64,000 nt of DNA. It comes from Candidatus Omnitrophota bacterium. Lineage in GTDB: Bacteria > Omnitrophota > Gorgyraeia > Gygaellales > Profunditerraquicolaceae. Below the pieces are notes generated by a model, which was not told where the DNA came from, did no database searches, and was given only the letters and a program-made list of their open reading frames with translations. Made by a program: the position numbers and the translations under genes. The stretch is from assembly GCA_022710715.1 (NCBI GenBank), contig JAKLGJ010000002.1, positions 147,791-211,790 on the forward strand. The letters run 5' to 3'. This document shows, one piece after another, positions 1 to 64,000 of the stretch (position 1 is the first letter of the stretch; each line of letters opens with the position of its first letter).

Positions 1-381
1 TTCAAGCAGGATTTTGCCCAGGTCGGTCCGGGCCACCAGCGGGTCGATCATTTCGTCGGGAGAATCCGGCCGCAAGTTTACCCAGAACGCGCTATTGGGA
101 AGGGTCAGGCCGATCTTGAAATAGGAAAGCAGGGTGGCGGCGGATCGATTCACCTGGAGAGCGGGCATATTTTTGTCGCTCCCTCTATCCAGCAGCAGAT
201 CAAAAGCGCGGGTGCGCGCGTTGTAACCGAGTGAACGCAGATGCACCGGGCGGAAAGCGTCGGCGATCATTCCCGCCTGCGGCGCAGCCGGGCCGGAAAC
301 GGCCGGACCGATCTGGGCGAATCCGCTCTGCTCGCAGATAAAAGAAACGATCAAAATAAGACTGCATATCTTTCGCAGCAT
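1..381 (-). CDS. hypothetical secreted protein, N-terminal part only (gene continues past window start)
   Basis: ATG at 381..379 on minus strand with open frame to the window edge (absent from ORF track because it runs off the window). N-terminus MLRKICSLILIVSFICEQSGFAQ has a signal-peptide-like hydrophobic stretch. No family recognised. Confidence 0.35.
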   Translation of the reverse strand, partial: MLRKICSLILIVSFICEQSGFAQIGPAVSGPAAPQAGMIADAFRPVHLRSLGYNARTRAFDLLLDRGSDKNMPALQVNRSAATLLSYFKIGLTLPNSAFWVNLRPDSPDEMIDPLVARTDLGKILLE

Positions 382-531
382 AGGTCTTTTCCAAAGTGAT
401 TAAATAGTGGGAAAAATAAATCTGCCTGTTTACAACAGGCAGGTCGTGCGTTTATCAGCCGTATTTAAGTATGCCTTATGGCGGGAGGTTTTTCAACCGT
501 TGAGAGCCGCGAAAAGAAAGCGTTTTCTTGA

Positions 532-1239
532 CTAAAACAAGAGCACGAATTCCCCGCGCGGCCGGTTTTGCGCAAAATGCGCGAGCAGCATCGCGGGTGT
601 CCCGCGCACCACTTCTTCGAACTTCTTGGTCAACTCGCGGGCGCAGACCACTTCCTTATCCGGACAGACCACCTGAAGGTCTTCCAGCGTGGAAACGATG
701 CGGTGGCAGGATTCATAGAAGATCACCGTGCACTCCAGTTTTTTCAATGCTTCCAGCCGGTTGCGCCGGGCCTGCGAGCGCGGCGGCAGGAAACCCTGGA
801 AATAAAACTGGTGCGCCGGTTTTCCCGAGACCACCAGAGCGTGCACGAATGCGGTTGGACCCGGAATAAAAACGATTGGAATGGCGTGCGTTATGGCGAG
901 ATTGATCAGGTTGTACCCGGGGTCGAGTATGCCCGGGGTGCCGGCGTCGGAGACCAGCGCGACATTCTTGCCCTCCTGCATCAGCTTGAGCAAAACATCG
1001 GCCTTGGTAAAGCGGTTGTGCTGAAAAAAACTGGTGGTGGGCGTTTTAATGTTGTACTGGTCGAGCAGGATCTTCGTGTGCCGGGTATCCTCGCAGGCGA
1101 TCATGTCCACGGATTGCAACGTTTCTATCGCGCGCAGAGTGATGTCTTTGAGATTCCCGATAGGCGTGCAGACGATAGAGAGCATCGACGGATTACTCGA
1201 CCGTGACGGATTTGGCCAGATTTCTCGGCTGGTCGACAT
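532..1239 (-). CDS. rsmI: 16S rRNA (cytidine1402-2'-O)-methyltransferase RsmI (tetrapyrrole-methylase fold)
   Basis: Motifs TPIGNLKDITLRAIETL and ACEDTRHT are typical of RsmI. ATG at 1239 overlaps the glmS 3' end; alternative ATG at 1185 is 7 nt downstream of the glmS stop. Confidence 0.8.
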   Translation of the reverse strand: MSTSREIWPNPSRSSNPSMLSIVCTPIGNLKDITLRAIETLQSVDMIACEDTRHTKILLDQYNIKTPTTSFFQHNRFTKADVLLKLMQEGKNVALVSDAGTPGILDPGYNLINLAITHAIPIVFIPGPTAFVHALVVSGKPAHQFYFQGFLPPRSQARRNRLEALKKLECTVIFYESCHRIVSTLEDLQVVCPDKEVVCARELTKKFEEVVRGTPAMLLAHFAQNRPRGEFVLLF

Positions 1240-3031
1240 CACAGCCGCGCATCACCGAAATATGATAGGCCAGAAGCTGCAGCGGGATAACCGTGATCAG
1301 CGGAGAGAACAGCTCTTCCACTGCCGGGATATAGATGACATCCTGGACCAGATCGGTGATCTTGTCGTCCCCTTCGGTGGCGATAGCGATGATCTTGCCT
1401 TTGCGGCTATGTATCTCCTGGATATTGGAGATCATTTTATCGTACACCCTCGACTGGGGCGCGATGCAGACCACAGCCCGGTACTCGTCGATCAAGGCGA
1501 TCGGCCCGTGCTTCATCTCTCCGGCGGCATACCCTTCGGCCGGAATATAAGAAATTTCTTTGAGTTTCAGGGCGCCTTCCAGAGCCGTGGGGAAATTGAT
1601 ATTGCGCCCCAGGAAGAGGAATGAGCCGAAGTGGGTGTGATGGTGAGCGACGTCGGCAATATCATCCTGATGTTTCAACACCTCCGCGATCAGCTGCGGG
1701 ATGTTCCGCAACAGGGCAATCCCCTTCTTTACTTCCGCAGCTGGCCGCAAGCCGCGGATCTGGGCCAGATAAAAAGCAAACAGGTACAGCGCGGTCAGCT
1801 GGGCGGTATAGGCCTTGGTCGAAGCGACCCCGATCTCGGGACCGGCATGGGTATAGATCACCCCGTCGGACTCGCGGGTCAGCGTCGAACCAAGAACATT
1901 GCAGATGGCCAGGATCGGGGATCCGTGTTCGCGGGCCTGCCGGATGCCCGCGAGGGTATCCGCGGTCTCGCCGGATTGGCTGATGGCGATAACCAGGGTG
2001 CCCTTGTCGATGAGCAGATCCCGGTAACGGAATTCGCTGGAGACATCCACAGCGACCGGGATGCCGCAGACGTTTTCGATAATATATTTGCCCACGATGC
2101 CGGCGTGATACGCCGTGCCGCAGGCAACGATAGCGATGGAAGATATTTCTTTCAGCCGGGTTTCGGGAATATGCTGCTCTTCGAAACCGATCGTTCCGGC
2201 GTCCTTATGGATACGCGCGTTGATCAGTTGTTCGATGATGCGCGGCTGTTCATTGATCTCCTTGAGCATGAAATGCTTATATCCCTGCTTCTCGGCCTGG
2301 GTGATGTCCCAGCTGATGCGCGAAACCTTCTGCGCGACGGGATTTCCCTGGATATCGGTGATGCGGCAGCCGTCCCGGCCCAGGACGACCATCTGGCGTT
2401 CTTCCAGGAAAATGATATCCTTGGTGGAGTCCAGGATTGCCGGCACGTCCGAAGCGATGAAATTCTCGTCTTTGCCCACGCCGACGATCAACGGGCTGCC
2501 CAGCCGGGCGCCGATAAGCTTATCCGGCTCTTTGCTGGCGATCACCCCGATGGCAAAAGAACCTTCCAGGCGGCCAAGCGTCCGGCGCACCGCCTCTTCC
2601 AGCGACGAATTCTCGAGGAACCGCTCGATCAGGTGAACGATGACCTCGGTGTCGGTCTGGCTGACAAAAGAATGTCCTTCTTTTTGCAGCTCTTCGCGCA
2701 GCAGCGCATAATTCTCGATGATGCCGTTATGCACCACCGCGATTTCCTGATGGCAATCGTAATGCGGATGGGCGTTGGCCTGCGTGGGTGCGCCGTGGGT
2801 CGCCCAGCGGGTATGCGCGATGCCAACAACTCCGTCGAGCGGTTTTTTCTCGAGGATGGCTTCCAGCGCCCTGATCTTACCCGGGGCCTTGCGCAGGGAG
2901 ATTTTGTTCTTGGAGGAGAGGATCAGGGCCATGCCGCTCGAATCGTATCCCCGGTATTCCAGACGCTTCAACCCGGTGAGCAGGATGTTTTGCGCAGACC
3001 TGTTGCCGATATAACCAACTATGCCACACAT
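1193..3031 (-). CDS. glmS: glutamine--fructose-6-phosphate aminotransferase (isomerising)
   Basis: N-terminus MCGIVGYIG (Cys-1 nucleophile) and two SIS domains. The ORF-track start at 3088 is upstream of the true MCGIVG start at 3031. Confidence 0.9.
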   Translation of the reverse strand: MCGIVGYIGNRSAQNILLTGLKRLEYRGYDSSGMALILSSKNKISLRKAPGKIRALEAILEKKPLDGVVGIAHTRWATHGAPTQANAHPHYDCHQEIAVVHNGIIENYALLREELQKEGHSFVSQTDTEVIVHLIERFLENSSLEEAVRRTLGRLEGSFAIGVIASKEPDKLIGARLGSPLIVGVGKDENFIASDVPAILDSTKDIIFLEERQMVVLGRDGCRITDIQGNPVAQKVSRISWDITQAEKQGYKHFMLKEINEQPRIIEQLINARIHKDAGTIGFEEQHIPETRLKEISSIAIVACGTAYHAGIVGKYIIENVCGIPVAVDVSSEFRYRDLLIDKGTLVIAISQSGETADTLAGIRQAREHGSPILAICNVLGSTLTRESDGVIYTHAGPEIGVASTKAYTAQLTALYLFAFYLAQIRGLRPAAEVKKGIALLRNIPQLIAEVLKHQDDIADVAHHHTHFGSFLFLGRNINFPTALEGALKLKEISYIPAEGYAAGEMKHGPIALIDEYRAVVCIAPQSRVYDKMISNIQEIHSRKGKIIAIATEGDDKITDLVQDVIYIPAVEELFSPLITVIPLQLLAYHISVMRGCDVDQPRNLAKSVTVE

Positions 3032-3079
3032 GGCGAGGTTTCCTTCTTTTGGCGGGCTGTTGTACGCGCTGCAATTTAA

Positions 3080-3154
3080 CGTCCCCACGGGGATTTGAAC
3101 CCCGGTCGAAAGCTTGAAAAGCTTTTGTCCTAGACCAGGCTAGACGATGGGGAC
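3080..3154 (-). tRNA. tRNA-Glu (anticodon TTC)
   Basis: Reverse complement GTCCCCATCGTCTAGCCTGGTCTAGGAC...GGTTCAAATCCCCGTGGGGACG folds as a cloverleaf. Anticodon loop TTTTCAA, acceptor GTCCCCA/TGGGGAC. Confidence 0.8.
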
Positions 3155-3160
3155 ATACAT

Positions 3161-5593
3161 CTATTCTTCTTCGTCGGCGATTACCGGAGCGGTGCAGGAA
3201 ACCCTGTCTTTGTCGTCCAGCTTGATCAAACGCACACCCTGCGCCGCCCTGCCGGTCGCGCGGATGTCTTTGATCGCGCAACGCAGGAAAACGCCGTGCT
3301 CGGTGATCACCATCAATTCATCATTGTCGCTGACGGACTTCATCCCGACAGCTTCGCCGTTCTTGTCGGTAACGGTAATATTAATAATACCTTTGCCGCC
3401 GCGGTTGGTCAAGCGATATTCTTCGATGGGAGTGCGCTTGGCAAACCCCAGTTCGGTGACGGTCAATACCGTCGTATCTTTCTGCGGCACGATCATCGCG
3501 ATAACCTCGTCCTTCTTGGCCAGCGAAATGCCGCGCACGCCTTTCGCTCCCCGGCCCATATCGCGCACCAGGTCCTCATTGAACCGGATGGCCTTGCCCT
3601 GCCGGGTGCCGATGAGCAGCTCTTGCTTGCCGTCCGTCATCGCCACGGTAATCAGCACATCGTCCTTTTCCAGGGAAATCCCGATGATCCCGCCTTTGCG
3701 CGGATTGCTGTAGGCGTCGAGTTTGGTCTTCTTGATCGCGCCCTGCCGGGTGACCATCACCAGGAACTTGTCCGGGCTGAATTCCCGAACCGGCACCGTA
3801 GAGCTGACCTGTTCTCCGGATTTCAGCTCCAGCAGGTTGACGATCGACTTTCCCTTGGACTGACGGCTGGCCTGCGGTATTTCATACACCTTGAGCCAGT
3901 AAACCTGTCCCTTATCGGTAAAGATGAGCAGGTATTCCTTGGTCGAGGCCACAAAGAGATGTTCGATGAAATCCTCTTCCTTGACTTCCGCGCCGGTAAC
4001 CCCCTTGCCTCCGCGTTTCTGTTTGCGGTAAGCGCTGACCGGCAGGCGTTTGATGTATCCGCCGTGGCTGATGGTCACCACCACGTCTTCGTCGGCGATC
4101 AAATCATCGATTTCCAGCTCTTCCACTTCGCCGACGATGTCGGTGCGGCGCGGGTCGCCGTATTTTTTCTTGAGTTCCGCCAGTTCGTCCTTGATGATTG
4201 CCTCGATCTTCTTCTCCGAAGCCAGGATGGCGCGGCACTGCTCTATCTTTTTAAGCAACTCCAGGTATTCGGCTTCGATCTTATCGCGCTCCAGGGCGGT
4301 CAACCGCTGCAGCTGCATCTCCAGGATCGCCTGCGCCTGTATCTCGGATAGCCCGAACTCCTTCACCAGGTTCTCTTTGGCCACCGGAACGGTCTTCGAG
4401 GTCTTGATGACTTTTATGATCCGGTCGATAAACTTCAGCGCGATCTTGTACCCTTCCAGGATATGCGCCCGCTTCAACGCTTTATCCAGCTCGAACTGCG
4501 TACGGCGGCGGATAATCACTTTGCGATGACCGATGTAGCACACCAGCAGCTCGCGTAAATTCAACACGCGCGGCCGGTTTTCCACCAAAGCCAGCATGAT
4601 GATGCCGAAGGTCGTCTCCAGCTGCGTGTGCTTGAAAAGCTGATTGAGCACGATCTGCGGCTCGACATCGCGCTTCAGTTCGAACACAATGCGCATGCCG
4701 TCCTTATCGGATTCGTCGCGTATATCGGAAATGCCCTCGATCTTTTTGTCTTCGCACAATCCCGCGGCAGCCTCTATCACGGCGGATTTCTGCACCTGAT
4801 ACGGGATCTCCGTCACAATGATCATATCCTTGCCGTTCTTCTGATGCTCGATGCTGGCGCGCGCGCGCACGATCACCTTGCCGCGACCGGTCAGATACGC
4901 TTCTTTGATCCCGGTCTTGCCGCAGATGACCCCGCCGGTGGCGAAATCCGGTCCCTTGATGAATTTCATCAGATCCTTGATCTCGGCGTCGGGATTATCG
5001 ATACAATACATGATTGCGTCCGCGACTTCATTCAGATTATGAGACGGGATGTTGGTCGCCATGCCTACGGCGATACCGCTGGAACCGTTGACCAAAAGAT
5101 TCGGCAAAGCGGACGGAAGCAATAACGGCTCCTTGAGAGAAGCGTCGAAATTGGGGCCGAAATTCACCGTATCTTTATCGATATCCCCGAGCATCTCGTC
5201 GGCTATCGCCGCCATCCTGGCTTCCGTGTAACGCATGGCCGCCGCGCTGTCCCCGTCGACGGATCCGAAGTTCCCCTGACCCTCGACAAGCGGATACCGC
5301 AAGGAAAAATCCTGCGCCATTCTGACCAGCGTGTCGTAAACAGCCGTGTCGCCGTGCGGATGATATTTACCCAGTACCTCGCCGACGATACGCGCGCATT
5401 TCTTATAGGGCTTCGAATGTTCCAGCCCCAGCTCCTGCATGGCGTATAAAACCCTGCGATGCACGGGCTTTAACCCGTCGCGCACATCGGGCAGGGCGCG
5501 GCCGACGATTACGGACATGGAATAATTCAGATACGCGTCCTTGACTTCGGTAACGATCTCAATAGGCACTATCTTTTCGTTTTGAGTATACAT
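3161..5593 (-). CDS. gyrA: DNA gyrase subunit A
   Basis: 810 aa. The block [29 protein letters not shown] is the canonical GyrA N-terminus. Confidence 0.95.
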
Positions 5594-5595
5594 GG

Positions 5596-8070
<2,475 letters not shown>

Positions 8071-8078
8071 TTATTGTA

Positions 8079-8414
8079 TCAAAGACCAGCGGATTTGCAA
8101 CTGTTTTTAATCGCCCGGGCCCGGCTGCTGCCGGTTGCGCCGACGCTCAAGCGGATATCCTTGATCTCTGCGCAGAAGGCCGCGAGCTTGTCTTTCAACT
8201 CCTGCCTGCGCAGGTTCAGATGATACAGCCGGCTTGACGAATCCACTTTTAATCCCAGCACGCCGTTGCGAAAATAAGCCACCGCGACATACCGGCGCTC
8301 CTGTTTGGTCAAAACCCTGTCCAGCCAATCGTCCGGACCCGGCGCGGGGCCGGCGCCGCCGTGTTTATGCAGATTATTAAGAACCGCCTGGACCGTCGTC
8401 TTGATGTCTTCCAT
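8079..8414 (-). CDS. DUF721-like small protein (the position recF-associated ORFs usually occupy)
   Basis: 111 aa ORF between dnaN and gyrB, abutting the dnaN stop. Size and position match DUF721/DciA-like proteins. The sequence match is weak. Confidence 0.45.
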   Translation of the reverse strand: MEDIKTTVQAVLNNLHKHGGAGPAPGPDDWLDRVLTKQERRYVAVAYFRNGVLGLKVDSSSRLYHLNLRRQELKDKLAAFCAEIKDIRLSVGATGSSRARAIKNSCKSAGL

Positions 8415-9506
8415 TTATCCCAGACGCATCGGCAGTACGATGTACACATACCCTTCGCTGCGCAGCACCGCGGGTTTCTCGCTGCCGGTTATTTCGATCT
8501 CCACTTTGTCCAGCGGAAGGTTCTTCAGAACGTCGATAAGATACCCGGGGTTGAATCCGATCACCAGCTCTTTACCCGAATACTCGCCGGAAATTTCCTC
8601 GCGCGACTCGCCCACATCCGGGGTCGATTTTGAGATCACCACCTTGTCTTTAAAAATCTCGAACTTCACCGCTTGATAATCCGGCGTCGCCAGCAAAGCT
8701 GCGCGTCGCACCGCAAGCAAAAACTGTTCGCGGTTAACCCTGATCTTGTGTTCGGCCGCCTGGGGAACCACCTGTTTGTAATCCGGGAACTCGCCCTCGA
8801 TCAACCGCGAAATGATGATCGAATCCTTAAAATCAAACAGGACCTGGTTCGGCCCGATCACCAGCGAAAGATCTCCCTCATCTTTAAGATTGCGCATCAG
8901 CTCCTGGATAGTTTTGAGGGGAACAATGATGCGAATTTCCTTATTGAAAGATTGTTTCAGTTTTTTAGTGCTGATGGCCAGCCGCTTGCCGTCCGTGGCT
9001 ACCAATGTGCAACTATTTTGGGAAAAAGCGAATAAAATACCGTTCAGGATATATCTGGTCTCATCCAAAGACACCGCGAAGGCGGTCTGGTTGAGCATCT
9101 GTTTCAATATCGACTGTTCGATCTGAATCACTTCCTTGTCTTTAAACTCCGGGAGTTTGGGGAATTCTTCCGCCGGCAACCCGATAATTTTAAACTGGCA
9201 TAGTTTGGTTTCTATGATCACAATATTATTCTTTTTTGTATTTATCTCTACTGTGGTTTCCGATAATTCACGGATAATATTGCTGAATCTTCGCGCCGGA
9301 AGAGTTATGGCGCCTGTCTCCAGGATATTCACAGGAATTACACAGCTTATTCCAATATTCAAATCCGTGGCGGTCAGGCGTAAAGAATCCTTGTGCGCTT
9401 CCAATAAAAAATTGGATAGTATAGGTAAGGTGGATTTGGTACTGATAACATTTTGTATGGTATCAATCCCCCGTAAGAGAACATCTTTATCAACCTTAAA
9501 TTTCAT
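8415..9506 (-). CDS. dnaN: DNA polymerase III beta sliding clamp
   Basis: 363 aa, N-terminus MKFKVDKDVLLRGIDTIQNVISTKSTLPILSNFLLEA, three-domain clamp length. Confidence 0.9.
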   Translation of the reverse strand: MKFKVDKDVLLRGIDTIQNVISTKSTLPILSNFLLEAHKDSLRLTATDLNIGISCVIPVNILETGAITLPARRFSNIIRELSETTVEINTKKNNIVIIETKLCQFKIIGLPAEEFPKLPEFKDKEVIQIEQSILKQMLNQTAFAVSLDETRYILNGILFAFSQNSCTLVATDGKRLAISTKKLKQSFNKEIRIIVPLKTIQELMRNLKDEGDLSLVIGPNQVLFDFKDSIIISRLIEGEFPDYKQVVPQAAEHKIRVNREQFLLAVRRAALLATPDYQAVKFEIFKDKVVISKSTPDVGESREEISGEYSGKELVIGFNPGYLIDVLKNLPLDKVEIEITGSEKPAVLRSEGYVYIVLPMRLG

Positions 9507-9646
9507 GGTACTCCTTTCTGTTATTAATAATATCTTAAATCAATAAATCATAGAATTAGTAATGGGTTTTGTTTCTGTTAAAAACTTCTTAATGCATTGT
9601 TAAAAAGAGCGTTAAAGAAAAAAGAACCTGTGAATATCCTTGGGGC

Positions 9647-10981
9647 TCATTGTTGAATGATGTGTATAAGTCTTCCCACCTTCTCTTTAAAACTGTCATT
9701 TACCCCCATCTCATCCTTGACTTTATTATATGAATGCAGGACGGTAGTGTGATCTTTTCCCCCAAAATGCGTCCCGATCTCGGGAAAAGACAGATCCGTG
9801 AGCTCGCGGCTCAAAAACATGGCGATTTGCCGGGGAATAACGATATTTTTATTGCGCCGGCGCATCTTGAGATCCTGCAAGGACACCCCGAATTCTTCGG
9901 CTACACAACGTTGAATAAAGTCAACCGTAACCAGCTTTTTCGGTTCCCGCAAAAGGTCTTTCAATACTTCTTTAGCCAGATCCAGGGTGATGGGTTTTTC
10001 TTCCAGCAGCGAATACGCGATAATGCGGATCAGGGCGCCTTCCAGCTCGCGGATATTGGTTTTGATCAGCTGCGCGATAAAAAAGATGACTTCATCGCTG
10101 ACCGTGACCGGTTCGCGCTCGATCTTCTTTTTTAAAATGGCCACCCGGGTTTCCAGGTCCGGCGGCTGCACGTCGGTGGTTAAGCCCCAGCTGAACCGCG
10201 ATACCAGGCGGTCCTGGAGATTTGCGATTTCCTTGGGGGTGCGGTCCGAGGAAATAATAATCTGTTTGTGCGCGTCATACAGCGCATTGAAGGTGTGAAA
10301 AAACTCTTCCTGCGTCGATTCTTTTCCGGCGATGAAATGGATATCGTCCAGCACCAGAACGTCGACATTGCGGAATTTCTGACGAAAGGCCGCGGTCGAA
10401 TGATGTTGAATGGCGTCGATCAATTCGTTGGTAAAGCGCTCCGAAGGCAGATAGCAGATTTTCAGCTGTCCGAAAGTTTCGCGGACATAATGACAGATCG
10501 CCTGCATGAGATGGGTTTTCCCCAGCCCCACGCCTCCGTAAATGAAAAGTGGATTATAGGTTTTGCCGGGCGCTTTGGCTACGGCCAGCGAATAAGCGTG
10601 CGCGTGCCGGTTTGAGGCGCCCAGGACGAAATTTTCAAAGGTGTAGCGGGGATTCAAAGAAAGGTCCTGGGGATACGTGACGGTTTTTACCGGCTCGCCC
10701 GAACCGGAGGCCTTACTTTGAACGTGGGCCCGGGCCGGGCTGACTTCGATCACCAGGTCAAGGTCTTCTTTTCCGGCTTGTTGTACTGCTGCCAGCAGCG
10801 CCGCGCGGTAATGTTGCTCCACCCAATCTTTGAAAAAACTGTCCGGCGCCAGAACGATCACGGTATGCTTGGATTTTTCTTTAAAGGTCAGCGGGGAAAT
10901 CCAGGTTTGAAAGACCGTTTCCGGAAGTTTAGCCTTGAGGAGTGTTTGGGCTTCTGCCCAGAGCTTCTGAACTTCAGACAT
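9647..10981 (-). CDS. dnaA: chromosomal replication initiator DnaA
   Basis: Walker A GGVGLGKTHL, AAA+ domain and C-terminal DnaA-box-binding HTH. Start preferred at MSEVQKLW (10981) rather than the track M at 11002. Confidence 0.9.
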   Translation of the reverse strand: MSEVQKLWAEAQTLLKAKLPETVFQTWISPLTFKEKSKHTVIVLAPDSFFKDWVEQHYRAALLAAVQQAGKEDLDLVIEVSPARAHVQSKASGSGEPVKTVTYPQDLSLNPRYTFENFVLGASNRHAHAYSLAVAKAPGKTYNPLFIYGGVGLGKTHLMQAICHYVRETFGQLKICYLPSERFTNELIDAIQHHSTAAFRQKFRNVDVLVLDDIHFIAGKESTQEEFFHTFNALYDAHKQIIISSDRTPKEIANLQDRLVSRFSWGLTTDVQPPDLETRVAILKKKIEREPVTVSDEVIFFIAQLIKTNIRELEGALIRIIAYSLLEEKPITLDLAKEVLKDLLREPKKLVTVDFIQRCVAEEFGVSLQDLKMRRRNKNIVIPRQIAMFLSRELTDLSFPEIGTHFGGKDHTTVLHSYNKVKDEMGVNDSFKEKVGRLIHIIQQ

Positions 10982-11225
10982 GGGTTTATTCACACAATCC
11001 ACAGGTTATACACAGAGTGCATAACTTTGTGGAAAACTTTTTTAGGACCGCACAGATCAACCGACAGATTTACAGCAAAAATCATTATACTCTCATTTTA
11101 AAAGTCGTCAACTAAAATAACCGTCCGCGCAGAACAAAATTCGGTTTTGCCCGGCAACAAACGATGGTCGCCTCCATGCACCGGCGTGGCGTAAACAAAT
11201 TTTGTCAGGGAGCAAAGACTAAGTG
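10982..11225. other. putative oriC: DnaA-box-like cluster plus AT-rich unwinding stretch in the dnaA/rpmH divergent intergenic region
   Basis: One-mismatch DnaA boxes at 10986-10994, 11006-11014 and 11028-11036 (the last inverted). One two-mismatch box at 10995-11003. AT-rich run at about 11070-11125. Confidence 0.5.
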
Positions 11226-11253
11226 TTGACAGAAGTTCGAATTGTGTTATAAT
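11226..11253 (+). promoter_or_regulatory. sigma70-type promoter for the rpmH operon
   Basis: TTGACA, a 16-nt spacer containing TGT (extended -10), then TATAAT. About 55 nt upstream of rpmH. Confidence 0.55.
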
Positions 11254-11308
11254 AAAAAAACTCAAATTCGGCAACCATTTTTTAAAGCACCAAGGAGAAC
11301 TATTTGCC

Positions 11309-11446
11309 ATGAAGAAAAATCTGACAACCCCATCCAACATTGTCGGCAAGCGCAGCCAGGGATTCCTCAAGCGCATGGCTTCGAAGGGCGGCAGAAACGT
11401 TGTGTCTGCTCGACGGAGAAAAGGAAGAAAAAAGCTTTGTATCTAA
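11309..11446 (+). CDS. rpmH: 50S ribosomal protein L34
   Basis: 45 aa (below the ORF-track size cutoff): [55 protein letters not shown] lies 10 nt upstream. Confidence 0.85.
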
Positions 11447-11661
11447 CGTTACAGAAGCTGTTTATCCACAGCATCGCCCTGTATCAACGCTATGTGAGCA
11501 GCCTGTTGCCTCACCATTGCCGCTTCCGGCCGAGCTGTTCCGAGTATGCCGTTGAGGCGGTGGTACGCCATGGATTTGTGCGAGGCGGATACAAAGCCCT
11601 GGCGCGCATTCTTCGCTGTCATCCCTTTTCCGGAAAATCCGGATACGATCCACTAATATAA
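11437..11661 (+). CDS. yidD: membrane protein insertion efficiency factor YidD
   Basis: C-terminal part of track ORF 11242..11661 has the YidD signature [44 protein letters not shown]. No in-frame ATG; a TTG/CTG start overlapping the rpmH 3' end is inferred. Confidence 0.7.
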
Positions 11662-11665
11662 CTCT

Positions 11666-13201
11666 ATGGAAAAACGACTGTTTTTAGCCATCGGACTTTC
11701 TTTTCTTATCCTTTTTGCCTGGGCGAAGTTGATGCCGCCAGCCACTAACCAGACGCAGGTTGCCCCCCCTGTGGAAAAAGCTGTTGAAATCAAAACCGAA
11801 AAAGTGATCGGTAAACCATTAATCACCGGAGAAAGCGAGCCGCCCGCAGAAAATAAAGAATTCGTGTTTTCTTTGCCCCTGCTGGATCTGTCTTTTAATG
11901 AACCCGAAGCCTCGATCGGCCAGGTAACATTTAAGAAATTTAATAGTTATAAGTATATGTTAATAAGTGGGTTACGCGTAGCTGATCCCGGAACCGCGTT
12001 CGTTAAACAATTTAGCGCTAACAACGAGCTAGAATATGTATATGCTGGGGGCGGATTACAAATTAGCAAGCGCTTTATATTTAAAGATTTGTATAACAAC
12101 GACGTAGAAATAAAAATCAGGAATACCGCTGCTTACCCTATCTCCATCAGTATTCCTATCAGCCTTGGTACTCTGGATTTCGAGATGAAATCCCGGAGCA
12201 TGCTGCAACAGCAATCCCCTATTCAAGACATCGCTGTTTCTGCCCAGGGGAAAATCACTTACCCCAATCCTAAAAAGTCGCAACTATTTGAAAATATTGG
12301 ATTTATAGGAATAAGAGAGCGATATTTTTGCACCATTATCCAGCCAGATGAGAAAGGATACTCCGGATTTGTGCGCCCAGCCGGAAAGAATGCTTTTGAT
12401 GTTGGTGTTGAATCTCCCGAATTGAAACTTGCTCCGGGAGAAGAGCGCGTGCATAAATTTAAACTGTATATCGGCCCGCAAGACGCCACCCTGCTCGCTT
12501 CTCGTAATCCGGAATGGAAAGCGTTGATTTATTTTGGTAAATTCGACTTTATTGCCCAAATTATGCTCGGCACGCTTTCTTTCACCCATAAAGTAGTGAA
12601 AAACTGGGGACTGGCGATTATAATTCTAAGCTTGCTGATTTATTTAGTGCTTTATCCGCTTACTATTAAGCAAATGCGCTCAATGAAAGAAATGCAGGTC
12701 TTGCAACCTAAAGTAGAGCAGCTTAAAGTTTTATACAAAGACAACAGCCAGCGAATGAATAAAGAATTAATGGAGCTTTATAAAGAGCATAAAGTTAATC
12801 CACTGGGTGGTTGTTTGCCTTTGTTGTTACAAATGCCTGTTTTCTTTACACTTTATCAGGTGTTGAATCGTTCTATCGCTTTAAAAGGTGCCGAGTTTTT
12901 ATGGATCAAAGATCTTTCTGAGCCAGATAAGCTGGCCATGTTGCCGGTTAATTTGCCGGTTGTCGGAGACCAATTTAATATTTTACCGATAATCATCGCG
13001 ATTATTATGTTTGTGCAACAGAAATTCTCGACCGCAGCGGCTACCGGGGAAGCTGCACAGCAACAGAAAATCATGATGATTGTATTTCCTTTTGTTTTTG
13101 GGCTGGTATTTTATCATATGCCATCCGGACTAGTATTATACTGGCTGGTGAATAGTCTTTTAATGATGCTTTATCAAATTAAGATTAGTAAGATTAGCTA
13201 A
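11666..13201 (+). CDS. yidC: membrane protein insertase YidC
   Basis: 511 aa with an N-terminal TM, large periplasmic domain and conserved C-terminal five-TM core. Confidence 0.9.
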   Translation: MEKRLFLAIGLSFLILFAWAKLMPPATNQTQVAPPVEKAVEIKTEKVIGKPLITGESEPPAENKEFVFSLPLLDLSFNEPEASIGQVTFKKFNSYKYMLISGLRVADPGTAFVKQFSANNELEYVYAGGGLQISKRFIFKDLYNNDVEIKIRNTAAYPISISIPISLGTLDFEMKSRSMLQQQSPIQDIAVSAQGKITYPNPKKSQLFENIGFIGIRERYFCTIIQPDEKGYSGFVRPAGKNAFDVGVESPELKLAPGEERVHKFKLYIGPQDATLLASRNPEWKALIYFGKFDFIAQIMLGTLSFTHKVVKNWGLAIIILSLLIYLVLYPLTIKQMRSMKEMQVLQPKVEQLKVLYKDNSQRMNKELMELYKEHKVNPLGGCLPLLLQMPVFFTLYQVLNRSIALKGAEFLWIKDLSEPDKLAMLPVNLPVVGDQFNILPIIIAIIMFVQQKFSTAAATGEAAQQQKIMMIVFPFVFGLVFYHMPSGLVLYWLVNSLLMMLYQIKISKIS

Positions 13202-13202
13202 T

Positions 13203-13391
13203 ATGGAAAAGAAAAGCATTTCGATTGAAATAGAAGCTAAAACCATAGAAGACGCTGTAAAAAGAGCGCTTAAGGAGATGAACGTTAAGCGGGATCAGGT
13301 TAAAATTGAAGTTTTGCGCGAGGAAGAAAAGGGTTTGTTTGGACAGGCTGGGGCTAAACTGGCTAAGATAAGAGTGACCATAGAGCATTGA
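13203..13391 (+). CDS. Jag/KhpB N-terminal-domain-only protein (truncated jag)
   Basis: 62 aa MEKKSISIEIEAKTIEDAVKRALKEMNVKRDQVKIEVLREEEKGLFGQAGAKLAKIRV matches the Jag_N domain. KH and R3H domains are absent. In the canonical position after yidC. Confidence 0.5.
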   Translation: MEKKSISIEIEAKTIEDAVKRALKEMNVKRDQVKIEVLREEEKGLFGQAGAKLAKIRVTIEH

Positions 13392-13392
13392 T

Positions 13393-13408
13393 TGTTTCAC
13401 GTGGAACA
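13393..13408. promoter_or_regulatory. parS centromere-like site
   Basis: TGTTTCACGTGGAACA is one mismatch from the consensus TGTTTCACGTGAAACA. Directly upstream of parAB. Confidence 0.7.
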
Positions 13409-13467
13409 ATCAAATTTGTCTATTGACAAACGGCGAAAATTTGAGAAAATAGTACCAGGTAGCCAAA

Positions 13468-13483
13468 TGTTTCACGTGGAACC
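13468..13483. promoter_or_regulatory. parS-like site (second copy)
   Basis: TGTTTCACGTGGAACC is two mismatches from consensus, 10 nt before the parA start. Confidence 0.55.
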
Positions 13484-13492
13484 ATATTTTAT

Positions 13493-14296
13493 ATGGGAAA
13501 AACAATAGCGGTTTGTAATCAAAAAGGCGGAACTGGTAAAACAACCTCGGCTATTAATCTTGCGGCGTATTTTGCTATCTTTGGGAAAAAGGTTTTATTG
13601 ATCGATCTGGATCCCCAAGCAAATGCTACCAGCGGAGTCGGAGTTGATAAACACAAGGTAAGCAAGAGTACCTACCACATTCTTCTGGAAGAATTTCCCA
13701 TAAAAGAAAGTCTCAAGAGCACCGCCATCGAAACTCTTTGGGTGGCTCCGGCGAATCTTGATCTTACTGGCGCTGAAGTGGAACTGGTGAGTACTCTGGG
13801 CCGTGAGTATCGGCTGAAAAAAGCTATTGAGCCGGAAAAAGAGCATTTCGACTATATCATTATTGACGCGCCTCCGTCGCTGGGTCTGCTTACCATTAAT
13901 GCGCTTTCCGCGGCAGACTCGATTCTCATCCCGGTACAATGCGAGTATTACGCTTTGGAAGGATTGACCCAGCTTATGAATACCTTCAATCTGGTTAAAA
14001 GTCATCTTAATCCTGAACTGACGATTGAAGGCGTGGTATTAACCATGGCGGATTTTCGCACTAATCTCACTAAGGAAGTGATCAATGAAGTTAAAAACTT
14101 TTTTAAAGATAAAGTGTATCATTCGATTATCCCGCGCAGTATCAAATTAGGGGAAGCTCCTAGTTATGGAAAGCCAGTTGCGCTATACGATAAGGAAAAT
14201 ATTGGCGCCAGAAAATATGAAGAGCTAGCCAAGGAAATTTTGGGAACACTAACCGTATCACCGTCTCGTGATACGGTTATCGAGCAGGAGGCTTAA
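13493..14296 (+). CDS. parA: chromosome partitioning ATPase ParA/Soj
   Basis: Deviant Walker A KGGTGKTT, 267 aa. Confidence 0.9.
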   Translation: MGKTIAVCNQKGGTGKTTSAINLAAYFAIFGKKVLLIDLDPQANATSGVGVDKHKVSKSTYHILLEEFPIKESLKSTAIETLWVAPANLDLTGAEVELVSTLGREYRLKKAIEPEKEHFDYIIIDAPPSLGLLTINALSAADSILIPVQCEYYALEGLTQLMNTFNLVKSHLNPELTIEGVVLTMADFRTNLTKEVINEVKNFFKDKVYHSIIPRSIKLGEAPSYGKPVALYDKENIGARKYEELAKEILGTLTVSPSRDTVIEQEA

Positions 14297-15174
14297 TGGA
14301 AAGAAAAGCGTTGGGAAAAGGAATAAGCGCATTGATCCCGGAGCCGGAAAAAGATCGCGGCGAAAAAATTGCGCTGATACCGACAGAACAAATTACTGCC
14401 AATCCGTTGCAGCCGCGCGAAGATTTTTCGTCGGAAGAATTAGATGACCTGGTTAGTTCGATCCGCGAAAAAGGGATTTTACAGCCGGTACTGGTAAGGC
14501 GTAAAGGCGACGCTTTTGAATTGATTGCCGGAGAACGCAGACTGCGGGCCGCAAAAATGTTAAGCCTGCAAGAGGTGCCAGTGATCATTAAAGATGTGGA
14601 TGATCGCGATTCGCTGGAGCTGGCATTAATTGAAAATGTACAACGGCAAAATCTCAATGTGATTGAAGAGGCGCGGGCTTTTCAGTACCTGATTGAAAAA
14701 TTCAATTTGACCCAGGAAGAGGTTAGCCAGGTAATCGGTAAGTCCCGGGAATCGGTAGCGAATATGTTGCGCTTGCTTAAACTTCCTACGGAAGTCCTGG
14801 ATGAGATTCGCGGCGGGAGAATGAGTTTTGGACATGGCCGGGCGCTGCTCGAGCTGCAGGACGAAAATCAACAGCGCAGGCTTGCCCAGACCACCATCTC
14901 TAAGTCATTGTCGGTAAGGGAGTTAGAAAATTTAGTTAAACATTCCCGTCCACGTTCGCGCAGATTGGCCATTACCGCTGCCGGGCTGGATCCATTTGTG
15001 TCTCTGCTGGAAGCAGAGCTTCAGCAGATCTTGGCGACTAAAGTGCGGATCATCAAAAGAAAAAAACGGGGTCGCATTGTGATCGATTTTTATTCCCAGG
15101 AAGACATGGAGCGCATTATTGGAAAAATGAGAGGAGAGACGAAACATGAATCAGGCAGTGCTCATTCTGATTAA
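14296..15174 (+). CDS. parB: chromosome partitioning protein ParB/Spo0J
   Basis: ParB box GERRLRAA plus an HTH and a C-terminal dimerisation region. Start overlaps the parA stop. Confidence 0.9.
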   Translation: MERKALGKGISALIPEPEKDRGEKIALIPTEQITANPLQPREDFSSEELDDLVSSIREKGILQPVLVRRKGDAFELIAGERRLRAAKMLSLQEVPVIIKDVDDRDSLELALIENVQRQNLNVIEEARAFQYLIEKFNLTQEEVSQVIGKSRESVANMLRLLKLPTEVLDEIRGGRMSFGHGRALLELQDENQQRRLAQTTISKSLSVRELENLVKHSRPRSRRLAITAAGLDPFVSLLEAELQQILATKVRIIKRKKRGRIVIDFYSQEDMERIIGKMRGETKHESGSAHSD

Positions 15175-15649
15175 GCCCGATGGTTTGAAAAAATCGTTAA
15201 CCGGCAATATTCTCACGCGCTTGTCAGAGACAAAGCTGGAAATAGTAGCTGCGAAAATGGTGCGGGTGTCCGATGAATTGGCCAAATCGCATTATCAGCA
15301 TTTAAAAGATAAACCATTCTTCCCGGAGTTGATAAAATATCTTAAAGGCGAATTACACGACCGTCTCAAGGTTATGGCGTTGATCTACTGGGGGAAGGAC
15401 GCGATCAAAAGATGCCGGGAGCTGGCAGGAGCGACGAATCCGGAAGAAGCCGATCCCACCTCCATTCGCGGATCGTACGGTCGCATCACCACTAAAGGTT
15501 TGTACGAGAACGTGATTCACGTCTCTTCGAATGAGGAAGATGCCTGCAGGGAGATCAAATTATGGTTTGATCCGCCGGAGATTATCGTCGATTTGTATCC
15601 GACAAAAGAAGAAATCTGCCGGGAATGCCGCAAACAGGGCTGGGCGTAA
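15146..15649 (+). CDS. ndk: nucleoside diphosphate kinase
   Basis: 167 aa NDK fold with active-site HxS context in NVIHVSSNEEDA. Overlaps the parB 3' end by 29 nt. Confidence 0.75.
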   Translation: MNQAVLILIKPDGLKKSLTGNILTRLSETKLEIVAAKMVRVSDELAKSHYQHLKDKPFFPELIKYLKGELHDRLKVMALIYWGKDAIKRCRELAGATNPEEADPTSIRGSYGRITTKGLYENVIHVSSNEEDACREIKLWFDPPEIIVDLYPTKEEICRECRKQGWA

Positions 15650-15662
15650 GAGAGAGGGCGCT

Positions 15663-16490
15663 ATGATTCAAAGCATGACCGGGTTTGGCAGGAGCGAAGG
15701 AAAGCTGGATTCATTCGGGATCGCGACCGTTGAGATCCGCAGCATCAATCACAAATTTCTGGAAGCGGTGATTCATCTCCCCGAGGGGTTTCTTTCGCTG
15801 GAGGACAAAATAAAAAAAGAGATCGAGTCCCGGGTTCAGCGGGGCAGGGTTACCTGCGTGATCAATATCGTTCAGCAGGTCAGCCGCGACGTCATGATCG
15901 ACGAGGATCTGGTAAAAAAATACGTCGGAGTGCTCAAGGGTTTGAGCAGAAAATACGGGCTTAAAGACGAATTGACCATTAATTCGGTGATCAGTCTCCC
16001 GGGAGTGCTGGCACTTTCTGAAAACAAGATTCCGACCCAGCGCATGTGGCCGCAGTTGAAACTGTTGCTGACCCAGGCTCTCGACGACCTTGTTTCGATG
16101 CGGGCCAAAGAAGGCAAGGCGCTTGCGCTGTTCCTTAAAGCGCGCAACGCGACGCTGAAGAAAGAGCTCGACGAGATAAAAGAGCGGTTTAAAAAAGTGG
16201 TCAAGGAAAAAGCCAACAAATTCGCCACCGACATGGAGCGGACCGCATTTTTGAAAGAGTCCGATATTACCGAGGAGATCGAGCGGCTGGATTACCATAT
16301 AAAAAATTTCCAGAGCAAGTGGGCGGTGAACGCTCCGCTGGGCAAAGAACTGGATTTCATTGCGCAGGAGATGCAACGCGAAGCCAATACCATGGGCGCG
16401 AAATCCTGCGATACGGATATATCCGGGAAGGTCGTCTTTATCAAGAGCCAGATCGAAAAGACCAGAGAACAGTTGCAGAATATCGTTTAA
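15663..16490 (+). CDS. yicC: YicC-family stress-induced protein (YicC_N + DUF1732)
   Basis: Characteristic N-terminus MIQSMTGFGR. The track ORF 15531 start would overlap ndk, so the ATG at 15663 is preferred. Confidence 0.8.
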   Translation: MIQSMTGFGRSEGKLDSFGIATVEIRSINHKFLEAVIHLPEGFLSLEDKIKKEIESRVQRGRVTCVINIVQQVSRDVMIDEDLVKKYVGVLKGLSRKYGLKDELTINSVISLPGVLALSENKIPTQRMWPQLKLLLTQALDDLVSMRAKEGKALALFLKARNATLKKELDEIKERFKKVVKEKANKFATDMERTAFLKESDITEEIERLDYHIKNFQSKWAVNAPLGKELDFIAQEMQREANTMGAKSCDTDISGKVVFIKSQIEKTREQLQNIV

Positions 16491-16494
16491 CTAC

Positions 16495-17112
16495 GTGCGC
16501 ATACTCAAGGCGAAGAAAAGCGGGCTGTTGTTCGTTATTTCCGGACCATCGGGATCAGGCAAGACCACGCTGGCCAACAGTTTGCTTGAGATCGGGGAAT
16601 TCCGGGGTCGCCTGGTGAAGAGCGTTTCGTTTACCACCCGGCCCAGGCGGACCGGTGAAAAGAATAAGCGGGACTATTTTTTCCTTACTGCCGCGGAATT
16701 CAAAAATCTGCGCCGGGCAAAAAAAATCCTTGAATGGACCAGGTATTTGGGGTATTATTACGGAACGGCCAGGGATTTTATCGAGGCCCAGATGGGAAAA
16801 GCCGAAGGCGTGCTCTTGTGTCTGGATATCAATGGCGCCCGGTCCATTAAGCGCGCATATCCCGATCGCGCAGTGACTATTTTTGTTAAACCGCCTTCGC
16901 TGAAAGATTTGCCTCTGCGCATTCAGAAGCGTTGCCGCACCACGCGCGTCGACGAGGTGCGCCGGAGGGTGAAGGTCGCCGAAAAAGAATTGCGCGCTGC
17001 GGGCAGCTATGATTATGTCCTGGTGAACAAGGACCTGAAGAAAGCGATCGCCCGTCTGCACAGGATTGTTCGAAGCCGTTTATCAAACTACAGGGCTGCA
17101 AGCCGCTCGTAG
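16495..17112 (+). CDS. gmk: guanylate kinase
   Basis: P-loop ISGPSGSGKTTL and TTRPRRTGE motif. A GTG start just after the yicC stop is inferred; the track start at 16360 overlaps yicC. Confidence 0.85.
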   Translation: MRILKAKKSGLLFVISGPSGSGKTTLANSLLEIGEFRGRLVKSVSFTTRPRRTGEKNKRDYFFLTAAEFKNLRRAKKILEWTRYLGYYYGTARDFIEAQMGKAEGVLLCLDINGARSIKRAYPDRAVTIFVKPPSLKDLPLRIQKRCRTTRVDEVRRRVKVAEKELRAAGSYDYVLVNKDLKKAIARLHRIVRSRLSNYRAASRS

Positions 17113-17158
17113 GCGGTTCTTGCAGCTTAGTTGTGTCAATACACAAGGGAGATCCGGT

Positions 17159-17365
17159 ATGGCATATGTATCGCTGGAGAAACTGTTGGATAAGACTGAC
17201 AGTTCGGTATTCAAGCTGGTTGTTCTGGCTTCCAAGAGGGCGCTGGAGATTGCCGAGGGACAGCCAAAGCTCACGGATAGCTTGAGCGTGACTGTTAAGC
17301 CGTCTATCATCGCTTTGCAGGAGATCATGGAAGGCAAAATAAAAGCGAAAGAGCTGAAGTCCTAG
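17159..17365 (+). CDS. rpoZ: DNA-directed RNA polymerase subunit omega
   Basis: 68 aa from MAYVSLEKLLDKTDSSVFKLVVLASKRALE. Canonical gmk-rpoZ-coaBC synteny. Confidence 0.75.
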   Translation: MAYVSLEKLLDKTDSSVFKLVVLASKRALEIAEGQPKLTDSLSVTVKPSIIALQEIMEGKIKAKELKS

Positions 17366-17366
17366 C

Positions 17367-17912
17367 ATGGGAAAACAAAAAAAGATTATACTCGGCGTCA
17401 CTGCCAGCGTGGCAATTTATAAAGCCTGCGAACTGGTACGGCGGCTCAAGGACAAGGGGTATGCTCTTGACGTGGTGATGACCGAGGACTCCAAGGAATT
17501 TATCCGTCCGATCCTGTTCGAGAGCCTGGCGGGTTCAAGCGTGCACAGCGGTCTTTTTACCGGTCCGACCAGCTGGGATATCGAACATGTTTCCCTCGCC
17601 GATAAAGCCGACCTGGTTTTAATCGCCCCGGCAACCGCCCATATCATCGCCAAGCTGGCAGCGGGACTGTGCGACGATCTCCTGTCGTGTGTGGTGTGCG
17701 CCACCAGAGCTCCGGTACTGATCTGCCCGGCGATGAACGAGAATATGTTTGTGCATCCCATCACCCGGCAGAATATCAAAAAGCTGGAGACGGCGGGATA
17801 TAGATTTGTGCAACCCAGAAAAGGGATGCTGGCGTGCGGTAAAGAAGGGGCCGGCTGTTTGGCTGAGGTTGAAACGATCGTGAAAGAAGTCGGGAAGATT
17901 TTGGCGACGTAG
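17367..17912 (+). CDS. coaC: phosphopantothenoylcysteine decarboxylase flavoprotein (CoaC domain only)
   Basis: 181 aa flavoprotein fold (GVTASVAIYK, PAMNENM). The CoaB ligase half is absent. The last 3 codons lie inside tRNA-Cys. Confidence 0.8.
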   Translation: MGKQKKIILGVTASVAIYKACELVRRLKDKGYALDVVMTEDSKEFIRPILFESLAGSSVHSGLFTGPTSWDIEHVSLADKADLVLIAPATAHIIAKLAAGLCDDLLSCVVCATRAPVLICPAMNENMFVHPITRQNIKKLETAGYRFVQPRKGMLACGKEGAGCLAEVETIVKEVGKILAT

Positions 17913-17977
17913 CCAAGCGGTAAGGCAGCTGTCTGCAAAACAGCTATTCAGCGGTTCGATTCCGCTCGTCGCCTCCA
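17903..17977 (+). tRNA. tRNA-Cys (anticodon GCA)
   Basis: Acceptor GGCGACG/CGTCGCC, discriminator T and encoded CCA. Anticodon stem-loop GCTGT-CTGCAAA-ACAGC, T-arm AGCGGTTCGATTCCGCT. Confidence 0.8.
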
Positions 17978-17992
17978 TTGTGCGGGTAGGAG

Positions 17993-18649
17993 ATGGCACG
18001 TCTCCGTAATTGTCTGAAGATTGAAAAGGCGATACTGTGGTATTTGGCGGGCCTGGTCGCCACAGACGGATGTTTAAGCAAAGACGCGCGGCACATCGAT
18101 ATTACTTCTAAAGATAGGCGATTTTTAAAAGCGTTGTGCGCGCGCATCGCGAGTAACTCGCGGGTATGTTCCAAGAATGTCGGTGGTCGGCCTTATGCGC
18201 GGGTGCAGTTGAGCAATAAATCCCTGTACGAGTTCTTTCTATCCATCGGATTAATGCCCCGCAAATCGTTAGTGCTGGGGAAATTGGCGGTGCCCGATAC
18301 GGGATTTGCGGATTTCTTGCGAGGAGTAATAGATGGCGACGGCAGTATCCGAAAGTGGAAGCATCCCGGGAATAAGAAAGAACAATGGAGCTTGCGTATT
18401 TATTCCGGCTCGCGTGAGTTTATTGGCTGGTTGCAGAAAGCCGCGAAGCGGGTGTTGGCTGTTCGCGGCAGGCTCTATCAGGAAAGAAGAACTCTTTGGA
18501 CATTGAAATACGGGAAAATGGTTTTAAAGGTGATCGCCCGGCGAAGTTATTACGACGGGTGTTTCGGATTGCCGAGAAAAACAGCGCTGGCAACAGCATG
18601 TTTAGCGTCTGATAGCGGATGGAAACGCAGCAAGACGGTTCTTAAGTAA
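17993..18649 (+). CDS. double-motif LAGLIDADG homing endonuclease, free-standing
   Basis: 218 aa with two LAGLIDADG motifs, LAGLVATDGCL and LRGVIDGDGSI, spaced as in a single-chain pseudo-dimer. Confidence 0.8.
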   Translation: MARLRNCLKIEKAILWYLAGLVATDGCLSKDARHIDITSKDRRFLKALCARIASNSRVCSKNVGGRPYARVQLSNKSLYEFFLSIGLMPRKSLVLGKLAVPDTGFADFLRGVIDGDGSIRKWKHPGNKKEQWSLRIYSGSREFIGWLQKAAKRVLAVRGRLYQERRTLWTLKYGKMVLKVIARRSYYDGCFGLPRKTALATACLASDSGWKRSKTVLK

Positions 18650-18656
18650 CGCGAGC

Positions 18657-18740
18657 GCCGGGGTGGCGGAACTGGCAGACGCACGAGACTTAAAATCTCG
18701 CGACCGTAAGGTTGTAAGGGTTCAACTCCCTTTCCCGGCA
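18657..18740 (+). tRNA. tRNA-Leu (anticodon TAA)
   Basis: Acceptor GCCGGGG/TCCCGGC (one G-T pair). Anticodon stem-loop CGAGA-CTTAAAA-TCTCG, long variable arm, T-arm GGGTTCAACTCCC. Confidence 0.8.
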
Positions 18741-18775
18741 TGTTTAAACTTTGTAACGGCAAAAGATAATCATTG

Positions 18776-18852
18776 CGGGCTCATAGCTCAGTTGGTTAGA
18801 GCGTTGCGTTGACATCGCAAAGGTCTGAGGTTCAAGTCCTCATGGGCCCACC
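18776..18852 (+). tRNA. tRNA-Val (anticodon GAC)
   Basis: GGGCTCATAGCTCAGTTGGTTAGAGC D-arm. Anticodon stem-loop TTGCG-TTGACAT-CGCAA, T-arm GGTTCAAGTCC, encoded CCA. Confidence 0.85.
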
Positions 18853-18860
18853 ATATTCCT

Positions 18861-20582
18861 ATGGAACTCGACATACTGCGTCATTCATGTTCTCACGTGA
18901 TGGCCAAAGCGGTCAAGCAGCTCTGGCCCGAGGTCAAGATCACCATCGGCCCTTCGATCGAAGACGGGTTTTATTACGACTTCGACAAGAAAGAGCCGTT
19001 TTCCGACGCTGATCTGGCGGCCATCGAGGGAAAGATGCGGGAGATCATCCGGCGCAACGAGCCGTTCGTGCGTCAGGAAATGTCCAAGCCGGAAGCCGAG
19101 GCGCTTTTCAACGGGCTCAAAGAACCCTATAAGATCGAGCTCATCCGCGCGATTGCCGACGAAAAAGTCTCGACATACAAAACCGGGGACGATTTTGTCG
19201 ATTTATGTCGCGGTCCGCATGTCGGATCCACCGGGGAGATCAAGGCTTTCAAATTGCTGTCGGTGGCCGGATCTTACTGGCACGGGATCGAGACCAATCC
19301 CATGCTCCAGCGGATCTACGGGACCTGTTTTGAGTCTCAAAAAGAGCTGGACGATTATTTGAAAGATCTGGAACAGAGAAAATTGCGTGATCACCGTAAG
19401 CTCGGTCCCGCATTAGAGCTCTTTGATATCTATCAGGAAGCAGCCGGCCCCGGGTTGGTTTTTTATCTGCCCAACGGAGCCCTGTTGCGTAAAATAATAG
19501 AGGATTACGAAAAAGAAGAGCATTTGAAACGCGGATACCAGCTGGTGATCACTCCGCACATAATGCAGGCAGAGCTCTGGAAAACGTCCGGTCACTGGGA
19601 TTATTACCGGGAGAATATGTATACGTTCAAGATAGACGAGAAAGAGTTTGTCTTGAAGCCGATGAACTGCCCCGGGCACATGCTTATCTATAAATCCAGG
19701 GTGCGCAGTTACCGCGACCTGCCCCTGCGTCTTTTCGAGCTGGGCACGGTTTACCGCCACGAGAAAGCCGGAGTAATGCACGGGTTGCTGCGGGTGCGCG
19801 GCTTCACCCAGGACGACGCGCACATCTTCTGTCTGCCGTCACAGGTCGAGACAGAGATACAATCCGTGGTGGAATTCGTGTTTACCACCATGAAAGTCTT
19901 CGGTTTTGACAAGATGGACATTGAGTTGAGCACCCGGCCTGCCAAATCGATCGGCTCGGACGAAGACTGGCGGCTGGCGACCGATGCGCTGGAGAATTCT
20001 TTAAAAGCGCTGGGGCTGTCCTATGAGATCAATGAAGGCGACGGGGCTTTTTACGGCCCGAAGATAGATATCAAATTAAAAGACGCTTTAAAACGCTCCT
20101 GGCAATGCGCGACCGTGCAATGCGACTTCAGTCTGCCTAAAAGGTTCGAACTGACGTATGTCGACGTTGACGGATCCGAGAAGCAGCCGATCATGCTGCA
20201 CCGGGTATTGCTGGGAAGCGTCGAGAGATTTACCGCCTGCTTGACCGAACAGTATATGGGCGATTTCCCTTTATGGCTGGCGCCGGTGCAGGTTCAGATC
20301 ATACCCATACGGGAAGATTTCCGGACGTACGCCGAGAGCGTGCGGTCGGCGCTGGAAGACAAAGGTATTCGCGCGGAGATTAATCTGCGCAACGAAACGC
20401 TTAACAAGCGCATCCGTCAGGCGGAGGTCGCCAGGATTCCCTATAGCGTGATAATCGGCGAACGGGAAGTTGCCTCGCGCACTGTTGCGGTCCGCAAGCG
20501 CCGCGATGGCGATCAGGGCGCTATGTCAGTCGACGATTTTATTGGCCAGGTGAGCCAGCAGATAAACACTCGCTCGCAGTAG
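18861..20582 (+). CDS. thrS: threonine--tRNA ligase (lacks N-terminal TGS domain)
   Basis: 573 aa beginning at the N2 editing-domain motif ILRHSCSHVMAKAVKQLWP. Class II catalytic core and C-terminal anticodon-binding domain. Confidence 0.9.
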   Translation: MELDILRHSCSHVMAKAVKQLWPEVKITIGPSIEDGFYYDFDKKEPFSDADLAAIEGKMREIIRRNEPFVRQEMSKPEAEALFNGLKEPYKIELIRAIADEKVSTYKTGDDFVDLCRGPHVGSTGEIKAFKLLSVAGSYWHGIETNPMLQRIYGTCFESQKELDDYLKDLEQRKLRDHRKLGPALELFDIYQEAAGPGLVFYLPNGALLRKIIEDYEKEEHLKRGYQLVITPHIMQAELWKTSGHWDYYRENMYTFKIDEKEFVLKPMNCPGHMLIYKSRVRSYRDLPLRLFELGTVYRHEKAGVMHGLLRVRGFTQDDAHIFCLPSQVETEIQSVVEFVFTTMKVFGFDKMDIELSTRPAKSIGSDEDWRLATDALENSLKALGLSYEINEGDGAFYGPKIDIKLKDALKRSWQCATVQCDFSLPKRFELTYVDVDGSEKQPIMLHRVLLGSVERFTACLTEQYMGDFPLWLAPVQVQIIPIREDFRTYAESVRSALEDKGIRAEINLRNETLNKRIRQAEVARIPYSVIIGEREVASRTVAVRKRRDGDQGAMSVDDFIGQVSQQINTRSQ

Positions 20583-20632
20583 CGGTTCGCGGCCGGTAGG
20601 CCGCAGGGCCCGCTGTTTGAGCCTCGAAGGAG

Positions 20633-21151
20633 GTGGTAGCAATAAAAAAATTCATACGCGTAAACGAACGGATCCGTGTTCCTGAAGTGCGGCTTATCGG
20701 CGCAGACGGCGCGCAGCTCGGGATCGTCTCAACCGACAAGGCCAGGGAGATTGCCACTCAAAGCGAACTGGATCTGGTGGAGGTGGCTCCCCAGTCGGTC
20801 CCCCCGGTGTGCCGGATCATGGATTTCAGCAAGTTCAAATACGACCAGGAAAAGAAGGAGCGCGAAGCCAAAAAACATTCGCGGCAAGGCAAATTGAAGG
20901 AGATCCGTCTGCATCCCAATATCGACGATCACGATCTGGGGATCAAGGTGAAGCAGGCAGTGGGATTCCTCAAGAAAAAAGACAAGGTGAAAGTCGATCT
21001 GTTCTTCAAAGGCAGGCAGATTGAGCATATGGATCTGGGCAGGAAAATCCTGGATAAATTCATTATAGATACGCAGAACGAGGCGCAGATTGAAAAAGAT
21101 CCCAGCCTGGAAGGCAGGATCATGAGCATGGTGCTGATTCCTAAAAAATAA
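20633..21151 (+). CDS. infC: translation initiation factor IF-3
   Basis: Conserved EVRLIGADGAQLGIV and PPVCRIMDFSKFKY. No ATG available; start is GTG 20633 or ATA 20642 after SD AAGGAGG. Confidence 0.85.
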   Translation: MVAIKKFIRVNERIRVPEVRLIGADGAQLGIVSTDKAREIATQSELDLVEVAPQSVPPVCRIMDFSKFKYDQEKKEREAKKHSRQGKLKEIRLHPNIDDHDLGIKVKQAVGFLKKKDKVKVDLFFKGRQIEHMDLGRKILDKFIIDTQNEAQIEKDPSLEGRIMSMVLIPKK

Positions 21152-21192
21152 CTGTGCCGTTGTGCGGTGAAATGGAAACGGAGTGAATACTC

Positions 21193-21402
21193 ATGGGTAA
21201 AGCAAAGCTGAAGACCAAGAAGGGCGTTGCCAAGCGGTTCAAATTCACCAAATCAGGAAAGATCAAATATCATCCCGCCAGCAAGGGGCATTTATTGACC
21301 AACAAAAAATCGTCCCGGATCCGCAGGCTGCGAAAAGCCCGGACGCTGGCCGGCAAGCAGGAGAAGTTTGTACGGAAGTTGCTGCCCCACGGAGCGGCAT
21401 AA
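21193..21402 (+). CDS. rpmI: 50S ribosomal protein L35
   Basis: 69 aa basic protein MGKAKLKTKKGVAKRFKFTKSGKIK in the infC-rpmI-rplT order. Confidence 0.85.
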   Translation: MGKAKLKTKKGVAKRFKFTKSGKIKYHPASKGHLLTNKKSSRIRRLRKARTLAGKQEKFVRKLLPHGAA

Positions 21403-21564
21403 GCGTTTAAAAACGTCTTCATAGGTTTGTAAGCGACGCAGGACAACGCGGGGGCGCCTCTTGGCAGATCACGCTTCCGTGAAGATGGTTCCCTGCGCGC
21501 AAAGGCGTATCGGCCTCCGGGGTGTCCCGGAGTTGAGAAAGTCCGCAAGAGAGGAGTACGTTCG
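21403..21564 (+). promoter_or_regulatory. unusually long structured spacer between rpmI and rplT (candidate ribosomal-protein leader / attenuator)
   Basis: 162 nt non-coding gap with GC-rich hairpins (CCGGGGTGTCCCGG, GGCGCC, CTTCCGTGAAG). Normally rpmI and rplT are nearly contiguous. Confidence 0.3.
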
Positions 21565-21921
21565 ATGACAAAAGTAAAACACAGCGCAGCTACGCGCGAA
21601 AGAAAAAAGAAAGTTTTGAAGCAGACAAAAGGCTTCTGGGGAGACCGCAGCAAGCAATTTCAGCAGGCTCGCCGGGCGCTCATGCACGCTCTGGTATACA
21701 GCTACCGGGATCGCAAGGTCCGCAAGCGCGAATTCCGCCAGCTCTGGATCGCGCGCATCAATGCCGCCTGCCGCGCTGAAGGGTTGACCTACAGCAAGTT
21801 TATCGCCGGTTTGAAAAAAGCCAATGTCGCGCTTGACCGTAAAATGCTCTCGGAGCTGGCGGTCAAAGAAACAGCGGTAATTAAAAAGCTGCTGGAACTG
21901 ATCAAACAGAAAGCGTCGTAA
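21565..21921 (+). CDS. rplT: 50S ribosomal protein L20
   Basis: 118 aa MTKVKHSAATRERKKKVLKQTKGFWG. Classic L20. Confidence 0.9.
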   Translation: MTKVKHSAATRERKKKVLKQTKGFWGDRSKQFQQARRALMHALVYSYRDRKVRKREFRQLWIARINAACRAEGLTYSKFIAGLKKANVALDRKMLSELAVKETAVIKKLLELIKQKAS

Positions 21922-21927
21922 GCGCAG

Positions 21928-22581
21928 ATGTATATTATCATTGTCGGCTGCGGCCGCGTGGGTTCGGAGCTTGCCAAACTGCTTTCAGGGGAAGGCCATG
22001 ATGTGGTGGTGGTCGACCGGGAGCAGAAATCGTTTGACCGGCTGGGCAACACCTTCAACGGGATTACGCTGGTCGGCAACGGGTTCGAACTGGAGCTGTT
22101 GCGGCATGCCGGCATTGAAAAAGCGGATGCTGTCTGTTCGGTCACCAACGGCGACAATACCAATTTGATCGTCGCGCAGGTCGCCCGCAAGATCTTCAAG
22201 GTCCCCAAAGTCATCGCCCGGGTGTACGACCCGCAACGGGCCAATCTCTACGATGCTCTCGGTCTGGATATTCTAAGCGGAACCATTCTTTTTGCGGCCA
22301 TGATCCGCGACAAGATCGTGGAAAGCCGTTTTTCCAGCTATCTGATCGAAAGCAAAGACGTCGGCGTGATCGAGATCGAAGTCAAAGGCGAGCTGGTCGG
22401 CAAACATGTCCACGAGATCAATGTCCCCGGCGAATTGATGGTCGTAGCCGTGCAGGACGTGCGCGGGGTGATTATCCCGGAGCCCAGAACAGTGCTCAAG
22501 GCCAAAGAAACGGTTATGGCGGTGGTTAAAGTCGCCAGCCTGGAAAAGATAAAAGAGTCGTTGAAGATCGCAGAGGGGTAA
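21928..22581 (+). CDS. trkA: Trk/Ktr K+ uptake regulatory subunit (RCK_N + RCK_C)
   Basis: NAD-binding Rossmann IIVGCGRVGSELAKLL plus a C-terminal RCK_C. Confidence 0.8.
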   Translation: MYIIIVGCGRVGSELAKLLSGEGHDVVVVDREQKSFDRLGNTFNGITLVGNGFELELLRHAGIEKADAVCSVTNGDNTNLIVAQVARKIFKVPKVIARVYDPQRANLYDALGLDILSGTILFAAMIRDKIVESRFSSYLIESKDVGVIEIEVKGELVGKHVHEINVPGELMVVAVQDVRGVIIPEPRTVLKAKETVMAVVKVASLEKIKESLKIAEG

Positions 22582-22584
22582 CGT

Positions 22585-23250
22585 ATGTATATCCTGATTG
22601 TCGGCGCGGGCAAAGTCGGTTATTTTCTGGCCAAGCGTCTTTGTCAGAGCAAGCATACGGTCAGCATCGTGGATAAACAGAAGGATATCTGCGAAGAGAT
22701 CGCCAAAGAGCTTGAAATCCTGGTCATTAACGGAGACGGATGCAATCCCGAGATCCTGGAAGAGGCCGGCGCGCGGCGCGCGGATGTGGTAGCTGCGGTG
22801 ACCGGAGAGGACGAGGACAATCTTATTATCTGCCAGCTGGCCAAGCAGGTGTTTAACGCCAAGCGCACCGTCGGCAGAGTGAACAATCCCGATAACGAAC
22901 GGGTTTTTGCCGAGCTGGAAGTGGATGTGCCGGTCGACGCCACCATGGTGATCGGCAAGATAATCGAGGAAGAGGTTTCTTTCTCCGACTTCGTGAACCT
23001 GATGAGCTTTAAACGGGGGAAACTGGCTATCGTGCGCGTGGACCTGTCTCCGGATTCGCCGGTGGTGAAGAAAGAACTCAAAGATATCCAGCTGCCCAAA
23101 GACTCGGTTCTGGTTTCGATCGTGCGGGGAGACGAGGTCATCGTGCCCAAGGGGAATACCGTTTTCGAGCCGGGGGACGATATCATCGCGCTGACCATGA
23201 TCGGCAACGAGCCGGAACTCTTCAAACTGCTCCTGGGCAGGGTGTCGTGA
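22585..23250 (+). CDS. trkA: Trk/Ktr K+ uptake regulatory subunit, second copy (RCK_N + RCK_C)
   Basis: ILIVGAGKVGYFLAKRL Rossmann motif. Paralogous to the preceding gene. Confidence 0.8.
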   Translation: MYILIVGAGKVGYFLAKRLCQSKHTVSIVDKQKDICEEIAKELEILVINGDGCNPEILEEAGARRADVVAAVTGEDEDNLIICQLAKQVFNAKRTVGRVNNPDNERVFAELEVDVPVDATMVIGKIIEEEVSFSDFVNLMSFKRGKLAIVRVDLSPDSPVVKKELKDIQLPKDSVLVSIVRGDEVIVPKGNTVFEPGDDIIALTMIGNEPELFKLLLGRVS

Positions 23251-23366
23251 TGAAGGTGCGATTGTTATTCGATATGGCCATTGGCATTGTCACCGAGCTG
23301 CTCTATGCGGGCAGCATTCTTCTCGCGGGATTCCTTGCCAGTCTTTTATTTTCCTTACTGCGATGA
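23250..23366 (+). CDS. 38-aa hydrophobic peptide, translationally coupled between trkA and trkH (hypothetical)
   Basis: MKVRLLFDMAIGIVTELLYAGSILLAGFLASLLFSLLR. ATGA overlaps with the trkA2 stop and the trkH start. Confidence 0.3.
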   Translation: MKVRLLFDMAIGIVTELLYAGSILLAGFLASLLFSLLR

Positions 23367-24865
23367 TTCTTAAACCCAGCCTGCAGGATTTCCGCATTAT
23401 CGGGTATTATTTAGGAAAGATCATTATCGGTCTCGCGGTACTGATGCTGCTGCCGCTGTTGATCGGGTTGATCCGGCGCGAATTCAATCCCTGCCTGGAT
23501 TATTGTGTCGGGATCGAAGTCGCGCTGATAATCGGCATGCTGTTGAAAAAGATCTGTTACACCGAAGCGGATTTGAACTGGATGGAGGGGATGATCGTGG
23601 TCGCCCTCGCCTGGGTCGTGGCGATGTTTTTTTCCGCCATCCCCCTCTGGTTGAGCGGTCACTGGCAGTCGTTCCTGGATGTGTGCTTTGAAACCATGTC
23701 CGGATTTGCCACCACCGGCTTAACCATGGTTCAGGATCTCGACCATCTGGCTTACGCGCACAATTTCTGGCGCCATCTGATCATGTTCGTCGGCGGCCAG
23801 GGCATCGTGATCATCGCGCTTTCGCTTTTTGTAAAAGGGGCTTCCGGCGCGTTCAAGATGTACGTGGGCGAGGCCCGCGACGAGAAGATACTGCCCAATG
23901 TCATCCACACCAGCCGGTTCATCTGGCTGGTCAGCCTGGTGTTCCTGGTCATGGGCACGCTGGCTCTGGGTATTGCCGGTCTGCTTGGCGGGATGAAACC
24001 GTTCAACGCTTTTTTCCACGGCGCCTGCATTTTTATGGCCGCCTTTGACACCGGCGGATTCGCCCCGCAATCCCAGAGCGTTCTGTACTATCACAGCGGT
24101 CTTTACGAAGTGATTACCATGGTAGTCATGATCCTGGGCGCGATCAACTTCAAGCTGCACTATCATCTCTGGAACGGCCATCCGCGCGAGATCGTCAGAA
24201 ATATCGAAACCCGGACGCTGTTTGTGACGATCCTGCTGACGTTCGCGCTTACCGGCTTCGGTCTCTGGCAGGCGCGCATTTATCCGCAGGCCATGGTGAT
24301 GTTCCGCAAGGGGTTTTATCAGTTGATCTCCGGGCATACCGGGACCGGATTCCAAACCGTGTACGCGTCGCAGTTCCTCGGCGACTGGAACGATCTGGCT
24401 CTGGTGGGCGTGATCTGCGCCATGGCTTTGGGCGGCGCGGCGTGCTCGACCACCGGCGCCATTAAAATGATCCGCATCGGCATCATCGCCAAGGCGTTGA
24501 TGCAGGATATCAAAAAGATCATTCTTCCGGAACGCGCGCTGGTGATGAAAAAATACCATCACATTAAGGACGTTTTTCTTAATGACTCCATGGCGCGTAC
24601 CGCGTTGAGCATTACGCTGGCGTATATCTTGTTGTACGGGTTGGGCGCGATTATCGGCATACTCTACGGGTATCCGTTCCTGTCGTCGTTGTTCGAGTCC
24701 ACGTCTGCCGCCGGCAATGTCGGACTTTCCTGCGGCATTACCCAGGCGTCCATGCCGGCAGGGCTTAAGATCACCTACATCGTGCAAATGTGGGCGGGAA
24801 GGCTGGAATTTATGTCGGTATTGACGCTGGCCGGATTTCTGGTTTCCACAGTGCGGGGGAAATGA
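23363..24865 (+). CDS. trkH: TrkH/KtrB-family potassium transporter
   Basis: 500 aa polytopic membrane protein with the repeated M1-P-M2 architecture of TrkH. Confidence 0.85.
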   Translation: MILKPSLQDFRIIGYYLGKIIIGLAVLMLLPLLIGLIRREFNPCLDYCVGIEVALIIGMLLKKICYTEADLNWMEGMIVVALAWVVAMFFSAIPLWLSGHWQSFLDVCFETMSGFATTGLTMVQDLDHLAYAHNFWRHLIMFVGGQGIVIIALSLFVKGASGAFKMYVGEARDEKILPNVIHTSRFIWLVSLVFLVMGTLALGIAGLLGGMKPFNAFFHGACIFMAAFDTGGFAPQSQSVLYYHSGLYEVITMVVMILGAINFKLHYHLWNGHPREIVRNIETRTLFVTILLTFALTGFGLWQARIYPQAMVMFRKGFYQLISGHTGTGFQTVYASQFLGDWNDLALVGVICAMALGGAACSTTGAIKMIRIGIIAKALMQDIKKIILPERALVMKKYHHIKDVFLNDSMARTALSITLAYILLYGLGAIIGILYGYPFLSSLFESTSAAGNVGLSCGITQASMPAGLKITYIVQMWAGRLEFMSVLTLAGFLVSTVRGK

Positions 24866-25365
24866 TGCTGCCGGCGCGCGCGCATATACTGATGTTTTGT
24901 TGTGCAGCTTTGACGGTAGCCGGCGCGATGTTTGCGCAGCCTTGCCGGGGGCAGGTGGTCAGCCCCGGAACGCTGGTCAGCGGCGCCAAGGAGTTCGACG
25001 GTAAAGAGGTGGTTGTGGAAGGCGAGGTTATCGGCGATGTCATGGTGCGCGGGCCGTATGCCTGGGTCAATGTGCTTGACGCAGGCGTTGCCATCGGCGC
25101 ATGGGTGCCGGTCGCTCAAACCCGGGATATCGTCGCTACCGGAAGTTACCGCGCGCAGGGGGATCGTGTACGAATCGCCGGGGTGTTCCATCGGGTGTGC
25201 CCGGAGCACGGCGGGGATATGGATATTCACGCGCAGGCGTGCACGAAGGTTGCGGCCGGCGCGGCGCGCAGACGCGCTGTCGATCAAGAGAAGAAAAAAC
25301 TGGCGCTGCGTTTATCGGGGATAGTGGTGTTGCTATGGATATTCAGTCGATTAAAAAATCGCTAG
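24864..25365 (+). CDS. hypothetical exported / membrane-anchored protein
   Basis: MMLPARAHILMFCCAALTVAGAMFAQP signal peptide and C-terminal hydrophobic LSGIVVLLWIF. ATGA overlap with the trkH stop; 3' end overlaps pheS. Confidence 0.4.
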
Positions 25366-26360
25366 AAGCGGATATAGCGGGCGCGCAATCCGCGCCAGAG
25401 CTCGATGCCGTACGGGTCAAATACCTGGGCAGGAAAGGCTTGCTTGCCCAGCTGACCGCAACCATTCCTTCGCTTGCCGTCGAGGAACGCGCGGCTTTCG
25501 GCAAGCAGGCGAACGAGCTCAAAGCGCACATCGTCGCTTTGCTGGATGAAAAGCAGCGTTCGCTGGGAGACCGGGCCGCCGGACCGTCCCGGTCAGGCGT
25601 GGATATCGGCATGCCGGCCATCCATCAAGACGTGGGGCGGCTGCATGTGTTGACCCAGATCATCCAGGAGATCAGCGAGATTTTCAAGAATATGGGTTTT
25701 ATCATCGTCGAGGGGCCGGAGATCGAGACCGAGTTCAATAATTTTACCGGTTTGAATATCCCGCTCGAGCATCCCTCGCGGGAAGCGTTCGACACCTTCT
25801 ATCTGCGACAGCCGGCACAGGCTACAGAGCGCCTGCTTTTGCGCAGCCAGACTTCGCCGGTGCAGATCCGGGCGATGAAAACGATGAAACCGCCGCTGGC
25901 GGTAGTAGCGCCGGGCAGGGTATACCGGCCTGACGCGGTCGACGCTTCGCATTCATTCATGTTCCACCAGATCGAGGGTTTTGTGGTTGACCGGGGAATT
26001 ACTTTCTCCGATCTTAAAGGCGTGCTGGAATATTTCGCCAGGGCGGTGTTTGGCCAGGACATCAAGATGCGTTTCCGGCCGCATTTCTTTCCGTTTACCG
26101 AGCCTTCGGCGGAAGTGGACATTTCCTGCATTATCTGCAAGCAAAAAGGCTGTTCGGTGTGCGGACGCAAGGGCTGGCTGGAAATACTGGGTTCGGGCAT
26201 GATCCACCCCAACGTGTTCAAACACGTCGGTTATGATCCTGCGGTGTATACCGGTTTTGCCTTCGGCATGGGCGTGGAACGCATCGCCATGCTGAAATAC
26301 GGAATTAACGATATCAGATTGTTTTATGAAAACGATCTGCGCTTCTTGAAACAATTCTAA
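25335..26360 (+). CDS. pheS: phenylalanine--tRNA ligase alpha subunit
   Basis: Class II core motifs FRPHFFPFTEPSAEVD and GMGVERIAM. Start chosen at MDIQSIKK (25335), not the upstream track start. Confidence 0.9.
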   Translation: MDIQSIKKSLEADIAGAQSAPELDAVRVKYLGRKGLLAQLTATIPSLAVEERAAFGKQANELKAHIVALLDEKQRSLGDRAAGPSRSGVDIGMPAIHQDVGRLHVLTQIIQEISEIFKNMGFIIVEGPEIETEFNNFTGLNIPLEHPSREAFDTFYLRQPAQATERLLLRSQTSPVQIRAMKTMKPPLAVVAPGRVYRPDAVDASHSFMFHQIEGFVVDRGITFSDLKGVLEYFARAVFGQDIKMRFRPHFFPFTEPSAEVDISCIICKQKGCSVCGRKGWLEILGSGMIHPNVFKHVGYDPAVYTGFAFGMGVERIAMLKYGINDIRLFYENDLRFLKQF

Positions 26361-26366
26361 CATACG

Positions 26367-28427
26367 ATGAAATTCTCTTATCAGTGGTTACAGGATTTTG
26401 TAGATGTGCGCATGACTCCCCGGGAGCTGGCCGATACGTTGACCATGGCCGGCCTGGAAGTAAAAGGGTGGGAGGAAAAACAGGGCGATACGGTTTTCGA
26501 GGCGGAGATCACCTCTAATCGGCCGGATTGGTTAAGTCTGATGGGTATTGCGCGGGAAGTTGCCGCGATCAGCGATCGCGCGATCAAGCAGCCCAAAGAT
26601 TGGGGGACAGGGAAGAAACCCGCACCCTCTTGCCGGAGCAGCGCTGCCGCGCAGTTTTCTATTGACCTTGAGGACCAAAGCGATTGTCCGCTGTACACGG
26701 CCAGGATCATCACCGGCGTGCGCGTCGGCCCGTCGCCGGAATGGTTGCGCCAGCGTCTGGAAGCGATCGGCTGTCGCAGCGTGAACAATGTCGTGGATAT
26801 TACCAACTATGTTTTATATGAGCTGGGAGAACCGCTGCATGCTTTCGACCTCGCCACTCTGGGCGGGAACATCATTCGTGTCCGTCGGGCGCGCGCAGGG
26901 GAAACCATCGCTACTATTGACGGCGTTCAGCGGCAGCTGTCCGGAGACATCCTGGTTATTGCGGACGAGAACCGGCCGGTCGCTGTGGCCGGGATCATGG
27001 GCGGCAAAGATACCGAAGTGATCGAGCGGACCACGGATATCCTTCTGGAGGCGGCACTGTTTAATCCGGTAGTGGTGCGCCGGGGCCGGCAAAAACTGGG
27101 CATGCAGAGCGAAGCGGCGTATCGCTTTGAACGGGGCGTCGATGCGGATACCGCGCTGGCGGCTTCACAGCGAGCCGCGGCGATGATACGCGAGATCTGC
27201 GGTGGCACGCCGGCATCGGTCAAAATCGCCGGACACGCCAGAGGGAAACCCCGCAGCATTTCGCTGCAGGTGAATGCGGTTAACCGCATGCTGGGCATCG
27301 GTCTTTCCGCCGCGAAAATAAAAACCATTTTAGTTGCGCTGGGTTTTACCGTCAAGACAAAAACCGCGGGCGTCCTTGCCGTCACGGTTCCCCCGTTCCG
27401 GCAGGATGCGCAGGGCGAGATCGACTTGATCGAAGAGGTCGCCCGCATCTACGGTTATGCGCGCATTCCTACCAGTCTGCCCAAAGTCACTTTGCAGTCC
27501 GCCGGCGTTGACCCGGCCGCGCGTATCGCCGGCATCAAACAGGTGCTGGTTTCTCTGGGGCTCGATGAAGTGATTACATACAGCCTGATCGACCGCAGGA
27601 CTCTCGCCGCAGAAGGGTTTTCCGATGAAAGCCTGATCGCCTTGCAGAACCCGTTGAATCAGGAGCAGGAGGTCTTGCGTCCGATCCTGCTGCCCAGCCT
27701 GGTGCGCTGCGTGGCGCACAATTTGCGGCAGCAGCAGTTCCCCATAGCCATTTTTGAGATCGCCAAAGGATTTTCCTTAACCGGCGCGTCTGTTCCGGCG
27801 GAATCATACCGGCTGGGCGTTGCTTTGTGCGGCGGCAGGCAGTGGTTGGCGGAGAAGGAGTATTCCTGCGTTCAGGACGACCCGGGATTTCTGCATCTCA
27901 AGGGTATTGTCGAGGTGCTTTTCGAGCGGCTGGGTATCGCTGCCGCCGAGTACGCTTTTACGCAGCAGGACGATTACCGCTGCGCCCTGACAGTCCGGGG
28001 CGAGCCTGTCGGTGCGCTGCGGCGGCTGGACAAAGCCAGTCTGGAGCGTAACGATATCAAAAACAGGGAAGTTTTTGCGTTGGAACTGTCGTTGGCGTCC
28101 CTGCTCCGGCAGCGTTCCTCCGGCAAAGCCTTTAAACCGTTTGCCCGGTTCCCGGGCATCTTAAGAGACATTAGCCTCGTGGTCAAAAACGATATTCCCG
28201 TCCAGGCCATCCTGGACGTGGTGCGTGACTCCGCCGGTTCTCTCCTGCAAAAGGCCGCTGTGGTCGATTTTTACCGCGGTCCGCATATTCCCCCCGGGCA
28301 TAAGAATTTCACCGTTTCCTGTTTTTATTGTTCGCCGGAGCGAACCTTGAGCGAAGAAGAAGTCGGGCAGGCGCATGCGCGAGTTACCGCGGCTTTGCAA
28401 CAACAGTGCGCGGCGGGTTTGCGCTGA
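26367..28427 (+). CDS. pheT: phenylalanine--tRNA ligase beta subunit (lacks B2 OB-fold tRNA-binding domain)
   Basis: N-terminus MKFSYQWLQDFV; B3/4, B5, B6/7 and C-terminal FDX-ACB domains. 686 aa versus about 800 in typical PheT. Confidence 0.9.
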   Translation: MKFSYQWLQDFVDVRMTPRELADTLTMAGLEVKGWEEKQGDTVFEAEITSNRPDWLSLMGIAREVAAISDRAIKQPKDWGTGKKPAPSCRSSAAAQFSIDLEDQSDCPLYTARIITGVRVGPSPEWLRQRLEAIGCRSVNNVVDITNYVLYELGEPLHAFDLATLGGNIIRVRRARAGETIATIDGVQRQLSGDILVIADENRPVAVAGIMGGKDTEVIERTTDILLEAALFNPVVVRRGRQKLGMQSEAAYRFERGVDADTALAASQRAAAMIREICGGTPASVKIAGHARGKPRSISLQVNAVNRMLGIGLSAAKIKTILVALGFTVKTKTAGVLAVTVPPFRQDAQGEIDLIEEVARIYGYARIPTSLPKVTLQSAGVDPAARIAGIKQVLVSLGLDEVITYSLIDRRTLAAEGFSDESLIALQNPLNQEQEVLRPILLPSLVRCVAHNLRQQQFPIAIFEIAKGFSLTGASVPAESYRLGVALCGGRQWLAEKEYSCVQDDPGFLHLKGIVEVLFERLGIAAAEYAFTQQDDYRCALTVRGEPVGALRRLDKASLERNDIKNREVFALELSLASLLRQRSSGKAFKPFARFPGILRDISLVVKNDIPVQAILDVVRDSAGSLLQKAAVVDFYRGPHIPPGHKNFTVSCFYCSPERTLSEEEVGQAHARVTAALQQQCAAGLR

Positions 28428-28445
28428 AGCGCGACGCCAAAAAGC

Positions 28446-28474
28446 TTGACGAGTAACAGGGCATGTGGTATAGT
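28446..28474 (+). promoter_or_regulatory. sigma70-type promoter driving the non-coding transcript downstream of pheT
   Basis: TTGACG, 17-nt spacer, TATAGT (preceded by TGG). Confidence 0.5.
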
Positions 28475-28480
28475 GAAGCC

Positions 28481-28664
28481 GAAAAAAGAGAAGGCTAGAT
28501 TTCCCTGCCGTGTTCGTTGGTTGCTTTGATAATTGGTGAACCAACACCACCATATCGGATGCCACACCTTCTGCGCGGTCTAAGACCGCACAGAGAGGCA
28601 TCCACCTGTACCTAAATGGTTCAGCCATCAAAGAAGCCAACGGCACAGTGCGGGGATTTTTTTT
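28481..28664 (+). ncRNA. ssrS: candidate 6S RNA (SsrS-like)
   Basis: About 185 nt transcript from the promoter above, with no ORF. Folds as one long imperfect hairpin with a large central bubble; ends in a T8 tract. See finding. Confidence 0.45.
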
Positions 28665-28744
28665 GCTCCCCGGAATCATTCGGTGGGCAAAATCCCCGTG
28701 TCTAGATTCGCGAGGCCAATCTGCGGGGTGAAGACGGAGCACGG

Positions 28745-30070
28745 ATGAATCCTCACGAACTGTTCGATCAGCAACCAGGCGCGACGGATTTCGCGACGTT
28801 GCCGCTGTCGGTGCGCATGCGTCCCAGAAGCCTGGACGAATTTATCGGCCAGGAGCACGTTGTTGGCAAAGGTAAATTATTGCGTCGCGCCATCGAGGCC
28901 GACCGGATCAGCTCCGTGGTTTTGTTCGGTCCTCCCGGCGTAGGCAAAACTTCTCTGGCGTACTGTATCGCCACGACCACCAAATCACATTTCTGCGTCA
29001 TCAATGCCACCACTTCCGGCGTGGACGAGCTTCGCCGGATGATCGCGCAGGCAAAACAACGCAAACGCGACAGCGGCCACAAAAGCATTCTTTTTATCGA
29101 CGAGATCCATCGGTTCAACAAGGCCCAGCAGGACGTTCTCCTGCCCGACGTGGAAGACGGCAATCCCATTTTGATCGGCGCCACGGTGCATAATCCGTTT
29201 TTTTATCTCGCCGCGCCGCTGGTTTCCCGTTCGCTGGTGCTGGAATTGAAGGCTCTTTCCGTTGAGGCGATTCAAACGCTTCTGGTCAGGGCGCTGGGAG
29301 ACGGCGAACGCGGGCTGGGCGGCCGCGCGATTAAGGCCGACGCCGATGCGCTTGTTTTTCTGGCTACTGCCTGTGAAGGAGACGCCCGCCGCGCGCTCAA
29401 CAGTCTTGAGCTGGCGGCATTGAGCACGCCGGCGGCCGCAGACGGGAGCGTCCCTATAGACCTGCAGACAGCTGCGGAATCGATACAGAAAAAACCCGTG
29501 GTCTACGACAGGGATGAAGACGGCCATTACGATACAGCTTCGGCTTTTATCAAATCCATGCGCGGCTCCGATCCGGACGCAGCCGTTTACTGGATGGCTA
29601 AAATGCTCTATGCCGGCGAAGATCCGCGTTTTATTGCCCGCAGGGTATGCATCCTGGCCGCCGAAGACGTAGGCAACGCCGATCCGCTCGCATTGGTGCT
29701 GGCCAACTCCGCGCTGCAGGTGATCGAATTTGTGGGCATGCCGGAGGCGCGCATCCCGCTCGCCCAGGCGGTCATCTATGTCGCCTGCGCGCCCAAATCC
29801 AACGCGTCGTATCTGGCGATCGATAAAGCGACTGCCGCTATCGAAAAAGACACCGTGCAGGAAGTGCCGGAGCATCTCAAGGACAGTTCGTATTCCGGAG
29901 CAGAACAGCTGGGCCACGGCAAAGGGTATAAATACAGCCATGATTATGAAGACCATTACGTGAAACAGCAGTATACCCGCAAAAAAGTGCGTTTCTACGA
30001 ACCGACGAGCATGGGGTATGAGGCGAAAATCAGACAACGGCTGGAGAAACTGCGCGGCAGCCAGCGCTAA
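28745..30070 (+). CDS. rarA: replication-associated recombination protein A (AAA+ ATPase)
   Basis: Walker A GPPGVGKTS and Walker B ILFIDEIHRFNKAQQD, with C-terminal MgsA domains. Confidence 0.9.
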   Translation: MNPHELFDQQPGATDFATLPLSVRMRPRSLDEFIGQEHVVGKGKLLRRAIEADRISSVVLFGPPGVGKTSLAYCIATTTKSHFCVINATTSGVDELRRMIAQAKQRKRDSGHKSILFIDEIHRFNKAQQDVLLPDVEDGNPILIGATVHNPFFYLAAPLVSRSLVLELKALSVEAIQTLLVRALGDGERGLGGRAIKADADALVFLATACEGDARRALNSLELAALSTPAAADGSVPIDLQTAAESIQKKPVVYDRDEDGHYDTASAFIKSMRGSDPDAAVYWMAKMLYAGEDPRFIARRVCILAAEDVGNADPLALVLANSALQVIEFVGMPEARIPLAQAVIYVACAPKSNASYLAIDKATAAIEKDTVQEVPEHLKDSSYSGAEQLGHGKGYKYSHDYEDHYVKQQYTRKKVRFYEPTSMGYEAKIRQRLEKLRGSQR

Positions 30071-30087
30071 CGGCGAGGAATGAAACC

Positions 30088-30756
30088 ATGATAGTCAGCG
30101 AACAAAAGCCTTTTGAAGAAATTCTCCGGATGCTTAAGGGCAAAGACCGCGTTTTTCTGGTCGGCTGCGGCGACTGCGCGACCGCGTGCAAATCGGGCGG
30201 CCTGGAGCAGCTCGCAGAGATGGATAAACTGCTCAACGCGCAGGGCAAGCAGGTTGTGGGGCAGGCTGTTCCGGATTCCACCTGTGTCGCGGCGAAACTG
30301 AAGAGCGAATTGTCCCGGCATATGCCGCAGTTGCGGCAGGCCGAGGCGGTGGTGGTCTGTTCGTGCGGATTGGGTGTGCAGGCGGTAAAAGACAACGACC
30401 GTTTTAACCTGTTGGTGGTGCCGGGATGCAACAGTATTGCCGCTACGGTCATGGACGCCCAGGGGAACTTTCTGGAAAAGTGTTCATTATGCGGCCAGTG
30501 CCTGCTGGGAACCACCGGCGGCACCTGCCCCATGTCGCTGTGCCCCAAGGGTTTATTGAATGGTCCCTGCGGAGGGATGAATAAAGGCAAGTGCGAGCTC
30601 GATGATCAGCGTGATTGCGCCTGGGTGCTCATTTACCGTGAATTGGAAAAGCGCTCGCAACTGGATATGTTCAAAAAAATCAACCCGCCGCGCGATTTTT
30701 CGAAGACGCGTAAGCCTTACAAAAAAACGATGATACGCACATCAGCCTCCGGATAG
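30088..30756 (+). CDS. MTHFR_C-like Cys-rich zinc-ribbon protein
   Basis: Motifs LVGCGDCATACKSGG, CPKGLLNGPCGG and many Cys, as in the C-terminal-like domain partnered with MetF in acetogens. Confidence 0.6.
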   Translation: MIVSEQKPFEEILRMLKGKDRVFLVGCGDCATACKSGGLEQLAEMDKLLNAQGKQVVGQAVPDSTCVAAKLKSELSRHMPQLRQAEAVVVCSCGLGVQAVKDNDRFNLLVVPGCNSIAATVMDAQGNFLEKCSLCGQCLLGTTGGTCPMSLCPKGLLNGPCGGMNKGKCELDDQRDCAWVLIYRELEKRSQLDMFKKINPPRDFSKTRKPYKKTMIRTSASG

Positions 30757-30775
30757 CGTCGGGATAAAAGCTCTG

Positions 30776-31381
30776 GTGTCCGGGTTAAAAAAAGCATATA
30801 ATATCCCTATGGAAAAGCGCAAAGAATTAAGGGTTGCGGCGTTGACAAAAGGCCAAATTCGTACTACAATTTTAGATAGACTGAACAATCAGAAGGAGGA
30901 ACGCCGGAAGAGGAAAAACGCTTTAATAGCGGGAAAGCTTTTTCGGACTCGCGTGTTCAAGTGGGCAAAGATAGTGATGTTTTACAAAGCGCTACCCGGT
31001 GAGGTCGATACTGCAGAGATGATAAAAAAAGCGATAGCTTTAGGTAAGATGGTCGTAGTCCCCGTGTGCGGACATGATAAAACAATTATCCCCTGTATTT
31101 TGAAGCTCGGCGGAAAATTGTTGCGCGGACCATATGGTATATGGGAGCCGGCGGTAAAACGATCCGTTGATCCCAAGAAGATAGACCTGGTCATTGTGCC
31201 TGGCCTTGCATTTTCTTTGAAAGGCAAGCGTCTGGGTAGAGGCAAGGGATATTACGACCGTTTCTTAAAAAGACTCTCCCGTCGCGCCGCCACTGTCGGC
31301 GTGGCATTCGACTTCCAAATCTTACCGGATCTGCCTACCACCCCACTGGACGTAGACGTACAACGCGTTGTCTTTGCCTGA
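30776..31381 (+). CDS. ygfA: 5-formyltetrahydrofolate cyclo-ligase
   Basis: Motifs VVPGLAFSLKGKRLGRGKGYYDRFL and ATP-binding-like ALIAGKLF. Alternative ATG at 30809. Confidence 0.8.
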   Translation: MSGLKKAYNIPMEKRKELRVAALTKGQIRTTILDRLNNQKEERRKRKNALIAGKLFRTRVFKWAKIVMFYKALPGEVDTAEMIKKAIALGKMVVVPVCGHDKTIIPCILKLGGKLLRGPYGIWEPAVKRSVDPKKIDLVIVPGLAFSLKGKRLGRGKGYYDRFLKRLSRRAATVGVAFDFQILPDLPTTPLDVDVQRVVFA

Positions 31382-31492
31382 CGCCGACAACCTCGGTTCG
31401 CATCAGAGGTTCAAGCCCGTCCTTTCCCGCTTCAAACTGCGCTGATCATTAACCATGAGTACTGTTTTGTCAAGACAGGAGGTTGTTTATAC

Positions 31493-33046
31493 ATGTTGAA
31501 TATGTTCATTTTCCTAGGAATCGCCCTGATCGCGGCGTTTCTGGGTTATCTCGGCCGCCGATTCGTGGCCGAAAAGAAAACCCAGGATGCTGAAGCCAGA
31601 GCCAGATTCATCATCGACCAGGCCAAGAAAGAAGTGGAAGACCGGCACCGCGCCGCGGAACTGGAAGCAAAAGACCTGTTGTTCAAGATGCGCCAGGATT
31701 TCGAGCAGCAGACCAAAGATCGCCGCCAGGAAATCGCTTCGCTGGAGAAACGATTGACCCAGAAAGAGGAAAATATCGATCGGCGGCTTGATTTGCTGGA
31801 GAAGAAAGAAAAAGACATCGAAACCAGACAGGACAATCTGAAAAAACTCGAGGATTCCTTCAAAGCCAAAGAGAACCAGTTGCACCTGTTGATCGCGGAA
31901 GAGAAAGAGCGGTTGCAGAGGATCGCTTCATTGTCTCTGGAAGAGGCGCGGCATATACTTTTGAACCGCTTGAACGAGGAATTGAACGCCGAGAAGGCGG
32001 TGTTGATCAAGAAACAGGAAGAAGACCTGCGTAATAGCGTGGAGAAAAAAGCCATTGAGATCGTCAGCCTGGCCATTCATCGCTGCTCGGTTGAGCAGAC
32101 CGTGGAATCGACGGTCAGCGTGGTCAATCTGCCCAACGATGAAATGAAAGGAAGAGTTATCGGCCGCGAGGGGCGCAATATCCGGGCCCTGGAAATGGCT
32201 ACCGGCGTCGATGTGATTATCGACGATACCCCGGAAGCGATAACTCTGTCCTGCTTTGACCCCGTGCGCAGGGAGATCGCCCGGTTAAGCGTGGAGAAGC
32301 TCATTTCCGACGGAAGAATCCATCCGGGGCGCATTGAGGAAGTGGTGGAGAAGACCAAGAAGGAAATGGAAGAGAAGATCAAAGAAGTGGGAGAGAAGAC
32401 CATCTTTGAAGCCGGCGTGGACAATCTGCATCCGGAACTGGTAAAATTGCTCGGAAGGTTGAAATACCGTACCAGCTTCGGTCAGAACGCGCTGCAGCAT
32501 TCCATGGAAGTCTCGTTTTTGATGGGCGTGATGGCGTCGGAAATCGGGCTGGATTTCAAACTTGCCCGACGCATCGGACTCCTGCACGATATCGGTAAAG
32601 CGCTTGATTTCCAGATCGAAGGCACCCATGCCAAGATCGGCGCGGATACCGCGCGCAAGTTCAACGAATCCCAGGAAGTTATTCATGCCATTGCCGCGCA
32701 CCACGAAGAGACCGAATTGACCAGCGCGTATGCGGTCCTGGCTGTCGCTGCCGACGCGATCAGCGCTGCCCGTCCGGGCGCGCGCCGCGAGACGCTGGAA
32801 ACGTATATCAAGCGTCTGGATAAGCTCGAATCCATCGCAAATCTGTTCAAGGGCGTGGATAAATCCTATGCCATTCAGGCCGGTCGCGAAATACGCATTA
32901 TCGTGCAACCGGAGAAGATCTCCGATTCCGACGCGGTGAATATGTCGCGGGAGATCCGCAAGAAAATAGAGGAAGGCATGGAGTATCCGGGTCAGATCAA
33001 AGTAACGGTTATTCGCGAGACACGGGCCATCGAGTACGCGAAATAG
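31493..33046 (+). CDS. rny: ribonuclease Y
   Basis: N-terminal TM, long coiled-coil, KH domain ([15 protein letters not shown]) and HD domain (LLHDIGKA). Confidence 0.9.
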
Positions 33047-33062
33047 AAGGGCGCGCGAGCCT

Positions 33063-33854
33063 ATGAAAATACTGTTTATCGGCGATACGGTAGGCAATCC
33101 GGGGAGAGAGGCTTTGCGGCAACTGGTGCCGGTACTGCGCAAGGAGTTTGATCTCGACCTGGTGATTGCCAACGCGGAAAACTCCTCCGGCGGCTCGGGC
33201 ATTACTCCGAAAACCGCGCAGGAAATGTTCGACGCCGCGGTCGATGTGCTGACTTCCGGAGACCACATCTGGAAGCGCAAAGAAATCTTCGAGCTCATCC
33301 GCGCGGAACCGCGCATCCTGCGTCCTATCAATTTTCCCGTCGGCGCTCCCGGAGCGGGCTTCGGGATATTCAAGACCCCTGCCGGAGTGCCCGTGGGGGT
33401 GATCAACGTTTTAGGCAGGGTTTTCCTGGATCCGCTGGAATGTCCATTCCGCGCCGTGCGCAAGGCGGTTGATGAGATCTCCCGGCAGACGCGAGTGATC
33501 ATCGTGGATATCCACGCCGAAGCTACGTCGGAAAAGATCGCCATGGGTTGGTTTCTCGACGGCGAGGTATCCGCGGTACTGGGCACGCATACGCATGTGC
33601 AGACTGCGGATGAGCGCGTCCTGCCGCGCGGCACTGCCTATATCAGCGATGTCGGCATGGCCGGTCCCTTTGATTCGGTGCTGGGCCGGCGCGTGGAGGA
33701 TGTCCTCGAGCGGTTTATTTCCTGCGTGCCGGTGCGTTTTGAGGTCGCCGACGGCAATGTTCAGCTGCACGGGGTAGTCGTGGATATCGACGAACATACC
33801 GGCAAAGCCCGGTCTATCCAGCGCATACAAAGACCTGTTTCCGCCATTCCTTAA
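33063..33854 (+). CDS. ymdB: YmdB-like metallophosphoesterase (2',3'-cyclic-nucleotide phosphodiesterase family)
   Basis: MKILFIGDTVGNPGR and conserved GDHIW / GTHTHVQTAD metal ligands. Directly follows rny as in Firmicutes. Confidence 0.8.
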   Translation: MKILFIGDTVGNPGREALRQLVPVLRKEFDLDLVIANAENSSGGSGITPKTAQEMFDAAVDVLTSGDHIWKRKEIFELIRAEPRILRPINFPVGAPGAGFGIFKTPAGVPVGVINVLGRVFLDPLECPFRAVRKAVDEISRQTRVIIVDIHAEATSEKIAMGWFLDGEVSAVLGTHTHVQTADERVLPRGTAYISDVGMAGPFDSVLGRRVEDVLERFISCVPVRFEVADGNVQLHGVVVDIDEHTGKARSIQRIQRPVSAIP

Positions 33855-33858
33855 AAGA

Positions 33859-35787
33859 ATGAGACAATCTTTTCTGAAACCGGGCGCATGGTGCAATGGT
33901 TTGTTGACTGCGGGTGTTTTGCTGGCCCTGCTGTGCGGGCGCACGCCGTCCGCAGTCGCCGGGGAAGGCGACCTGGAATATGTTCTGGACGCCGCAGCCA
34001 CCACCATCGATTTGCCGGAAGTCCTCAAGCCGTCCGTCGATATCAGCGGCCGGGGTTTTCATTTTAACCCCAGCTGGCCGCAGACACTGGCCAGCCCTTC
34101 TGCGATCGAATCCTGGCAGTCGGCGCTGGGATTCAGCCACATCTATCGGCTGCAGTATAATCTCTGGGAGATCAGCGGGCTCGCAGGCAACAAGGAGCTG
34201 CAGAATACGCTGCTCTCCAATTACGAGAAGCTGATCCGGCAGATCAGCCAGTCCGGGGGAGCGGTGATCCTGAATATCTTCAGCATCCCTCCCGGCCAGG
34301 GGAAGGTTCTGGACAAGAAAAGCTCGCCCGTAGACGTAAAGCTCTTTAAACAGCAAGTCAAGGATTTTATCCGCTATTTCAGTTGCACCAGGCGCTACAC
34401 CGTCTGGTACGAGGTCTGGAGCGCGCCCGATCTCGACGATTTTTTCCTCGGCCGCCAGCAGGAGTATTTGAGCCTGTATAAGGCGGTTGCCGAGAGTGTC
34501 AGCGAGCTGGAGCGGGAATATAAACTGCATATTCCGGTAGGCGGCCCTTCCTCGAGCTGGTGGTTCCGTAACGCCGAAGGCAATACCGTGCTCACGCCGG
34601 AACGCAGCCTGGTCTATGAACTGATCCGTTTCGCCTATCACAACCGCCTTCCGCTCGACTTTATCTCCTGGCACGCCTATTCTTCCGACCAGAAAGTGGA
34701 GAAGGAGAATACCGCGTATAATAAACACGCGGTGGCGTTGATCCGCGAATGGCTGGGATATTTTAACCTTTCCAACGTGCGCCTGATCGTCGATGAGTGG
34801 AATTTCGATACGGGCTTGAACATCTCCCCGGAGAGAAGCGTCGGATCGTGCGTCGCCGCCAGCTATATCCCCGGCCGCCTGAAAAACATGTATGAAGCAG
34901 GCATCGATGCGCAGGTTTTCTTTTCGCTCGAGGATTTTCAAGACAACAAAGAAGGCGTGCAGCGTAATGTCGGGGCCTTTTGGTTTACCCAAAAGGCGTT
35001 TGCCTATGAAGGCGGACCCAAACCGATGTTCACGGTGTTCAAGATGCTCTCGCTGTTGGGACCGCAGTTTTTCCCCGCAGCGGGAAAGTTCAGCGACGAT
35101 TTCGTGGGAGTGCTTCCCACCAGGGGGGCAGACCGGCTGGTGTTGCTCGTGTATAACTACAGCGACCCGGATACGTTCAGGAGCGTTCTTTCCCGCAGCA
35201 TCGCTCATTTAAACGAGGACGAGCGCCGGTCCCTGCTCGATTTGATTAAAAGCGACAGGCTGGACAAGGTTTTGCATCGGCAGATCAATATCTCGGGATT
35301 GCGTTTATCCGCCCGGGCCAAGAATTTGCTGAACAAAGCGCTTGAGCTCAATGATTGCGCGACGCGTTTTGCGGTCACTCCGAGGAATGTGCGCTTGATC
35401 GTCAAGAATTTCAAAGAAGACTGCAGCTTGCAGCGTTACGTTCTCGATGCCGGCTCTCCGGTTGAGCCCCTGGCCGCTCCCCGGGAAGAGCGCATTCTCG
35501 GAAAATCGGATGAGCACCAGATCGCGTTGACCCTTGCGCCGTATTCGGTCGAGCTTCTGGTTTTTGCGCGCAAGCCCAAAGAAGAAAAGCCTCCGGTTGA
35601 AGTCGTGCCGGAGCAATTGCCGCCGCCGCAGGAACAACCGGCTGCCGCGCCCTCGCCGGTTCCTGCCGCTGTTGCGGTCGAACCCGCGCCGAAATCGGAA
35701 GCCGAGAAAAAAGAAGAACCGGCTGCGCAGACGGATAATGCCACAGTTGTAGTGCCGCCGGGTGAGCCGCAGCCGCATAATCAATAA
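33859..35787 (+). CDS. secreted TIM-barrel glycoside-hydrolase-like protein with C-terminal Pro/Ala/Glu-rich tail
   Basis: Signal peptide. Blocks YEVWSAPDL and IVDEWNFD resemble GH39/GH5 acid-base and nucleophile strands. Family assignment uncertain. Confidence 0.5.
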   Translation: MRQSFLKPGAWCNGLLTAGVLLALLCGRTPSAVAGEGDLEYVLDAAATTIDLPEVLKPSVDISGRGFHFNPSWPQTLASPSAIESWQSALGFSHIYRLQYNLWEISGLAGNKELQNTLLSNYEKLIRQISQSGGAVILNIFSIPPGQGKVLDKKSSPVDVKLFKQQVKDFIRYFSCTRRYTVWYEVWSAPDLDDFFLGRQQEYLSLYKAVAESVSELEREYKLHIPVGGPSSSWWFRNAEGNTVLTPERSLVYELIRFAYHNRLPLDFISWHAYSSDQKVEKENTAYNKHAVALIREWLGYFNLSNVRLIVDEWNFDTGLNISPERSVGSCVAASYIPGRLKNMYEAGIDAQVFFSLEDFQDNKEGVQRNVGAFWFTQKAFAYEGGPKPMFTVFKMLSLLGPQFFPAAGKFSDDFVGVLPTRGADRLVLLVYNYSDPDTFRSVLSRSIAHLNEDERRSLLDLIKSDRLDKVLHRQINISGLRLSARAKNLLNKALELNDCATRFAVTPRNVRLIVKNFKEDCSLQRYVLDAGSPVEPLAAPREERILGKSDEHQIALTLAPYSVELLVFARKPKEEKPPVEVVPEQLPPPQEQPAAAPSPVPAAVAVEPAPKSEAEKKEEPAAQTDNATVVVPPGEPQPHNQ

Positions 35788-35789
35788 CC

Positions 35790-37121
35790 ATGACCGATCC
35801 CGCTGAAGATCTGTTTATGTCCGCCGCGCAGAAAAACAAAGGCCGGCAGATTTATACCGTATCCCAGGTTACGCACGACATTCAACTGCTGCTGGGTGAA
35901 ACATTTTCCGGCATCTGGGTGGAAGGCGAGCTGTCGAACGTGCGGCCCGCCTCCAGCGGTCACTATTATTTTTCGCTGAAAGACGAGAGCGCGTTGCTGT
36001 CGGGAGTGCTGTTCAGCCGCACTGCCGCCGGCGTCAAATTTAAGCTGGAAGACGGATTGAAAGTCGTTTGTTTCGGAAATATCGACGTGTATCCTCCCCG
36101 GGGGCAGTATCAGCTGATCATTGAGAAGATCGAACCCAAGGGAATGGGCGGGCTCCAGCTCGCTCTGGAACAACTCAAGGCCAGGCTGGAGAAAGAAGGA
36201 TTGTTCGCCGCCGAACACAAGCGGCCGATCCCGTATTTGCCGGCGCGCATCGGGGTAGTGACTTCGCTCACCGGCGCGGCGATCAAGGACATTTTCAAGG
36301 TTCTGGAGCGCAGGTTTAAAGACGTGCATATTGTGGTCGCTGCGGTCAAAGTGCAGGGCGAGGGCGCCCGGGAGGAGATCGCCCGGGCCATAGAAGATTT
36401 TAACCTTTTCAACCGTACGGCGCCTGTGCAGGAACGGATCGAGGTGCTCATCGTGGGCCGTGGCGGCGGGAGCATGGAGGATCTCTGGGCGTTTAATGAA
36501 GAATGTGTGGCCCGGGCGATTTACGCTTCAGCTATCCCGGTTATTTCCGCGGTCGGCCATGAACGGGACTGGACCATTGCGGACCTGGTGGCGGATCTTC
36601 GCGCCCCGACCCCTTCTGCCGCGGCGGAAGTGGTCATTCCCCTGAAAGAGGATCTGGAGAGCCGCTTGACGCACGTCCTGCAGCGATTGCGCGCCGCTTT
36701 CGCGGATGCTCTGGAGTATCGGAAAAAGGATCTGCTGGAGCTGGTGCACCGGTTGCGCTTGAGCATCGAACATCTCTGGGAGCTGGATGGTCACGCGTTT
36801 GCGGCGGCGCAGGCCGCATTGCAGCGGGTTAACCCCGCAGTGTTGATCCCGGAATATAAAGACAAATTGATCGATCTTGCCCGGCAGATCTATGTGCGCA
36901 TGGATCAGTATATCCGCCTGCACGGCGCAGAGTTTTCCGGAGTGACCGAAAAACTCTCCAGCCTGAATCCGCTGAATATCTTGAGTCGGGGATACAGCGT
37001 CACGTTTAAGCTCCCCGCCGCGACGATCATCAAGGATGCGGAAAGCGTCGCGCCGGGAGAGACCATCAAAACGCAGTTACATAAGGGTTCGATTATCAGC
37101 ACGGTAACGCAGGTGCAATGA
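35790..37121 (+). CDS. xseA: exodeoxyribonuclease VII large subunit
   Basis: OB-fold N-terminus and catalytic core, 443 aa. Confidence 0.9.
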   Translation: MTDPAEDLFMSAAQKNKGRQIYTVSQVTHDIQLLLGETFSGIWVEGELSNVRPASSGHYYFSLKDESALLSGVLFSRTAAGVKFKLEDGLKVVCFGNIDVYPPRGQYQLIIEKIEPKGMGGLQLALEQLKARLEKEGLFAAEHKRPIPYLPARIGVVTSLTGAAIKDIFKVLERRFKDVHIVVAAVKVQGEGAREEIARAIEDFNLFNRTAPVQERIEVLIVGRGGGSMEDLWAFNEECVARAIYASAIPVISAVGHERDWTIADLVADLRAPTPSAAAEVVIPLKEDLESRLTHVLQRLRAAFADALEYRKKDLLELVHRLRLSIEHLWELDGHAFAAAQAALQRVNPAVLIPEYKDKLIDLARQIYVRMDQYIRLHGAEFSGVTEKLSSLNPLNILSRGYSVTFKLPAATIIKDAESVAPGETIKTQLHKGSIISTVTQVQ

Positions 37122-37147
37122 ACAGCACGACCGGGAAGGAGCGGTGA

Positions 37148-37384
37148 ATGGCCGAGATAAAATTCGAAGAAGCGCTGAAGAAACTGGAAAAGATCGTCGA
37201 AGACCTGGAAAAGGGTGATCTGTCGCTGGATGAAGGTCTGAAGAAATATCAGGAGGGGATTGAGCTGGCCAGGGTCTGTTCCCAGAAACTCGATTCCGCG
37301 AAGAAGAAAATAGACGTATTGGCTAAAAATAAAAAAGGGGAATTCGAGTTGAAGCCCCTGGATGAAAGCAAACTGGAAGAATAA
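37148..37384 (+). CDS. xseB: exodeoxyribonuclease VII small subunit
   Basis: 78 aa MAEIKFEEALKKLEKIVEDLEKGDLSLDEGLKKYQEGIELAR. Confidence 0.85.
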   Translation: MAEIKFEEALKKLEKIVEDLEKGDLSLDEGLKKYQEGIELARVCSQKLDSAKKKIDVLAKNKKGEFELKPLDESKLEE

Positions 37385-39257
37385 TATGCTCCTGGAACAT
37401 ATCACCGGCGCTCAAGACGTCAGGAAACTCAAACCCGAACAGCTCTCCCTGCTGGCGCAGGAAGTGCGTTTGCGCATGCTGGAGGTGGTCTGCCGGACCG
37501 GCGGACACCTGGCTTCCAGTCTCGGCGCCGTCGAGTTGATCGTAGCGTTGCATTATTGCCTGGATACGCCGCGGGACAAGATCATTTTCGACGTCGGCCA
37601 TCAGGCTTACGCGCACAAGATCCTTACCGGCAGGAATAAGGAATTCGCCACGCTGCGCCAGGCCGGGGGGATCAGCGGATTCCCGTCCCGGGACGAATCC
37701 GATTACGATACGTTTTATTCCGGGCACAGTTCCACCGCAGTCTCGCAGGCTCTGGGCCTGGCGTGCGCCCGCGATTATCTCGCGGCGCAGGAAAGCTTCC
37801 GGGTGGTGGCGGTTATCGGCGACGGCTCATTGAGCGGCGGCATTTGTTTCGAAGGTCTCAACAACGCCGGCCATCTCAAGAAAGACATGCTGGTGGTTTT
37901 GAACACCAATGAATTGAGTATCGCCCCTAACGTGGGAGCGATCAGCACCTATCTGAACAAGCTCATTTCCCTGCCTATCTATAACCGTTTCCGCGGGGCG
38001 TTCGATAATTTCCTCGAATCCCGCGTTCCCAGAGGAAGGCGGCTCAAGGCCATGGCCACGAAATTCGAAGAAGGCCTCAAAGGGCTGTTTATCCCGGGGA
38101 TGCTCTTCGAAGAGCTGGGATTTCGCTATTTCGGGCCGCTGGACGGCCACAATATCGAGAAACTGATCCCGACGCTGAAAAATATCTTGAGCATCAAAGG
38201 GCCCAAGCTGCTGCATGTCATTACCAAAAAAGGTAAAGGATACGCTCCCGCGGAAAATAACCCGGTGAGGTTTCACGGCGTAGGGCCGTTCGAGCTGTCT
38301 ACCGGACGGGCGCTGGGAGATGGCGCGAGCCCCGAAAAGACGTTTACCCGCGCTTTCAGCGATACCATGCTCAAACTCGCCGGGACGGATGACAAATTAG
38401 TCGCCATCACCGCGGCCATGCCGGAAGGGACCGGACTCGACGGTTTCCGGGACGCGCATCCCAAAAGGTTTTTCGACGTAGGCATCGCCGAAGAGCACGC
38501 GCTTTGTTTTGCCGCGGGATTATGCGCCGCGGGGCTGCGGCCGGTGGTCGCGCTCTACTCCACCTTTATGCAGCGGGCGTTCGACCAGATCGTCGAGGAT
38601 ATCGCCCTGCAGCACCTGCCGGTGATAATTGCGCTTGACCGCGCGGGGATTGTGGGGGAAGATGGAGTAACGCATCAGGGCATATTCGATATCGCCGGTC
38701 TGCGCATGGTGCCGAATCTCGTGCTGATGGCTCCGATGGACGGCGTGGAGCTGGAGATGATGTTCGGGTTTGCCGCTGCGGGCAACGCTGCGACGGTGAT
38801 CAGGTATCCTAAAGGCGTTTGCTCGACGGCAGGAGAATCGGGGCAACCGCGTCCGCCGATTGCGCTGGGTAAGCCGCAGATACTGCGGGAAGGAAAAGCG
38901 TACGTGATTTTCGCGCTGGGCAGTATGGTCTATCCGGCCTGGGAAGCGGCGGAGTTGCTCGCCGCCGAGGGGCTTTCCGGTACCGTGGTCAACAGCCGTT
39001 TTGCCAAGCCGCTGGATAGAGGGTTGATCAAACAGATCGCCGCGCGCGCCCCGCATATTTTTACCATTGAAGAAGGAATTCTTGAGGGCGGATTCGGCAG
39101 CGCAGTCATGGAGACTCTCGGTCTGCCGGTGGTCAGAATGGGGTTGCCGGGCGAGTTCATCGCTCACGGCAAGCGCAGCGCTTTGCTGGAGAAATACGGT
39201 TTAACTGCCGCGGGTATCGCCCGCGGGATCAAGGAGTCGATACGCCGCCATGATTAA
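37362..39257 (+). CDS. dxs: 1-deoxy-D-xylulose-5-phosphate synthase
   Basis: TPP motif GDGSLSGGICFEGLNNAG and transketolase-like domains. Start 37362 overlaps xseB by 23 nt; alternative ATG at 37386. Confidence 0.9.
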   Translation: MKANWKNNMLLEHITGAQDVRKLKPEQLSLLAQEVRLRMLEVVCRTGGHLASSLGAVELIVALHYCLDTPRDKIIFDVGHQAYAHKILTGRNKEFATLRQAGGISGFPSRDESDYDTFYSGHSSTAVSQALGLACARDYLAAQESFRVVAVIGDGSLSGGICFEGLNNAGHLKKDMLVVLNTNELSIAPNVGAISTYLNKLISLPIYNRFRGAFDNFLESRVPRGRRLKAMATKFEEGLKGLFIPGMLFEELGFRYFGPLDGHNIEKLIPTLKNILSIKGPKLLHVITKKGKGYAPAENNPVRFHGVGPFELSTGRALGDGASPEKTFTRAFSDTMLKLAGTDDKLVAITAAMPEGTGLDGFRDAHPKRFFDVGIAEEHALCFAAGLCAAGLRPVVALYSTFMQRAFDQIVEDIALQHLPVIIALDRAGIVGEDGVTHQGIFDIAGLRMVPNLVLMAPMDGVELEMMFGFAAAGNAATVIRYPKGVCSTAGESGQPRPPIALGKPQILREGKAYVIFALGSMVYPAWEAAELLAAEGLSGTVVNSRFAKPLDRGLIKQIAARAPHIFTIEEGILEGGFGSAVMETLGLPVVRMGLPGEFIAHGKRSALLEKYGLTAAGIARGIKESIRRHD

Positions 39258-39456
39258 TGTCCATATCGACGGACAACGCTGCAAGGGGTGTTATCTGTGT
39301 ATTGCCGTCTGTCCCCGCAAGTCATTGGGCGTTGCCGCCGTTTTGAATAAAAAAGGGGTCAAGCCGGTGGAGTTCAAGAAAGGCGCCGAATGCATCGGCT
39401 GCCGTTTTTGCGCCACCATGTGTCCCGATTGCTGTATCGAAATCGAGAAAGAATAG
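39250..39456 (+). CDS. 2-oxoacid:ferredoxin oxidoreductase delta subunit (2x[4Fe-4S] ferredoxin)
   Basis: Two CxxCxxCxxxCP clusters: CKGCYLCIAVCP and CIGCRFCATMCP. Confidence 0.75.
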   Translation: MINVHIDGQRCKGCYLCIAVCPRKSLGVAAVLNKKGVKPVEFKKGAECIGCRFCATMCPDCCIEIEKE

Positions 39457-39459
39457 ACA

Positions 39460-40509
39460 ATGTCGGATACGCGGATATTGATGAGCGGTAATGATGCGAT
39501 CGCCGAAGGCGCGATACGGGCCGGCTGCCGTTTCTATGCCGGGTACCCCATTACGCCGCAGAATGAACTGACCGCCTATATGGCCGAACATATGCCCGAG
39601 TCGGGAGGCGTCGCCATTCAGGCGGAATCCGAACTGGCGGCGATCAATATGGTTTTCGGCGCCGCGGCCGCCGGCGCGCGGGCCATGACTTCTTCGTCGA
39701 GCCCGGGCATCAGTCTCAAGCAGGAAGGCATTTCCTACCTGGCCGGCGCAGAGCTGCCCGGAGTGATCGTGAATATGATGCGCGGCGGTCCGGGATTGGG
39801 CAATATCGCGCCTTCGCAATCGGATTACTTCCAGGCCACCAGGGGCGGCGGTCACGGCGACTATCGCTGTCTGGTTCTGGCGCCCGCCTCGGTGGAAGAG
39901 GCGTTCGGTCAGATGTTTGAAGCGTTTGACCGCGCCGACCGTTATCGCAACCCGGTGATCATTCTGGGAGACGGGATGCTGGGGCAGATGATGGAACCGC
40001 TCTCCGTGAGCCCCGGCCGGATCAAGTCCTACGCAAAACCCTGGGCGTTGACCGGTTGCAAAGGCAGGGCGCCGAATATTATTCGCTCCCTGTATTTGAA
40101 AGACGGCGCGCTGGAAGATGTCAATCTGCGTCTGCAGAAAAAATACGCGCTCATGCGGCGCACGGAGCAACGCTGGGAATCCGCCTGTCTGGATGATGCC
40201 CGGGTGGTGGTGGTGGCTTACGGGGGCATGTTCCGGATCGTCAAAGGAGCGGTGCGCAAGCTGCGTGAAGCCGGCAAGAAAATCGGCCTGATCCGCCCGA
40301 TCAGCCTGTGGCCGTTTCCCGACCGGGCATTTGAACCGTTGCTGAAAAAGCGTCTCTCTTATCTGGCGGTGGAGATGTCCTATGGCCAGATGATCGAAGA
40401 TGTCCGCCTGGCGCTGTGCACCCGCCAGCCGATAGAATTTCTGGGTCGGGCCGGGGGAGGCATCCCGACGGAAGAAGCGATCATCAAAAAAATCAAAACG
40501 ATGCTCTGA
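39460..40509 (+). CDS. 2-oxoacid:ferredoxin oxidoreductase alpha subunit
   Basis: N-terminal MSGNDAIAEGAIRAGCRFYAGYPITP is typical of KorA/PorA/VorA. Confidence 0.85.
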   Translation: MSDTRILMSGNDAIAEGAIRAGCRFYAGYPITPQNELTAYMAEHMPESGGVAIQAESELAAINMVFGAAAAGARAMTSSSSPGISLKQEGISYLAGAELPGVIVNMMRGGPGLGNIAPSQSDYFQATRGGGHGDYRCLVLAPASVEEAFGQMFEAFDRADRYRNPVIILGDGMLGQMMEPLSVSPGRIKSYAKPWALTGCKGRAPNIIRSLYLKDGALEDVNLRLQKKYALMRRTEQRWESACLDDARVVVVAYGGMFRIVKGAVRKLREAGKKIGLIRPISLWPFPDRAFEPLLKKRLSYLAVEMSYGQMIEDVRLALCTRQPIEFLGRAGGGIPTEEAIIKKIKTML

Positions 40510-41237
40510 TGGAAAAAATCTACGCGCACCCTCAATCGCTGTATAACGTCTCCTCGCATTACTGCGCCGGATGCGGCCACGGCATCGCGCACCGCCTGGT
40601 CGCGGAAGCGGTGGACGAGCTGGGCATTCGCGAGAAAGTGATCGCGATTGCGCCGGTAGGCTGCGCGGTGCTGGCGTATGATTACTGGAATTTCGATTGC
40701 ACCGAGGCCGCGCATGGCCGGGCGCTGGCAGTGGCTACTGCAATCAAACGGGTGCGCCCGGACAATGTGGTGTTTACCTATCAGGGAGACGGCGACCTGG
40801 CGGCGATCGGGACCAACGAAACCATTCATACCGCCAACCGCGGAGAGAATCTCACCGTGATTTTTATTAATAATGCCGTGTACGGAATGACCGGCGGGCA
40901 GATGGCGCCTACCTCGCTGATCGGACAGAAGACCGCCACCACCCTTAAAGGGCGGGACCCCGCGTTACAGGGGTATCCTTTGAAGATTTCGGAGTTGCTC
41001 GCGCAGCTGCCCGGCGTTAAATATGTGGAACGGGTTGCGTTGATCTCCCCGGCGGAAATAAATAAAGCCAGGCAGGCGGTGCTCCTGGCGTTACGTAACC
41101 AGATCGAAGGAGTGGGGTTTTCCCTGGTAGAAATGCTTTCGCCGTGTCCGACCTACTGGGGGATGTCGGCGCAAGCCGCGATGGGCTGGATCAAGGAAAC
41201 CATGATCAAGGAATTCCCCTTGGGAAGAATAAAATGA
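40509..41237 (+). CDS. 2-oxoacid:ferredoxin oxidoreductase beta subunit (TPP-binding)
   Basis: CxGCGH motif YCAGCGHGI and TPP-binding GDGD. ATGA overlap with the alpha stop. Confidence 0.85.
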   Translation: MEKIYAHPQSLYNVSSHYCAGCGHGIAHRLVAEAVDELGIREKVIAIAPVGCAVLAYDYWNFDCTEAAHGRALAVATAIKRVRPDNVVFTYQGDGDLAAIGTNETIHTANRGENLTVIFINNAVYGMTGGQMAPTSLIGQKTATTLKGRDPALQGYPLKISELLAQLPGVKYVERVALISPAEINKARQAVLLALRNQIEGVGFSLVEMLSPCPTYWGMSAQAAMGWIKETMIKEFPLGRIK

Positions 41238-41788
41238 ACGAAACGCGTATTATTATCGCCGGTTACGGCGGGCAGGGCATATTGCTGCTGGGTAAAATAC
41301 TGGCGCAAGCCGCGATGCAGGAAGGAAAGCGCGTTACCTTTCTGCCCGCCTATGGGGCGGAGGTGCGCGGCGGCACAGCCAACTGCATGGTAGTTGTTTC
41401 CGATGAAGAGATCGGTTCGCCTTTTGTCGAGCAGGCGGATGTTCTGGTAGCGATGAACGAGCCGTCGCTGCGCCGTTTCGAGGGCCGCCTCAAGCCGCGC
41501 GGCGTGATGATCGTGAACAGCTCTCTGGCTCAACCGCCTGCCGGACGCGCCACAGGCGCGGTCAGCGTCCCCTTTACGGATATCGCTCTGAAGCTGGGTA
41601 ACGCCCGGTCCGCCAATATGGTAGCGTTGGGCTGTTGCGCGGCGAGCACACAGGTAGTCGCATTGAAGACGATCTCGCGCATTCTTCAGGATTTTGCCGG
41701 AAAGACGAATAAGCAACTGGGCGAGATCAATCAGCAGGCTTTGCTTGCCGGCAGCAAAGCCTGTACGCCCGGCGCATCGCAGCGTTAA
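41234..41788 (+). CDS. 2-oxoacid:ferredoxin oxidoreductase gamma subunit
   Basis: IIAGYGGQGILLLGKILAQAA N-terminus. ATGA overlap with the beta stop. Confidence 0.8.
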   Translation: MNETRIIIAGYGGQGILLLGKILAQAAMQEGKRVTFLPAYGAEVRGGTANCMVVVSDEEIGSPFVEQADVLVAMNEPSLRRFEGRLKPRGVMIVNSSLAQPPAGRATGAVSVPFTDIALKLGNARSANMVALGCCAASTQVVALKTISRILQDFAGKTNKQLGEINQQALLAGSKACTPGASQR

Positions 41789-41820
41789 ACGGGCGAAGCG
41801 TTATTAAAAAGGAATAAACT

Positions 41821-43137
41821 ATGGTTCGAGTCCGTTTTGCTCCCAGTCCCACGGGGTTTTTGCATATAGGCGGGGCGCGCACCGCGTTGTTCAACTGGTT
41901 CTACGCCCAGGCCCAGGGCGGTAAATTCATCCTGCGTATCGAAGATACCGACGCCGCGCGTTCCAGACCGGAATATGTCGACGAGATACTCTTGAGCCTG
42001 AAATGGCTGGGATTCAACTGGGACGAGATCTACTATCAAAGCCAGCGTTTCGACATCTACCGCCGGTACGCCCAACAGCTGGTCAGCGAAGGAAAGGCCT
42101 ACGTGGCCGAAAAACTTCCCGACCAGCCGGCAGGCGGCCAGGCGATTATACTCAAGATGCTGCCGCAGCAGGTCAAGCTCAACGATCTGATCCGCGGACA
42201 GATCGAGTTCGACACCGCGGTGATCAAAGATCAGGTGCTCATCAAATCAGACGGCACGCCGACCTATAATTTCGCCTGCGTCATCGATGACGCCCTGATG
42301 CAGATCACGCATGTCATCCGCGGCGACGACCATATCTCGAACACTCCCAAACAGATCGTGCTCTATCAGGCCCTGGGGTTCGCGGTGCCGGAATTCGCGC
42401 ATCTGCCTTTGATCCTGGCCAAGGCCGGGGGGCGGCTTTCCAAGCGCAAAGGCGCTACGGCCATCTCGGAATACCGTCAGATGGGGTACCTTTCCGAAGC
42501 CCTGGTGAATTTTCTCCTGCTGCTGGGGTGGTCCCCCGGAGCGGATCGCGAGATCATCGGGCTCAAAGAAGCGATCGGCCTTTTCGACATCCGCAAGGTG
42601 AACAAAACCGCGGCAGTGCTTGATCTGGATAAGCTGGACTGGATCAACAGCCAGTATCTGCGCGCCATGTCGCCGCAGGACTTACTGACAGTGCTCGTGC
42701 CGCTGCTGGCGGAGAAGGGGTATATCGAAAAAGAAAAATTTGATAGCAATTATGTGCTTTCTTTGATACAATTATTTCAATCGCGCATGTCCACGCTGCA
42801 CGATTTCGTGGAGCGGTCGGATTTCTTTTTTGTCGATCAACCGGCGATGGATCCCGCCGCGCAGGAGAAATTTTTGTCCGGTGACCACTCCCGGGAATTC
42901 TCCCTGTTTATCCGGCGGCTGGAGGGTCTGGCGGATTTCAGTCCGGCAACCATTGAGGCCGGTTTTCGCGAGATGGCCCAGGAACTGGGCATGGAAGCCA
43001 AGCAACTGGTGCATCCGGTACGGGTAGCCCTGACCGGGAAAACCGTGGGCCCGGGACTGTTTGAGTTGGTCTACTACTTGGGTAAAGAGCGGACTAAACA
43101 GCGCTTGATCAGATGGGTAAAAAGGGAGGTTGCATGA
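41821..43137 (+). CDS. gltX: glutamate--tRNA ligase
   Basis: HIGH motif (PSPTGFLHIGGARTA) and KMSKS-equivalent LSKRKG. 438 aa. Confidence 0.9.
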   Translation: MVRVRFAPSPTGFLHIGGARTALFNWFYAQAQGGKFILRIEDTDAARSRPEYVDEILLSLKWLGFNWDEIYYQSQRFDIYRRYAQQLVSEGKAYVAEKLPDQPAGGQAIILKMLPQQVKLNDLIRGQIEFDTAVIKDQVLIKSDGTPTYNFACVIDDALMQITHVIRGDDHISNTPKQIVLYQALGFAVPEFAHLPLILAKAGGRLSKRKGATAISEYRQMGYLSEALVNFLLLLGWSPGADREIIGLKEAIGLFDIRKVNKTAAVLDLDKLDWINSQYLRAMSPQDLLTVLVPLLAEKGYIEKEKFDSNYVLSLIQLFQSRMSTLHDFVERSDFFFVDQPAMDPAAQEKFLSGDHSREFSLFIRRLEGLADFSPATIEAGFREMAQELGMEAKQLVHPVRVALTGKTVGPGLFELVYYLGKERTKQRLIRWVKREVA

Positions 43138-43298
43138 CACGAAAGGCCCTTCTGCTTTTATTGCTTTGGTGTAGTTCGATTCTGTGTTGCGGCTGCAATA
43201 CGGTTGGCGGCGCGGCTAAAGGCGCGGCTGATGGAGCGAAAAAGGACTACGAGGAAGCAAAAAAGGCGGATGCATGGTTGCAGGAAAATCTCTGGTAA
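43134..43298 (+). CDS. entericidin-like small lipoprotein
   Basis: 54 aa MTRKALLLLLLWCSSILCCGCNTVGGAAKGAADGAKK. Lipobox-like Cys followed by CNT and a Gly/Ala/Lys-rich tail, as in EcnA/B. Confidence 0.5.
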   Translation: MTRKALLLLLLWCSSILCCGCNTVGGAAKGAADGAKKDYEEAKKADAWLQENLW

Positions 43299-43383
43299 CC
43301 CATCTGCGTGCGCATGCACGCGGTCGAATGTATAAAAATACCACGCAATGGCGTACTGTATAGTATATAGGAAAGAGCCCTGA

Positions 43384-43414
43384 TGATTCAGGGCTCTTGT
43401 CTTTAAAGAAAACG
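43384..43414 (+). terminator. rho-independent terminator
   Basis: AGAGCCCTGA-TGAT-TCAGGGCTCT hairpin followed by TGTCTTT. Confidence 0.6.
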
Positions 43415-43448
43415 TTTTCAAAATCGGCACAATAAATTTGTTTTCAAA

Positions 43449-43883
43449 ATGAAAAAAGTGTATACTTATTTCGAGGTCTCTATGCCCAGGGGAATGACAG
43501 TCCTAGAGCTTGTAGTGGTGGTCATGATTATCGGCATTATTGCCGCATTGGCAATTCCCAATCTTTCTATCTCATTGGAGCGCAGCAGGATAAAAGAGGC
43601 GGAATTCAACCTTATGGCGATCTACAATGCCGAGAAGCGGTTTTATTTATACAACGGCAGCGAAACCTATTATTATGCTTCCGGAGCCAATGCCTTGCAG
43701 GGGATAAACGAGAATCTATCCCTGAACCTGGAAGCCAAGTATTTCCGGTATGCGGTCGCGAATAACGGCGCGGGCGGTTTTATCGCTATGGCTACGCGCC
43801 TGGACGGTATGTGCAGAAACGAAAATATGACGGTTACTGCTGACAACAGCAACATAACCAAGGGGTGCACGGGGAAATGGTGA
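43449..43883 (+). CDS. type IV pilin / GspG-like pseudopilin (prepilin N-methylation motif)
   Basis: Class III signal MPRG|MTVLELVVVVMIIGIIAALAIP with Glu at +5. Start could be 43485. Confidence 0.75.
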   Translation: MKKVYTYFEVSMPRGMTVLELVVVVMIIGIIAALAIPNLSISLERSRIKEAEFNLMAIYNAEKRFYLYNGSETYYYASGANALQGINENLSLNLEAKYFRYAVANNGAGGFIAMATRLDGMCRNENMTVTADNSNITKGCTGKW

Positions 43884-45304
43884 ACAAAATCGGAACGAAA
43901 ACAATGCTGATTGCCGCGGCAGCGGCGCTGTTGGTTACGGTTATCGCAGGCATAGTGATAGCCAAAACCAAGAGCATCAAATACCTGCCCCAGGATTATT
44001 CCATGGAGATGCTCAAGCAGGACTATAAAAACAACCCTATCGAGCTGTCGGGCGTAGATTGCGCGACTGCGCCGGAGGCGCAGGCGTATTTTAACTGCCA
44101 GGCGTGTACCACGTTGCGGCAGTTGCTCTGCAAAGACTGTTGTTTTTTAGGCACTCCGGCTAACGGTCAGCTGCGCTGTGTTGATGGGGATCCTGCTTAT
44201 TGCGACACCAAGCCGGGACTGCCTTTTGATACCGACAACAACTCCTGTCCTGCGGCCCAGTGCACAGAGACATCCTGCCAGAATCAACAACCGCCGGAAA
44301 CGGATTGTCTTGCCGGCGTGCAGCTTAACCAGTATCAGTACCTGGGGTGTCCGAAGACCACTGAACCTGCCCCGAAAGCGGGATCGGATTGTATAGGTAA
44401 TGAGGATACGTCCTGGTATTGCAGTAGCGGCGCTCTGGACGCCCGTCCGGCGTGTACTCCCCGCGCTAATTTTTTTCTACCCTCGGGCGCGCCGCTTCAG
44501 GATTGCGGCATGCTTCCACCGTACGATCTGATTGACGGGCAGCCGGAAGAGCTGTATAAACATAAAGACACGCCTATGGGGCCATGGCATTTTCCCGAAG
44601 ACTCCCGGTGTGATAATAACTGGGCAAAGTGTTTCGAGTATGCGGTAAACCCGGATTATGCGGCTTGCGTGAAGACCTGTAAGGATACAGCCAAAGCGCG
44701 GGAGGATTGCGCAGCCCAACAGAAATGTTGCACGGAAGCTGTTTGTCCCGACGAAACGCCATCGGGCATCGTGAATTGTCCTCACCGCAGCAGCCCGTTA
44801 GATCCCATGCAGGCCTGCGATAAGCGCATTGCCAAGCAGTGCGATACCACCTACGCCACTGCGCCCTGCAATACGATCATCAAAAGATATAACGAGTGGC
44901 TTTTGAGCGGCGAGGCCCCTGATTGCTTCCAGCCTGTTGACCCGTCGCAGAAATTCAAGTACCGGTTTGTCGCGCGCAGCAACGAAAAGATCACCATTAC
45001 CTGGCAGGTATTGTGCAATGCCGTTAAGAAAGGCAATCCCGACGAGTCCGACCGCATGTTTTATACCATGGTCAGAGTCCGGGATGAAGACGGGGGCCAG
45101 CCGGCGCATAACAGCATTATTCATCAGCGGTCCTTCCAGAACAAGTTTTTTATCAGCGCCGCGACCACGATTCCCGCCGGTTACTTGCAGGCGGGGAAGG
45201 CATACACCGCAGAAATCTATTATTATATCCCTTTACTGCAGAATGAAGAGCTGCAAATGAACGTCGAATATTTACAGCTGATTTTACATCGCAGTCGCGA
45301 ATAA
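43865..45304 (+). CDS. cysteine-rich secreted / membrane-anchored protein, unknown function
   Basis: 479 aa; N-terminal TM/signal anchor, about 36 Cys in the first 380 residues, Cys-free beta-rich C-terminal about 100 aa. No family recognised; overlaps the upstream pilin gene. Confidence 0.6.
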   Translation: MHGEMVNKIGTKTMLIAAAAALLVTVIAGIVIAKTKSIKYLPQDYSMEMLKQDYKNNPIELSGVDCATAPEAQAYFNCQACTTLRQLLCKDCCFLGTPANGQLRCVDGDPAYCDTKPGLPFDTDNNSCPAAQCTETSCQNQQPPETDCLAGVQLNQYQYLGCPKTTEPAPKAGSDCIGNEDTSWYCSSGALDARPACTPRANFFLPSGAPLQDCGMLPPYDLIDGQPEELYKHKDTPMGPWHFPEDSRCDNNWAKCFEYAVNPDYAACVKTCKDTAKAREDCAAQQKCCTEAVCPDETPSGIVNCPHRSSPLDPMQACDKRIAKQCDTTYATAPCNTIIKRYNEWLLSGEAPDCFQPVDPSQKFKYRFVARSNEKITITWQVLCNAVKKGNPDESDRMFYTMVRVRDEDGGQPAHNSIIHQRSFQNKFFISAATTIPAGYLQAGKAYTAEIYYYIPLLQNEELQMNVEYLQLILHRSRE

Positions 45305-45311
45305 ACAGGAG

Positions 45312-46130
45312 GTGGGTATGAAGCGCATTATAACCGGAATCTGCGTATGGCTTTTGCTCTGTGCGGTAGCGGCGCTGGCCGAGGAAGCGGAAATGCCGGC
45401 AGCGTTGCCTCCTACGGTAACCGAGATCAAAGGCGCGCAGACCGCGGAATTAAGCCCGGCACGATATCCGGTTTTTAAAAGTTTCCCTTCGGGGGATGCT
45501 CCGACGTGCCAGGCATACTTGAGCACTCTTTTCGACGAAGAGGAAGCCACGACCTCTGGAGAGGCGCAGAGCGGGTTGAGCCTGGCGCCCATTCAATTGA
45601 CCAGCAAATTCGGCAGCCCCGGCGTTCCCGCCGGCGATGAAGCGCGCTGGGAGCCGGTTCAGGGATTGAAGCTGGCGACTTTTACCGTGCCGAGCGAATA
45701 CCGGAAAACCGCCAAGATACTGATTACCTGGACTGTCCGGGTAAACGGCATTCCCACGGCGCTGAATATCAGGCCTAATCTCTGCTCAAACTGGGCGGGG
45801 ACCTCGGTGCAGGGTTTTCCCGAAGGCCAGTTGATCACCAAGCTCTATATCAATAAGATTCCCACAAGCAAAGAAGTGGAAATAACCGTTCCGGCGTCAT
45901 CGGACCTGGTCATAAGCCAGCCTCGTCCGCCGGCGCCCACCGGCTGCGATCCCACTCTGACCGGTTCATATCTGATCTCTCCGGACCAGTTTTCCGACAA
46001 GCAATTGCCGGCGAAGCTGACCAACATCGAGATCTGGTGGAAGAATGATACTTCGATGAAGCTGGTTTCGGAGGGCGACTGGAGAAATATGATCATTACT
46101 TTTATGCCGCTGGGCAAAGATCAAAATTAA
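45312..46130 (+). CDS. secreted protein of unknown function, paralog A
   Basis: Signal peptide. Shares TVTEIKGA, EYRKTAKILITWTVRV, DPTLTGSYLISP, IEIWW and ITFMPLG blocks with the next gene. Confidence 0.65.
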   Translation: MGMKRIITGICVWLLLCAVAALAEEAEMPAALPPTVTEIKGAQTAELSPARYPVFKSFPSGDAPTCQAYLSTLFDEEEATTSGEAQSGLSLAPIQLTSKFGSPGVPAGDEARWEPVQGLKLATFTVPSEYRKTAKILITWTVRVNGIPTALNIRPNLCSNWAGTSVQGFPEGQLITKLYINKIPTSKEVEITVPASSDLVISQPRPPAPTGCDPTLTGSYLISPDQFSDKQLPAKLTNIEIWWKNDTSMKLVSEGDWRNMIITFMPLGKDQN

Positions 46131-46161
46131 GCATTGAGGGATAAGAAAAAGGAGGGGAGAG

Positions 46162-47004
46162 ATGAGAACCGTTATAATCGTAGTAGGCATCTGTTTATTG
46201 ATCACCGGTTTGGCCTGGGCCGGCGAGAAAGCCACCATGCCCGTCGCCAGAGCTCCGGAGGTTACGGAGATCAAAGGCGCTGACGCCGCGCAGCTGGCGC
46301 CGGCGATTTTTCCGCAATTTATCGCCAAACACGAAACGGATAATCCCACCTGCGAAGATTGGCTGGCAGGTCTTAGCGGCACGCGGATGAGAAACCTGCA
46401 GAGCCCTTATGCCCGGGATGCAGGAGCTTGGTGGGGAGGTGTCGAGGTCAAGGCGGATCCTGCCCATCCTAACCAGGGCACCCAGATAATCACTGCGAAT
46501 GCCGGCAAGTGGCAGCTTCTTCCCGGATTGAGCAAGGCTAATTTCAGGATCCCGGAGGAATACCGCAAAACCGCGAAGTTACTGATCACCTGGACCGTGC
46601 GCGTAGAAGGCCGGGCCTATCCTGTCTGCGACTATAATTTGACCCAAAACTGTTTCCATGCCTGGCCGGACCTGTGTCATCCCTGGCATGGCAAAGCGTA
46701 TCTGTCCTTCTCGAAAGGCAATGTCTCGACCAAGGTTTATGTCAATGGCTCACCGGTGAGCGAGTCGTTCACCCTGGAAGTGCCCGGTCCCGGACAGGTC
46801 AGCGGCAATCAGCCCTATGACCCGACATTGACCGGCAGCTTTTTGATCTCTCCTGCAGAATTAGGGCTGGAGGAATTTCCGGCGGTGATCCGTTCTATCG
46901 AAATCTGGTGGCAGAACGAAACGGCAATGCATGTTACCAGTCCGGCGCACATGCGCACCATGTCGATCACCTTTATGCCGCTGGGCGAATCGCTGGCAGA
47001 TTAA
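46162..47004 (+). CDS. secreted protein of unknown function, paralog B
   Basis: Signal peptide; same conserved blocks (EVTEIKGA, EYRKTAKLLITWTVRV, DPTLTGSFLISP, IEIWW, ITFMPLG). Confidence 0.65.
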   Translation: MRTVIIVVGICLLITGLAWAGEKATMPVARAPEVTEIKGADAAQLAPAIFPQFIAKHETDNPTCEDWLAGLSGTRMRNLQSPYARDAGAWWGGVEVKADPAHPNQGTQIITANAGKWQLLPGLSKANFRIPEEYRKTAKLLITWTVRVEGRAYPVCDYNLTQNCFHAWPDLCHPWHGKAYLSFSKGNVSTKVYVNGSPVSESFTLEVPGPGQVSGNQPYDPTLTGSFLISPAELGLEEFPAVIRSIEIWWQNETAMHVTSPAHMRTMSITFMPLGESLAD

Positions 47005-47013
47005 ACGGAGACC

Positions 47014-47898
47014 GTGCATACGGTGTTTATGAAAAAGCAAGGCGTGACGTTCATCGAAATCCTGGTTTCCCTGGTCATCCTGAGCCTGATCCTGTCGGCA
47101 GTAGCTGCCGCGCTTTTTGGCGGGTTCAGGATGCTCAAGCAGGCGGAATTCAAGTCAAGGGCCATGGGTATTGCCTATTTCAAGATGAGCCAGGCCTTGA
47201 GCAAAACCTATTCCGGCAGCCTGAATAACACCACTGTGCCGCAACTGTGGACCGGGTTCAATGATACCGAGGCGGAATTCTTCTGGAGCATTACGGCCAC
47301 TCCCGAGGAATCGGATAAAGCCCACATTCCGTACAAGAACATTACCGTTGTTTGCAGCTATGCCATAAAGAATCCCGATGGCACGCTGGATAAACCCAGA
47401 GAAGTCCGTTTGAGCAATATCATTCCGTATCCGTATATCCACAGCCGGTCGAAGAAGGTCGATTGGAACGAAACCACCGGTAATTATCCGCTGGCTCTGA
47501 ACGCTTCGCAATCGGATAGGCCTGATCCCGCCGACTTTAAGGATATTCTTTCGCCGGAAGTCATTAGTTTTAACTTCGAAGTGAACAAGGACCTGGTGGT
47601 GCTCTATAATCTGGCTATCGAGCATGAGCCGGATTTTGCCGATCAGGAACCGCCGCCGGGCAATCAGACCGTGTATACCGAGTGCCTGATGGACAATAAC
47701 GCAATCTGGGGCATTACCACCCGCACCCCGATCATCAGCCAGCCGTTCATTAATAACGCCCTGGTCATCCAGAACGTATCCGCGGAGCCGCATACGCTGC
47801 AAATCCGCTGGTGCAAGGATCCCTCGAAGGGCAAAGTGAAACTGCGGTCATACGAGATTACCGTTCTAGCCTATGAAAATATTACCTGGATCCAATAG
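47014..47898 (+). CDS. large minor pseudopilin (GspK/PilX-like size) with prepilin signal
   Basis: MHTVFMKKQG|VTFIEILVSLVILSL class III signal with Glu+5. 294 aa with several N-x-S/T sequons. Confidence 0.7.
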   Translation: MHTVFMKKQGVTFIEILVSLVILSLILSAVAAALFGGFRMLKQAEFKSRAMGIAYFKMSQALSKTYSGSLNNTTVPQLWTGFNDTEAEFFWSITATPEESDKAHIPYKNITVVCSYAIKNPDGTLDKPREVRLSNIIPYPYIHSRSKKVDWNETTGNYPLALNASQSDRPDPADFKDILSPEVISFNFEVNKDLVVLYNLAIEHEPDFADQEPPPGNQTVYTECLMDNNAIWGITTRTPIISQPFINNALVIQNVSAEPHTLQIRWCKDPSKGKVKLRSYEITVLAYENITWIQ

Positions 47899-48448
47899 CG
47901 GCTTTACGCTGCTCGAGCTGATTATCTCGGCGGTGATCGCGGTTATCGTCTTTATGGGAGTTTTGAACACCAGCACGTTTACCTGCAGGCAGATCACGTT
48001 GTATGTGGAGCGGTATAATATGTATTCCCAGATCGACCTGGCCCTGCAGGATATGCAGGCGCGTCTGCCCGCTGCAGTCGAGATCGCCGCCAACAGCATT
48101 CTCGATTCCAGCGATCCTGACGATAGCAAAACACGCTTCACCTTTCAAGGCGAGTCCGATATTTTCAGGATTACCCCGGATAACCTGGCGGACAATGCCC
48201 GGTATACATACGAGATCGATCCTGCCAACAATCTGGTGTTGCGCAAGGAAGTAAACGGCAATGTAGTGACTACCGTTCTGGTCGAAGGAAAATTCCTGCC
48301 CGAAGTGCATTTCGGGTGGGATGAAGAGCCGAATTTTTTAAAGATCACGCTTACTGCCCGCAGTCCGCGAAAACAGTTGTCCGGATTGACTCAACAAATC
48401 GCCAAAGTCGAAGGAGTCAGGCTTTGGTTCATTAACGCGGTCGAATGA
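47873..48448 (+). CDS. minor pseudopilin (GspJ-like size) with prepilin signal
   Basis: MKILPGSNSG|FTLLELIISAVIAV. 191 aa; overlaps the previous gene by 26 nt. Confidence 0.7.
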   Translation: MKILPGSNSGFTLLELIISAVIAVIVFMGVLNTSTFTCRQITLYVERYNMYSQIDLALQDMQARLPAAVEIAANSILDSSDPDDSKTRFTFQGESDIFRITPDNLADNARYTYEIDPANNLVLRKEVNGNVVTTVLVEGKFLPEVHFGWDEEPNFLKITLTARSPRKQLSGLTQQIAKVEGVRLWFINAVE

Positions 48449-48756
48449 TAGCTACCGTCATCGGCGTACTGATTACCATACTGTCCTTAATGGTTGCCTT
48501 TTTTCTCTCCATAGGCAACGTCCATCATTTGGTGGAAGCCGATTTTCTCAACAAAGCCCAGTCTAACGCCGTCCTTAATACTCTGCAGGTGGGGCAGTTG
48601 CGGTACCGGGATAAGACCCTGAACGATACGCAGACCACGCATAATGGCTCGATAGGGCATCTGCGCAGCGTGGCTAATAAAGACTACAGCAATGTGACTT
48701 ATCAGATCAGGCTGGAAGACGCCAGCAATATTACGGTCAATGTCACGATTAAATAA
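48445..48756 (+). CDS. small membrane protein (pilin-like hydrophobic N-terminus, no G-F-T-L-I-E motif)
   Basis: 103 aa MIATVIGVLITILSLMVAFFLSIG... ATGA overlap with the preceding gene. Confidence 0.4.
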   Translation: MIATVIGVLITILSLMVAFFLSIGNVHHLVEADFLNKAQSNAVLNTLQVGQLRYRDKTLNDTQTTHNGSIGHLRSVANKDYSNVTYQIRLEDASNITVNVTIK

Positions 48757-49198
48757 CCGGAGGGTTGTCGATATGTTCAGATCCGCTCGGAATCATCTGC
48801 GGGGATTTACCTTGATCGAGTTGGTCATCGTGGTGATTATTATCGGTATTCTGGCCACCGTGGCCACGGTGAATTATATCGGGACAATTGAAAAAGGCCG
48901 GGCCAGCGAAGCCAAGACCACGCTGGCGCAGATCCGCACTGCCTGGAGCAACTACTATCTTGAACACCAGGCCGCCCCCGGAAGCTTTGCCGACCTCGAG
49001 TTGAATGAGACGGCTTTTCCCGGGCCCGCCAATTGCAATGAAGGGCATTTTTTCCGCTACGGTATTACCGGCACCACGGCCTTCGCCTGGCGCTGTACCT
49101 CCAACGGTAAGAAGCCCAACGTGGACAACCTCCGCCGCTATAATATCACCATGGATCTGGAAAACGGCTCCTGGGGAGGGACTCCCGGGCATTTTTGA
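48740..49198 (+). CDS. type IV pilin / GspG-like major pseudopilin
   Basis: LRG|FTLIELVIVVIIIGILATVA, a near-consensus prepilin motif, followed by a pilin-like ASEAKTTLAQIRTA helix. Likely start MFRSARNHLRG at 48773. Confidence 0.75.
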   Translation: MSRLNNRRVVDMFRSARNHLRGFTLIELVIVVIIIGILATVATVNYIGTIEKGRASEAKTTLAQIRTAWSNYYLEHQAAPGSFADLELNETAFPGPANCNEGHFFRYGITGTTAFAWRCTSNGKKPNVDNLRRYNITMDLENGSWGGTPGHF

Positions 49199-49224
49199 TC
49201 CCATTTCCCGGCGCGAAAACCTTC

Positions 49225-49253
49225 TTTACACCCACCTTAAAATCGGGTATAAT
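49225..49253 (+). promoter_or_regulatory. sigma70-type promoter upstream of tRNA-Gln
   Basis: TTTACA, 17-nt spacer, TATAAT, about 30 nt before the tRNA. Confidence 0.5.
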
Positions 49254-49284
49254 TCTTTAATCACTCCAGCAGGAAGATTTTATT

Positions 49285-49355
49285 GCCCTGTAGTGCAATG
49301 GTAGCACGACTGACTCTGGATCAGTTAATCATGGTTCGAGTCCATGCGGGGCAAT
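49285..49355 (+). tRNA. tRNA-Gln (anticodon CTG)
   Basis: T1:A72 first pair as in tRNA-Gln; acceptor TGCCCTG/CGGGGCA. Anticodon stem-loop CTGA-CTCTGGA-TCAG, T-arm CATGGTTCGAGTCCATG. No encoded CCA. Confidence 0.75.
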
Positions 49356-49425
49356 TTTCTCTCCGGCGCATCGCGGGATGCGCCATCGCTACCGTTTGAT
49401 CAAAGCCAGAGAACGGAGGTACAGC

Positions 49426-49962
49426 ATGGCCGACCTTTTTCAGGAAAAATGGATGAAAGGCGTTGCCGTTACCACTACAGTACTCGCGGTCATGACCGCC
49501 ATTGCCGCTGCGCGCGGCGCTGCCTGCGGCGCCAGAACCCAGCTTTTAACCGCCATTGAAGGTAGTAAATGGGCGTATTATCAGGCTAAGAGCATCAAAC
49601 AGAATCTGGCCGAGACGCAGAAGAACGCTTTTGAGGCCGATATACTCGGCGCGGTCAATGCCGAACAGAAAGCTGCCTACGAAAACAAGTTGCGCACTAC
49701 CGGCGCGGAAATAGCCCGTTATGACAAGGAAAAAAACGATATCAAGCTGGAGGCGGAGAAGGTCGGTAAAGAGAACGCATTGCTCGGCAAAAAGGCAAAC
49801 CGTTTCTCCGTTTCGGTGGTTTTTTTCCAGATCGCAATCATGCTTGCCTCGGTTGCCGCTTTGCTCAAGAAAAAAGAGCTGTGGATCATCGGTTTGTTCT
49901 TCGGCGTGATCGCCGCAGTGTATCTGGGGTACGGCCTGTTCTTGCCGCCCTTATTGTTTTAA
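49426..49962 (+). CDS. hypothetical two-TM membrane protein with coiled-coil middle (DUF4337-like)
   Basis: MADLFQEKWMKGVAVTTTVLAVMTAIAAARGA with SKWAYYQAKSIKQ, and a C-terminal TM. Family assignment from memory only. Confidence 0.4.
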   Translation: MADLFQEKWMKGVAVTTTVLAVMTAIAAARGAACGARTQLLTAIEGSKWAYYQAKSIKQNLAETQKNAFEADILGAVNAEQKAAYENKLRTTGAEIARYDKEKNDIKLEAEKVGKENALLGKKANRFSVSVVFFQIAIMLASVAALLKKKELWIIGLFFGVIAAVYLGYGLFLPPLLF

Positions 49963-49965
49963 TGC

Positions 49966-51651
49966 ATGGAAACCCCTAAACCATCCACCAATTTTGTCCG
50001 GGAGATCATCGATGAGGACCTGGCTGCAGGCAGGAACGGCGGCCGGGTGCATACGCGTTTTCCTCCGGAGCCGAATGGTTACCTGCATATCGGCCACGCC
50101 AAGAGCATCTGTCTGAATTTCGGCATCGCCCGGGATTACAAAGGATTGTGCAACCTGCGTTTCGACGATACCAATCCCGAGACCGAAGACGTGGAGTACG
50201 TCCAGTCCATCATGGAAGACGTGCGCTGGCTGGGGTTCGACTGGCAGCAGCGTTTGTTCTACGCGTCCGATTATTTCCAGCAACTCTATGACTATGCCGT
50301 GACGCTGATCAGAAAAGGCAAAGCGTTTGTGTGCGACCAGTCGCTGGAAGAAATGCGCAAGTCGCGGGGCACCATCACCGAGCCGGGTACGGCAAGTCCG
50401 TACCGCAACCGCAGCGTGGAAGAGAACCTGGATCTGTTTGCCCGCATGCGCAACGGCGAGTTCGCAGACGGCGCCAGAGTCCTGCGCGGCAAGATCGATA
50501 TGGCGCATCCGAACCTCTTGATGCGCGATCCGGTGTTCTACCGGATCCGGAAAGCCGCGCATCATCGTACCGGTTCAAAGTGGTGCCTGTATCCGACGTA
50601 TGATTATACGCACGGCATTTGCGATTCGCTGGAGGGCATTACCCATTCTATCTGCACGCTTGAATTTGAAGTGCACCGCCCGCTCTACGACTGGATACTC
50701 AACGAGCTGGGTATTCATCATCCCCGGCAGATCGAATTCGCGCGGCTGAATTTGAGCAATACTCTTTTGAGCAAACGCAAACTGCTGGAATTGGTGCAGA
50801 AAAAGCATGTCGACGGATGGTCTGACCCGCGCATGCCGACCATTTCCGGGCTGCGCCGCCGCGGGTATACTCCGGAAGCGATCCGCAGATTCTGCGATCA
50901 GATCGGCGTGGCTAAAGTCGACAGCATCGTCGACCTGGTGCTGCTGGAAAACTCGATCCGGGAGGAATTGAATAAAACCGCTCCCCGCGCCATGGCGGTG
51001 CTGCGGCCGGTTAAACTGATTATCGACAATTATCCTCCGGAGCAGGTCGAAGCATTCGAGGCGGTGAATAATCCCGAGATGCCGGCGGCCGGAACGCGCA
51101 CGGTCCCGTTCAGCCGCGAGTTATATATAGAGCAGGAAGATTTCCGGGAGGCGCCGCCGAAGCAGTTTTACCGCTTGAGCCCCGGGCGGGAAGTGCGGTT
51201 GCGTTATGCCTATCTGGTGACCTGCGTGAGCGTGGCAAAAGATCCGCAAACCGGCGCGATCCGGGAAATACATTGTACCTATGATCCCGCGACCCGGGGC
51301 GGCAACGCCCCTGATAACCGCAAAGTCAAAAGTACCATTCACTGGGTATCGGCGCAGCATGCGATTGAGGCCCCGGTGCGCTTGTACGACAACCTTTTCA
51401 CCAAGCGCGACCCCGGCGAGGTTGCCGAAGGCCAGGATTTCACCGTGACGCTCAATCCTAAATCACTGGAAACGCTTACCGGAAGCAAGCTGGAACCGGG
51501 ATTGGCCCGGGCCCTGCCGGGCAGCCGGTATCAGTTCGAGCGCGTGGGATATTTTACCGTTGATATGCAGGACAGCTCTGCGGGCCGGCCGGTGTTTAAC
51601 CGTATCGTCACCCTGCGGGACACCTGGGCAAAAATTGAAAGTAAGTTGTAG
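49966..51651 (+). CDS. glnS: glutamine--tRNA ligase
   Basis: HIGH motif [17 protein letters not shown]-type motif, and the two C-terminal beta-barrel anticodon-binding domains. Confidence 0.9.
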
Positions 51652-51781
51652 CGTTGTTGACGGGATTCGTTGTATAATAGGTGCATATTTGGCGTGCCCG
51701 GCGCGCATAAGGAATTTCGTCGGTACGCGCTCTCTAGCGTTATGCCCAATCCAATAGGATGGATTGGCATCGCATTTCTAT

Positions 51782-51869
51782 GCGAGGATGGCGGAATTGG
51801 CAGACGCGACAGTTTGAGGGGCTGTTGGTTGCATAAACTGTGAGGGTTCAACTCCCTCTCCTCGCACCA
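51782..51869 (+). tRNA. tRNA-Leu (anticodon GAG)
   Basis: Acceptor GCGAGGA/TCCTCGC plus A and CCA. Anticodon stem-loop ACAGT-TTGAGGG-GCTGT, long variable arm, T-arm GAGGGTTCAACTCCCTC. Confidence 0.85.
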
Positions 51870-51871
51870 AA

Positions 51872-51912
51872 TAAAAAAGGGACGGGTTTATATTAAACCC
51901 GTCCCTTTTTTT
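51872..51912. terminator. bidirectional rho-independent terminator
   Basis: GGGACGGGTTTATATTAAACCCGTCCC hairpin flanked by an A-tract upstream and a T-tract downstream. Lies between convergent tRNA-Leu (+) and the response regulator gene (-). Confidence 0.7.
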
Positions 51913-51922
51913 AAGGCTTCCT

Positions 51923-52858
51923 TCAAGGCTCTTTGCGTTTGTCTACGACGTAATTGCTCCCGGGCAGGCTTTTGGCATAGGATTTCAATTCAGCGCCGAT
52001 TTCCCCGATTTGCGCGACGTGGTCGATTTTGATGTGCTGGTTGGTCACCACTCCGATACCGACTGAAAGCAGGGGGAACTTACGCTCCTGGCCCTGGCGG
52101 TCATGCGCAACGATATAGCCATTCGCCCGGTCGGTTTCGTTATAGAAGGTGGGAGAGACCGCATCGAAGGTGGCGATGATCGTGGTGCAGAGCACATCCA
52201 TTTTGGCGATAGTGGTGATCACCACGTAATCGTCGCCGCCGATATGTCCGACGAAATCCTCGGGATTGCCATGTTCCTGAACGGTTTTAAGCAATATGCG
52301 CGCAGTCTCCTTGATTACCCGGTCTCCGTGTTGGAACCCGTACGTGTCGTTATACGCCTTGAATTTGTTCAAATCGACATAACAAACGGCAAAAGCGTCT
52401 TTACTGCCCAGCCGGCGGTTTAATTCATCCAGGATGGAGACATTGCCGGGCAGGCGGGTCAGGGGATTGGCTTCGAGATCGATGCCGGAGCGGCGCAGGA
52501 TCATCCGGATATGCGCGATCAGCTCCTTTGGTTCAAACGGTTTGACGATATAATCATCCGCTCCCGCTTCGATGCCGTCCACCTTATCTGTCAACTCGCC
52601 CTTGCCGGTAACCATGATAATCGGCAGGTGGCGCAGGAGAATATCTTTTTTGATCCTGCGGCAGAATTCACGGCCGTCCATGCGGGGCATCTTGTAGTCC
52701 ACCAGGACCAGGTCGGGAACCTTCGTCTCGATGGCCTTCAGGGCTTCTTCTCCGTTACCCGCCTCGGTAACTTCGTACTTTTCGTCTTCCAGGGTAATTC
52801 TGATCACGTCGCGGATATCCGGATCGTCGTCGACAACGAGAATCTTAATGCTTGGCAT
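51923..52858 (-). CDS. response regulator: REC domain + GGDEF-family domain with non-canonical GGDDY site
   Basis: REC with phospho-acceptor context LVLVDYKMPRMDG. GGDEF fold (RLPGNVSILDELNRRL, DLNKFKAYNDTYGFQHGD) but signature reads HIGGDDYVV. Confidence 0.8.
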   Translation of the reverse strand: MPSIKILVVDDDPDIRDVIRITLEDEKYEVTEAGNGEEALKAIETKVPDLVLVDYKMPRMDGREFCRRIKKDILLRHLPIIMVTGKGELTDKVDGIEAGADDYIVKPFEPKELIAHIRMILRRSGIDLEANPLTRLPGNVSILDELNRRLGSKDAFAVCYVDLNKFKAYNDTYGFQHGDRVIKETARILLKTVQEHGNPEDFVGHIGGDDYVVITTIAKMDVLCTTIIATFDAVSPTFYNETDRANGYIVAHDRQGQERKFPLLSVGIGVVTNQHIKIDHVAQIGEIGAELKSYAKSLPGSNYVVDKRKEP

Positions 52859-52873
52859 ACAATCCCAGCTCCT

Positions 52874-54361
52874 TTATTGAGCGACCGGGAGGGTGAAGCT
52901 GAAGGTAGAACCGGCCCCGGCCGAGCTCTTTACCCAGATGGTTCCTTTGTGCGCTTCGATGATATGCTTGACCATGGCCAATCCCAGCCCCGTGCCCTTG
53001 ACTTCCTGATTGATGGTGGAATCCACGCGGTAAAATTCCACGAAGAGATTGTTAACCGCGTCTTCGGGAATGCCGCAGCCGGTATCGGCGATATCTATCT
53101 GCACCCGGCTGTTTTTCTGCGCCGCTCTTACCGTAATGGTCCCGCCCGGCGTATACTTGACGGCATTATTAATCAGGTTGATGCACACCCGTTTGATCTG
53201 TCCGTAATCGGCCAGTACCTCGGGTAGCGCAGCGTCAACATCCAGCCGGAATGCAATCTGTTTTTCCTTCATCTGCACCGCCAGCAGGTCGGCGACTTCC
53301 TCGACGACATTCCGCACATTCAGCGGGACGAGTTTTAAAGTGATCCGGCCCGATTCGATGCGGGCGATGTCCAGCAGGTCATTGACGAATGAAACGAGCT
53401 CGTCGCTGTGCTTGTTGATCTTTTCCAGGCGTTTATGCACCTCTTCGGGAATAGCGCCAAGTTTGCCCGAGAGCAGGATAGAGGCGTATCCTTTGATCGA
53501 AGTAAGGGGGGTGCGCAGCTCATGAGAAACATTGGAAACGAAATCGTTTTTGCGCTGGCTGATGCGCTTGACTTCTTCCAGCGCTACGCTTAATTCTCTC
53601 GTACGTTCTTCCACCCGCTTTTCCAGCTCTTGATGCGCCTGCCAGGTTTTTTCGAAAAGACGGGCGTTCTCCAGCGCCTGACCGATCTGATTCGCCAGGA
53701 TGTTCATTAATTCTTCATCCCCTTCGTTAATGATCAGATCGGGGTCGGTTGAACCGACAAAAAGGAACCCCTTATTGCCTTCTTTCGGCAGGATGGGAGA
53801 GATAACGAAAGAAATGACTTTGAAGGTTTTCTTTATCTGTTCTCTCAATTGCCGGTCGACCTGCGGCGATACCGACGACATGCCTTTTTCATTATTGATC
53901 ATCTGGTGGAACGCGTCGCTCTGCGCCTGGACGAATTGCCGGATAGCTTCGAGCTCCTCTTCCGCGTAGTTGAGCTCCAGATAAAAGATATAATTGCCGG
54001 TAAACTCATTGCGTAAAAATGCCGCGGCTTTCTCGAACCCGAGATTTTCCACCAGCTCCTGCTCGATCTTGCCGAAAATCTGCGTTTCGTCCAGCGTCGA
54101 ACTGATCGAGCGGGTCAGCTTTTGCAGGGTGTAAAGACCGTTGACCTTCTTATCCAGTTCTTCCTGCGTTTTGTTCAGTTCGATATCGGTGCGCACGACC
54201 AGCTTGGCCTGTTCATCCATCTCGTCCAGGGTGTATTTGAGATTGTTGACCGAGGTCTCAAGCTGGCTGACCTGTCCGATCTTCAGAACCAGCACGATTG
54301 CCAGGGCGATGCATCCGGCAAAGCTCGCCAGGCCCAGTATCATCATCAGGAAGTCAAACAT
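52874..54361 (-). CDS. sensor histidine kinase (TM anchor - coiled coil - GAF - HisKA - HATPase_c)
   Basis: H-box SHELRTPLTSIKGYASIL; N, G1 (DTGCGIP) and G2 (GTGLGLAMVK) boxes. Confidence 0.85.
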   Translation of the reverse strand: MFDFLMMILGLASFAGCIALAIVLVLKIGQVSQLETSVNNLKYTLDEMDEQAKLVVRTDIELNKTQEELDKKVNGLYTLQKLTRSISSTLDETQIFGKIEQELVENLGFEKAAAFLRNEFTGNYIFYLELNYAEEELEAIRQFVQAQSDAFHQMINNEKGMSSVSPQVDRQLREQIKKTFKVISFVISPILPKEGNKGFLFVGSTDPDLIINEGDEELMNILANQIGQALENARLFEKTWQAHQELEKRVEERTRELSVALEEVKRISQRKNDFVSNVSHELRTPLTSIKGYASILLSGKLGAIPEEVHKRLEKINKHSDELVSFVNDLLDIARIESGRITLKLVPLNVRNVVEEVADLLAVQMKEKQIAFRLDVDAALPEVLADYGQIKRVCINLINNAVKYTPGGTITVRAAQKNSRVQIDIADTGCGIPEDAVNNLFVEFYRVDSTINQEVKGTGLGLAMVKHIIEAHKGTIWVKSSAGAGSTFSFTLPVAQ

Positions 54362-54363
54362 AA

Positions 54364-55617
54364 TTATGCCTCAATAATAAGTATGGAAATAGTCTGGTTC
54401 TGGAAATACGCCTGTCCGTGGTAGCTGGTGGATAAGAGCGGGGCCAGCTCCCCATGGGTATACACGCCGATTATCGGGGTCTCCGGGTCAAGGGTTTCCC
54501 GGATAAGCTCGAGTTCTTTCTTTATCTCGCGGCGTAACGAAACCGCGCGGGGGAATGAATTGAAAATAATCGCCATCTTCGACGAATCGTTCTTGTGAAA
54601 ACGGTAGGATTGCGATGCCAGATGCGTTTTGGCTTCATTGAGCGCTTCCCGTGTTGCCTCCAGACAGGTTTCTTTGGTGCTGATCATCAAACGCACGGAA
54701 CTGCCGGTTTGCACGTTCCCCCGGCAGACCAGGGAACCGTCGTCGCCTATAGAGGTCACGTTGCGCAGGAGATATTCCTGTTGCCCGGGCACGCGCATCC
54801 CGAAAGGATAGAGAATGGACAACTTTTTGAATTCTTTCTTGAGCCGGGAGATGTCATAGTTGAGATATTCTTCATAGATACCGATCGCCGGCTGGTCGTC
54901 GATGGAAACGATGATGTTGTCGTATGCCTGGGTGATCGTATGGGGTTTCCCCAATGGTTTCCAGCCGTGTTTCAACCCCAGTCCGAAATTGAATTTTCCT
55001 CCCCAGAGGATTCCTATGCAGGCGTTATTGAGGATCGTGGTGTTAAAGAAAAGCGAATCGCGGCCGGCCAGCGCCGGATTGGAAATCGACGCCCCGATGC
55101 AGGGAAAGCTTCGGCCCAGTTTAGACTGCAGACCGGTCATGAATTGCGCTCCGGATTCTTCCATGCGGTCAAAGAGCAGGAAGCTTAAGGTCCGGGAGAC
55201 ATTCTGGAAGCCGTACAGAAGCTTTTCTCCCAGATCTTCTCCGGCAGCAGTGCTGGTGGCAAATTCGTTGGTTTTAGTGTAGGCGGTGTTGAAATAAACC
55301 CCCTCGGGGAAGCCGATGAGCATGACGACAAGCCCGTGATTGAAAATGCCTTTTTCCGTGATGAGCGCCGAAGAATTTGAGCCGAAAATGGGGACGTCGC
55401 CGAGGAAGGTGTTGAGATGCTTGATCAGTGCGACTGACGAGAAATCCGCGGTACTGAACGTGAGCACCAGATCGATCTTTTCTTTGCTGGCTTTTCTTGA
55501 TTTTGCCTGCCGGACCGCCTCTTCTGAAGCAGCGATCTCGTTCTTCTCAAGACTTACGCCAACGCCTATGTCGATCATTATTTTGTCAGTTCGATAGCGG
55601 TCGTTTAATCGCACCAT
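54364..55617 (-). CDS. FIST-domain sensory protein (FIST_N + FIST_C)
   Basis: 417 aa; IDIGVGVS N-terminus and overall FIST architecture. Heads the 3-gene operon with the HK and RR. Confidence 0.65.
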   Translation of the reverse strand: MVRLNDRYRTDKIMIDIGVGVSLEKNEIAASEEAVRQAKSRKASKEKIDLVLTFSTADFSSVALIKHLNTFLGDVPIFGSNSSALITEKGIFNHGLVVMLIGFPEGVYFNTAYTKTNEFATSTAAGEDLGEKLLYGFQNVSRTLSFLLFDRMEESGAQFMTGLQSKLGRSFPCIGASISNPALAGRDSLFFNTTILNNACIGILWGGKFNFGLGLKHGWKPLGKPHTITQAYDNIIVSIDDQPAIGIYEEYLNYDISRLKKEFKKLSILYPFGMRVPGQQEYLLRNVTSIGDDGSLVCRGNVQTGSSVRLMISTKETCLEATREALNEAKTHLASQSYRFHKNDSSKMAIIFNSFPRAVSLRREIKKELELIRETLDPETPIIGVYTHGELAPLLSTSYHGQAYFQNQTISILIIEA

Positions 55618-55704
55618 ATTTTATAGCAGTATATACCAGCGAGGGGGAAAGGTCAACAAATTTGATTGACCGGGTTACAAAATATGTTAATATATATACT
55701 GCAT

Positions 55705-55792
55705 TTCAACCAGTGGCCCCATCGTCTAGCCTGGTCTAGGACGGATGGTTCTCAGCCATTAAACACCGGTTCAAATCCGGTTGGGGCTACCA
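55705..55792 (+). tRNA. tRNA-Glu (anticodon CTC)
   Basis: GGCCCCATCGTCTAGCCTGGTCTAGGAC... Anticodon stem-loop GATGG-TTCTCAG-CCATT, T-arm CCGGTTCAAATCCGG, encoded CCA. Coordinates include the CCA. Confidence 0.8.
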
Positions 55793-55802
55793 AATCTTCC
55801 GC

Positions 55803-56465
55803 ATGAAAACCGACTGCGATTATCAGCGGCTCAATTCCTCCGACGAACGCCCTGAAAAAGACCCCTTTACTGAAAGCAGATATCGGCAATTCGTCCGTTA
55901 TTTACCAACCATGTCAAAAGTAGTTCTTGATGTCGGCTGTAATGCCGGCAGGGGGGGCATGGTGCTTAGGCGGGAGCGTAAAGATTTGCAACTGATTGGG
56001 CTGGATTGCGTTACGGCTCACCTCAAAAAGATCCCTTCGGATATCTATCAGCAACTTCTTTGTTGTTCCGCCACGAGCATAGCTTTAGATGATGCGTCCG
56101 TAGATGCGGTTGTTGCCGGAGAGTTCATTGAGCACATCTATGCGCAGGATGTTGCAAAAACTCTGCAGGAGTGCTGGCGTGTCCTGCGCAAGGGAGGCAG
56201 GTTGCTGCTGACCACCCCGAATCCGGATTTCCTGCTGCTCAAGGCAAGAGGGAAAAGCGTGCTTGGGGGGCCGCACGTTTCCCAGCATAATCCCCGCGAA
56301 CTTATTCGTCTTCTCCACTCTATCGGCTTTTGCCCGGTCAAGATCGCCGGCAGCGGCCGGGTTTCTTCTCTGCTGGGAGAACATTTTCCCGTGTTCTCCT
56401 GTTACGGCAGCTACCTCGCCCTCGCCGACAAACCCGCAGACGCTTTCCCCAACCCAATGCGGTAA
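55803..56465 (+). CDS. class I SAM-dependent methyltransferase (Methyltransf_11-like)
   Basis: Motif I VLDVGCNAGRGG and post-I acidic residue LIGLD; GGRLLLTTPNPD. Starts 11 nt after the tRNA-Glu CCA. Confidence 0.7.
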   Translation: MKTDCDYQRLNSSDERPEKDPFTESRYRQFVRYLPTMSKVVLDVGCNAGRGGMVLRRERKDLQLIGLDCVTAHLKKIPSDIYQQLLCCSATSIALDDASVDAVVAGEFIEHIYAQDVAKTLQECWRVLRKGGRLLLTTPNPDFLLLKARGKSVLGGPHVSQHNPRELIRLLHSIGFCPVKIAGSGRVSSLLGEHFPVFSCYGSYLALADKPADAFPNPMR

Positions 56466-57281
56466 AAAGAGTTACAATAATATTATTCCCTCATTAAAAA
56501 TTAATAAAATTTATCGTTAGATTTGTCGACTTCGCGCGTCTATTATAGCGGAGAAGACAAATGCCTTCATGCGCTAGAAAACATCGATTAACAGGATCGC
56601 TTATTTACCATATCTTCAATCGCGGCAATAGCCGCAAGGTCATCTTTTGTGATGAGTCGGATTGCATTTTCTTCAAATGTCTCCTTAAAAAATACATTGA
56701 ACTGTTCTCTATACAGATTTATCACTGGGTAATCATGCCCAATCATTATCATTTATTGCTGGAGATTGCCGAGCCGCGGTTAATTTCGCGGGTCATGGCC
56801 GGCCTTAATGTTTCATACACCAGGCATTTTCACCGGAAATATGAGACATATGGTCTATTGTGGCAAGGAAGATTTAAATCGCAGCCGGTGCAGAAAGAGT
56901 CTTATCTTTTTGCCTGCGGCAGATATATCGAGCGAAACCCGGTGAGGAAGAACATAGTATCGGTCGCCGCGGAGTATGCACATAGCAGCGCGCGGTTTTA
57001 TTGCCTGGGGGAGAATGATGACATCACCTGCGAGGATCCGTATTTTCGGGAGTTCGGCCGGAGCTTAAACGATGCGCAGGCGCATTATGCGCGTTATTTA
57101 CTTGGGTTCGATCGGACTGAAGAAAGCCAATTCCGCAAAATTGATATTCCCTTAGGGGATAGAATCTTTGTGAATAAGTTGCGGAAGGAGAGGGGGCTTT
57201 ATGTCCCTGCCGGTCCAGGAAAACCGCGAGCGAATATCATTGCAACTAATTGCTAGACTAATATTTGGGGAAAGCGTCTGC
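56466..57281 (+). mobile_element. putative small insertion carrying the RAYT/IS200-like transposase (boundaries not defined)
   Basis: AT-rich DNA and a transposase gene next to a tRNA gene. No terminal inverted repeats or REP hairpins identified. Confidence 0.3.
56561..57256 (+). CDS. IS200/IS605-family HUH (Y1) transposase, RAYT-like
   Basis: HUH motif NHYHLLLE and catalytic Tyr context RYIERNPVR. The gene and the 95-nt stretch before it look AT-rich against the GC-rich surroundings. Confidence 0.75.
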   Translation: MPSCARKHRLTGSLIYHIFNRGNSRKVIFCDESDCIFFKCLLKKYIELFSIQIYHWVIMPNHYHLLLEIAEPRLISRVMAGLNVSYTRHFHRKYETYGLLWQGRFKSQPVQKESYLFACGRYIERNPVRKNIVSVAAEYAHSSARFYCLGENDDITCEDPYFREFGRSLNDAQAHYARYLLGFDRTEESQFRKIDIPLGDRIFVNKLRKERGLYVPAGPGKPRANIIATNC

Positions 57282-58550
57282 CTAGAAGGAGAGTTCTTCG
57301 GTGCTCACGATTTTGACCTGGCCGTTATCCTGAATATCGCCTGAAACTTCAATGATCACCAGATCATTTTCCTGGGCTCCGGAGAGTATCTGGGCATAAT
57401 CGCTGGTAAAGTATCCCACGGAAACCGAGCGTGTCTGCACTACTCCGATCTGTCCCTCATCGGGATTGCCCTGAATGGAAGCAGCGGGAATAACCAGCAA
57501 CTGGAAAGCTTCGTTAACATTGATCAGGGCGCTGGAAGGCACCATGAGGGCATTGTCCAGTTCAACAATGCTTAAGTCCGCCCGGCTGAACATCCCCGGC
57601 AGCAACAGTCCTTCGTCATTCTTCACCTTGAGCTTAACCGTAAGGGTCCGGCTTTTTCCTTCCACAATCGGGAAGATATATTCCACGAATCCCTGAAAAG
57701 GTATGGTCGGGTAGGCGTCGACATAAATCTTGGCTTTCTGCCCGATCTTGACTTTCTCGATATCGCGCTCGACCACGCCGACTTCCACGAAGACGTTCTT
57801 GATCTCGAACAGGGAGCCAACCTTATCCTGGGAAGTGACGAATTCGCCTTCTTCCGCATCGCGCGGCCCCATCACGCCGTCTTTGGTGGCGTATATCTTG
57901 GTTTTCTTCATTTCGTTTTCCGCGATCTGCAGTTCGCTGCGCGCGGTTTCCAGCTGGTAGCGAGCGCTTTCTACTTCCAATTCGATTTGTTCCATCTTGG
58001 ATTTGATAATCGCGCCGGCTTCATAGAGTTTTTTATGGATTTCCAGTTGTTTAAGCACGGAATTGTACCCTGCCTGCGCGGAATGGAATTTGCTCTGGGC
58101 GTATACATATTTCAGCTCGGCGTCGCGGGAGTTGAGGATGGCAATAAGGTCGCCCTTTTTGATCTTCTCGCCTTCGCGGAAAAAGATCTTTTCGATCACG
58201 CCGTTGATTTCAAAGCGCAATTCGACTTCGGTTTCGCCTTTGACCGTGCCCATGACCGGAAGCACGTCGATAAATTTAGGCGCGACTTTCAAACGCAGGG
58301 TGCGGGCTTGCGGCAGAATGGTTTCCGCGGGCGCCAGCGGTTGGCCGTCTTTGCCTTGCGTTTCAGGCGATTCCGGCGCCTGCTCTCCGGAAGTCTTTTG
58401 CTGGACGGTTTCTTTTATTTTCTCTATGGTTTCGGGAATGGAGGCGTCCGGGCCGACTTTCAAATAGGTCTTGAGCATTCCCCAGCCGATGAAGACGATC
58501 CAGAATAAGACCACCAGGCCCAGCAGCAGCTTGGCAATTTTTGCGCCCAT
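57282..58550 (-). CDS. RND efflux membrane fusion protein (periplasmic adaptor subunit)
   Basis: N-terminal TM, coiled-coil hairpin, lipoyl/beta-barrel/MP domains. 422 aa. Confidence 0.8.
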   Translation of the reverse strand: MGAKIAKLLLGLVVLFWIVFIGWGMLKTYLKVGPDASIPETIEKIKETVQQKTSGEQAPESPETQGKDGQPLAPAETILPQARTLRLKVAPKFIDVLPVMGTVKGETEVELRFEINGVIEKIFFREGEKIKKGDLIAILNSRDAELKYVYAQSKFHSAQAGYNSVLKQLEIHKKLYEAGAIIKSKMEQIELEVESARYQLETARSELQIAENEMKKTKIYATKDGVMGPRDAEEGEFVTSQDKVGSLFEIKNVFVEVGVVERDIEKVKIGQKAKIYVDAYPTIPFQGFVEYIFPIVEGKSRTLTVKLKVKNDEGLLLPGMFSRADLSIVELDNALMVPSSALINVNEAFQLLVIPAASIQGNPDEGQIGVVQTRSVSVGYFTSDYAQILSGAQENDLVIIEVSGDIQDNGQVKIVSTEELSF

Positions 58551-58610
58551 ACAGCCTCCTTTACCATCATTGTAAATGAAACCACCGTATAAGTAAACGG
58601 TTTTTTCCGG

Positions 58611-61600
58611 TTATTTTCTGACCAGCCGGAAATCAACGAAGATCATGTATACGCAGGGAATGATCAGCAGCGTCAGCACGGTGGAAACCGTCATGCCTCC
58701 GATGACCGTGATGGCCAGCGGCGCCCAGAGGTTCGAAGATTCGCTCTTGTCCAGGGCCATGGGGATCAGCCCCAGTATCGTGGTCAACGAGGTCATCATG
58801 ATCGGACGCAAGCGGTGCAACGAGGATTCTATTACCGCTTTACGCACGGTCATCAGGTAATCCGGATTCTTGCGCACAAAATTGATGCGGTCCACCAGAA
58901 CAATGGCGTTGTTGACCACAATGCCGAAAAGCATGATCCCGCCGATAAGCACGCCGGTGCCTACCGGTTTGTTGGTGTAGCGCAGCGCCAGAATCGCGCC
59001 GATGATCGCCAGCGGAACGGTGGCCATGATGATAAATGGCTGCGCCATCGATTCAAACAGGCTGGCCAGCACCATATATACCAGAATCAGGGCGCCCACG
59101 ACTGCGACCACCAGCTCTTTCTGGGTATTGACCATTTTTTCGTAATTGCCGCCCAGTTCCCAGCGGTAATCCAGAGAAGGCAATTGCAGCTCGGTCAGCG
59201 CCTGTTTAACCAGGTCCGCGGCAGTGCCCAGAGCGGTGCCGCCGGTATTCGCGCTGACCTGGACCATGCGCGATTTGTTTTTGCGCCAGATCTCGCTGGG
59301 ACCGACCTCGAATTTAAATTCCGCGATCTGGGTTAAAAATACCGGATGGCCGTCAGGGGTAACGAAACTGGTCCGGCGCAGCGCTTCAAATGAATTGCGG
59401 AAGCGCTCTTCTATACGGACAATGGTTTCGGTTTCTTTCGCTTCTTTGTCCGGCGCGGCGTCGGTTTTCTTGATCCCCGCGAAGGAAGTGGCTATGCCTT
59501 CCCGCGCGCTGGAATAAGAATCTTTGATGCGCACCATCGGTTCTTCTTTCCCGCGGTAACGGGTGGCGACCAGGCCGCGGGTATTGGTATGCAGCGCCAG
59601 GGCGATATTTTCTACGGTCAGCCCGAACAGCGCCGCCTGGCGCTTATCGATGTTGAAATGCAGCTCCGGCCGGCCTTCGCGCATGCGTATTTTAGTGTCG
59701 GTAAATTTGGGGATGCCCTGGACTTTCTGCGCGATCTGGATGGCCAGATCTTTGAGCCGGTCGTAGTCGTAGCCGAATATATCGATGATGATTTCCTTGG
59801 TCCCCACCTCTTCCTGTTCCTCGAAATAAATGAACGCCGGGTCCAGCGAGGCGGTCAGGGGGCGCAATTGTCCCATGACTTCCGCCGAGGAAAGCCGTCT
59901 CTTTTTGAACGGCACCAGTTCCACGAAGATCTTCGCCGACCAGGGCTCGACTTTCGCGGTAGAGGTTTTGATGTCGGGGAACTGCTTGAGGATCTTTTCG
60001 ACTTTCTCCACCACTTTGTTGGTCACGTCGATCCGGGTGCCGGTAGGCATTTCGATGAAGACGGTGAATTTGTTCTGTTCGGCGATCCCGATGAATTCCT
60101 TTTCCAGCTTTTTGCCTTCATTAAGAGCGTACATGAACGCGATCGCGGCGAGGATGACCAGCAGATAACGCAGGGCGATGATCACGGAGATGATCCCCCG
60201 GTAGAGATTCTGCATCAGCCGGATAAATCCTCGGTGTATGCGCTTGAGCAAACCGGGTTTCTTCTGCGGCTGCGCCGGATCGGGCAGGGAAACCGGGATG
60301 CGGGAGAGCATCAGCGGAACGATGGTCAACGCGGTCAAGAGCGAGGCGAGCAGAGAGAAGGTGATGGTTAAAGCGATCCCGCTGTAGAGCTGCTGGATCT
60401 CCTTGTTGATGAAGACCAGGGGAAGGAAAACGATTACCGAGGTGATCGTGGAGGTCACAATGGCCAGATACATCTCGTCCGCACCTTCCACCGCGCATTT
60501 CTTTTCCACTCCCGGGAAATGCAGATGCCGCTGCTCGATGATCTCGTCGCGTTTTTTGAAGACGTTATCCATAACCACAATGGCGTTATCCACGAGCATG
60601 CCCACGCCCAGGGCCAGACCGCTCAAAGAGATGACGTTCAGGGACAGGTTGGTTGCCCACATCAGGAAAAGGGTGAACAAAAGTGAGAAGGGGATGCAGG
60701 ACCCGATAATGTTGACCAGGCGAAAATCCCGCAGAAAAATAAGCAGGACCGCGACCGCCAGCAATGCGCCGACTAACAGCGAGGATTTGACCTGATTGAT
60801 GGCCTGCTGGATCACTTCGGCCTGGTTGAACGTCAGGTTGATCTGGATGTCTTTATCCACGATCCCGCGCAACTTGGCTACTTCTTCATGGATATGTTTG
60901 GATATCTTGACGGTGTTGGCGGTGGATTCTTTCTGCACGTAGATGGACACCACGGGATTGGCGTTGAGGCGGGCGAACGCCACCGGATCGAGATAGGAAT
61001 CTTTGACCTGGGCGACGTCCTTGAGCCGGATGACCGAGCCTTCCTTGGTGGTGGCTACCGCCAGGTTTTCGATGTCCGCAAGCGACTTGAACTCCCCGAT
61101 GGTCCGGACCAGGTATTTATTCCTGTCCCCATAAACTTCGCCGGCCATGGAGTTCTCGTTGTTCACGTTGATGATATCCACCAGCCGGTTAATGGGGAGC
61201 CCGTAGGCCTGTAATTTGCGCTGGTCGACGTCGATAATGATCTTGCCTTCGCGGCCTCCGGCGACTTCGGCATTCGCCACGCCTTCGACTCTCTGGATGC
61301 GGTCTTTGACGGTTTCGTCGACGATCTTGCGCAACTGTTCGGGGCTGCGGTTGACTCTGCTGGTTACTGCCAGGATCATGATCGGCACGTCCATATATTC
61401 GTATTTAGCCACGACGGGTTTTTCGATTTCCTGGGGGAGCCTGTTGCGGATGCGGTTGAATTTCTCGCGCACCTCCAGGGCGGCAAAATCCATGTTGATC
61501 CCCGGTTCGAATTCCAGGATAACGGTGGAGTTGCCTTCCTTGGAGATAGAGATGAGATTTTTGAGATGGGTGGCGCCGCCGACCGCTTCTTCCACCAGTT

Positions 61601-61796
61601 TGGTGATGCGTTTCTCTACTTCGGAAGCAGGCATGCCGCCGCGCACGTCGATATTGATGGTGATATCGCCGAAGGCGATATTGGGCATCATTTCCACGGG
61701 CAGCTGCATGAATGCTACGCAGCCGGCCAGGACAATGCCCAGCAGGAACATGAAGGTCAATGTCGGCCTTCGGACGGAAATATCGGGAATCGTCAT
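58611..61796 (-). CDS. RND efflux transporter permease subunit (AcrB/CzcA superfamily)
   Basis: 1061 aa, 12 TM helices with two large periplasmic loops. The NAIVVMDN and LRPIMMTSLTTILG motifs are characteristic. Confidence 0.9.
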   Translation of the reverse strand: MTIPDISVRRPTLTFMFLLGIVLAGCVAFMQLPVEMMPNIAFGDITINIDVRGGMPASEVEKRITKLVEEAVGGATHLKNLISISKEGNSTVILEFEPGINMDFAALEVREKFNRIRNRLPQEIEKPVVAKYEYMDVPIMILAVTSRVNRSPEQLRKIVDETVKDRIQRVEGVANAEVAGGREGKIIIDVDQRKLQAYGLPINRLVDIINVNNENSMAGEVYGDRNKYLVRTIGEFKSLADIENLAVATTKEGSVIRLKDVAQVKDSYLDPVAFARLNANPVVSIYVQKESTANTVKISKHIHEEVAKLRGIVDKDIQINLTFNQAEVIQQAINQVKSSLLVGALLAVAVLLIFLRDFRLVNIIGSCIPFSLLFTLFLMWATNLSLNVISLSGLALGVGMLVDNAIVVMDNVFKKRDEIIEQRHLHFPGVEKKCAVEGADEMYLAIVTSTITSVIVFLPLVFINKEIQQLYSGIALTITFSLLASLLTALTIVPLMLSRIPVSLPDPAQPQKKPGLLKRIHRGFIRLMQNLYRGIISVIIALRYLLVILAAIAFMYALNEGKKLEKEFIGIAEQNKFTVFIEMPTGTRIDVTNKVVEKVEKILKQFPDIKTSTAKVEPWSAKIFVELVPFKKRRLSSAEVMGQLRPLTASLDPAFIYFEEQEEVGTKEIIIDIFGYDYDRLKDLAIQIAQKVQGIPKFTDTKIRMREGRPELHFNIDKRQAALFGLTVENIALALHTNTRGLVATRYRGKEEPMVRIKDSYSSAREGIATSFAGIKKTDAAPDKEAKETETIVRIEERFRNSFEALRRTSFVTPDGHPVFLTQIAEFKFEVGPSEIWRKNKSRMVQVSANTGGTALGTAADLVKQALTELQLPSLDYRWELGGNYEKMVNTQKELVVAVVGALILVYMVLASLFESMAQPFIIMATVPLAIIGAILALRYTNKPVGTGVLIGGIMLFGIVVNNAIVLVDRINFVRKNPDYLMTVRKAVIESSLHRLRPIMMTSLTTILGLIPMALDKSESSNLWAPLAITVIGGMTVSTVLTLLIIPCVYMIFVDFRLVRK

Positions 61797-61799
61797 GTT

Positions 61800-64000
61800 C
61801 TAGGTTAACTCATACCATCTGCCCGGGCCGAGGGGGCCTTTGCCGATGATACGTTTTTTATCCACCAGTTCTTTTAAATCTCTTGCCGCCGTGGGGATGG
61901 AAATATGCAACAGGTCCGCGTATTCCTTGCGGGTAATCTTTTTAAGTGTTTTCAGCTTCTCCAGGAGCTCCGCCTGCCGCGGGCTCACTTCGGCCGTTGC
62001 GCTTGTTGATTCGGCGGCAAGAGGAGTGGTTGGTTCGGCCGCCGGGACGGTTTCCCTGGCCGCCGGTTCCGCGGTTTGTCTGCGCTCGATCGTTTCTGCT
62101 GCTTTCTCGGGCAGTATCGGTTGGGCGGGAGCCGGTCGCGGCGCAGGTTTAGACCGGGGTTCGGCTCTGGTTGCTTTCTGCCGCTGGGCCAGTAATGCCT
62201 GCTGTTGTTTGCGCTGATCTTCGATTTCCTGGTGCAGATCGGCGATATGTTGCTCTCTCTCTGCGAGCTGTTTCTGCACTTCAATGATCTGTTTTTCCCG
62301 TTCGCTCACTGCGATCTTGTATCCCTGCAGCTGGCTTTGGAGTTTTGCTGAAAGATCCCCCATTTCCTTCTGCTTTTCTTCCAGGGAACGGTGCAGCTGT
62401 TCCATTTCCCCTCTTTTGCTGGCGACGGAAGAATCATGCTGGGTTTTCTGCTCTTCTATATGCCGTTGCAGATTCGCGATGTGTTTTTCTTTTTCCTGCA
62501 GCTGCGTCTGTATCTCGGCGAGTTGTTTTTCGCGTTCGCCTAGACTGGATGCATGCGAGGTTTGCTGGTGGCGGAGCTGTTCGGTAAGCGCGGAAAGCTT
62601 GGCTTGTTCAGCCGCCAACTCCGTCTGCATTTTTTGTTTGAGTATCTCTACGTCGGCAGCCGGGATTACCGGCTCCGGCGTCGCCGCAACCTGCGGTTGT
62701 GCCTGCTCCGCGGGCGCTGGTTGTGTATGCACGGGCGTTCCCGGCAAAACCGCCACGCCTTCGGCTTGAACCGGACTGCTTTTCGCGGGCTCTTCCCAGG
62801 TCACCAGCGCAGGAGAGGGCAGCCAGGGGAAGGTTTCCATAAGCAAGACGTAGGCTGCGGGGATGAAAACCAGCGTGAGAAAAGTCGATGAGATCAACCC
62901 GCCCATGACTGTCAGCGACATGGGCGCCTGCAATTCTGATCCTTCGCCGATGCCCAGGGCCAGCGGCAGCAAACCAAGGATGGTGGTTAAGGAGGTCATG
63001 AGAATGGGGCGCAGACGTATGCGGCTGGCTTCGATCGCCGCCTCCAGAGGAGAGTATCCTTCCTGACGCAGGGAGTTGATGAATTCTATGAGCACGATGC
63101 CGTTGTTGACGGCAATACCGCCGAGCATGATGATGCCCAGGTAGGCCACGACGCTCAAGGGGGTCCGGGTGATAAACAGAGAGAACGCCACGCCGATCAA
63201 TGAAAGCGGAACGGTGAACATGATCAGCAGCGGTTGCCATAACGATTCGAATTCGGCGGCCATGATCATATAGACCAGGATAATGGCGAAGGTCAAAGCG
63301 AAGGCCAGACTGGCGAAAGATTCTTTCATGCGCTGTTGTTCACCGGCCAGCTCGACCGAATAATCCATGGGAATGGTGGTTCTGCGCAATGCCGCAAGAA
63401 TAGTGTTGATGTCGTCGGCAATGCGGGAGAAATTCCGTTTATAGATGTTGGCGGTGACGATCACGCTGCGCTGCTGATCGATGCGCTTGATCTCGGTAGG
63501 GCCGGTGCCTTTGGTCAAATACGCCAGATCGGAAAGGGAGACGTCCATGCCCAGGGGGGAATGCACCAGCAGGTGGCGCAGGTTATTCAGGGCGTTTCTA
63601 TCCTGTGGCCGCAGCCGCACGCGGATGTCCACATCCTCTTCGATATTCTTTTCTTTGAACTTGGTCGCCACATAGCCTTTTAAGGCGACTTGAGAAGTGA
63701 CGGCGATATCGCGCACCGAGAGACCATAGAGCGAAGCCTTGTCCTTGCGGACCAGCAATTTAGTTTCCGGGCTCGGCGGCGACATGCTGCTTTTTACGCC
63801 GTAGACGCCGGAAATGTTCTTGAGCTTGCTTTCGATAATGGAAGCGAAGGTGGAGAGGCGGCGCAGGTCGGCGCCCTTGAGCTCGATGGCAATAGGCGCT
63901 CCCTGTTCGAGAGCGCTGCCCAGGGATGTTTCCTGGGCGATATATTCTATCTGCGCGCGTTCGGTTTCCTCTTTTTCCAGCCGCCCTTTGAGAAACTGGA
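61800..64000 (-). CDS. second RND permease, 5'-partial, with about 330-aa C-terminal cytoplasmic extension (coiled-coil repeats + winged-HTH-like domain)
   Basis: Reading frame continues open past the track M at 63785 to the window end (translation ...ELKGADLRRLSTFASIIESKLKNISGVYGVKSSMSPPSPE...). RND C-terminal half motifs NNGIVLIEF and LRPILMTSLTTILGLLPLAL, then a Q/E-rich repeat region, then C-terminal ITRKEYADLLHISIPTAARDLKELVDKKRIIGKGPLGPGRWYEL. Confidence 0.8.
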   Translation of the reverse strand, partial: QFLKGRLEKEETERAQIEYIAQETSLGSALEQGAPIAIELKGADLRRLSTFASIIESKLKNISGVYGVKSSMSPPSPETKLLVRKDKASLYGLSVRDIAVTSQVALKGYVATKFKEKNIEEDVDIRVRLRPQDRNALNNLRHLLVHSPLGMDVSLSDLAYLTKGTGPTEIKRIDQQRSVIVTANIYKRNFSRIADDINTILAALRRTTIPMDYSVELAGEQQRMKESFASLAFALTFAIILVYMIMAAEFESLWQPLLIMFTVPLSLIGVAFSLFITRTPLSVVAYLGIIMLGGIAVNNGIVLIEFINSLRQEGYSPLEAAIEASRIRLRPILMTSLTTILGLLPLALGIGEGSELQAPMSLTVMGGLISSTFLTLVFIPAAYVLLMETFPWLPSPALVTWEEPAKSSPVQAEGVAVLPGTPVHTQPAPAEQAQPQVAATPEPVIPAADVEILKQKMQTELAAEQAKLSALTEQLRHQQTSHASSLGEREKQLAEIQTQLQEKEKHIANLQRHIEEQKTQHDSSVASKRGEMEQLHRSLEEKQKEMGDLSAKLQSQLQGYKIAVSEREKQIIEVQKQLAEREQHIADLHQEIEDQRKQQQALLAQRQKATRAEPRSKPAPRPAPAQPILPEKAAETIERRQTAEPAARETVPAAEPTTPLAAESTSATAEVSPRQAELLEKLKTLKKITRKEYADLLHISIPTAARDLKELVDKKRIIGKGPLGPGRWYELT

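What the first reader, a model, noticed from the sequence alone, without database searches (positions are those of the whole stretch)
45312..47004. Tandem paralogous secreted proteins sharing conserved blocks
The two adjacent ORFs (272 and 280 aa) both have signal peptides. They share collinear blocks PxVTEIKGA, EYRKTAKxLITWTVRV, DPTLTGSxLISP, IEIWWxN and ITFMPLG, and are divergent elsewhere. This indicates an old tandem duplication kept in the pilin operon. Paralog B has extra Cys, His and Trp-rich inserts (CDYNLTQNCFHAWPDLCHPWHG) that paralog A lacks, suggesting sub-functionalisation. No family recognised.
Basis: seen in the sequence. Interest (0 to 1): 0.6.

Follow-up and report, generated by a model that had tools for sequence, protein, structure and literature searches.

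The report
Duplicated pilus-operon jelly-roll proteins
Two neighbouring genes in an uncultured Omnitrophota bacterium encode diverged copies of an undescribed secreted protein that always sits inside a type IV pilus "minor pilin" gene set and probably forms a target-binding part of that pilus, though this rests on computation alone.

Summary
The two adjacent ORFs are true paralogs (BLASTP 38% identity, E 3e-60), both have Sec-type signal peptides, and all five quoted blocks are present. No curated library (Pfam, NCBIfam, PHROGs, PDB sequences) recognises them. They do belong to a real family: at least 140 clusters at 50% identity, almost all from Candidatus Omnitrophota.

In 20 of 21 genome loci, in every metagenome locus with enough upstream DNA, and in members only 20-23% identical, the gene occupies a fixed slot in a six-gene cassette. 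The order is pilin, Cys-rich ~470-aa protein, this family (one or two copies), two prepilins, and a small pilin-like membrane protein. In six loci a PilM-like gene follows the cassette, and the three longest contigs continue into secretin and ATPase genes.

AlphaFold2 (pLDDT 92.5) gives a C1q/TNF-like beta jelly-roll.

Tandem duplication recurred in at least five lineages and decayed in one. Both copies are under purifying selection. Paralogs differ mainly in two loops, including the one that carries B's Cys-containing insert.

Best reading: a non-pilin, pilus-associated binding subunit, analogous to PilY1 but unrelated in fold. It is a new variant of a known kind, and the function is unproven.

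The parts
43449..43883 (+). Prepilin-type protein (144 aa; leader ...PRG|MTVLE). First gene of the cassette. It is either GspH/FimU-like or a major-pilin-like subunit.
   Evidence: NCBIfam TIGR02532 at 23.8 bits (cutoff 16.3), plus N-terminal matches to PilA, GspG and GspH. Homologues occupy the same position in the related loci that have enough upstream DNA.
43865..45304 (+). Cys-rich protein with an N-terminal hydrophobic segment. The maximal ORF is 479 aa; public gene calls give 466-475 aa. It has no recognised family. Its C-terminal ~130 aa are conserved and rich in beta-strand-type residues.
   Evidence: No Pfam, NCBIfam, PHROGs or PDB-sequence match. Homologues with 27-38 Cys lie directly upstream of the family in every locus with upstream DNA. 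It is not related to the A/B family by hhalign.
45318..46130 (+). Paralog A (270 aa from the ATG at 45318; the maximal ORF runs from the GTG at 45312). It has a Sec signal peptide, a small N-terminal beta/alpha sub-domain and a C-terminal C1q/TNF-like jelly-roll.
   Evidence: RBS AGGAGG at 45308-45313. Family HMM E 1e-86. AlphaFold2 pLDDT 92.5, pTM 0.83. Foldseek matches.
46162..47004 (+). Paralog B (280 aa), with the same architecture as A.
   Evidence: BLASTP against A gives E 3e-60. Family HMM E 1e-84. RBS AGGAGG at 46150-46155.
46612..46641 (+). B-specific 10-residue insertion RAYPVCDYNL in variable loop 1. With Cys164 it adds a second Cys pair, which probably forms an extra disulfide.
   Evidence: Alignments and coordinates. 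The same loop is a family-wide indel hot spot and differs between young paralog pairs.
45924..45947 (+). A-specific Pro-rich stretch RPPAPTGC in variable loop 2, immediately before the invariant DPT.TGS motif.
   Evidence: Alignment. This loop is the strongest indel hot spot in the family. It carries a 5-aa indel in the L010 pair and a 32-aa indel in the L008 pair.
47014..47898 (+). Prepilin-type minor pilin, about 289-294 aa. The likely start is the ATG at 47029, giving the leader MKKQG|VTFIE. By gene order it is the candidate PilI/GspI/PilV-position subunit.
   Evidence: Pfam N_methyl at 24.6 bits. Weak N-terminal NCBIfam matches to PilV, XpsI and GspI. Conserved in 20 of 21 genome loci and in the 23 of 25 metagenome loci whose contigs reach that position.
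47873..48448 (+). Prepilin-type minor pilin (191 aa; ...SG|FTLLE). By gene order it is the candidate PilJ/GspJ-position subunit.
   Evidence: Pfam N_methyl and a weak NCBIfam ComGF match. Conserved synteny.
48445..48756 (+). Small protein (103 aa) that starts directly with a hydrophobic helix. It has no prepilin leader, no Gly-1 and no Glu5. By gene order it is the candidate PilK/GspK-position cap subunit.
   Evidence: Alignment A7. Always the last gene of the cassette core. No significant profile match to pilins, so this assignment is inference only.
48740..49198 (+). Prepilin-type pilin (152 aa maximal ORF; ...RG|FTLIE), GspG/PilA-like. It is present after the cassette only in this genome and its closest relative, L026.
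   Evidence: Pfam N_methyl at 32.7 bits and NCBIfam matches. L026 homologue at 42% identity.
49170..49197 (+). Terminator-like hairpin followed by a T-run at the end of the last pilin gene. This is the probable 3' end of the operon.
   Evidence: Gene spacing within the cassette ranges from overlaps to 31 nt.

Best explanation
A and B are two copies of an Omnitrophota-specific, Sec-exported, non-pilin protein. This protein is a fixed component of the minor-pilin (priming/tip) gene module of a type IV filament.

Proposed mechanism:
1. After export and removal of the signal peptide, the protein folds into a disulfide-stapled body. A small N-terminal sub-domain packs on a C1q/TNF-like jelly-roll.
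2. It joins the complex formed by the four pilin-like proteins and the Cys-rich protein of the same operon.
3. The complex carries it out on the filament.
4. There it acts as the ligand-binding (adhesin or lectin-like) part, with the two hypervariable loops setting specificity.
5. Genomes with two copies display two specificities, either on alternative tips or on mixed tips.

Shown here: paralogy, the signal peptides, the existence of the family, its strict synteny with pilin genes, the fold, purifying selection on both copies, and divergence focused on loops.

Inferred: physical association with the pilus, surface exposure, ligand binding and oligomeric state.
For: - Paralogy: E 3e-60.
- Family size: 140 representative clusters, 52 of them at E<=1e-30.
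- Taxonomy: relatives in reference genomes are almost all Candidatus Omnitrophota.
- Synteny: the order pilin / Cys-rich protein / family x1-2 / prepilin / prepilin / small TM protein is found in 20 of 21 genome loci. It also holds in members only 20-23% identical to A.
- Reciprocal test: starting from the 191-aa pilin, all 16 metagenome loci with enough upstream DNA carry the family gene.
- Link to an assembly machine: in six loci a PilM-like gene follows the cassette after one unrelated gene. In the three contigs long enough to show it (L011, L019, L024), two small genes, a secretin and a T2SSE/MshEN ATPase follow.
- Co-evolution: the family evolves at the same rate as its pilin neighbours. 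Mean pairwise identity is 40.7%, against 40.7% and 39.7% for the two prepilins.
- Export: the Sec signal is conserved, and the Cys66/Cys158 pair is invariant or nearly so.
- Fold: AlphaFold2 pLDDT 92.5. Foldseek matches include the TNF-like lectins BC2L-C-Nt and PLTL, Pgp3, EDA and many viral C1q-type head domains.
- Selection: dN/dS between tandem copies is 0.13-0.38. Differences in young pairs fall in two loops, the same loops that carry the indels between A and B.
- Precedent: non-pilin proteins encoded in minor-pilin operons (PilC/PilY1, MshQ) are described as tip adhesins held by strand complementation (PMC12918778).
- Organism: type IVa pili are reported in nearly all Omnitrophota and proposed to mediate host attachment (PMC10066038).
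Against: - No experiment or structural model places the protein on a pilus.
- The fold match is at topology level only. TM-score is 0.24-0.39 normalised to the query and 0.45-0.62 to the target, with large rmsd. Jelly-rolls also occur in many proteins that are not adhesins.
- No sequence profile links the family to C1q, TNF or any lectin family.
- The last beta-strand is an integral, confidently modelled part of the jelly-roll. A PilY1-style donation of the extreme C-terminus is therefore not evident for this protein. The Cys-rich neighbour may be the anchored subunit instead.
- The window contains no pilus assembly genes.
- One locus, L007, has an orphan copy next to an rpoN-like gene with no pilins within 10 kb.
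- Overall selection is purifying, and no site-wise test for diversifying selection was run.
Confidence: 0.5

Rival explanations
1. A soluble factor secreted by the filament, like TcpF or CofJ. A and B would be cargo rather than structure. They would be exported by Sec, dock transiently on the minor-pilin complex through their conserved mature N-terminus, and be pushed out through the secretin. They would then act on target cells as free lectin- or toxin-like proteins.
For: - They have a Sec signal and are encoded inside the pilin operon.
- The mature N-terminus (about residues 22-34) is the only coil segment with reduced confidence, yet it is partly conserved (M-P-V...P) among the closer relatives.
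- TNF-like lectins such as BC2L-C and PLTL, and Pgp3, are soluble secreted proteins.
- Precedent: TcpF and CofJ bind the tip minor pilin and are secreted by type IVb pili (PMC6048534, PMC9565799, PMC10120004).
Against: - TcpF and CofJ belong to type IVb systems with a single trimeric minor pilin. This cassette has four pilin-like genes.
- The fixed slot, 1:1 stoichiometry and equal evolutionary rate with the pilins fit a structural partner better than a cargo. Cargo genes are usually more mobile.
Confidence: 0.2
2. A periplasmic assembly factor. The protein would never leave the periplasm and would act as a chaperone, scaffold or alignment component. For example, it could hold the Cys-rich protein or the minor pilins until priming of the filament.
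For: - Strict synteny and co-evolution with the pilins.
- Overall purifying selection.
- Beta-sandwich domains are common in periplasmic parts of type IV filament machines such as PilP and the GspC HR domain (general knowledge, not tested here).
Against: - Repeated duplication, with indels of up to 32 residues concentrated in two loops, is unusual for a housekeeping assembly factor and typical of surface-exposed binding proteins.
- In the loci that carry assembly genes, the family gene sits with the pilins and not with the PilM-like/secretin/ATPase block.
Confidence: 0.15
3. An unrelated secreted protein that lies in a pilin operon with no functional connection to it.
For: One orphan copy lies outside any pilin context (L007). 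No assembly genes are present in this window.
Against: The same gene order is kept in 20 of 21 genome loci, in all 16 informative metagenome loci and at 20-23% identity. The flanking genes, in contrast, differ completely between genomes.
Confidence: 0.03

Closest known systems
PilC/PilY1 tip adhesins of type IVa pili, and MshQ of the MSHA pilus
   Same: They are non-pilin proteins with a Sec signal, encoded within the minor-pilin operon. They are thought to act with the PilI-J-K-type minor pilins in priming and to sit at the filament tip as the adhesin (PMC12918778, PMC7541494).
   Different: - PilY1 and PilC are about 1000-aa proteins with a C-terminal beta-propeller. A and B are about 250-aa jelly-roll proteins with no sequence or fold similarity to them.
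- Here the gene lies upstream of the putative I-J-K genes, not downstream.
- A second non-pilin protein, the Cys-rich one, accompanies it.
- The C-terminal strand is part of the fold rather than a free tail.
C1q/TNF-like jelly-roll heads, including the bacterial TNF-like lectins BC2L-C N-terminal domain and PLTL, Chlamydia Pgp3, and C1q-type heads of viral and phage fibres
   Same: The C-terminal ~150 residues have a beta jelly-roll of about ten strands. These structures are the best and most consistent matches: Foldseek probability about 1.0 and target-normalised TM 0.45-0.62. Such domains typically form the distal, ligand-binding end of fibres.
   Different: - No sequence-profile relationship.
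- There is an extra N-terminal sub-domain tied on by a conserved Cys pair.
- Trimer formation and sugar binding are untested.
- No C1q/TNF-like domain turned up in a type IV pilus context in the one full-text search I ran.
TcpF (Vibrio cholerae) and CofJ (ETEC): proteins secreted by type IVb pili
   Same: They carry a Sec signal, are encoded in the pilus operon and are not pilins. They interact with the tip minor pilin through the mature N-terminus.
   Different: They belong to a different pilus class with a different minor-pilin set, and their folds are unrelated. Here the gene holds a fixed position among four pilin-like genes.
Modular minor pilins with grafted binding modules (for example Streptococcus sanguinis PilB)
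   Same: The logic is the same: a binding module is added to the pilus through the minor-pilin set (PMC8179133).
   Different: In modular pilins the module is fused to a pilin domain that has a class III signal peptide. A and B are separate polypeptides with a Sec signal and no pilin domain.

Membership tests
Type IV pilin / pseudopilin | Class III signal peptide: a short leader, Gly-1, a hydrophobic N-terminal helix and usually Glu5 (Pfam N_methyl, TIGR02532). | tested here: not met
   A and B give no N_methyl or TIGR02532 match, while four neighbouring genes do. Their N-termini are Sec-type with AxA cleavage sites.
PilC/PilY1 | [quoted passage not shown] | tested here: not met
   The 270-280-aa proteins have no Pfam or NCBIfam match. 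The AlphaFold2 model is a jelly-roll, not a propeller.
PilC/PilY1 | A non-pilin with a Sec signal, encoded within the minor-pilin operon. | tested here: met
PilC/PilY1 | The extreme C-terminal peptide complements the beta-sheet of the PilK-family minor pilin. | not testable with these tools
   This needs multimer modelling or biochemistry. In the monomer model the last strand (residues 258-265) is part of the jelly-roll.
C1q/TNF superfamily | A ten-strand jelly-roll beta-sandwich with C1q/TNF topology. | tested here: inconclusive
C1q/TNF superfamily | Sequence membership in Pfam C1q or TNF. | tested here: not met
   None of the 85 family members matches either Pfam family at E<=0.1. The family profile finds nothing among PDB sequences.
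C1q/TNF superfamily | Assembly as a trimer. | not testable with these tools
   Only monomer prediction was available.
TNF-like bacterial lectins (BC2L-C-Nt, PLTL) | A sugar-binding site at the protomer interface. | not tested
   Identity in the structural alignments is 9-13%. Binding residues were not compared.
TcpF/CofJ-type pilus-secreted proteins | A type IVb pilus operon with a single large trimeric minor pilin (TcpB/CofB) as receptor. | tested here: not met
   The cassette has four pilin-like genes of 103-294 aa and no TcpB/CofB-like protein.
New Omnitrophota cassette family (this report; alignment A2) | A match to the family profile, including the invariant Cys66, Trp140, Pro214 and Asn245 (numbering of the 272-aa ORF), and a position between the Cys-rich protein and the ~290-aa prepilin. 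| tested here: met
   HMM E 1e-86 for A and 1e-84 for B. Invariant columns are listed. Synteny is shown.

The most novel reading that the evidence does not exclude
Omnitrophota, which are ultra-small and probably host-dependent bacteria, have replaced the PilY1-type adhesin with a different tip architecture. A C1q/TNF-like, possibly trimeric, head protein together with a heavily disulfide-bonded partner would sit on a minimal set of minor pilins. The two hypervariable loops of the head would determine which host or surface is recognised. Repeated tandem duplication and loss of the head gene would then be how these bacteria change or widen their target range.
Probability: 0.3. Interest if true: 0.7.

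Novelty: new variant of a known kind. Interest (0 to 1): 0.52.

Why it matters
Omnitrophota have not been isolated, and their proposed predatory or parasitic lifestyle rests largely on the presence of type IV pili and giant proteins (PMC10066038).

What their pili bind, and through which subunit, is unknown. The Omnitrophota papers I read do not mention minor pilins or PilY1.

This family gives a concrete, small and confidently modelled candidate for the recognition subunit. It comes with named variable loops and natural two-copy variants, so it is directly testable by expression, glycan or cell binding assays and multimer modelling.

For the type IV filament field, it would add a third kind of non-pilin tip partner beside PilY1/PilC and MshQ. 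It would also test how general the tip-initiation model is.

If the protein turns out to be periplasmic or a secreted cargo, the finding reduces to one more conserved hypothetical protein in a lineage-specific pilin operon.

Tried and rejected
- Single-sequence and 85-sequence word-indexed searches found only A itself plus two distant members. That index misses this family. The exhaustive HMMER scan was needed.
- AlphaFold2 with only A and B as the alignment failed (pLDDT 47.8). It was superseded by the 85-sequence run.
- Pfam, NCBIfam, PHROGs and PDB-sequence searches with single proteins, profiles and all 85 members gave nothing meaningful.
- I asked whether the C-terminal beta domain of the Cys-rich neighbour is a diverged copy of the family. 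hhalign probability was 5%, so this is rejected.
- I asked whether the 103-aa protein is detectably a pilin. hhalign against both prepilin families gave 4-6% probability, and PDB gave nothing. Its PilK-position label is therefore inference from gene order only.
- The profiles of the two prepilin families match solved pilins only over the N-terminal helix. Their I/J assignment is unproven for the same reason.
- A phage origin was considered because of the tail-fibre-like fold matches. There are no relatives in 2.9 million viral contigs and no PHROG match, so this is rejected.
- A single ancient duplication shared by all two-copy genomes is rejected by the tree and bootstraps.
Full report
**1. 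The observation**

The + strand between 43.4 and 49.2 kb carries a tight run of eight ORFs. The two flagged ORFs, 45312-46130 and 46162-47004, align over their full length.

Paralog A most likely starts at the ATG at 45318. An AGGAGG lies at 45308-45313, and the public gene call is 270 aa. B starts at 46162 behind its own AGGAGG.

Both have Sec-type signal peptides with predicted cleavage at ALA|EE and AWA|GE. A signal of the same type occurs in 107 of 118 full-length relatives, and only two have a lipobox-like motif.

RAYPVCDYNL is extra, whereas P.LC..WHG is the family consensus that A has altered. A has its own Pro-rich insert in another loop.

**2. Source and neighbourhood**

The identical protein is recorded from a MAG named Candidatus Omnitrophota bacterium (GCA_035453765.1) and from several metagenome assemblies of the same organism.

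In the window the cassette lies between gltX and a DUF4337 gene followed by glnS. Ordinary housekeeping genes surround it, including the dnaA-dnaN-gyrB-gyrA region, and there are no pilus assembly genes.

Four neighbours are prepilin-type proteins by Pfam N_methyl or NCBIfam TIGR02532: 43449-43883, 47014-47898, 47873-48448 and 48740-49198. Two further genes complete the cassette. One is a 479-aa protein rich in Cys (43865-45304). The other is a 103-aa protein that begins directly with a hydrophobic helix (48445-48756).

Gaps between genes run from overlaps to 31 nt. A terminator-like hairpin follows the last pilin gene.

**3. A real but uncurated family**

Pfam, NCBIfam, PHROGs and PDB sequences give nothing for A, B or the Cys-rich protein.

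An exhaustive HMMER scan with the A+B profile against 1.84 billion cluster representatives found 140 proteins at E<=1e-3, 52 of them at E<=1e-30. Most are 230-340 aa.

In an 85-member alignment, Cys66, Trp140, Pro214 and Asn245 are invariant (numbering of the 272-aa ORF). Cys158 is present in 99% of members, which points to a conserved disulfide between the N-terminal part and the beta domain.

A scan of one genome per species found 21 loci. Their record titles name Omnitrophota in 16 cases (including Ca. Undivivens), Planctomycetales or Planctomycetia in four, and simply 'bacterium' in one. No viral contig encodes a relative.

**4. Synteny**

My ORF, HMM and BLAST survey of these loci shows one gene order in 20 of 21:

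- pilin of about 140 aa
- Cys-rich protein of 450-470 aa with 27-38 Cys
- the family, one or two copies
- prepilin of about 280 aa
- prepilin of about 190 aa
- hydrophobic-N-terminus protein of about 110 aa

The flanking genes differ between lineages: glycine cleavage and lipoate ligase genes, an AMP-binding enzyme, or gltX. The cassette, not the region, is what is conserved.

Two members only 20-23% identical to A sit in the same order.

In the reciprocal test I searched metagenome contigs with the 190-aa prepilin. All 16 loci with enough upstream DNA had the family gene immediately upstream of the 280-aa prepilin. Some of these contigs duplicate genome loci.

In six loci a radical-SAM gene and then a PilM-like gene follow the cassette. 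In the three longest (L011, L019, L024) two small genes, a secretin and a T2SSE/MshEN ATPase come next. This ties the cassette physically to a type IV filament machine.

Exceptions:

- L007 has an orphan copy beside an rpoN-like gene.
- L008 has a second partial pilin set with no family gene.

Across 16 shared genomes the family is as conserved as its pilin neighbours. Mean pairwise identity is 40.7%, against 40.7%, 39.7%, 36.8% and 33.5% for the other cassette proteins.

**5. Structure**

With the 85-sequence alignment, AlphaFold2 gives pLDDT 92.5 and pTM 0.83. The model has three parts:

- a signal helix
- a small beta-beta-beta-alpha unit at residues 35-71
- a variable linker followed by ten to eleven strands between residues 114 and 265

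Foldseek against the PDB returns TNF-like jelly-rolls as the consistent class. These are the BC2L-C N-terminal lectin, the Photorhabdus lectin PLTL, Chlamydia Pgp3 and EDA-A1, at E 5e-4 to 4e-3 with target-normalised TM 0.45-0.62. Phage baseplate and viral capsid jelly-rolls also appear.

Against predicted viral structures there are 66 matches at E<=1e-3, many annotated as C1q domains or collagen-like fibre proteins.

**6. History of the duplication**

Two full copies occur in the window, in L008, L009, L010, L017, L026 and L027, and in the metagenome loci L032/L033, L048 and L053. The other loci have a single copy.

In a neighbour-joining tree the copies of one genome or lineage group together:

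| Group | Bootstrap support |
|---|---|
| L026 pair as sisters | 100/100 |
| L027 pair as sisters | 100/100 |
| Four L008+L009 copies as one clade | 100/100 |
| L017 copies in a clade with single-copy L020 and L023 | 100/100 |
| L010 pair as sisters | 77/100 |
| Window pair as sisters | 65/100 |

Identity within pairs ranges from 90% (L010) to 39% (window). A's best non-self matches (42%) are as close as B is. The window's duplication is therefore old.

L012, L013 and L014 keep only a decayed C-terminal remnant of a second copy, with stop codons and frameshifts.

Taken together this is repeated birth and death in at least five lineages, or concerted evolution in some. It is not one ancient event.

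dN/dS between tandem copies is 0.13-0.38, so both copies are maintained.

In the young pairs the differences cluster in two loops. These correspond to A residues ~147-160 and ~196-212, and include a 5-aa and a 32-aa indel. They are also family-wide indel hot spots, and they are where A and B differ by indels.

As an inference from strand alternation only, these loops and a third hot spot at 181-190 all follow even-numbered strands. They should therefore lie at the same end of the sandwich.

**7. Interpretation**

Non-pilin, Sec-exported proteins encoded inside minor-pilin operons are known. PilC/PilY1 and probably MshQ sit on the PilI-J-K minor-pilin complex, help prime assembly and act as tip adhesins (PMC12918778; PMC7541494).

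The three genes downstream of A and B have the size order and, weakly, the N-terminal NCBIfam matches expected for I, J and K positions. PilV, GspI and XpsI match the first gene and ComGF the second. The third lacks Glu5. The globular parts match nothing, so this assignment is inference.

The most likely reading is that the family is a pilus-associated binding subunit that works like PilY1 but is not a member of that family. The Cys-rich protein would be a second partner. Its extreme C-terminus (consensus QLI..RTR) is a better candidate than A or B for a strand-donating anchor. This last point is inference.

I put 0.5 on this reading. I put about 0.85 on the weaker statement that the family works with the minor pilins.

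The rivals are a TcpF/CofJ-like secreted cargo (0.2), a periplasmic assembly factor (0.15), and mere co-location (0.03).

**8. Novelty**

I found no description of this family, or of a C1q/TNF-like protein in a type IV pilus operon, in the Omnitrophota papers read or in one targeted full-text search.

The kind of component is known: an accessory non-pilin protein of the minor-pilin module. The protein family, its fold in this role and the two-partner arrangement are new. I therefore rate it a new variant of a known kind, with moderate interest. It would rank higher if tip display and host recognition were shown.

Noticed in passing
window 43865-45304 (+); homologues in L008-L030: The upstream neighbour is itself an uncharacterised, cassette-specific family. 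It is about 450-480 aa with an N-terminal hydrophobic segment. It has 27-38 Cys, about 20 of them invariant in the 17-sequence alignment, and a conserved C-terminal beta-type domain ending in QLI..RTR. It has no Pfam, NCBIfam, PDB or PHROG match. Such a heavily disulfide-bonded exported protein is notable in these little-known uncultured bacteria.
   Followed up: partly
window 48445-48756 (+): The 103-aa last core gene starts directly with a hydrophobic helix (MIATVIGVLITIL...). It has no prepilin leader, Gly-1 or Glu5, yet it is conserved in every cassette. It may be a minimal cap (PilK/GspK-position) subunit, but no profile supports this.
   Followed up: partly
L012 10758-10934, L013 ~8090-8255, L014 2448-2675: Decayed remnants of a second family copy lie downstream of the intact copy. 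They cover the C-terminal 55-77 codons and contain stop codons and frameshifts. The related L010 still has two copies that are 90% identical.
   Followed up: yes
L008 13567-17432 and L009 14430-17127: A second run of prepilin-type genes lies downstream of the cassette. In L008 it includes a truncated 71-aa copy of the ~290-aa prepilin plus full paralogs of the 190-aa and 110-aa proteins. It has no family gene and no Cys-rich gene.
   Followed up: no
L007 9908-12209: This is the only locus where the family gene stands alone. It lies directly upstream of a sigma-54 (rpoN)-like gene and next to a 497-aa secreted repeat protein on the other strand. No pilin gene lies within 10 kb.
   Followed up: partly
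L011, L019, L024 (for example L019 12818-20131): A radical-SAM gene (about 281 aa, 9 Cys) lies between the pilin cassette and the PilM-like/secretin/ATPase block in one sub-lineage. The PilM-like protein is unusually long (about 490 aa), with only its first ~185 residues matching PilM_2.
   Followed up: partly
window 3161-15174: This looks like the chromosomal origin region. dnaA, dnaN, gyrB and gyrA are on the minus strand (3161-11002), and yidC, parA and parB are on the plus strand (11666-15174). The cumulative GC skew has its minimum near 10 kb, and GC content dips to 41% at 12-14 kb.
   Followed up: no
window 56561-57256 (+): An IS200-like Y1 transposase gene (Pfam Y1_Tnp, E 5e-14) sits between a methyltransferase gene and an HlyD/RND efflux operon.
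   Followed up: no
window 58611-63785 (-): Two adjacent ORFs both match the AcrB/RND transporter model. The upstream 661-aa ORF matches only model positions 713-1020, and the downstream 1061-aa ORF matches 3-749 and beyond. This could be a split, rearranged or paired RND transporter.
   Followed up: no
window 43113-43298 (+): A small ORF (public aa) lies between gltX and the cassette. Its sequence ...LLLLLLWCSSILCCGCNTVGGAAKGA... resembles, from memory only, a small entericidin-like lipoprotein.
   Followed up: no
window 51923-55617 (-): A response regulator with a GGDEF domain, a HisKA/HATPase kinase and a FIST-domain protein lie just downstream of glnS. The ATPase of the related pilus machines carries an MshEN (c-di-GMP-binding type) domain, so a regulatory link is conceivable. 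I did not examine it.
   Followed up: no

Follow-up and report, generated by a model that had tools for sequence, protein, structure and literature searches.

Can an efflux pump carry its own DNA-binding domain? The question is raised by a 64,000-nt stretch of a Candidatus Omnitrophota contig (the window), at the end of which an RND permease gene on the minus strand continues well beyond its transporter core. The initial annotation described about 330 extra residues that begin with a Pro/Ala/Gln-rich linker, and noted that the annotated start at 63785 is internal and that the gene leaves the window. We find the same: when positions 61800-63998 are translated on the minus strand, the frame stays open from the edge of the window down to a stop at 61800..61802 (minus strand), which terminates the fused gene and lies 3 nt ahead of where the next RND gene starts. 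Within this frame the ATG at 63785 is an internal codon, and the gene extends about 2 kb past the window. In the public record L001 the complete gene occupies positions 5813-9997 and codes for 1394 aa, of which the core ends at about residue 1057 and the remaining 337 aa form the tail. The part of the core within the window (62814..64000, minus strand, residues ~662-1057 of 1394) matches ACR_tran (PF00873, E 1.2e-89); in the 732 aa encoded inside the window, the match stops at residue 386 and profile position 1020 of 1021.

The trivial explanation would be that a frameshift or a chimeric assembly has fused an RND gene with a separate regulator gene. The one point in its favour is that the same sequence, with an unbroken reading frame, is found in three identical public records (L001, L002, L003) that may go back to common raw reads. 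Against it, the architecture of RND core, tail and winged helix recurs in 115 of the 120 homologues that match best; samples and assemblers independent of one another have contributed more than 100 homologues that share it with an in-frame junction, and the alignment of the family members P0001 and P0020 spans the entire tail, coiled coil included. With three identical records and so many homologues alike we rule this explanation out, its probability being practically nil, and the comparison of records and homologues speaks for one gene. The RND permease, the coiled coil and the winged helix are thereby confirmed as parts of a single genuine, conserved gene.

The pump part has the full-length, 12-TM ACR_tran (PF00873) architecture of the HAE1 type. 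Residues 8-1057 align to MdtB (9lyq_B, 17-1031 of 1040), and the alignment to AcrB is limited to the same residues (AcrB 6-1033). The last 19-residue window with a Kyte-Doolittle (KD) value of at least 1.6 ends at residue 1053; the maximum in the tail is 0.61, and no hydrophobic segment was found past TM12 with this measure. A periplasmic tail, or one with an extra TM segment, is ruled out, as nothing hydrophobic follows residue 1053. Because the topology is homologous to that of AcrB and MdtB and there is no further TM segment, a cytoplasmic location of the tail, as originally assumed, is supported. The proton relay of AcrB (Asp-Asp in TM4, Lys in TM10) is present neither in this permease nor in its tail-less neighbour. 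Both have VDN in TM4 and VNN in TM10, so that one Asp is retained while the second Asp and the Lys are replaced by Asn, and the relay therefore differs from that of AcrB.

Between the membrane and the winged helix the tail is built of three segments (all minus strand). Linker 1 (62661..62813, tail residues 1-45) follows TM12 directly; it is cytoplasmic, rich in Pro, Ala and Gln (P 22%, A 18%) and predicted to be disordered (AF2 pLDDT ~40). The second segment (62166..62660) had been described as a Q/E/K-rich stretch of roughly 200 residues; the AF2 model retains one long coiled-coil helix and shortens it to about 165 residues (tail residues 46-210), in a single, unbroken alpha-helix with pLDDT >90 that would be ~24 nm long if straight. 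Heptad periodicity is significant in this spacer (power at 3.5 residues, p = 0.006), and 5.07 of 8 a/d positions are hydrophobic vs 3.07 in shuffles. A single alpha-helix domain of the ER/K type is disfavoured, and a coiled coil preferred, because of this significant a/d pattern. The two copies of a repeat unit reported within the helix are real: unit 1, EREKQLAEIQTQLQEKEKHIANLQRHIEEQK (62445..62537), and unit 2, EREKQIIEVQKQLAEREQHIADLHQEIEDQR (62211..62303), lie at an offset of 78 residues and are identical at 18 of 31 positions, a value that none of 300 composition shuffles reached (maximum 13). Linker 2 (61989..62165, tail residues 211-271, about 60 aa) is again disordered (pLDDT 41-48) and rich in Ala, Pro and Glu (A 25%, P 18%, E 15%). 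A homologous coiled-coil segment was found in P0001, P0020 and P0059 only. The usual linker of the homologues is Pro/Glu/Lys-rich and about 69 aa long, with a spacer range of 28-270 aa, and the coiled coil is, judged from these alignments, a lineage-specific insert.

The tail ends in a DeoR-type winged helix-turn-helix of 62 aa (61803..61988, minus strand), assigned by HTH_DeoR, AF2 and Foldseek. Scanned in isolation, these 62 residues reach 23.6 bits with HTH_DeoR (PF08220, cut-off 21), as against 18.9 bits in a scan of the whole long protein; the profile matches 29 of 29 family members, with a best E of 1e-11. In the AF2 model (tail residues 272-331, pLDDT 91.6) a three-helix bundle is followed by a beta-hairpin wing (H3-15, H20-26, H31-43, E47-50, E58-61). 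The best Foldseek matches are MarR, AspA, AdcR, CadC and CbFic2, with TM scores of 0.8-0.89 to DNA-binding wHTH proteins, and profile, model and fold matches alike thus confirm the terminal block as a winged HTH. ArsR-type DNA binders and one ESCRT-II chain are also found among the Foldseek matches.

The residues R4, R20, Y23, S30, T33, A34, R36, D37, G51, P52, G56, R57 and Y59 are invariant in the domain. Helix 3 and the wing hold invariant Arg/Lys residues, the net charge is +6, and the recognition helix is near-invariant across the phylum. Among 106 homologues the mean identity to the window's copy is 66% for the winged helix vs 64% for the pump core, i.e. the winged helix is conserved as strongly as the pump itself. 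Among PDB sequences, Coxiella Fic2 (8cil) is matched best, through its C-terminal HTH (E 0.003, entire domain covered), and the family profile also matches AlbA_2/HATPase_c_4 proteins with E ~1e-11; the kinship with the HTHs of Fic proteins and ATPases, which had been proposed from the residue pattern, is thus recovered by searches. Two of the matched proteins (P0226 and P0121) carry AlbA_2 plus HATPase_c_4 and have only the wHTH in common with the tailed permease. Because of the conserved basic residues and of these relatives, we infer that the winged helix binds DNA. The layout of the DeoR family proper (N-terminal HTH and C-terminal DeoRC) is not seen, since here the HTH forms the very C-terminus and DeoRC is not matched. 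One homologue (P0093) is named 'DeoR family transcriptional regulator' in a public record.

The search of other genomes found the fusion to be phylum-wide. There are 109 relatives in species-representative genomes, all 80 retained loci belong to Omnitrophota or PVC-labelled MAGs, and nearly all named homologues are from Candidatus Omnitrophota. A split variant occurs in one lineage, in three loci (L088, L087 and L076), in which two RND genes are followed by a separate wHTH protein (P0188, P0186), OEP and MFP. This protein consists of a TM anchor, a coiled coil and a winged helix that is 52-55% identical to that of the window. The coiled coils of the split proteins and of the tailed permease cannot be aligned, which argues that the former was acquired independently; a shared coiled-coil origin with the split proteins P0153 and P0188 is ruled out, as only the winged helix aligns. 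What is conserved is the winged helix, its anchoring in the membrane and a spacer between the two.

The genomic context is that of a tripartite pump. In every locus with enough sequence the tailed gene is followed by a tail-less RND gene, in the window RND2 (58611..61796, minus strand, 1061 aa), which is 34% identical to the tailed core and is separated from it by 3 nt (stop at 61800, next start at 61796). A membrane-fusion (periplasmic adaptor) protein is encoded at 57282..58550 (minus strand; HlyD_D23 E 1.6e-31, synteny). Type-B loci and L016 have the OEP gene inside the operon; neither an OEP (outer-membrane factor) homologue nor a ROK gene was found in the 64-kb window. The tandem RND genes are co-transcribed with the MFP gene and, in related genomes, with that of the outer-membrane factor, and by sequence the operon has the layout of an MdtBC-like two-permease pump. 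Both RND paralogues have MdtB (9lyq_B) as their best solved match. As to regulation, a c-di-GMP-I-GGC riboswitch is located in the leader of the type-A operon, the type found in the window; since it already regulates the operon in cis, a dedicated transcription factor is not obviously needed. In L001, where the promoter of this operon is at 1450-1560, and in L004, L005 and L006 the annotation shows no classic repressor (TetR, MarR) beside the operon; the operon has no conserved protease gene, and no partner gene is conserved with the fusion in both operon types.

A candidate operator was found in related loci, in the form of CCGTATCA direct repeats at the promoters of the outer-membrane factor. 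The loci, 1.11 Mb of sequence, contain the core ACCGTATCA 78 times (mean 6.3 for 9-mers of the same composition); 22 copies lie within the 1.2% of sequence at the operon 5' end and 14 at the RND2 3' end. Tandem (A)ACCGTATCA copies 10-11 bp apart are placed close upstream of a promoter with the consensus TTGACA-N17-TATACT, both in type-B loci and in the type-A locus L016 (for example the TAACCGTATCA-N-AACCGTATCA repeats in L016, 1310-1380, and L041, 3510-3620). CCGTATCA is absent around the tailed operon in the window and from the split-variant loci. The sole perfect site in the 64-kb window is a palindrome with 12-bp arms at the parA 3' end, just ahead of parB (14249-14280). The motif could also be bound by another protein, such as a ROK-family HTH, whose gene is the immediate upstream neighbour in the clade where the motif is strongest (14 loci); this gene is missing beside the same promoter architecture in L016. 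Among the listed matches to CCGTATCA-N2-4-CCGTATCA in metagenome contigs only L195 and L202 are Omnitrophota-like, and there the motif precedes the gene of a small 2-TM protein, while the other listed matches are mostly from unrelated organisms. A small upstream ORF, s82, was considered as a hidden regulator and ruled out, as it codes for a 2-TM membrane protein without HTH.

What, then, might the tail do? The initial annotation raised the possibility that it couples pump state to transcription or to a cytoplasmic partner. We tentatively favour, at somewhat less than an even chance, that it is a membrane-tethered DNA-binding module of the efflux system, probably acting in transcriptional control. 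The winged helix would bind DNA while the pump tethers it to the inner membrane, with a reach of tens of nanometres, and would serve as the system's own regulator. Promoters of efflux genes would be the most plausible targets, so that pump abundance could feed back on transcription, and repeated sites that run in parallel could be occupied by several tails of one pump trimer; the tandem repeats just upstream of the -35 box at the outer-membrane-factor promoters of related genomes are candidates for such sites. The profile matches in all 29 members, the fold resembling DNA binders, the basic residues and the Fic-HTH kinship speak for DNA binding; the conservation of the domain, its constant place beside a tail-less RND gene, the split variant in the same operon, the excess of the candidate motif at the operon 5' end and the lack of an annotated TetR or MarR neighbour also count in favour. 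The absence of the motif from the tailed operon and the split loci, the ROK protein as another candidate binder, the presence of the riboswitch, the near-invariant recognition helix and the DNA binding that CbFic2 retains without its HTH speak against it. In its most specific form, with the pump itself as the transcription factor and the winged helices of an RND trimer sitting on tandem (A)ACCGTATCA repeats by the -35 box, we regard the idea as unlikely. If it were true, the number, assembly state or conformation of the pumps would directly set the transcription of the efflux machinery, and the whole would be a covalent transporter-regulator circuit without a described counterpart among RND systems. 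A second cluster of motif copies is located at the operon 3' end.

The near-invariant recognition helix would fit a conserved protein partner equally well, and so the winged helix might instead be a protein-interaction module that recruits or senses a cytoplasmic partner (cytoskeletal, signalling or proteolytic) in order to place or control the pump. Winged helices bind proteins in other systems, the ESCRT-II chain is among the fold matches, and the cytoplasmic HTH of RodZ, which binds MreB, is a precedent. The extreme conservation of recognition helix and wing across species with differing promoters, the missing motif at the tailed operon and the riboswitch of type A all agree with such a role. 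We nevertheless consider it doubtful: the top fold and profile matches are mostly DNA-binding regulators, the domain is basic with the Arg/Lys pattern of a DNA-contacting wHTH, the nearest characterised relatives, the C-terminal HTHs of Fic proteins, bind DNA, and no candidate partner gene is conserved in both operon types.

DNA binding could also be structural and not regulatory, the nucleoid or a specific chromosomal site of these very small cells being anchored to the envelope via an abundant trans-envelope complex. The long spacers, which in two lineages are rigid and independently arisen coiled coils, would suit an anchor, as would the conserved attachment to the membrane, be it through fusion to an RND permease or through one TM helix, and the palindrome before parB is the only perfect motif copy in the window. 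This link to parA comes from one locus, however, and depends on an assumed pairing of motif and domain; elsewhere the motif is at promoters, in activator- or repressor-like positions, and there is no reason why an efflux pump should be the anchor, so we rate this as rather improbable. The protein could also be a pro-form, from which cleavage in the Pro-rich linkers would free a soluble coiled-coil/winged-helix transcription factor, as in regulated intramembrane or juxtamembrane proteolysis. The helix is indeed flanked by two disordered, protease-accessible linkers whose length and composition vary freely, but the split variant retains its own TM anchor and is not soluble, from which we argue that tethering itself matters, and the operon lacks a conserved protease gene. 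A pro-form is thus improbable to a high degree.

It is instructive to compare the membrane-tethered module that we favour with known systems. MdtABC and MuxABC-OpmB of Proteobacteria likewise combine tandem RND paralogues with a single membrane-fusion protein, but unlike the tailed permease they have no cytoplasmic extension or DNA-binding domain. From the gene arrangement, the tandem pair could form a heterotrimer of the MdtBC type; the pair probably arose independently of MdtBC, since the paralogues are 34% identical and both resemble MdtB. Other RND-superfamily proteins, such as MmpL3, have a long, largely disordered cytoplasmic C-terminal tail, which in MmpL3 contains no DNA-binding domain. 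In overall layout the tailed permease is similar, though not homologous, to FtsK, where a long low-complexity linker rich in Pro and Gln follows a polytopic membrane domain and the C-terminus is a winged helix (gamma domain) that binds specific DNA; in FtsK a translocase motor lies between linker and winged helix, and the protein acts in chromosome segregation. ToxR, CadC and TcpP also hold a cytoplasmic winged helix at the inner membrane and are presumed to capture DNA there. Their wHTH is of the OmpR/PhoB type and N-terminal, followed by a single TM and a periplasmic sensor, whereas ours is DeoR-type, C-terminal and attached to a 12-TM transporter, so that homology is limited to the wHTH superfold. 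The same small DeoR-like subtype, also C-terminal, is found in Fic proteins (Yersinia CccR, Coxiella CbFic2 8cil, Shewanella SoFic) and in AlbA_2/HATPase_c_4 proteins, and in all of these, as in the tailed permease, the main job of the host protein is not transcription. In Fic proteins the host is a soluble enzyme, while here it is a 12-TM transporter with 28-270 aa of linker or coiled coil in between; the tailed protein contains neither the Fic motif (HPFx[D/E]GN[G/K]R) nor an AlbA_2/HATPase_c_4 domain but the RND core instead. CccR is autoregulated through its HTH, which recognises a palindrome in the promoter of its own gene (PMC9755527). The HTH of CbFic2 mediates DNA-induced dimerisation, and its deletion does not abolish DNA binding (PMC10628234).

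A fusion of an RND permease with a wHTH has, as the initial annotation suspected, no description that we could find in the literature on RND and tripartite efflux (a 2021 review of tripartite efflux included), Omnitrophota or transporter-HTH fusions. Few bacterial transporters have been studied as well as RND pumps, and the characterised ones are regulated by separate soluble or two-component regulators. A permease with its own DNA-binding-type domain, present throughout a phylum, would therefore be a new wiring between transporter and genome, with feedback control, flux sensing or chromosome-envelope tethering as possible uses. The domain is short and confidently folded, so that in vitro work with synthetic DNA is feasible without culture. 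For Omnitrophota, a phylum whose very small cells have not been cultured, it would open a tangible way into the study of gene regulation.

The open reading frame of RNDt, the tailed RND permease, lies on the minus strand and extends from the window edge at 64000 to its stop codon at 61800-61802 (ORF translation). The locus was recovered via the downstream gene product and is present in the public records L001, L002 and L003, to which the window is identical over the shared 2201 nt. The complete gene (L001 5813-9997) encodes 1394 aa; the ATG at 63785 is internal and the gene runs past the window edge, as the initial annotation had proposed. The Pfam match to ACR_tran runs up to profile position 1020 of 1021, and only residues 8-1057 align with solved RND permeases, the best match being MdtB (9lyq_B, E 4.5e-95, chain residues 17-1031 of 1040); the alignment with AcrB covers AcrB residues 6-1033. 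A hydrophobicity analysis of the full protein found no hydrophobic segment beyond residue 1053. Since 12-TM RND permeases have an N-in/C-in topology, the last 337 residues are predicted to be cytoplasmic, in line with the earlier proposal.

The tail was modelled with AlphaFold2 from alignment A2, i.e. the four homologues that have the whole tail in common. The model consists of a disordered segment (tail residues 1-45), a single unbroken helix with pLDDT > 90 (46-210), a second disordered segment (211-271) and a helix-helix-helix-strand-strand domain (272-331). The long helix is Q/E/L/A/K-rich and appears coiled-coil-like, because its 3.5-residue hydrophobic periodicity is significant (p = 0.006) and, at its a/d positions, 5.07 of 8 are hydrophobic, as opposed to 3.07 in shuffles. 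The same periodicity and a/d hydrophobicity favour a coiled coil over a charged single helix. The two repeat units noticed initially are 18/31 identical at an offset of 78 residues, which none of 300 shuffles equalled.

The terminal block had been read as a winged helix (wHTH), and this reading holds: the isolated 62-residue domain scores 23.6 bits against HTH_DeoR (cut-off 21), all 29 family members match the same profile, and the last 62 residues of RNDt reach a pLDDT of 91.6 in an AlphaFold2 model made with 29 homologues. Its Foldseek neighbours (TM 0.8-0.89) are MarR, AspA, AdcR, ArsR-type CadC, DIP2311 and Coxiella Fic2; the top PDB sequence match in a profile search is the C-terminal HTH of Fic2 (8cil), with CAP next. 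With a net charge of +6 the domain is basic; helix 3 has Arg and Lys among the invariant residues, and the wing one Arg. Searched against 1.84 billion representatives, the wHTH profile gave 2687 matches, the strongest of which are RND tails. Below E ~1e-11 there are AlbA_2/HATPase_c_4 proteins, stand-alone winged helices of 60-90 aa and ~366-aa proteins with Fic-family-like layouts, which bears out the initially proposed kinship to the C-terminal winged helices of Fic proteins and ATPases. Several matches (P0174, P0179, P0184, P0187, P0203 and P0227) contain 4-13 related winged helices in tandem, P0174 having eight after a signal-peptide-like N-terminus and P0179 six after a ResIII/helicase core.

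The fusion itself recurs in other genomes. More than 7000 RND proteins were returned with the window RNDt protein as query, and among the best 120, which were inspected, 115 share the C-terminal motif TA[AS]RD[IL] together with its context; where a source is named, nearly all of these are Candidatus Omnitrophota/Omnitrophica. Species-representative genomes contain 109 relatives, and all 80 retained loci belong to Omnitrophota MAGs or to MAGs labelled uncultured Planctomycetia. Judged by these sequences, the architecture is real and conserved. Public annotation calls the tailed proteins 'efflux RND transporter permease subunit' and, once, 'DeoR family transcriptional regulator'. Tailed homologues are ~1150-1260 aa long because a Pro/Glu/Lys-rich stretch usually serves as their spacer (28-270 aa, median 69); among those compared, the coiled coil was found only in ours and in P0001, P0020, P0058 and P0059. 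The mean identity of 106 homologues to our protein is 66% in the wHTH vs 64% in the last 395 core residues, i.e. at the sequence level the wHTH is conserved to the same degree as the pump core.

The gene after RNDt, only a few bases away, is always a tail-less paralogue, RND2; in the window it lies at 58611-61796 (minus strand) and is 34% identical to the RNDt core. One adaptor and two permease genes are also found in MdtABC, whose permeases form heterotrimers (PMC8277102). Both RNDt and RND2 have 'VDN' in TM4 (~residue 419-430) and 'VNN' in TM10 (~residue 956-967), the corresponding AcrB residues being Asp-Asp and Lys940; in some homologues 'VDA' is paired with 'VDN' instead, a pairing that may reflect a non-canonical proton relay whose residues co-vary.

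Two operon layouts were found. In type A, which includes ours, three signal-peptide proteins are followed by RNDt, RND2 and the membrane-fusion protein (MFP), and in many loci FIST, histidine kinase and GGDEF response regulator genes are next in order (here 54364-55617, 52874-54361 and 51923-52858, all on the minus strand just downstream of the operon). A methyltransferase gene (55803-56465) and an IS200-like Y1 transposase gene (56561-57256), both on the plus strand, lie between our MFP and FIST genes; neither is present there in locus L004. The signal-peptide proteins of 648, 361 and 254 aa (L001 1823-3769, 3787-4872 and 5003-5767) are encoded upstream of RNDt, outside the window, and are conserved between riboswitch and RNDt in type A loci. 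None of the three has a Pfam match, so the substrate or role of the type A 'efflux' system may be other than drug export. Type B consists of the outer-membrane factor (OEP), MFP, RNDt, RND2 and usually a TM-anchored coiled-coil protein. In L005 (14816-15994) this is a 392-aa protein directly after RND2, without family assignment and with conserved homologues in 23 loci; between its N-terminal TM helix and a small beta domain at the C-terminus lie ~270 residues of coiled coil.

The same kind of C-terminal HTH as in the RNDt tail occurs in the Fic proteins CccR and CbFic2. CccR represses itself through this HTH, which recognises a palindrome in the CccR promoter (PMC9755527), and in CbFic2 it is required for DNA-induced dimerisation, the remainder of the protein also being DNA-binding (PMC10628234). 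From this analogy, the fold and the charge we infer that the wHTH of RNDt would bind DNA. The most economical role would be transcriptional feedback on the efflux genes, and in the Pfam-annotated loci (L001, L004, L005, L006) no TetR- or MarR-type repressor adjoins the operon. The main rival explanations are that the wHTH is a protein-interaction module, that the tail tethers the chromosome, or that it is freed by proteolysis. DNA binding, probably regulatory, is the mechanism we propose with moderate confidence.

A candidate operator emerged from k-mer counts in the DNA ahead of the first operon gene of 32 type B loci. These have a conserved consensus promoter, TATTGACAAAA-N17-TGATATACT, with two copies of (A)ACCGTATCA in front of it at a spacing of 10-11 bp, and further GCGTATCA copies lie within the first OEP codons, where synonymous positions are conserved. 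The 1.11 Mb of sequence contains 78 copies of the 9-mer ACCGTATCA (mean 6.3 for 9-mers of the same composition), 22 of them at the operon 5' end, which makes up 1.2% of the sequence, and 14 at the RND2 3' end. In L028, L036, L039-L042, L044, L047 and L048, tandem direct repeats of (A)ACCGTATCA with a 9-11 bp period abut a consensus TTGACA-N17-TATACT promoter of the OEP gene, ~70-95 bp ahead of its start. In the type A locus L016 (repeats at 1112-1133 and 1320-1341) the OEP gene has the same arrangement and no ROK gene nearby. Repeats in the same orientation would fit several identical wHTH domains carried by a single pump oligomer. Assigning the motif to the wHTH is tentative, since in the 14 loci where the motif is strongest the gene directly upstream encodes a ROK-family HTH protein, searches of the split-variant loci described below and of our own operon locus did not find the motif, the OEP gene of our genome is not in the 64-kb window, and chance matches swamped a metagenome-wide scan. 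The sole occurrence in the window is a perfect palindrome with 12-bp arms, TAACCGTATCAC-N6-GTGATACGGTTA (14249-14280), at the junction of the parA-like (13493-14296) and parB-like (14296-15174) ORFs, i.e. at the 3' end of the former and immediately before the latter; its arms are the same 10-mer as the direct repeats at efflux promoters of other Omnitrophota.

The type A operon leader matches the c-di-GMP-I-GGC riboswitch (RF03167), above the Rfam gathering score (59.2-69.9 bits) in L016 (3478-3575), L007 (1260-1366), L033 (1269-1394) and L012 (1071-1177). The match in our genome (L001 1609-1755, ~6 kb past the window end; E 7e-7) scores lower (35.6 bits), which is due to large insertions in two loops. 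With this predicted element our operon already possesses a cis-regulator, and both the need for simple autoregulation by the tail and our confidence in it are reduced accordingly.

A split variant was also found by the wHTH profile search. In the ~320-aa proteins P0186, P0188 and P0153 an N-terminal TM helix and a coiled coil of ~200 aa precede the same winged helix. Their genes are part of efflux operons, with the gene order RND, RND, TM/coiled-coil/wHTH protein, OEP, MFP (L088, L087; L076 by translation), the RND genes stopping right after TM12. These proteins share 52-55% identity with ours in the winged helix, but their coiled coils are not alignable with ours. As the wHTH occurs both on RNDt and as a separate protein, both fusion and fission take place; what stays constant is anchoring in the membrane, the presence of a spacer and a place in the efflux operon. 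In our view this variant is the strongest evidence, at the level of sequence, that the wHTH would work with the pump. No description of an RND and wHTH architecture was found in the literature that could be searched; RNDt is a combination of two things known separately, an RND tripartite pump and a membrane-tethered winged-helix protein.
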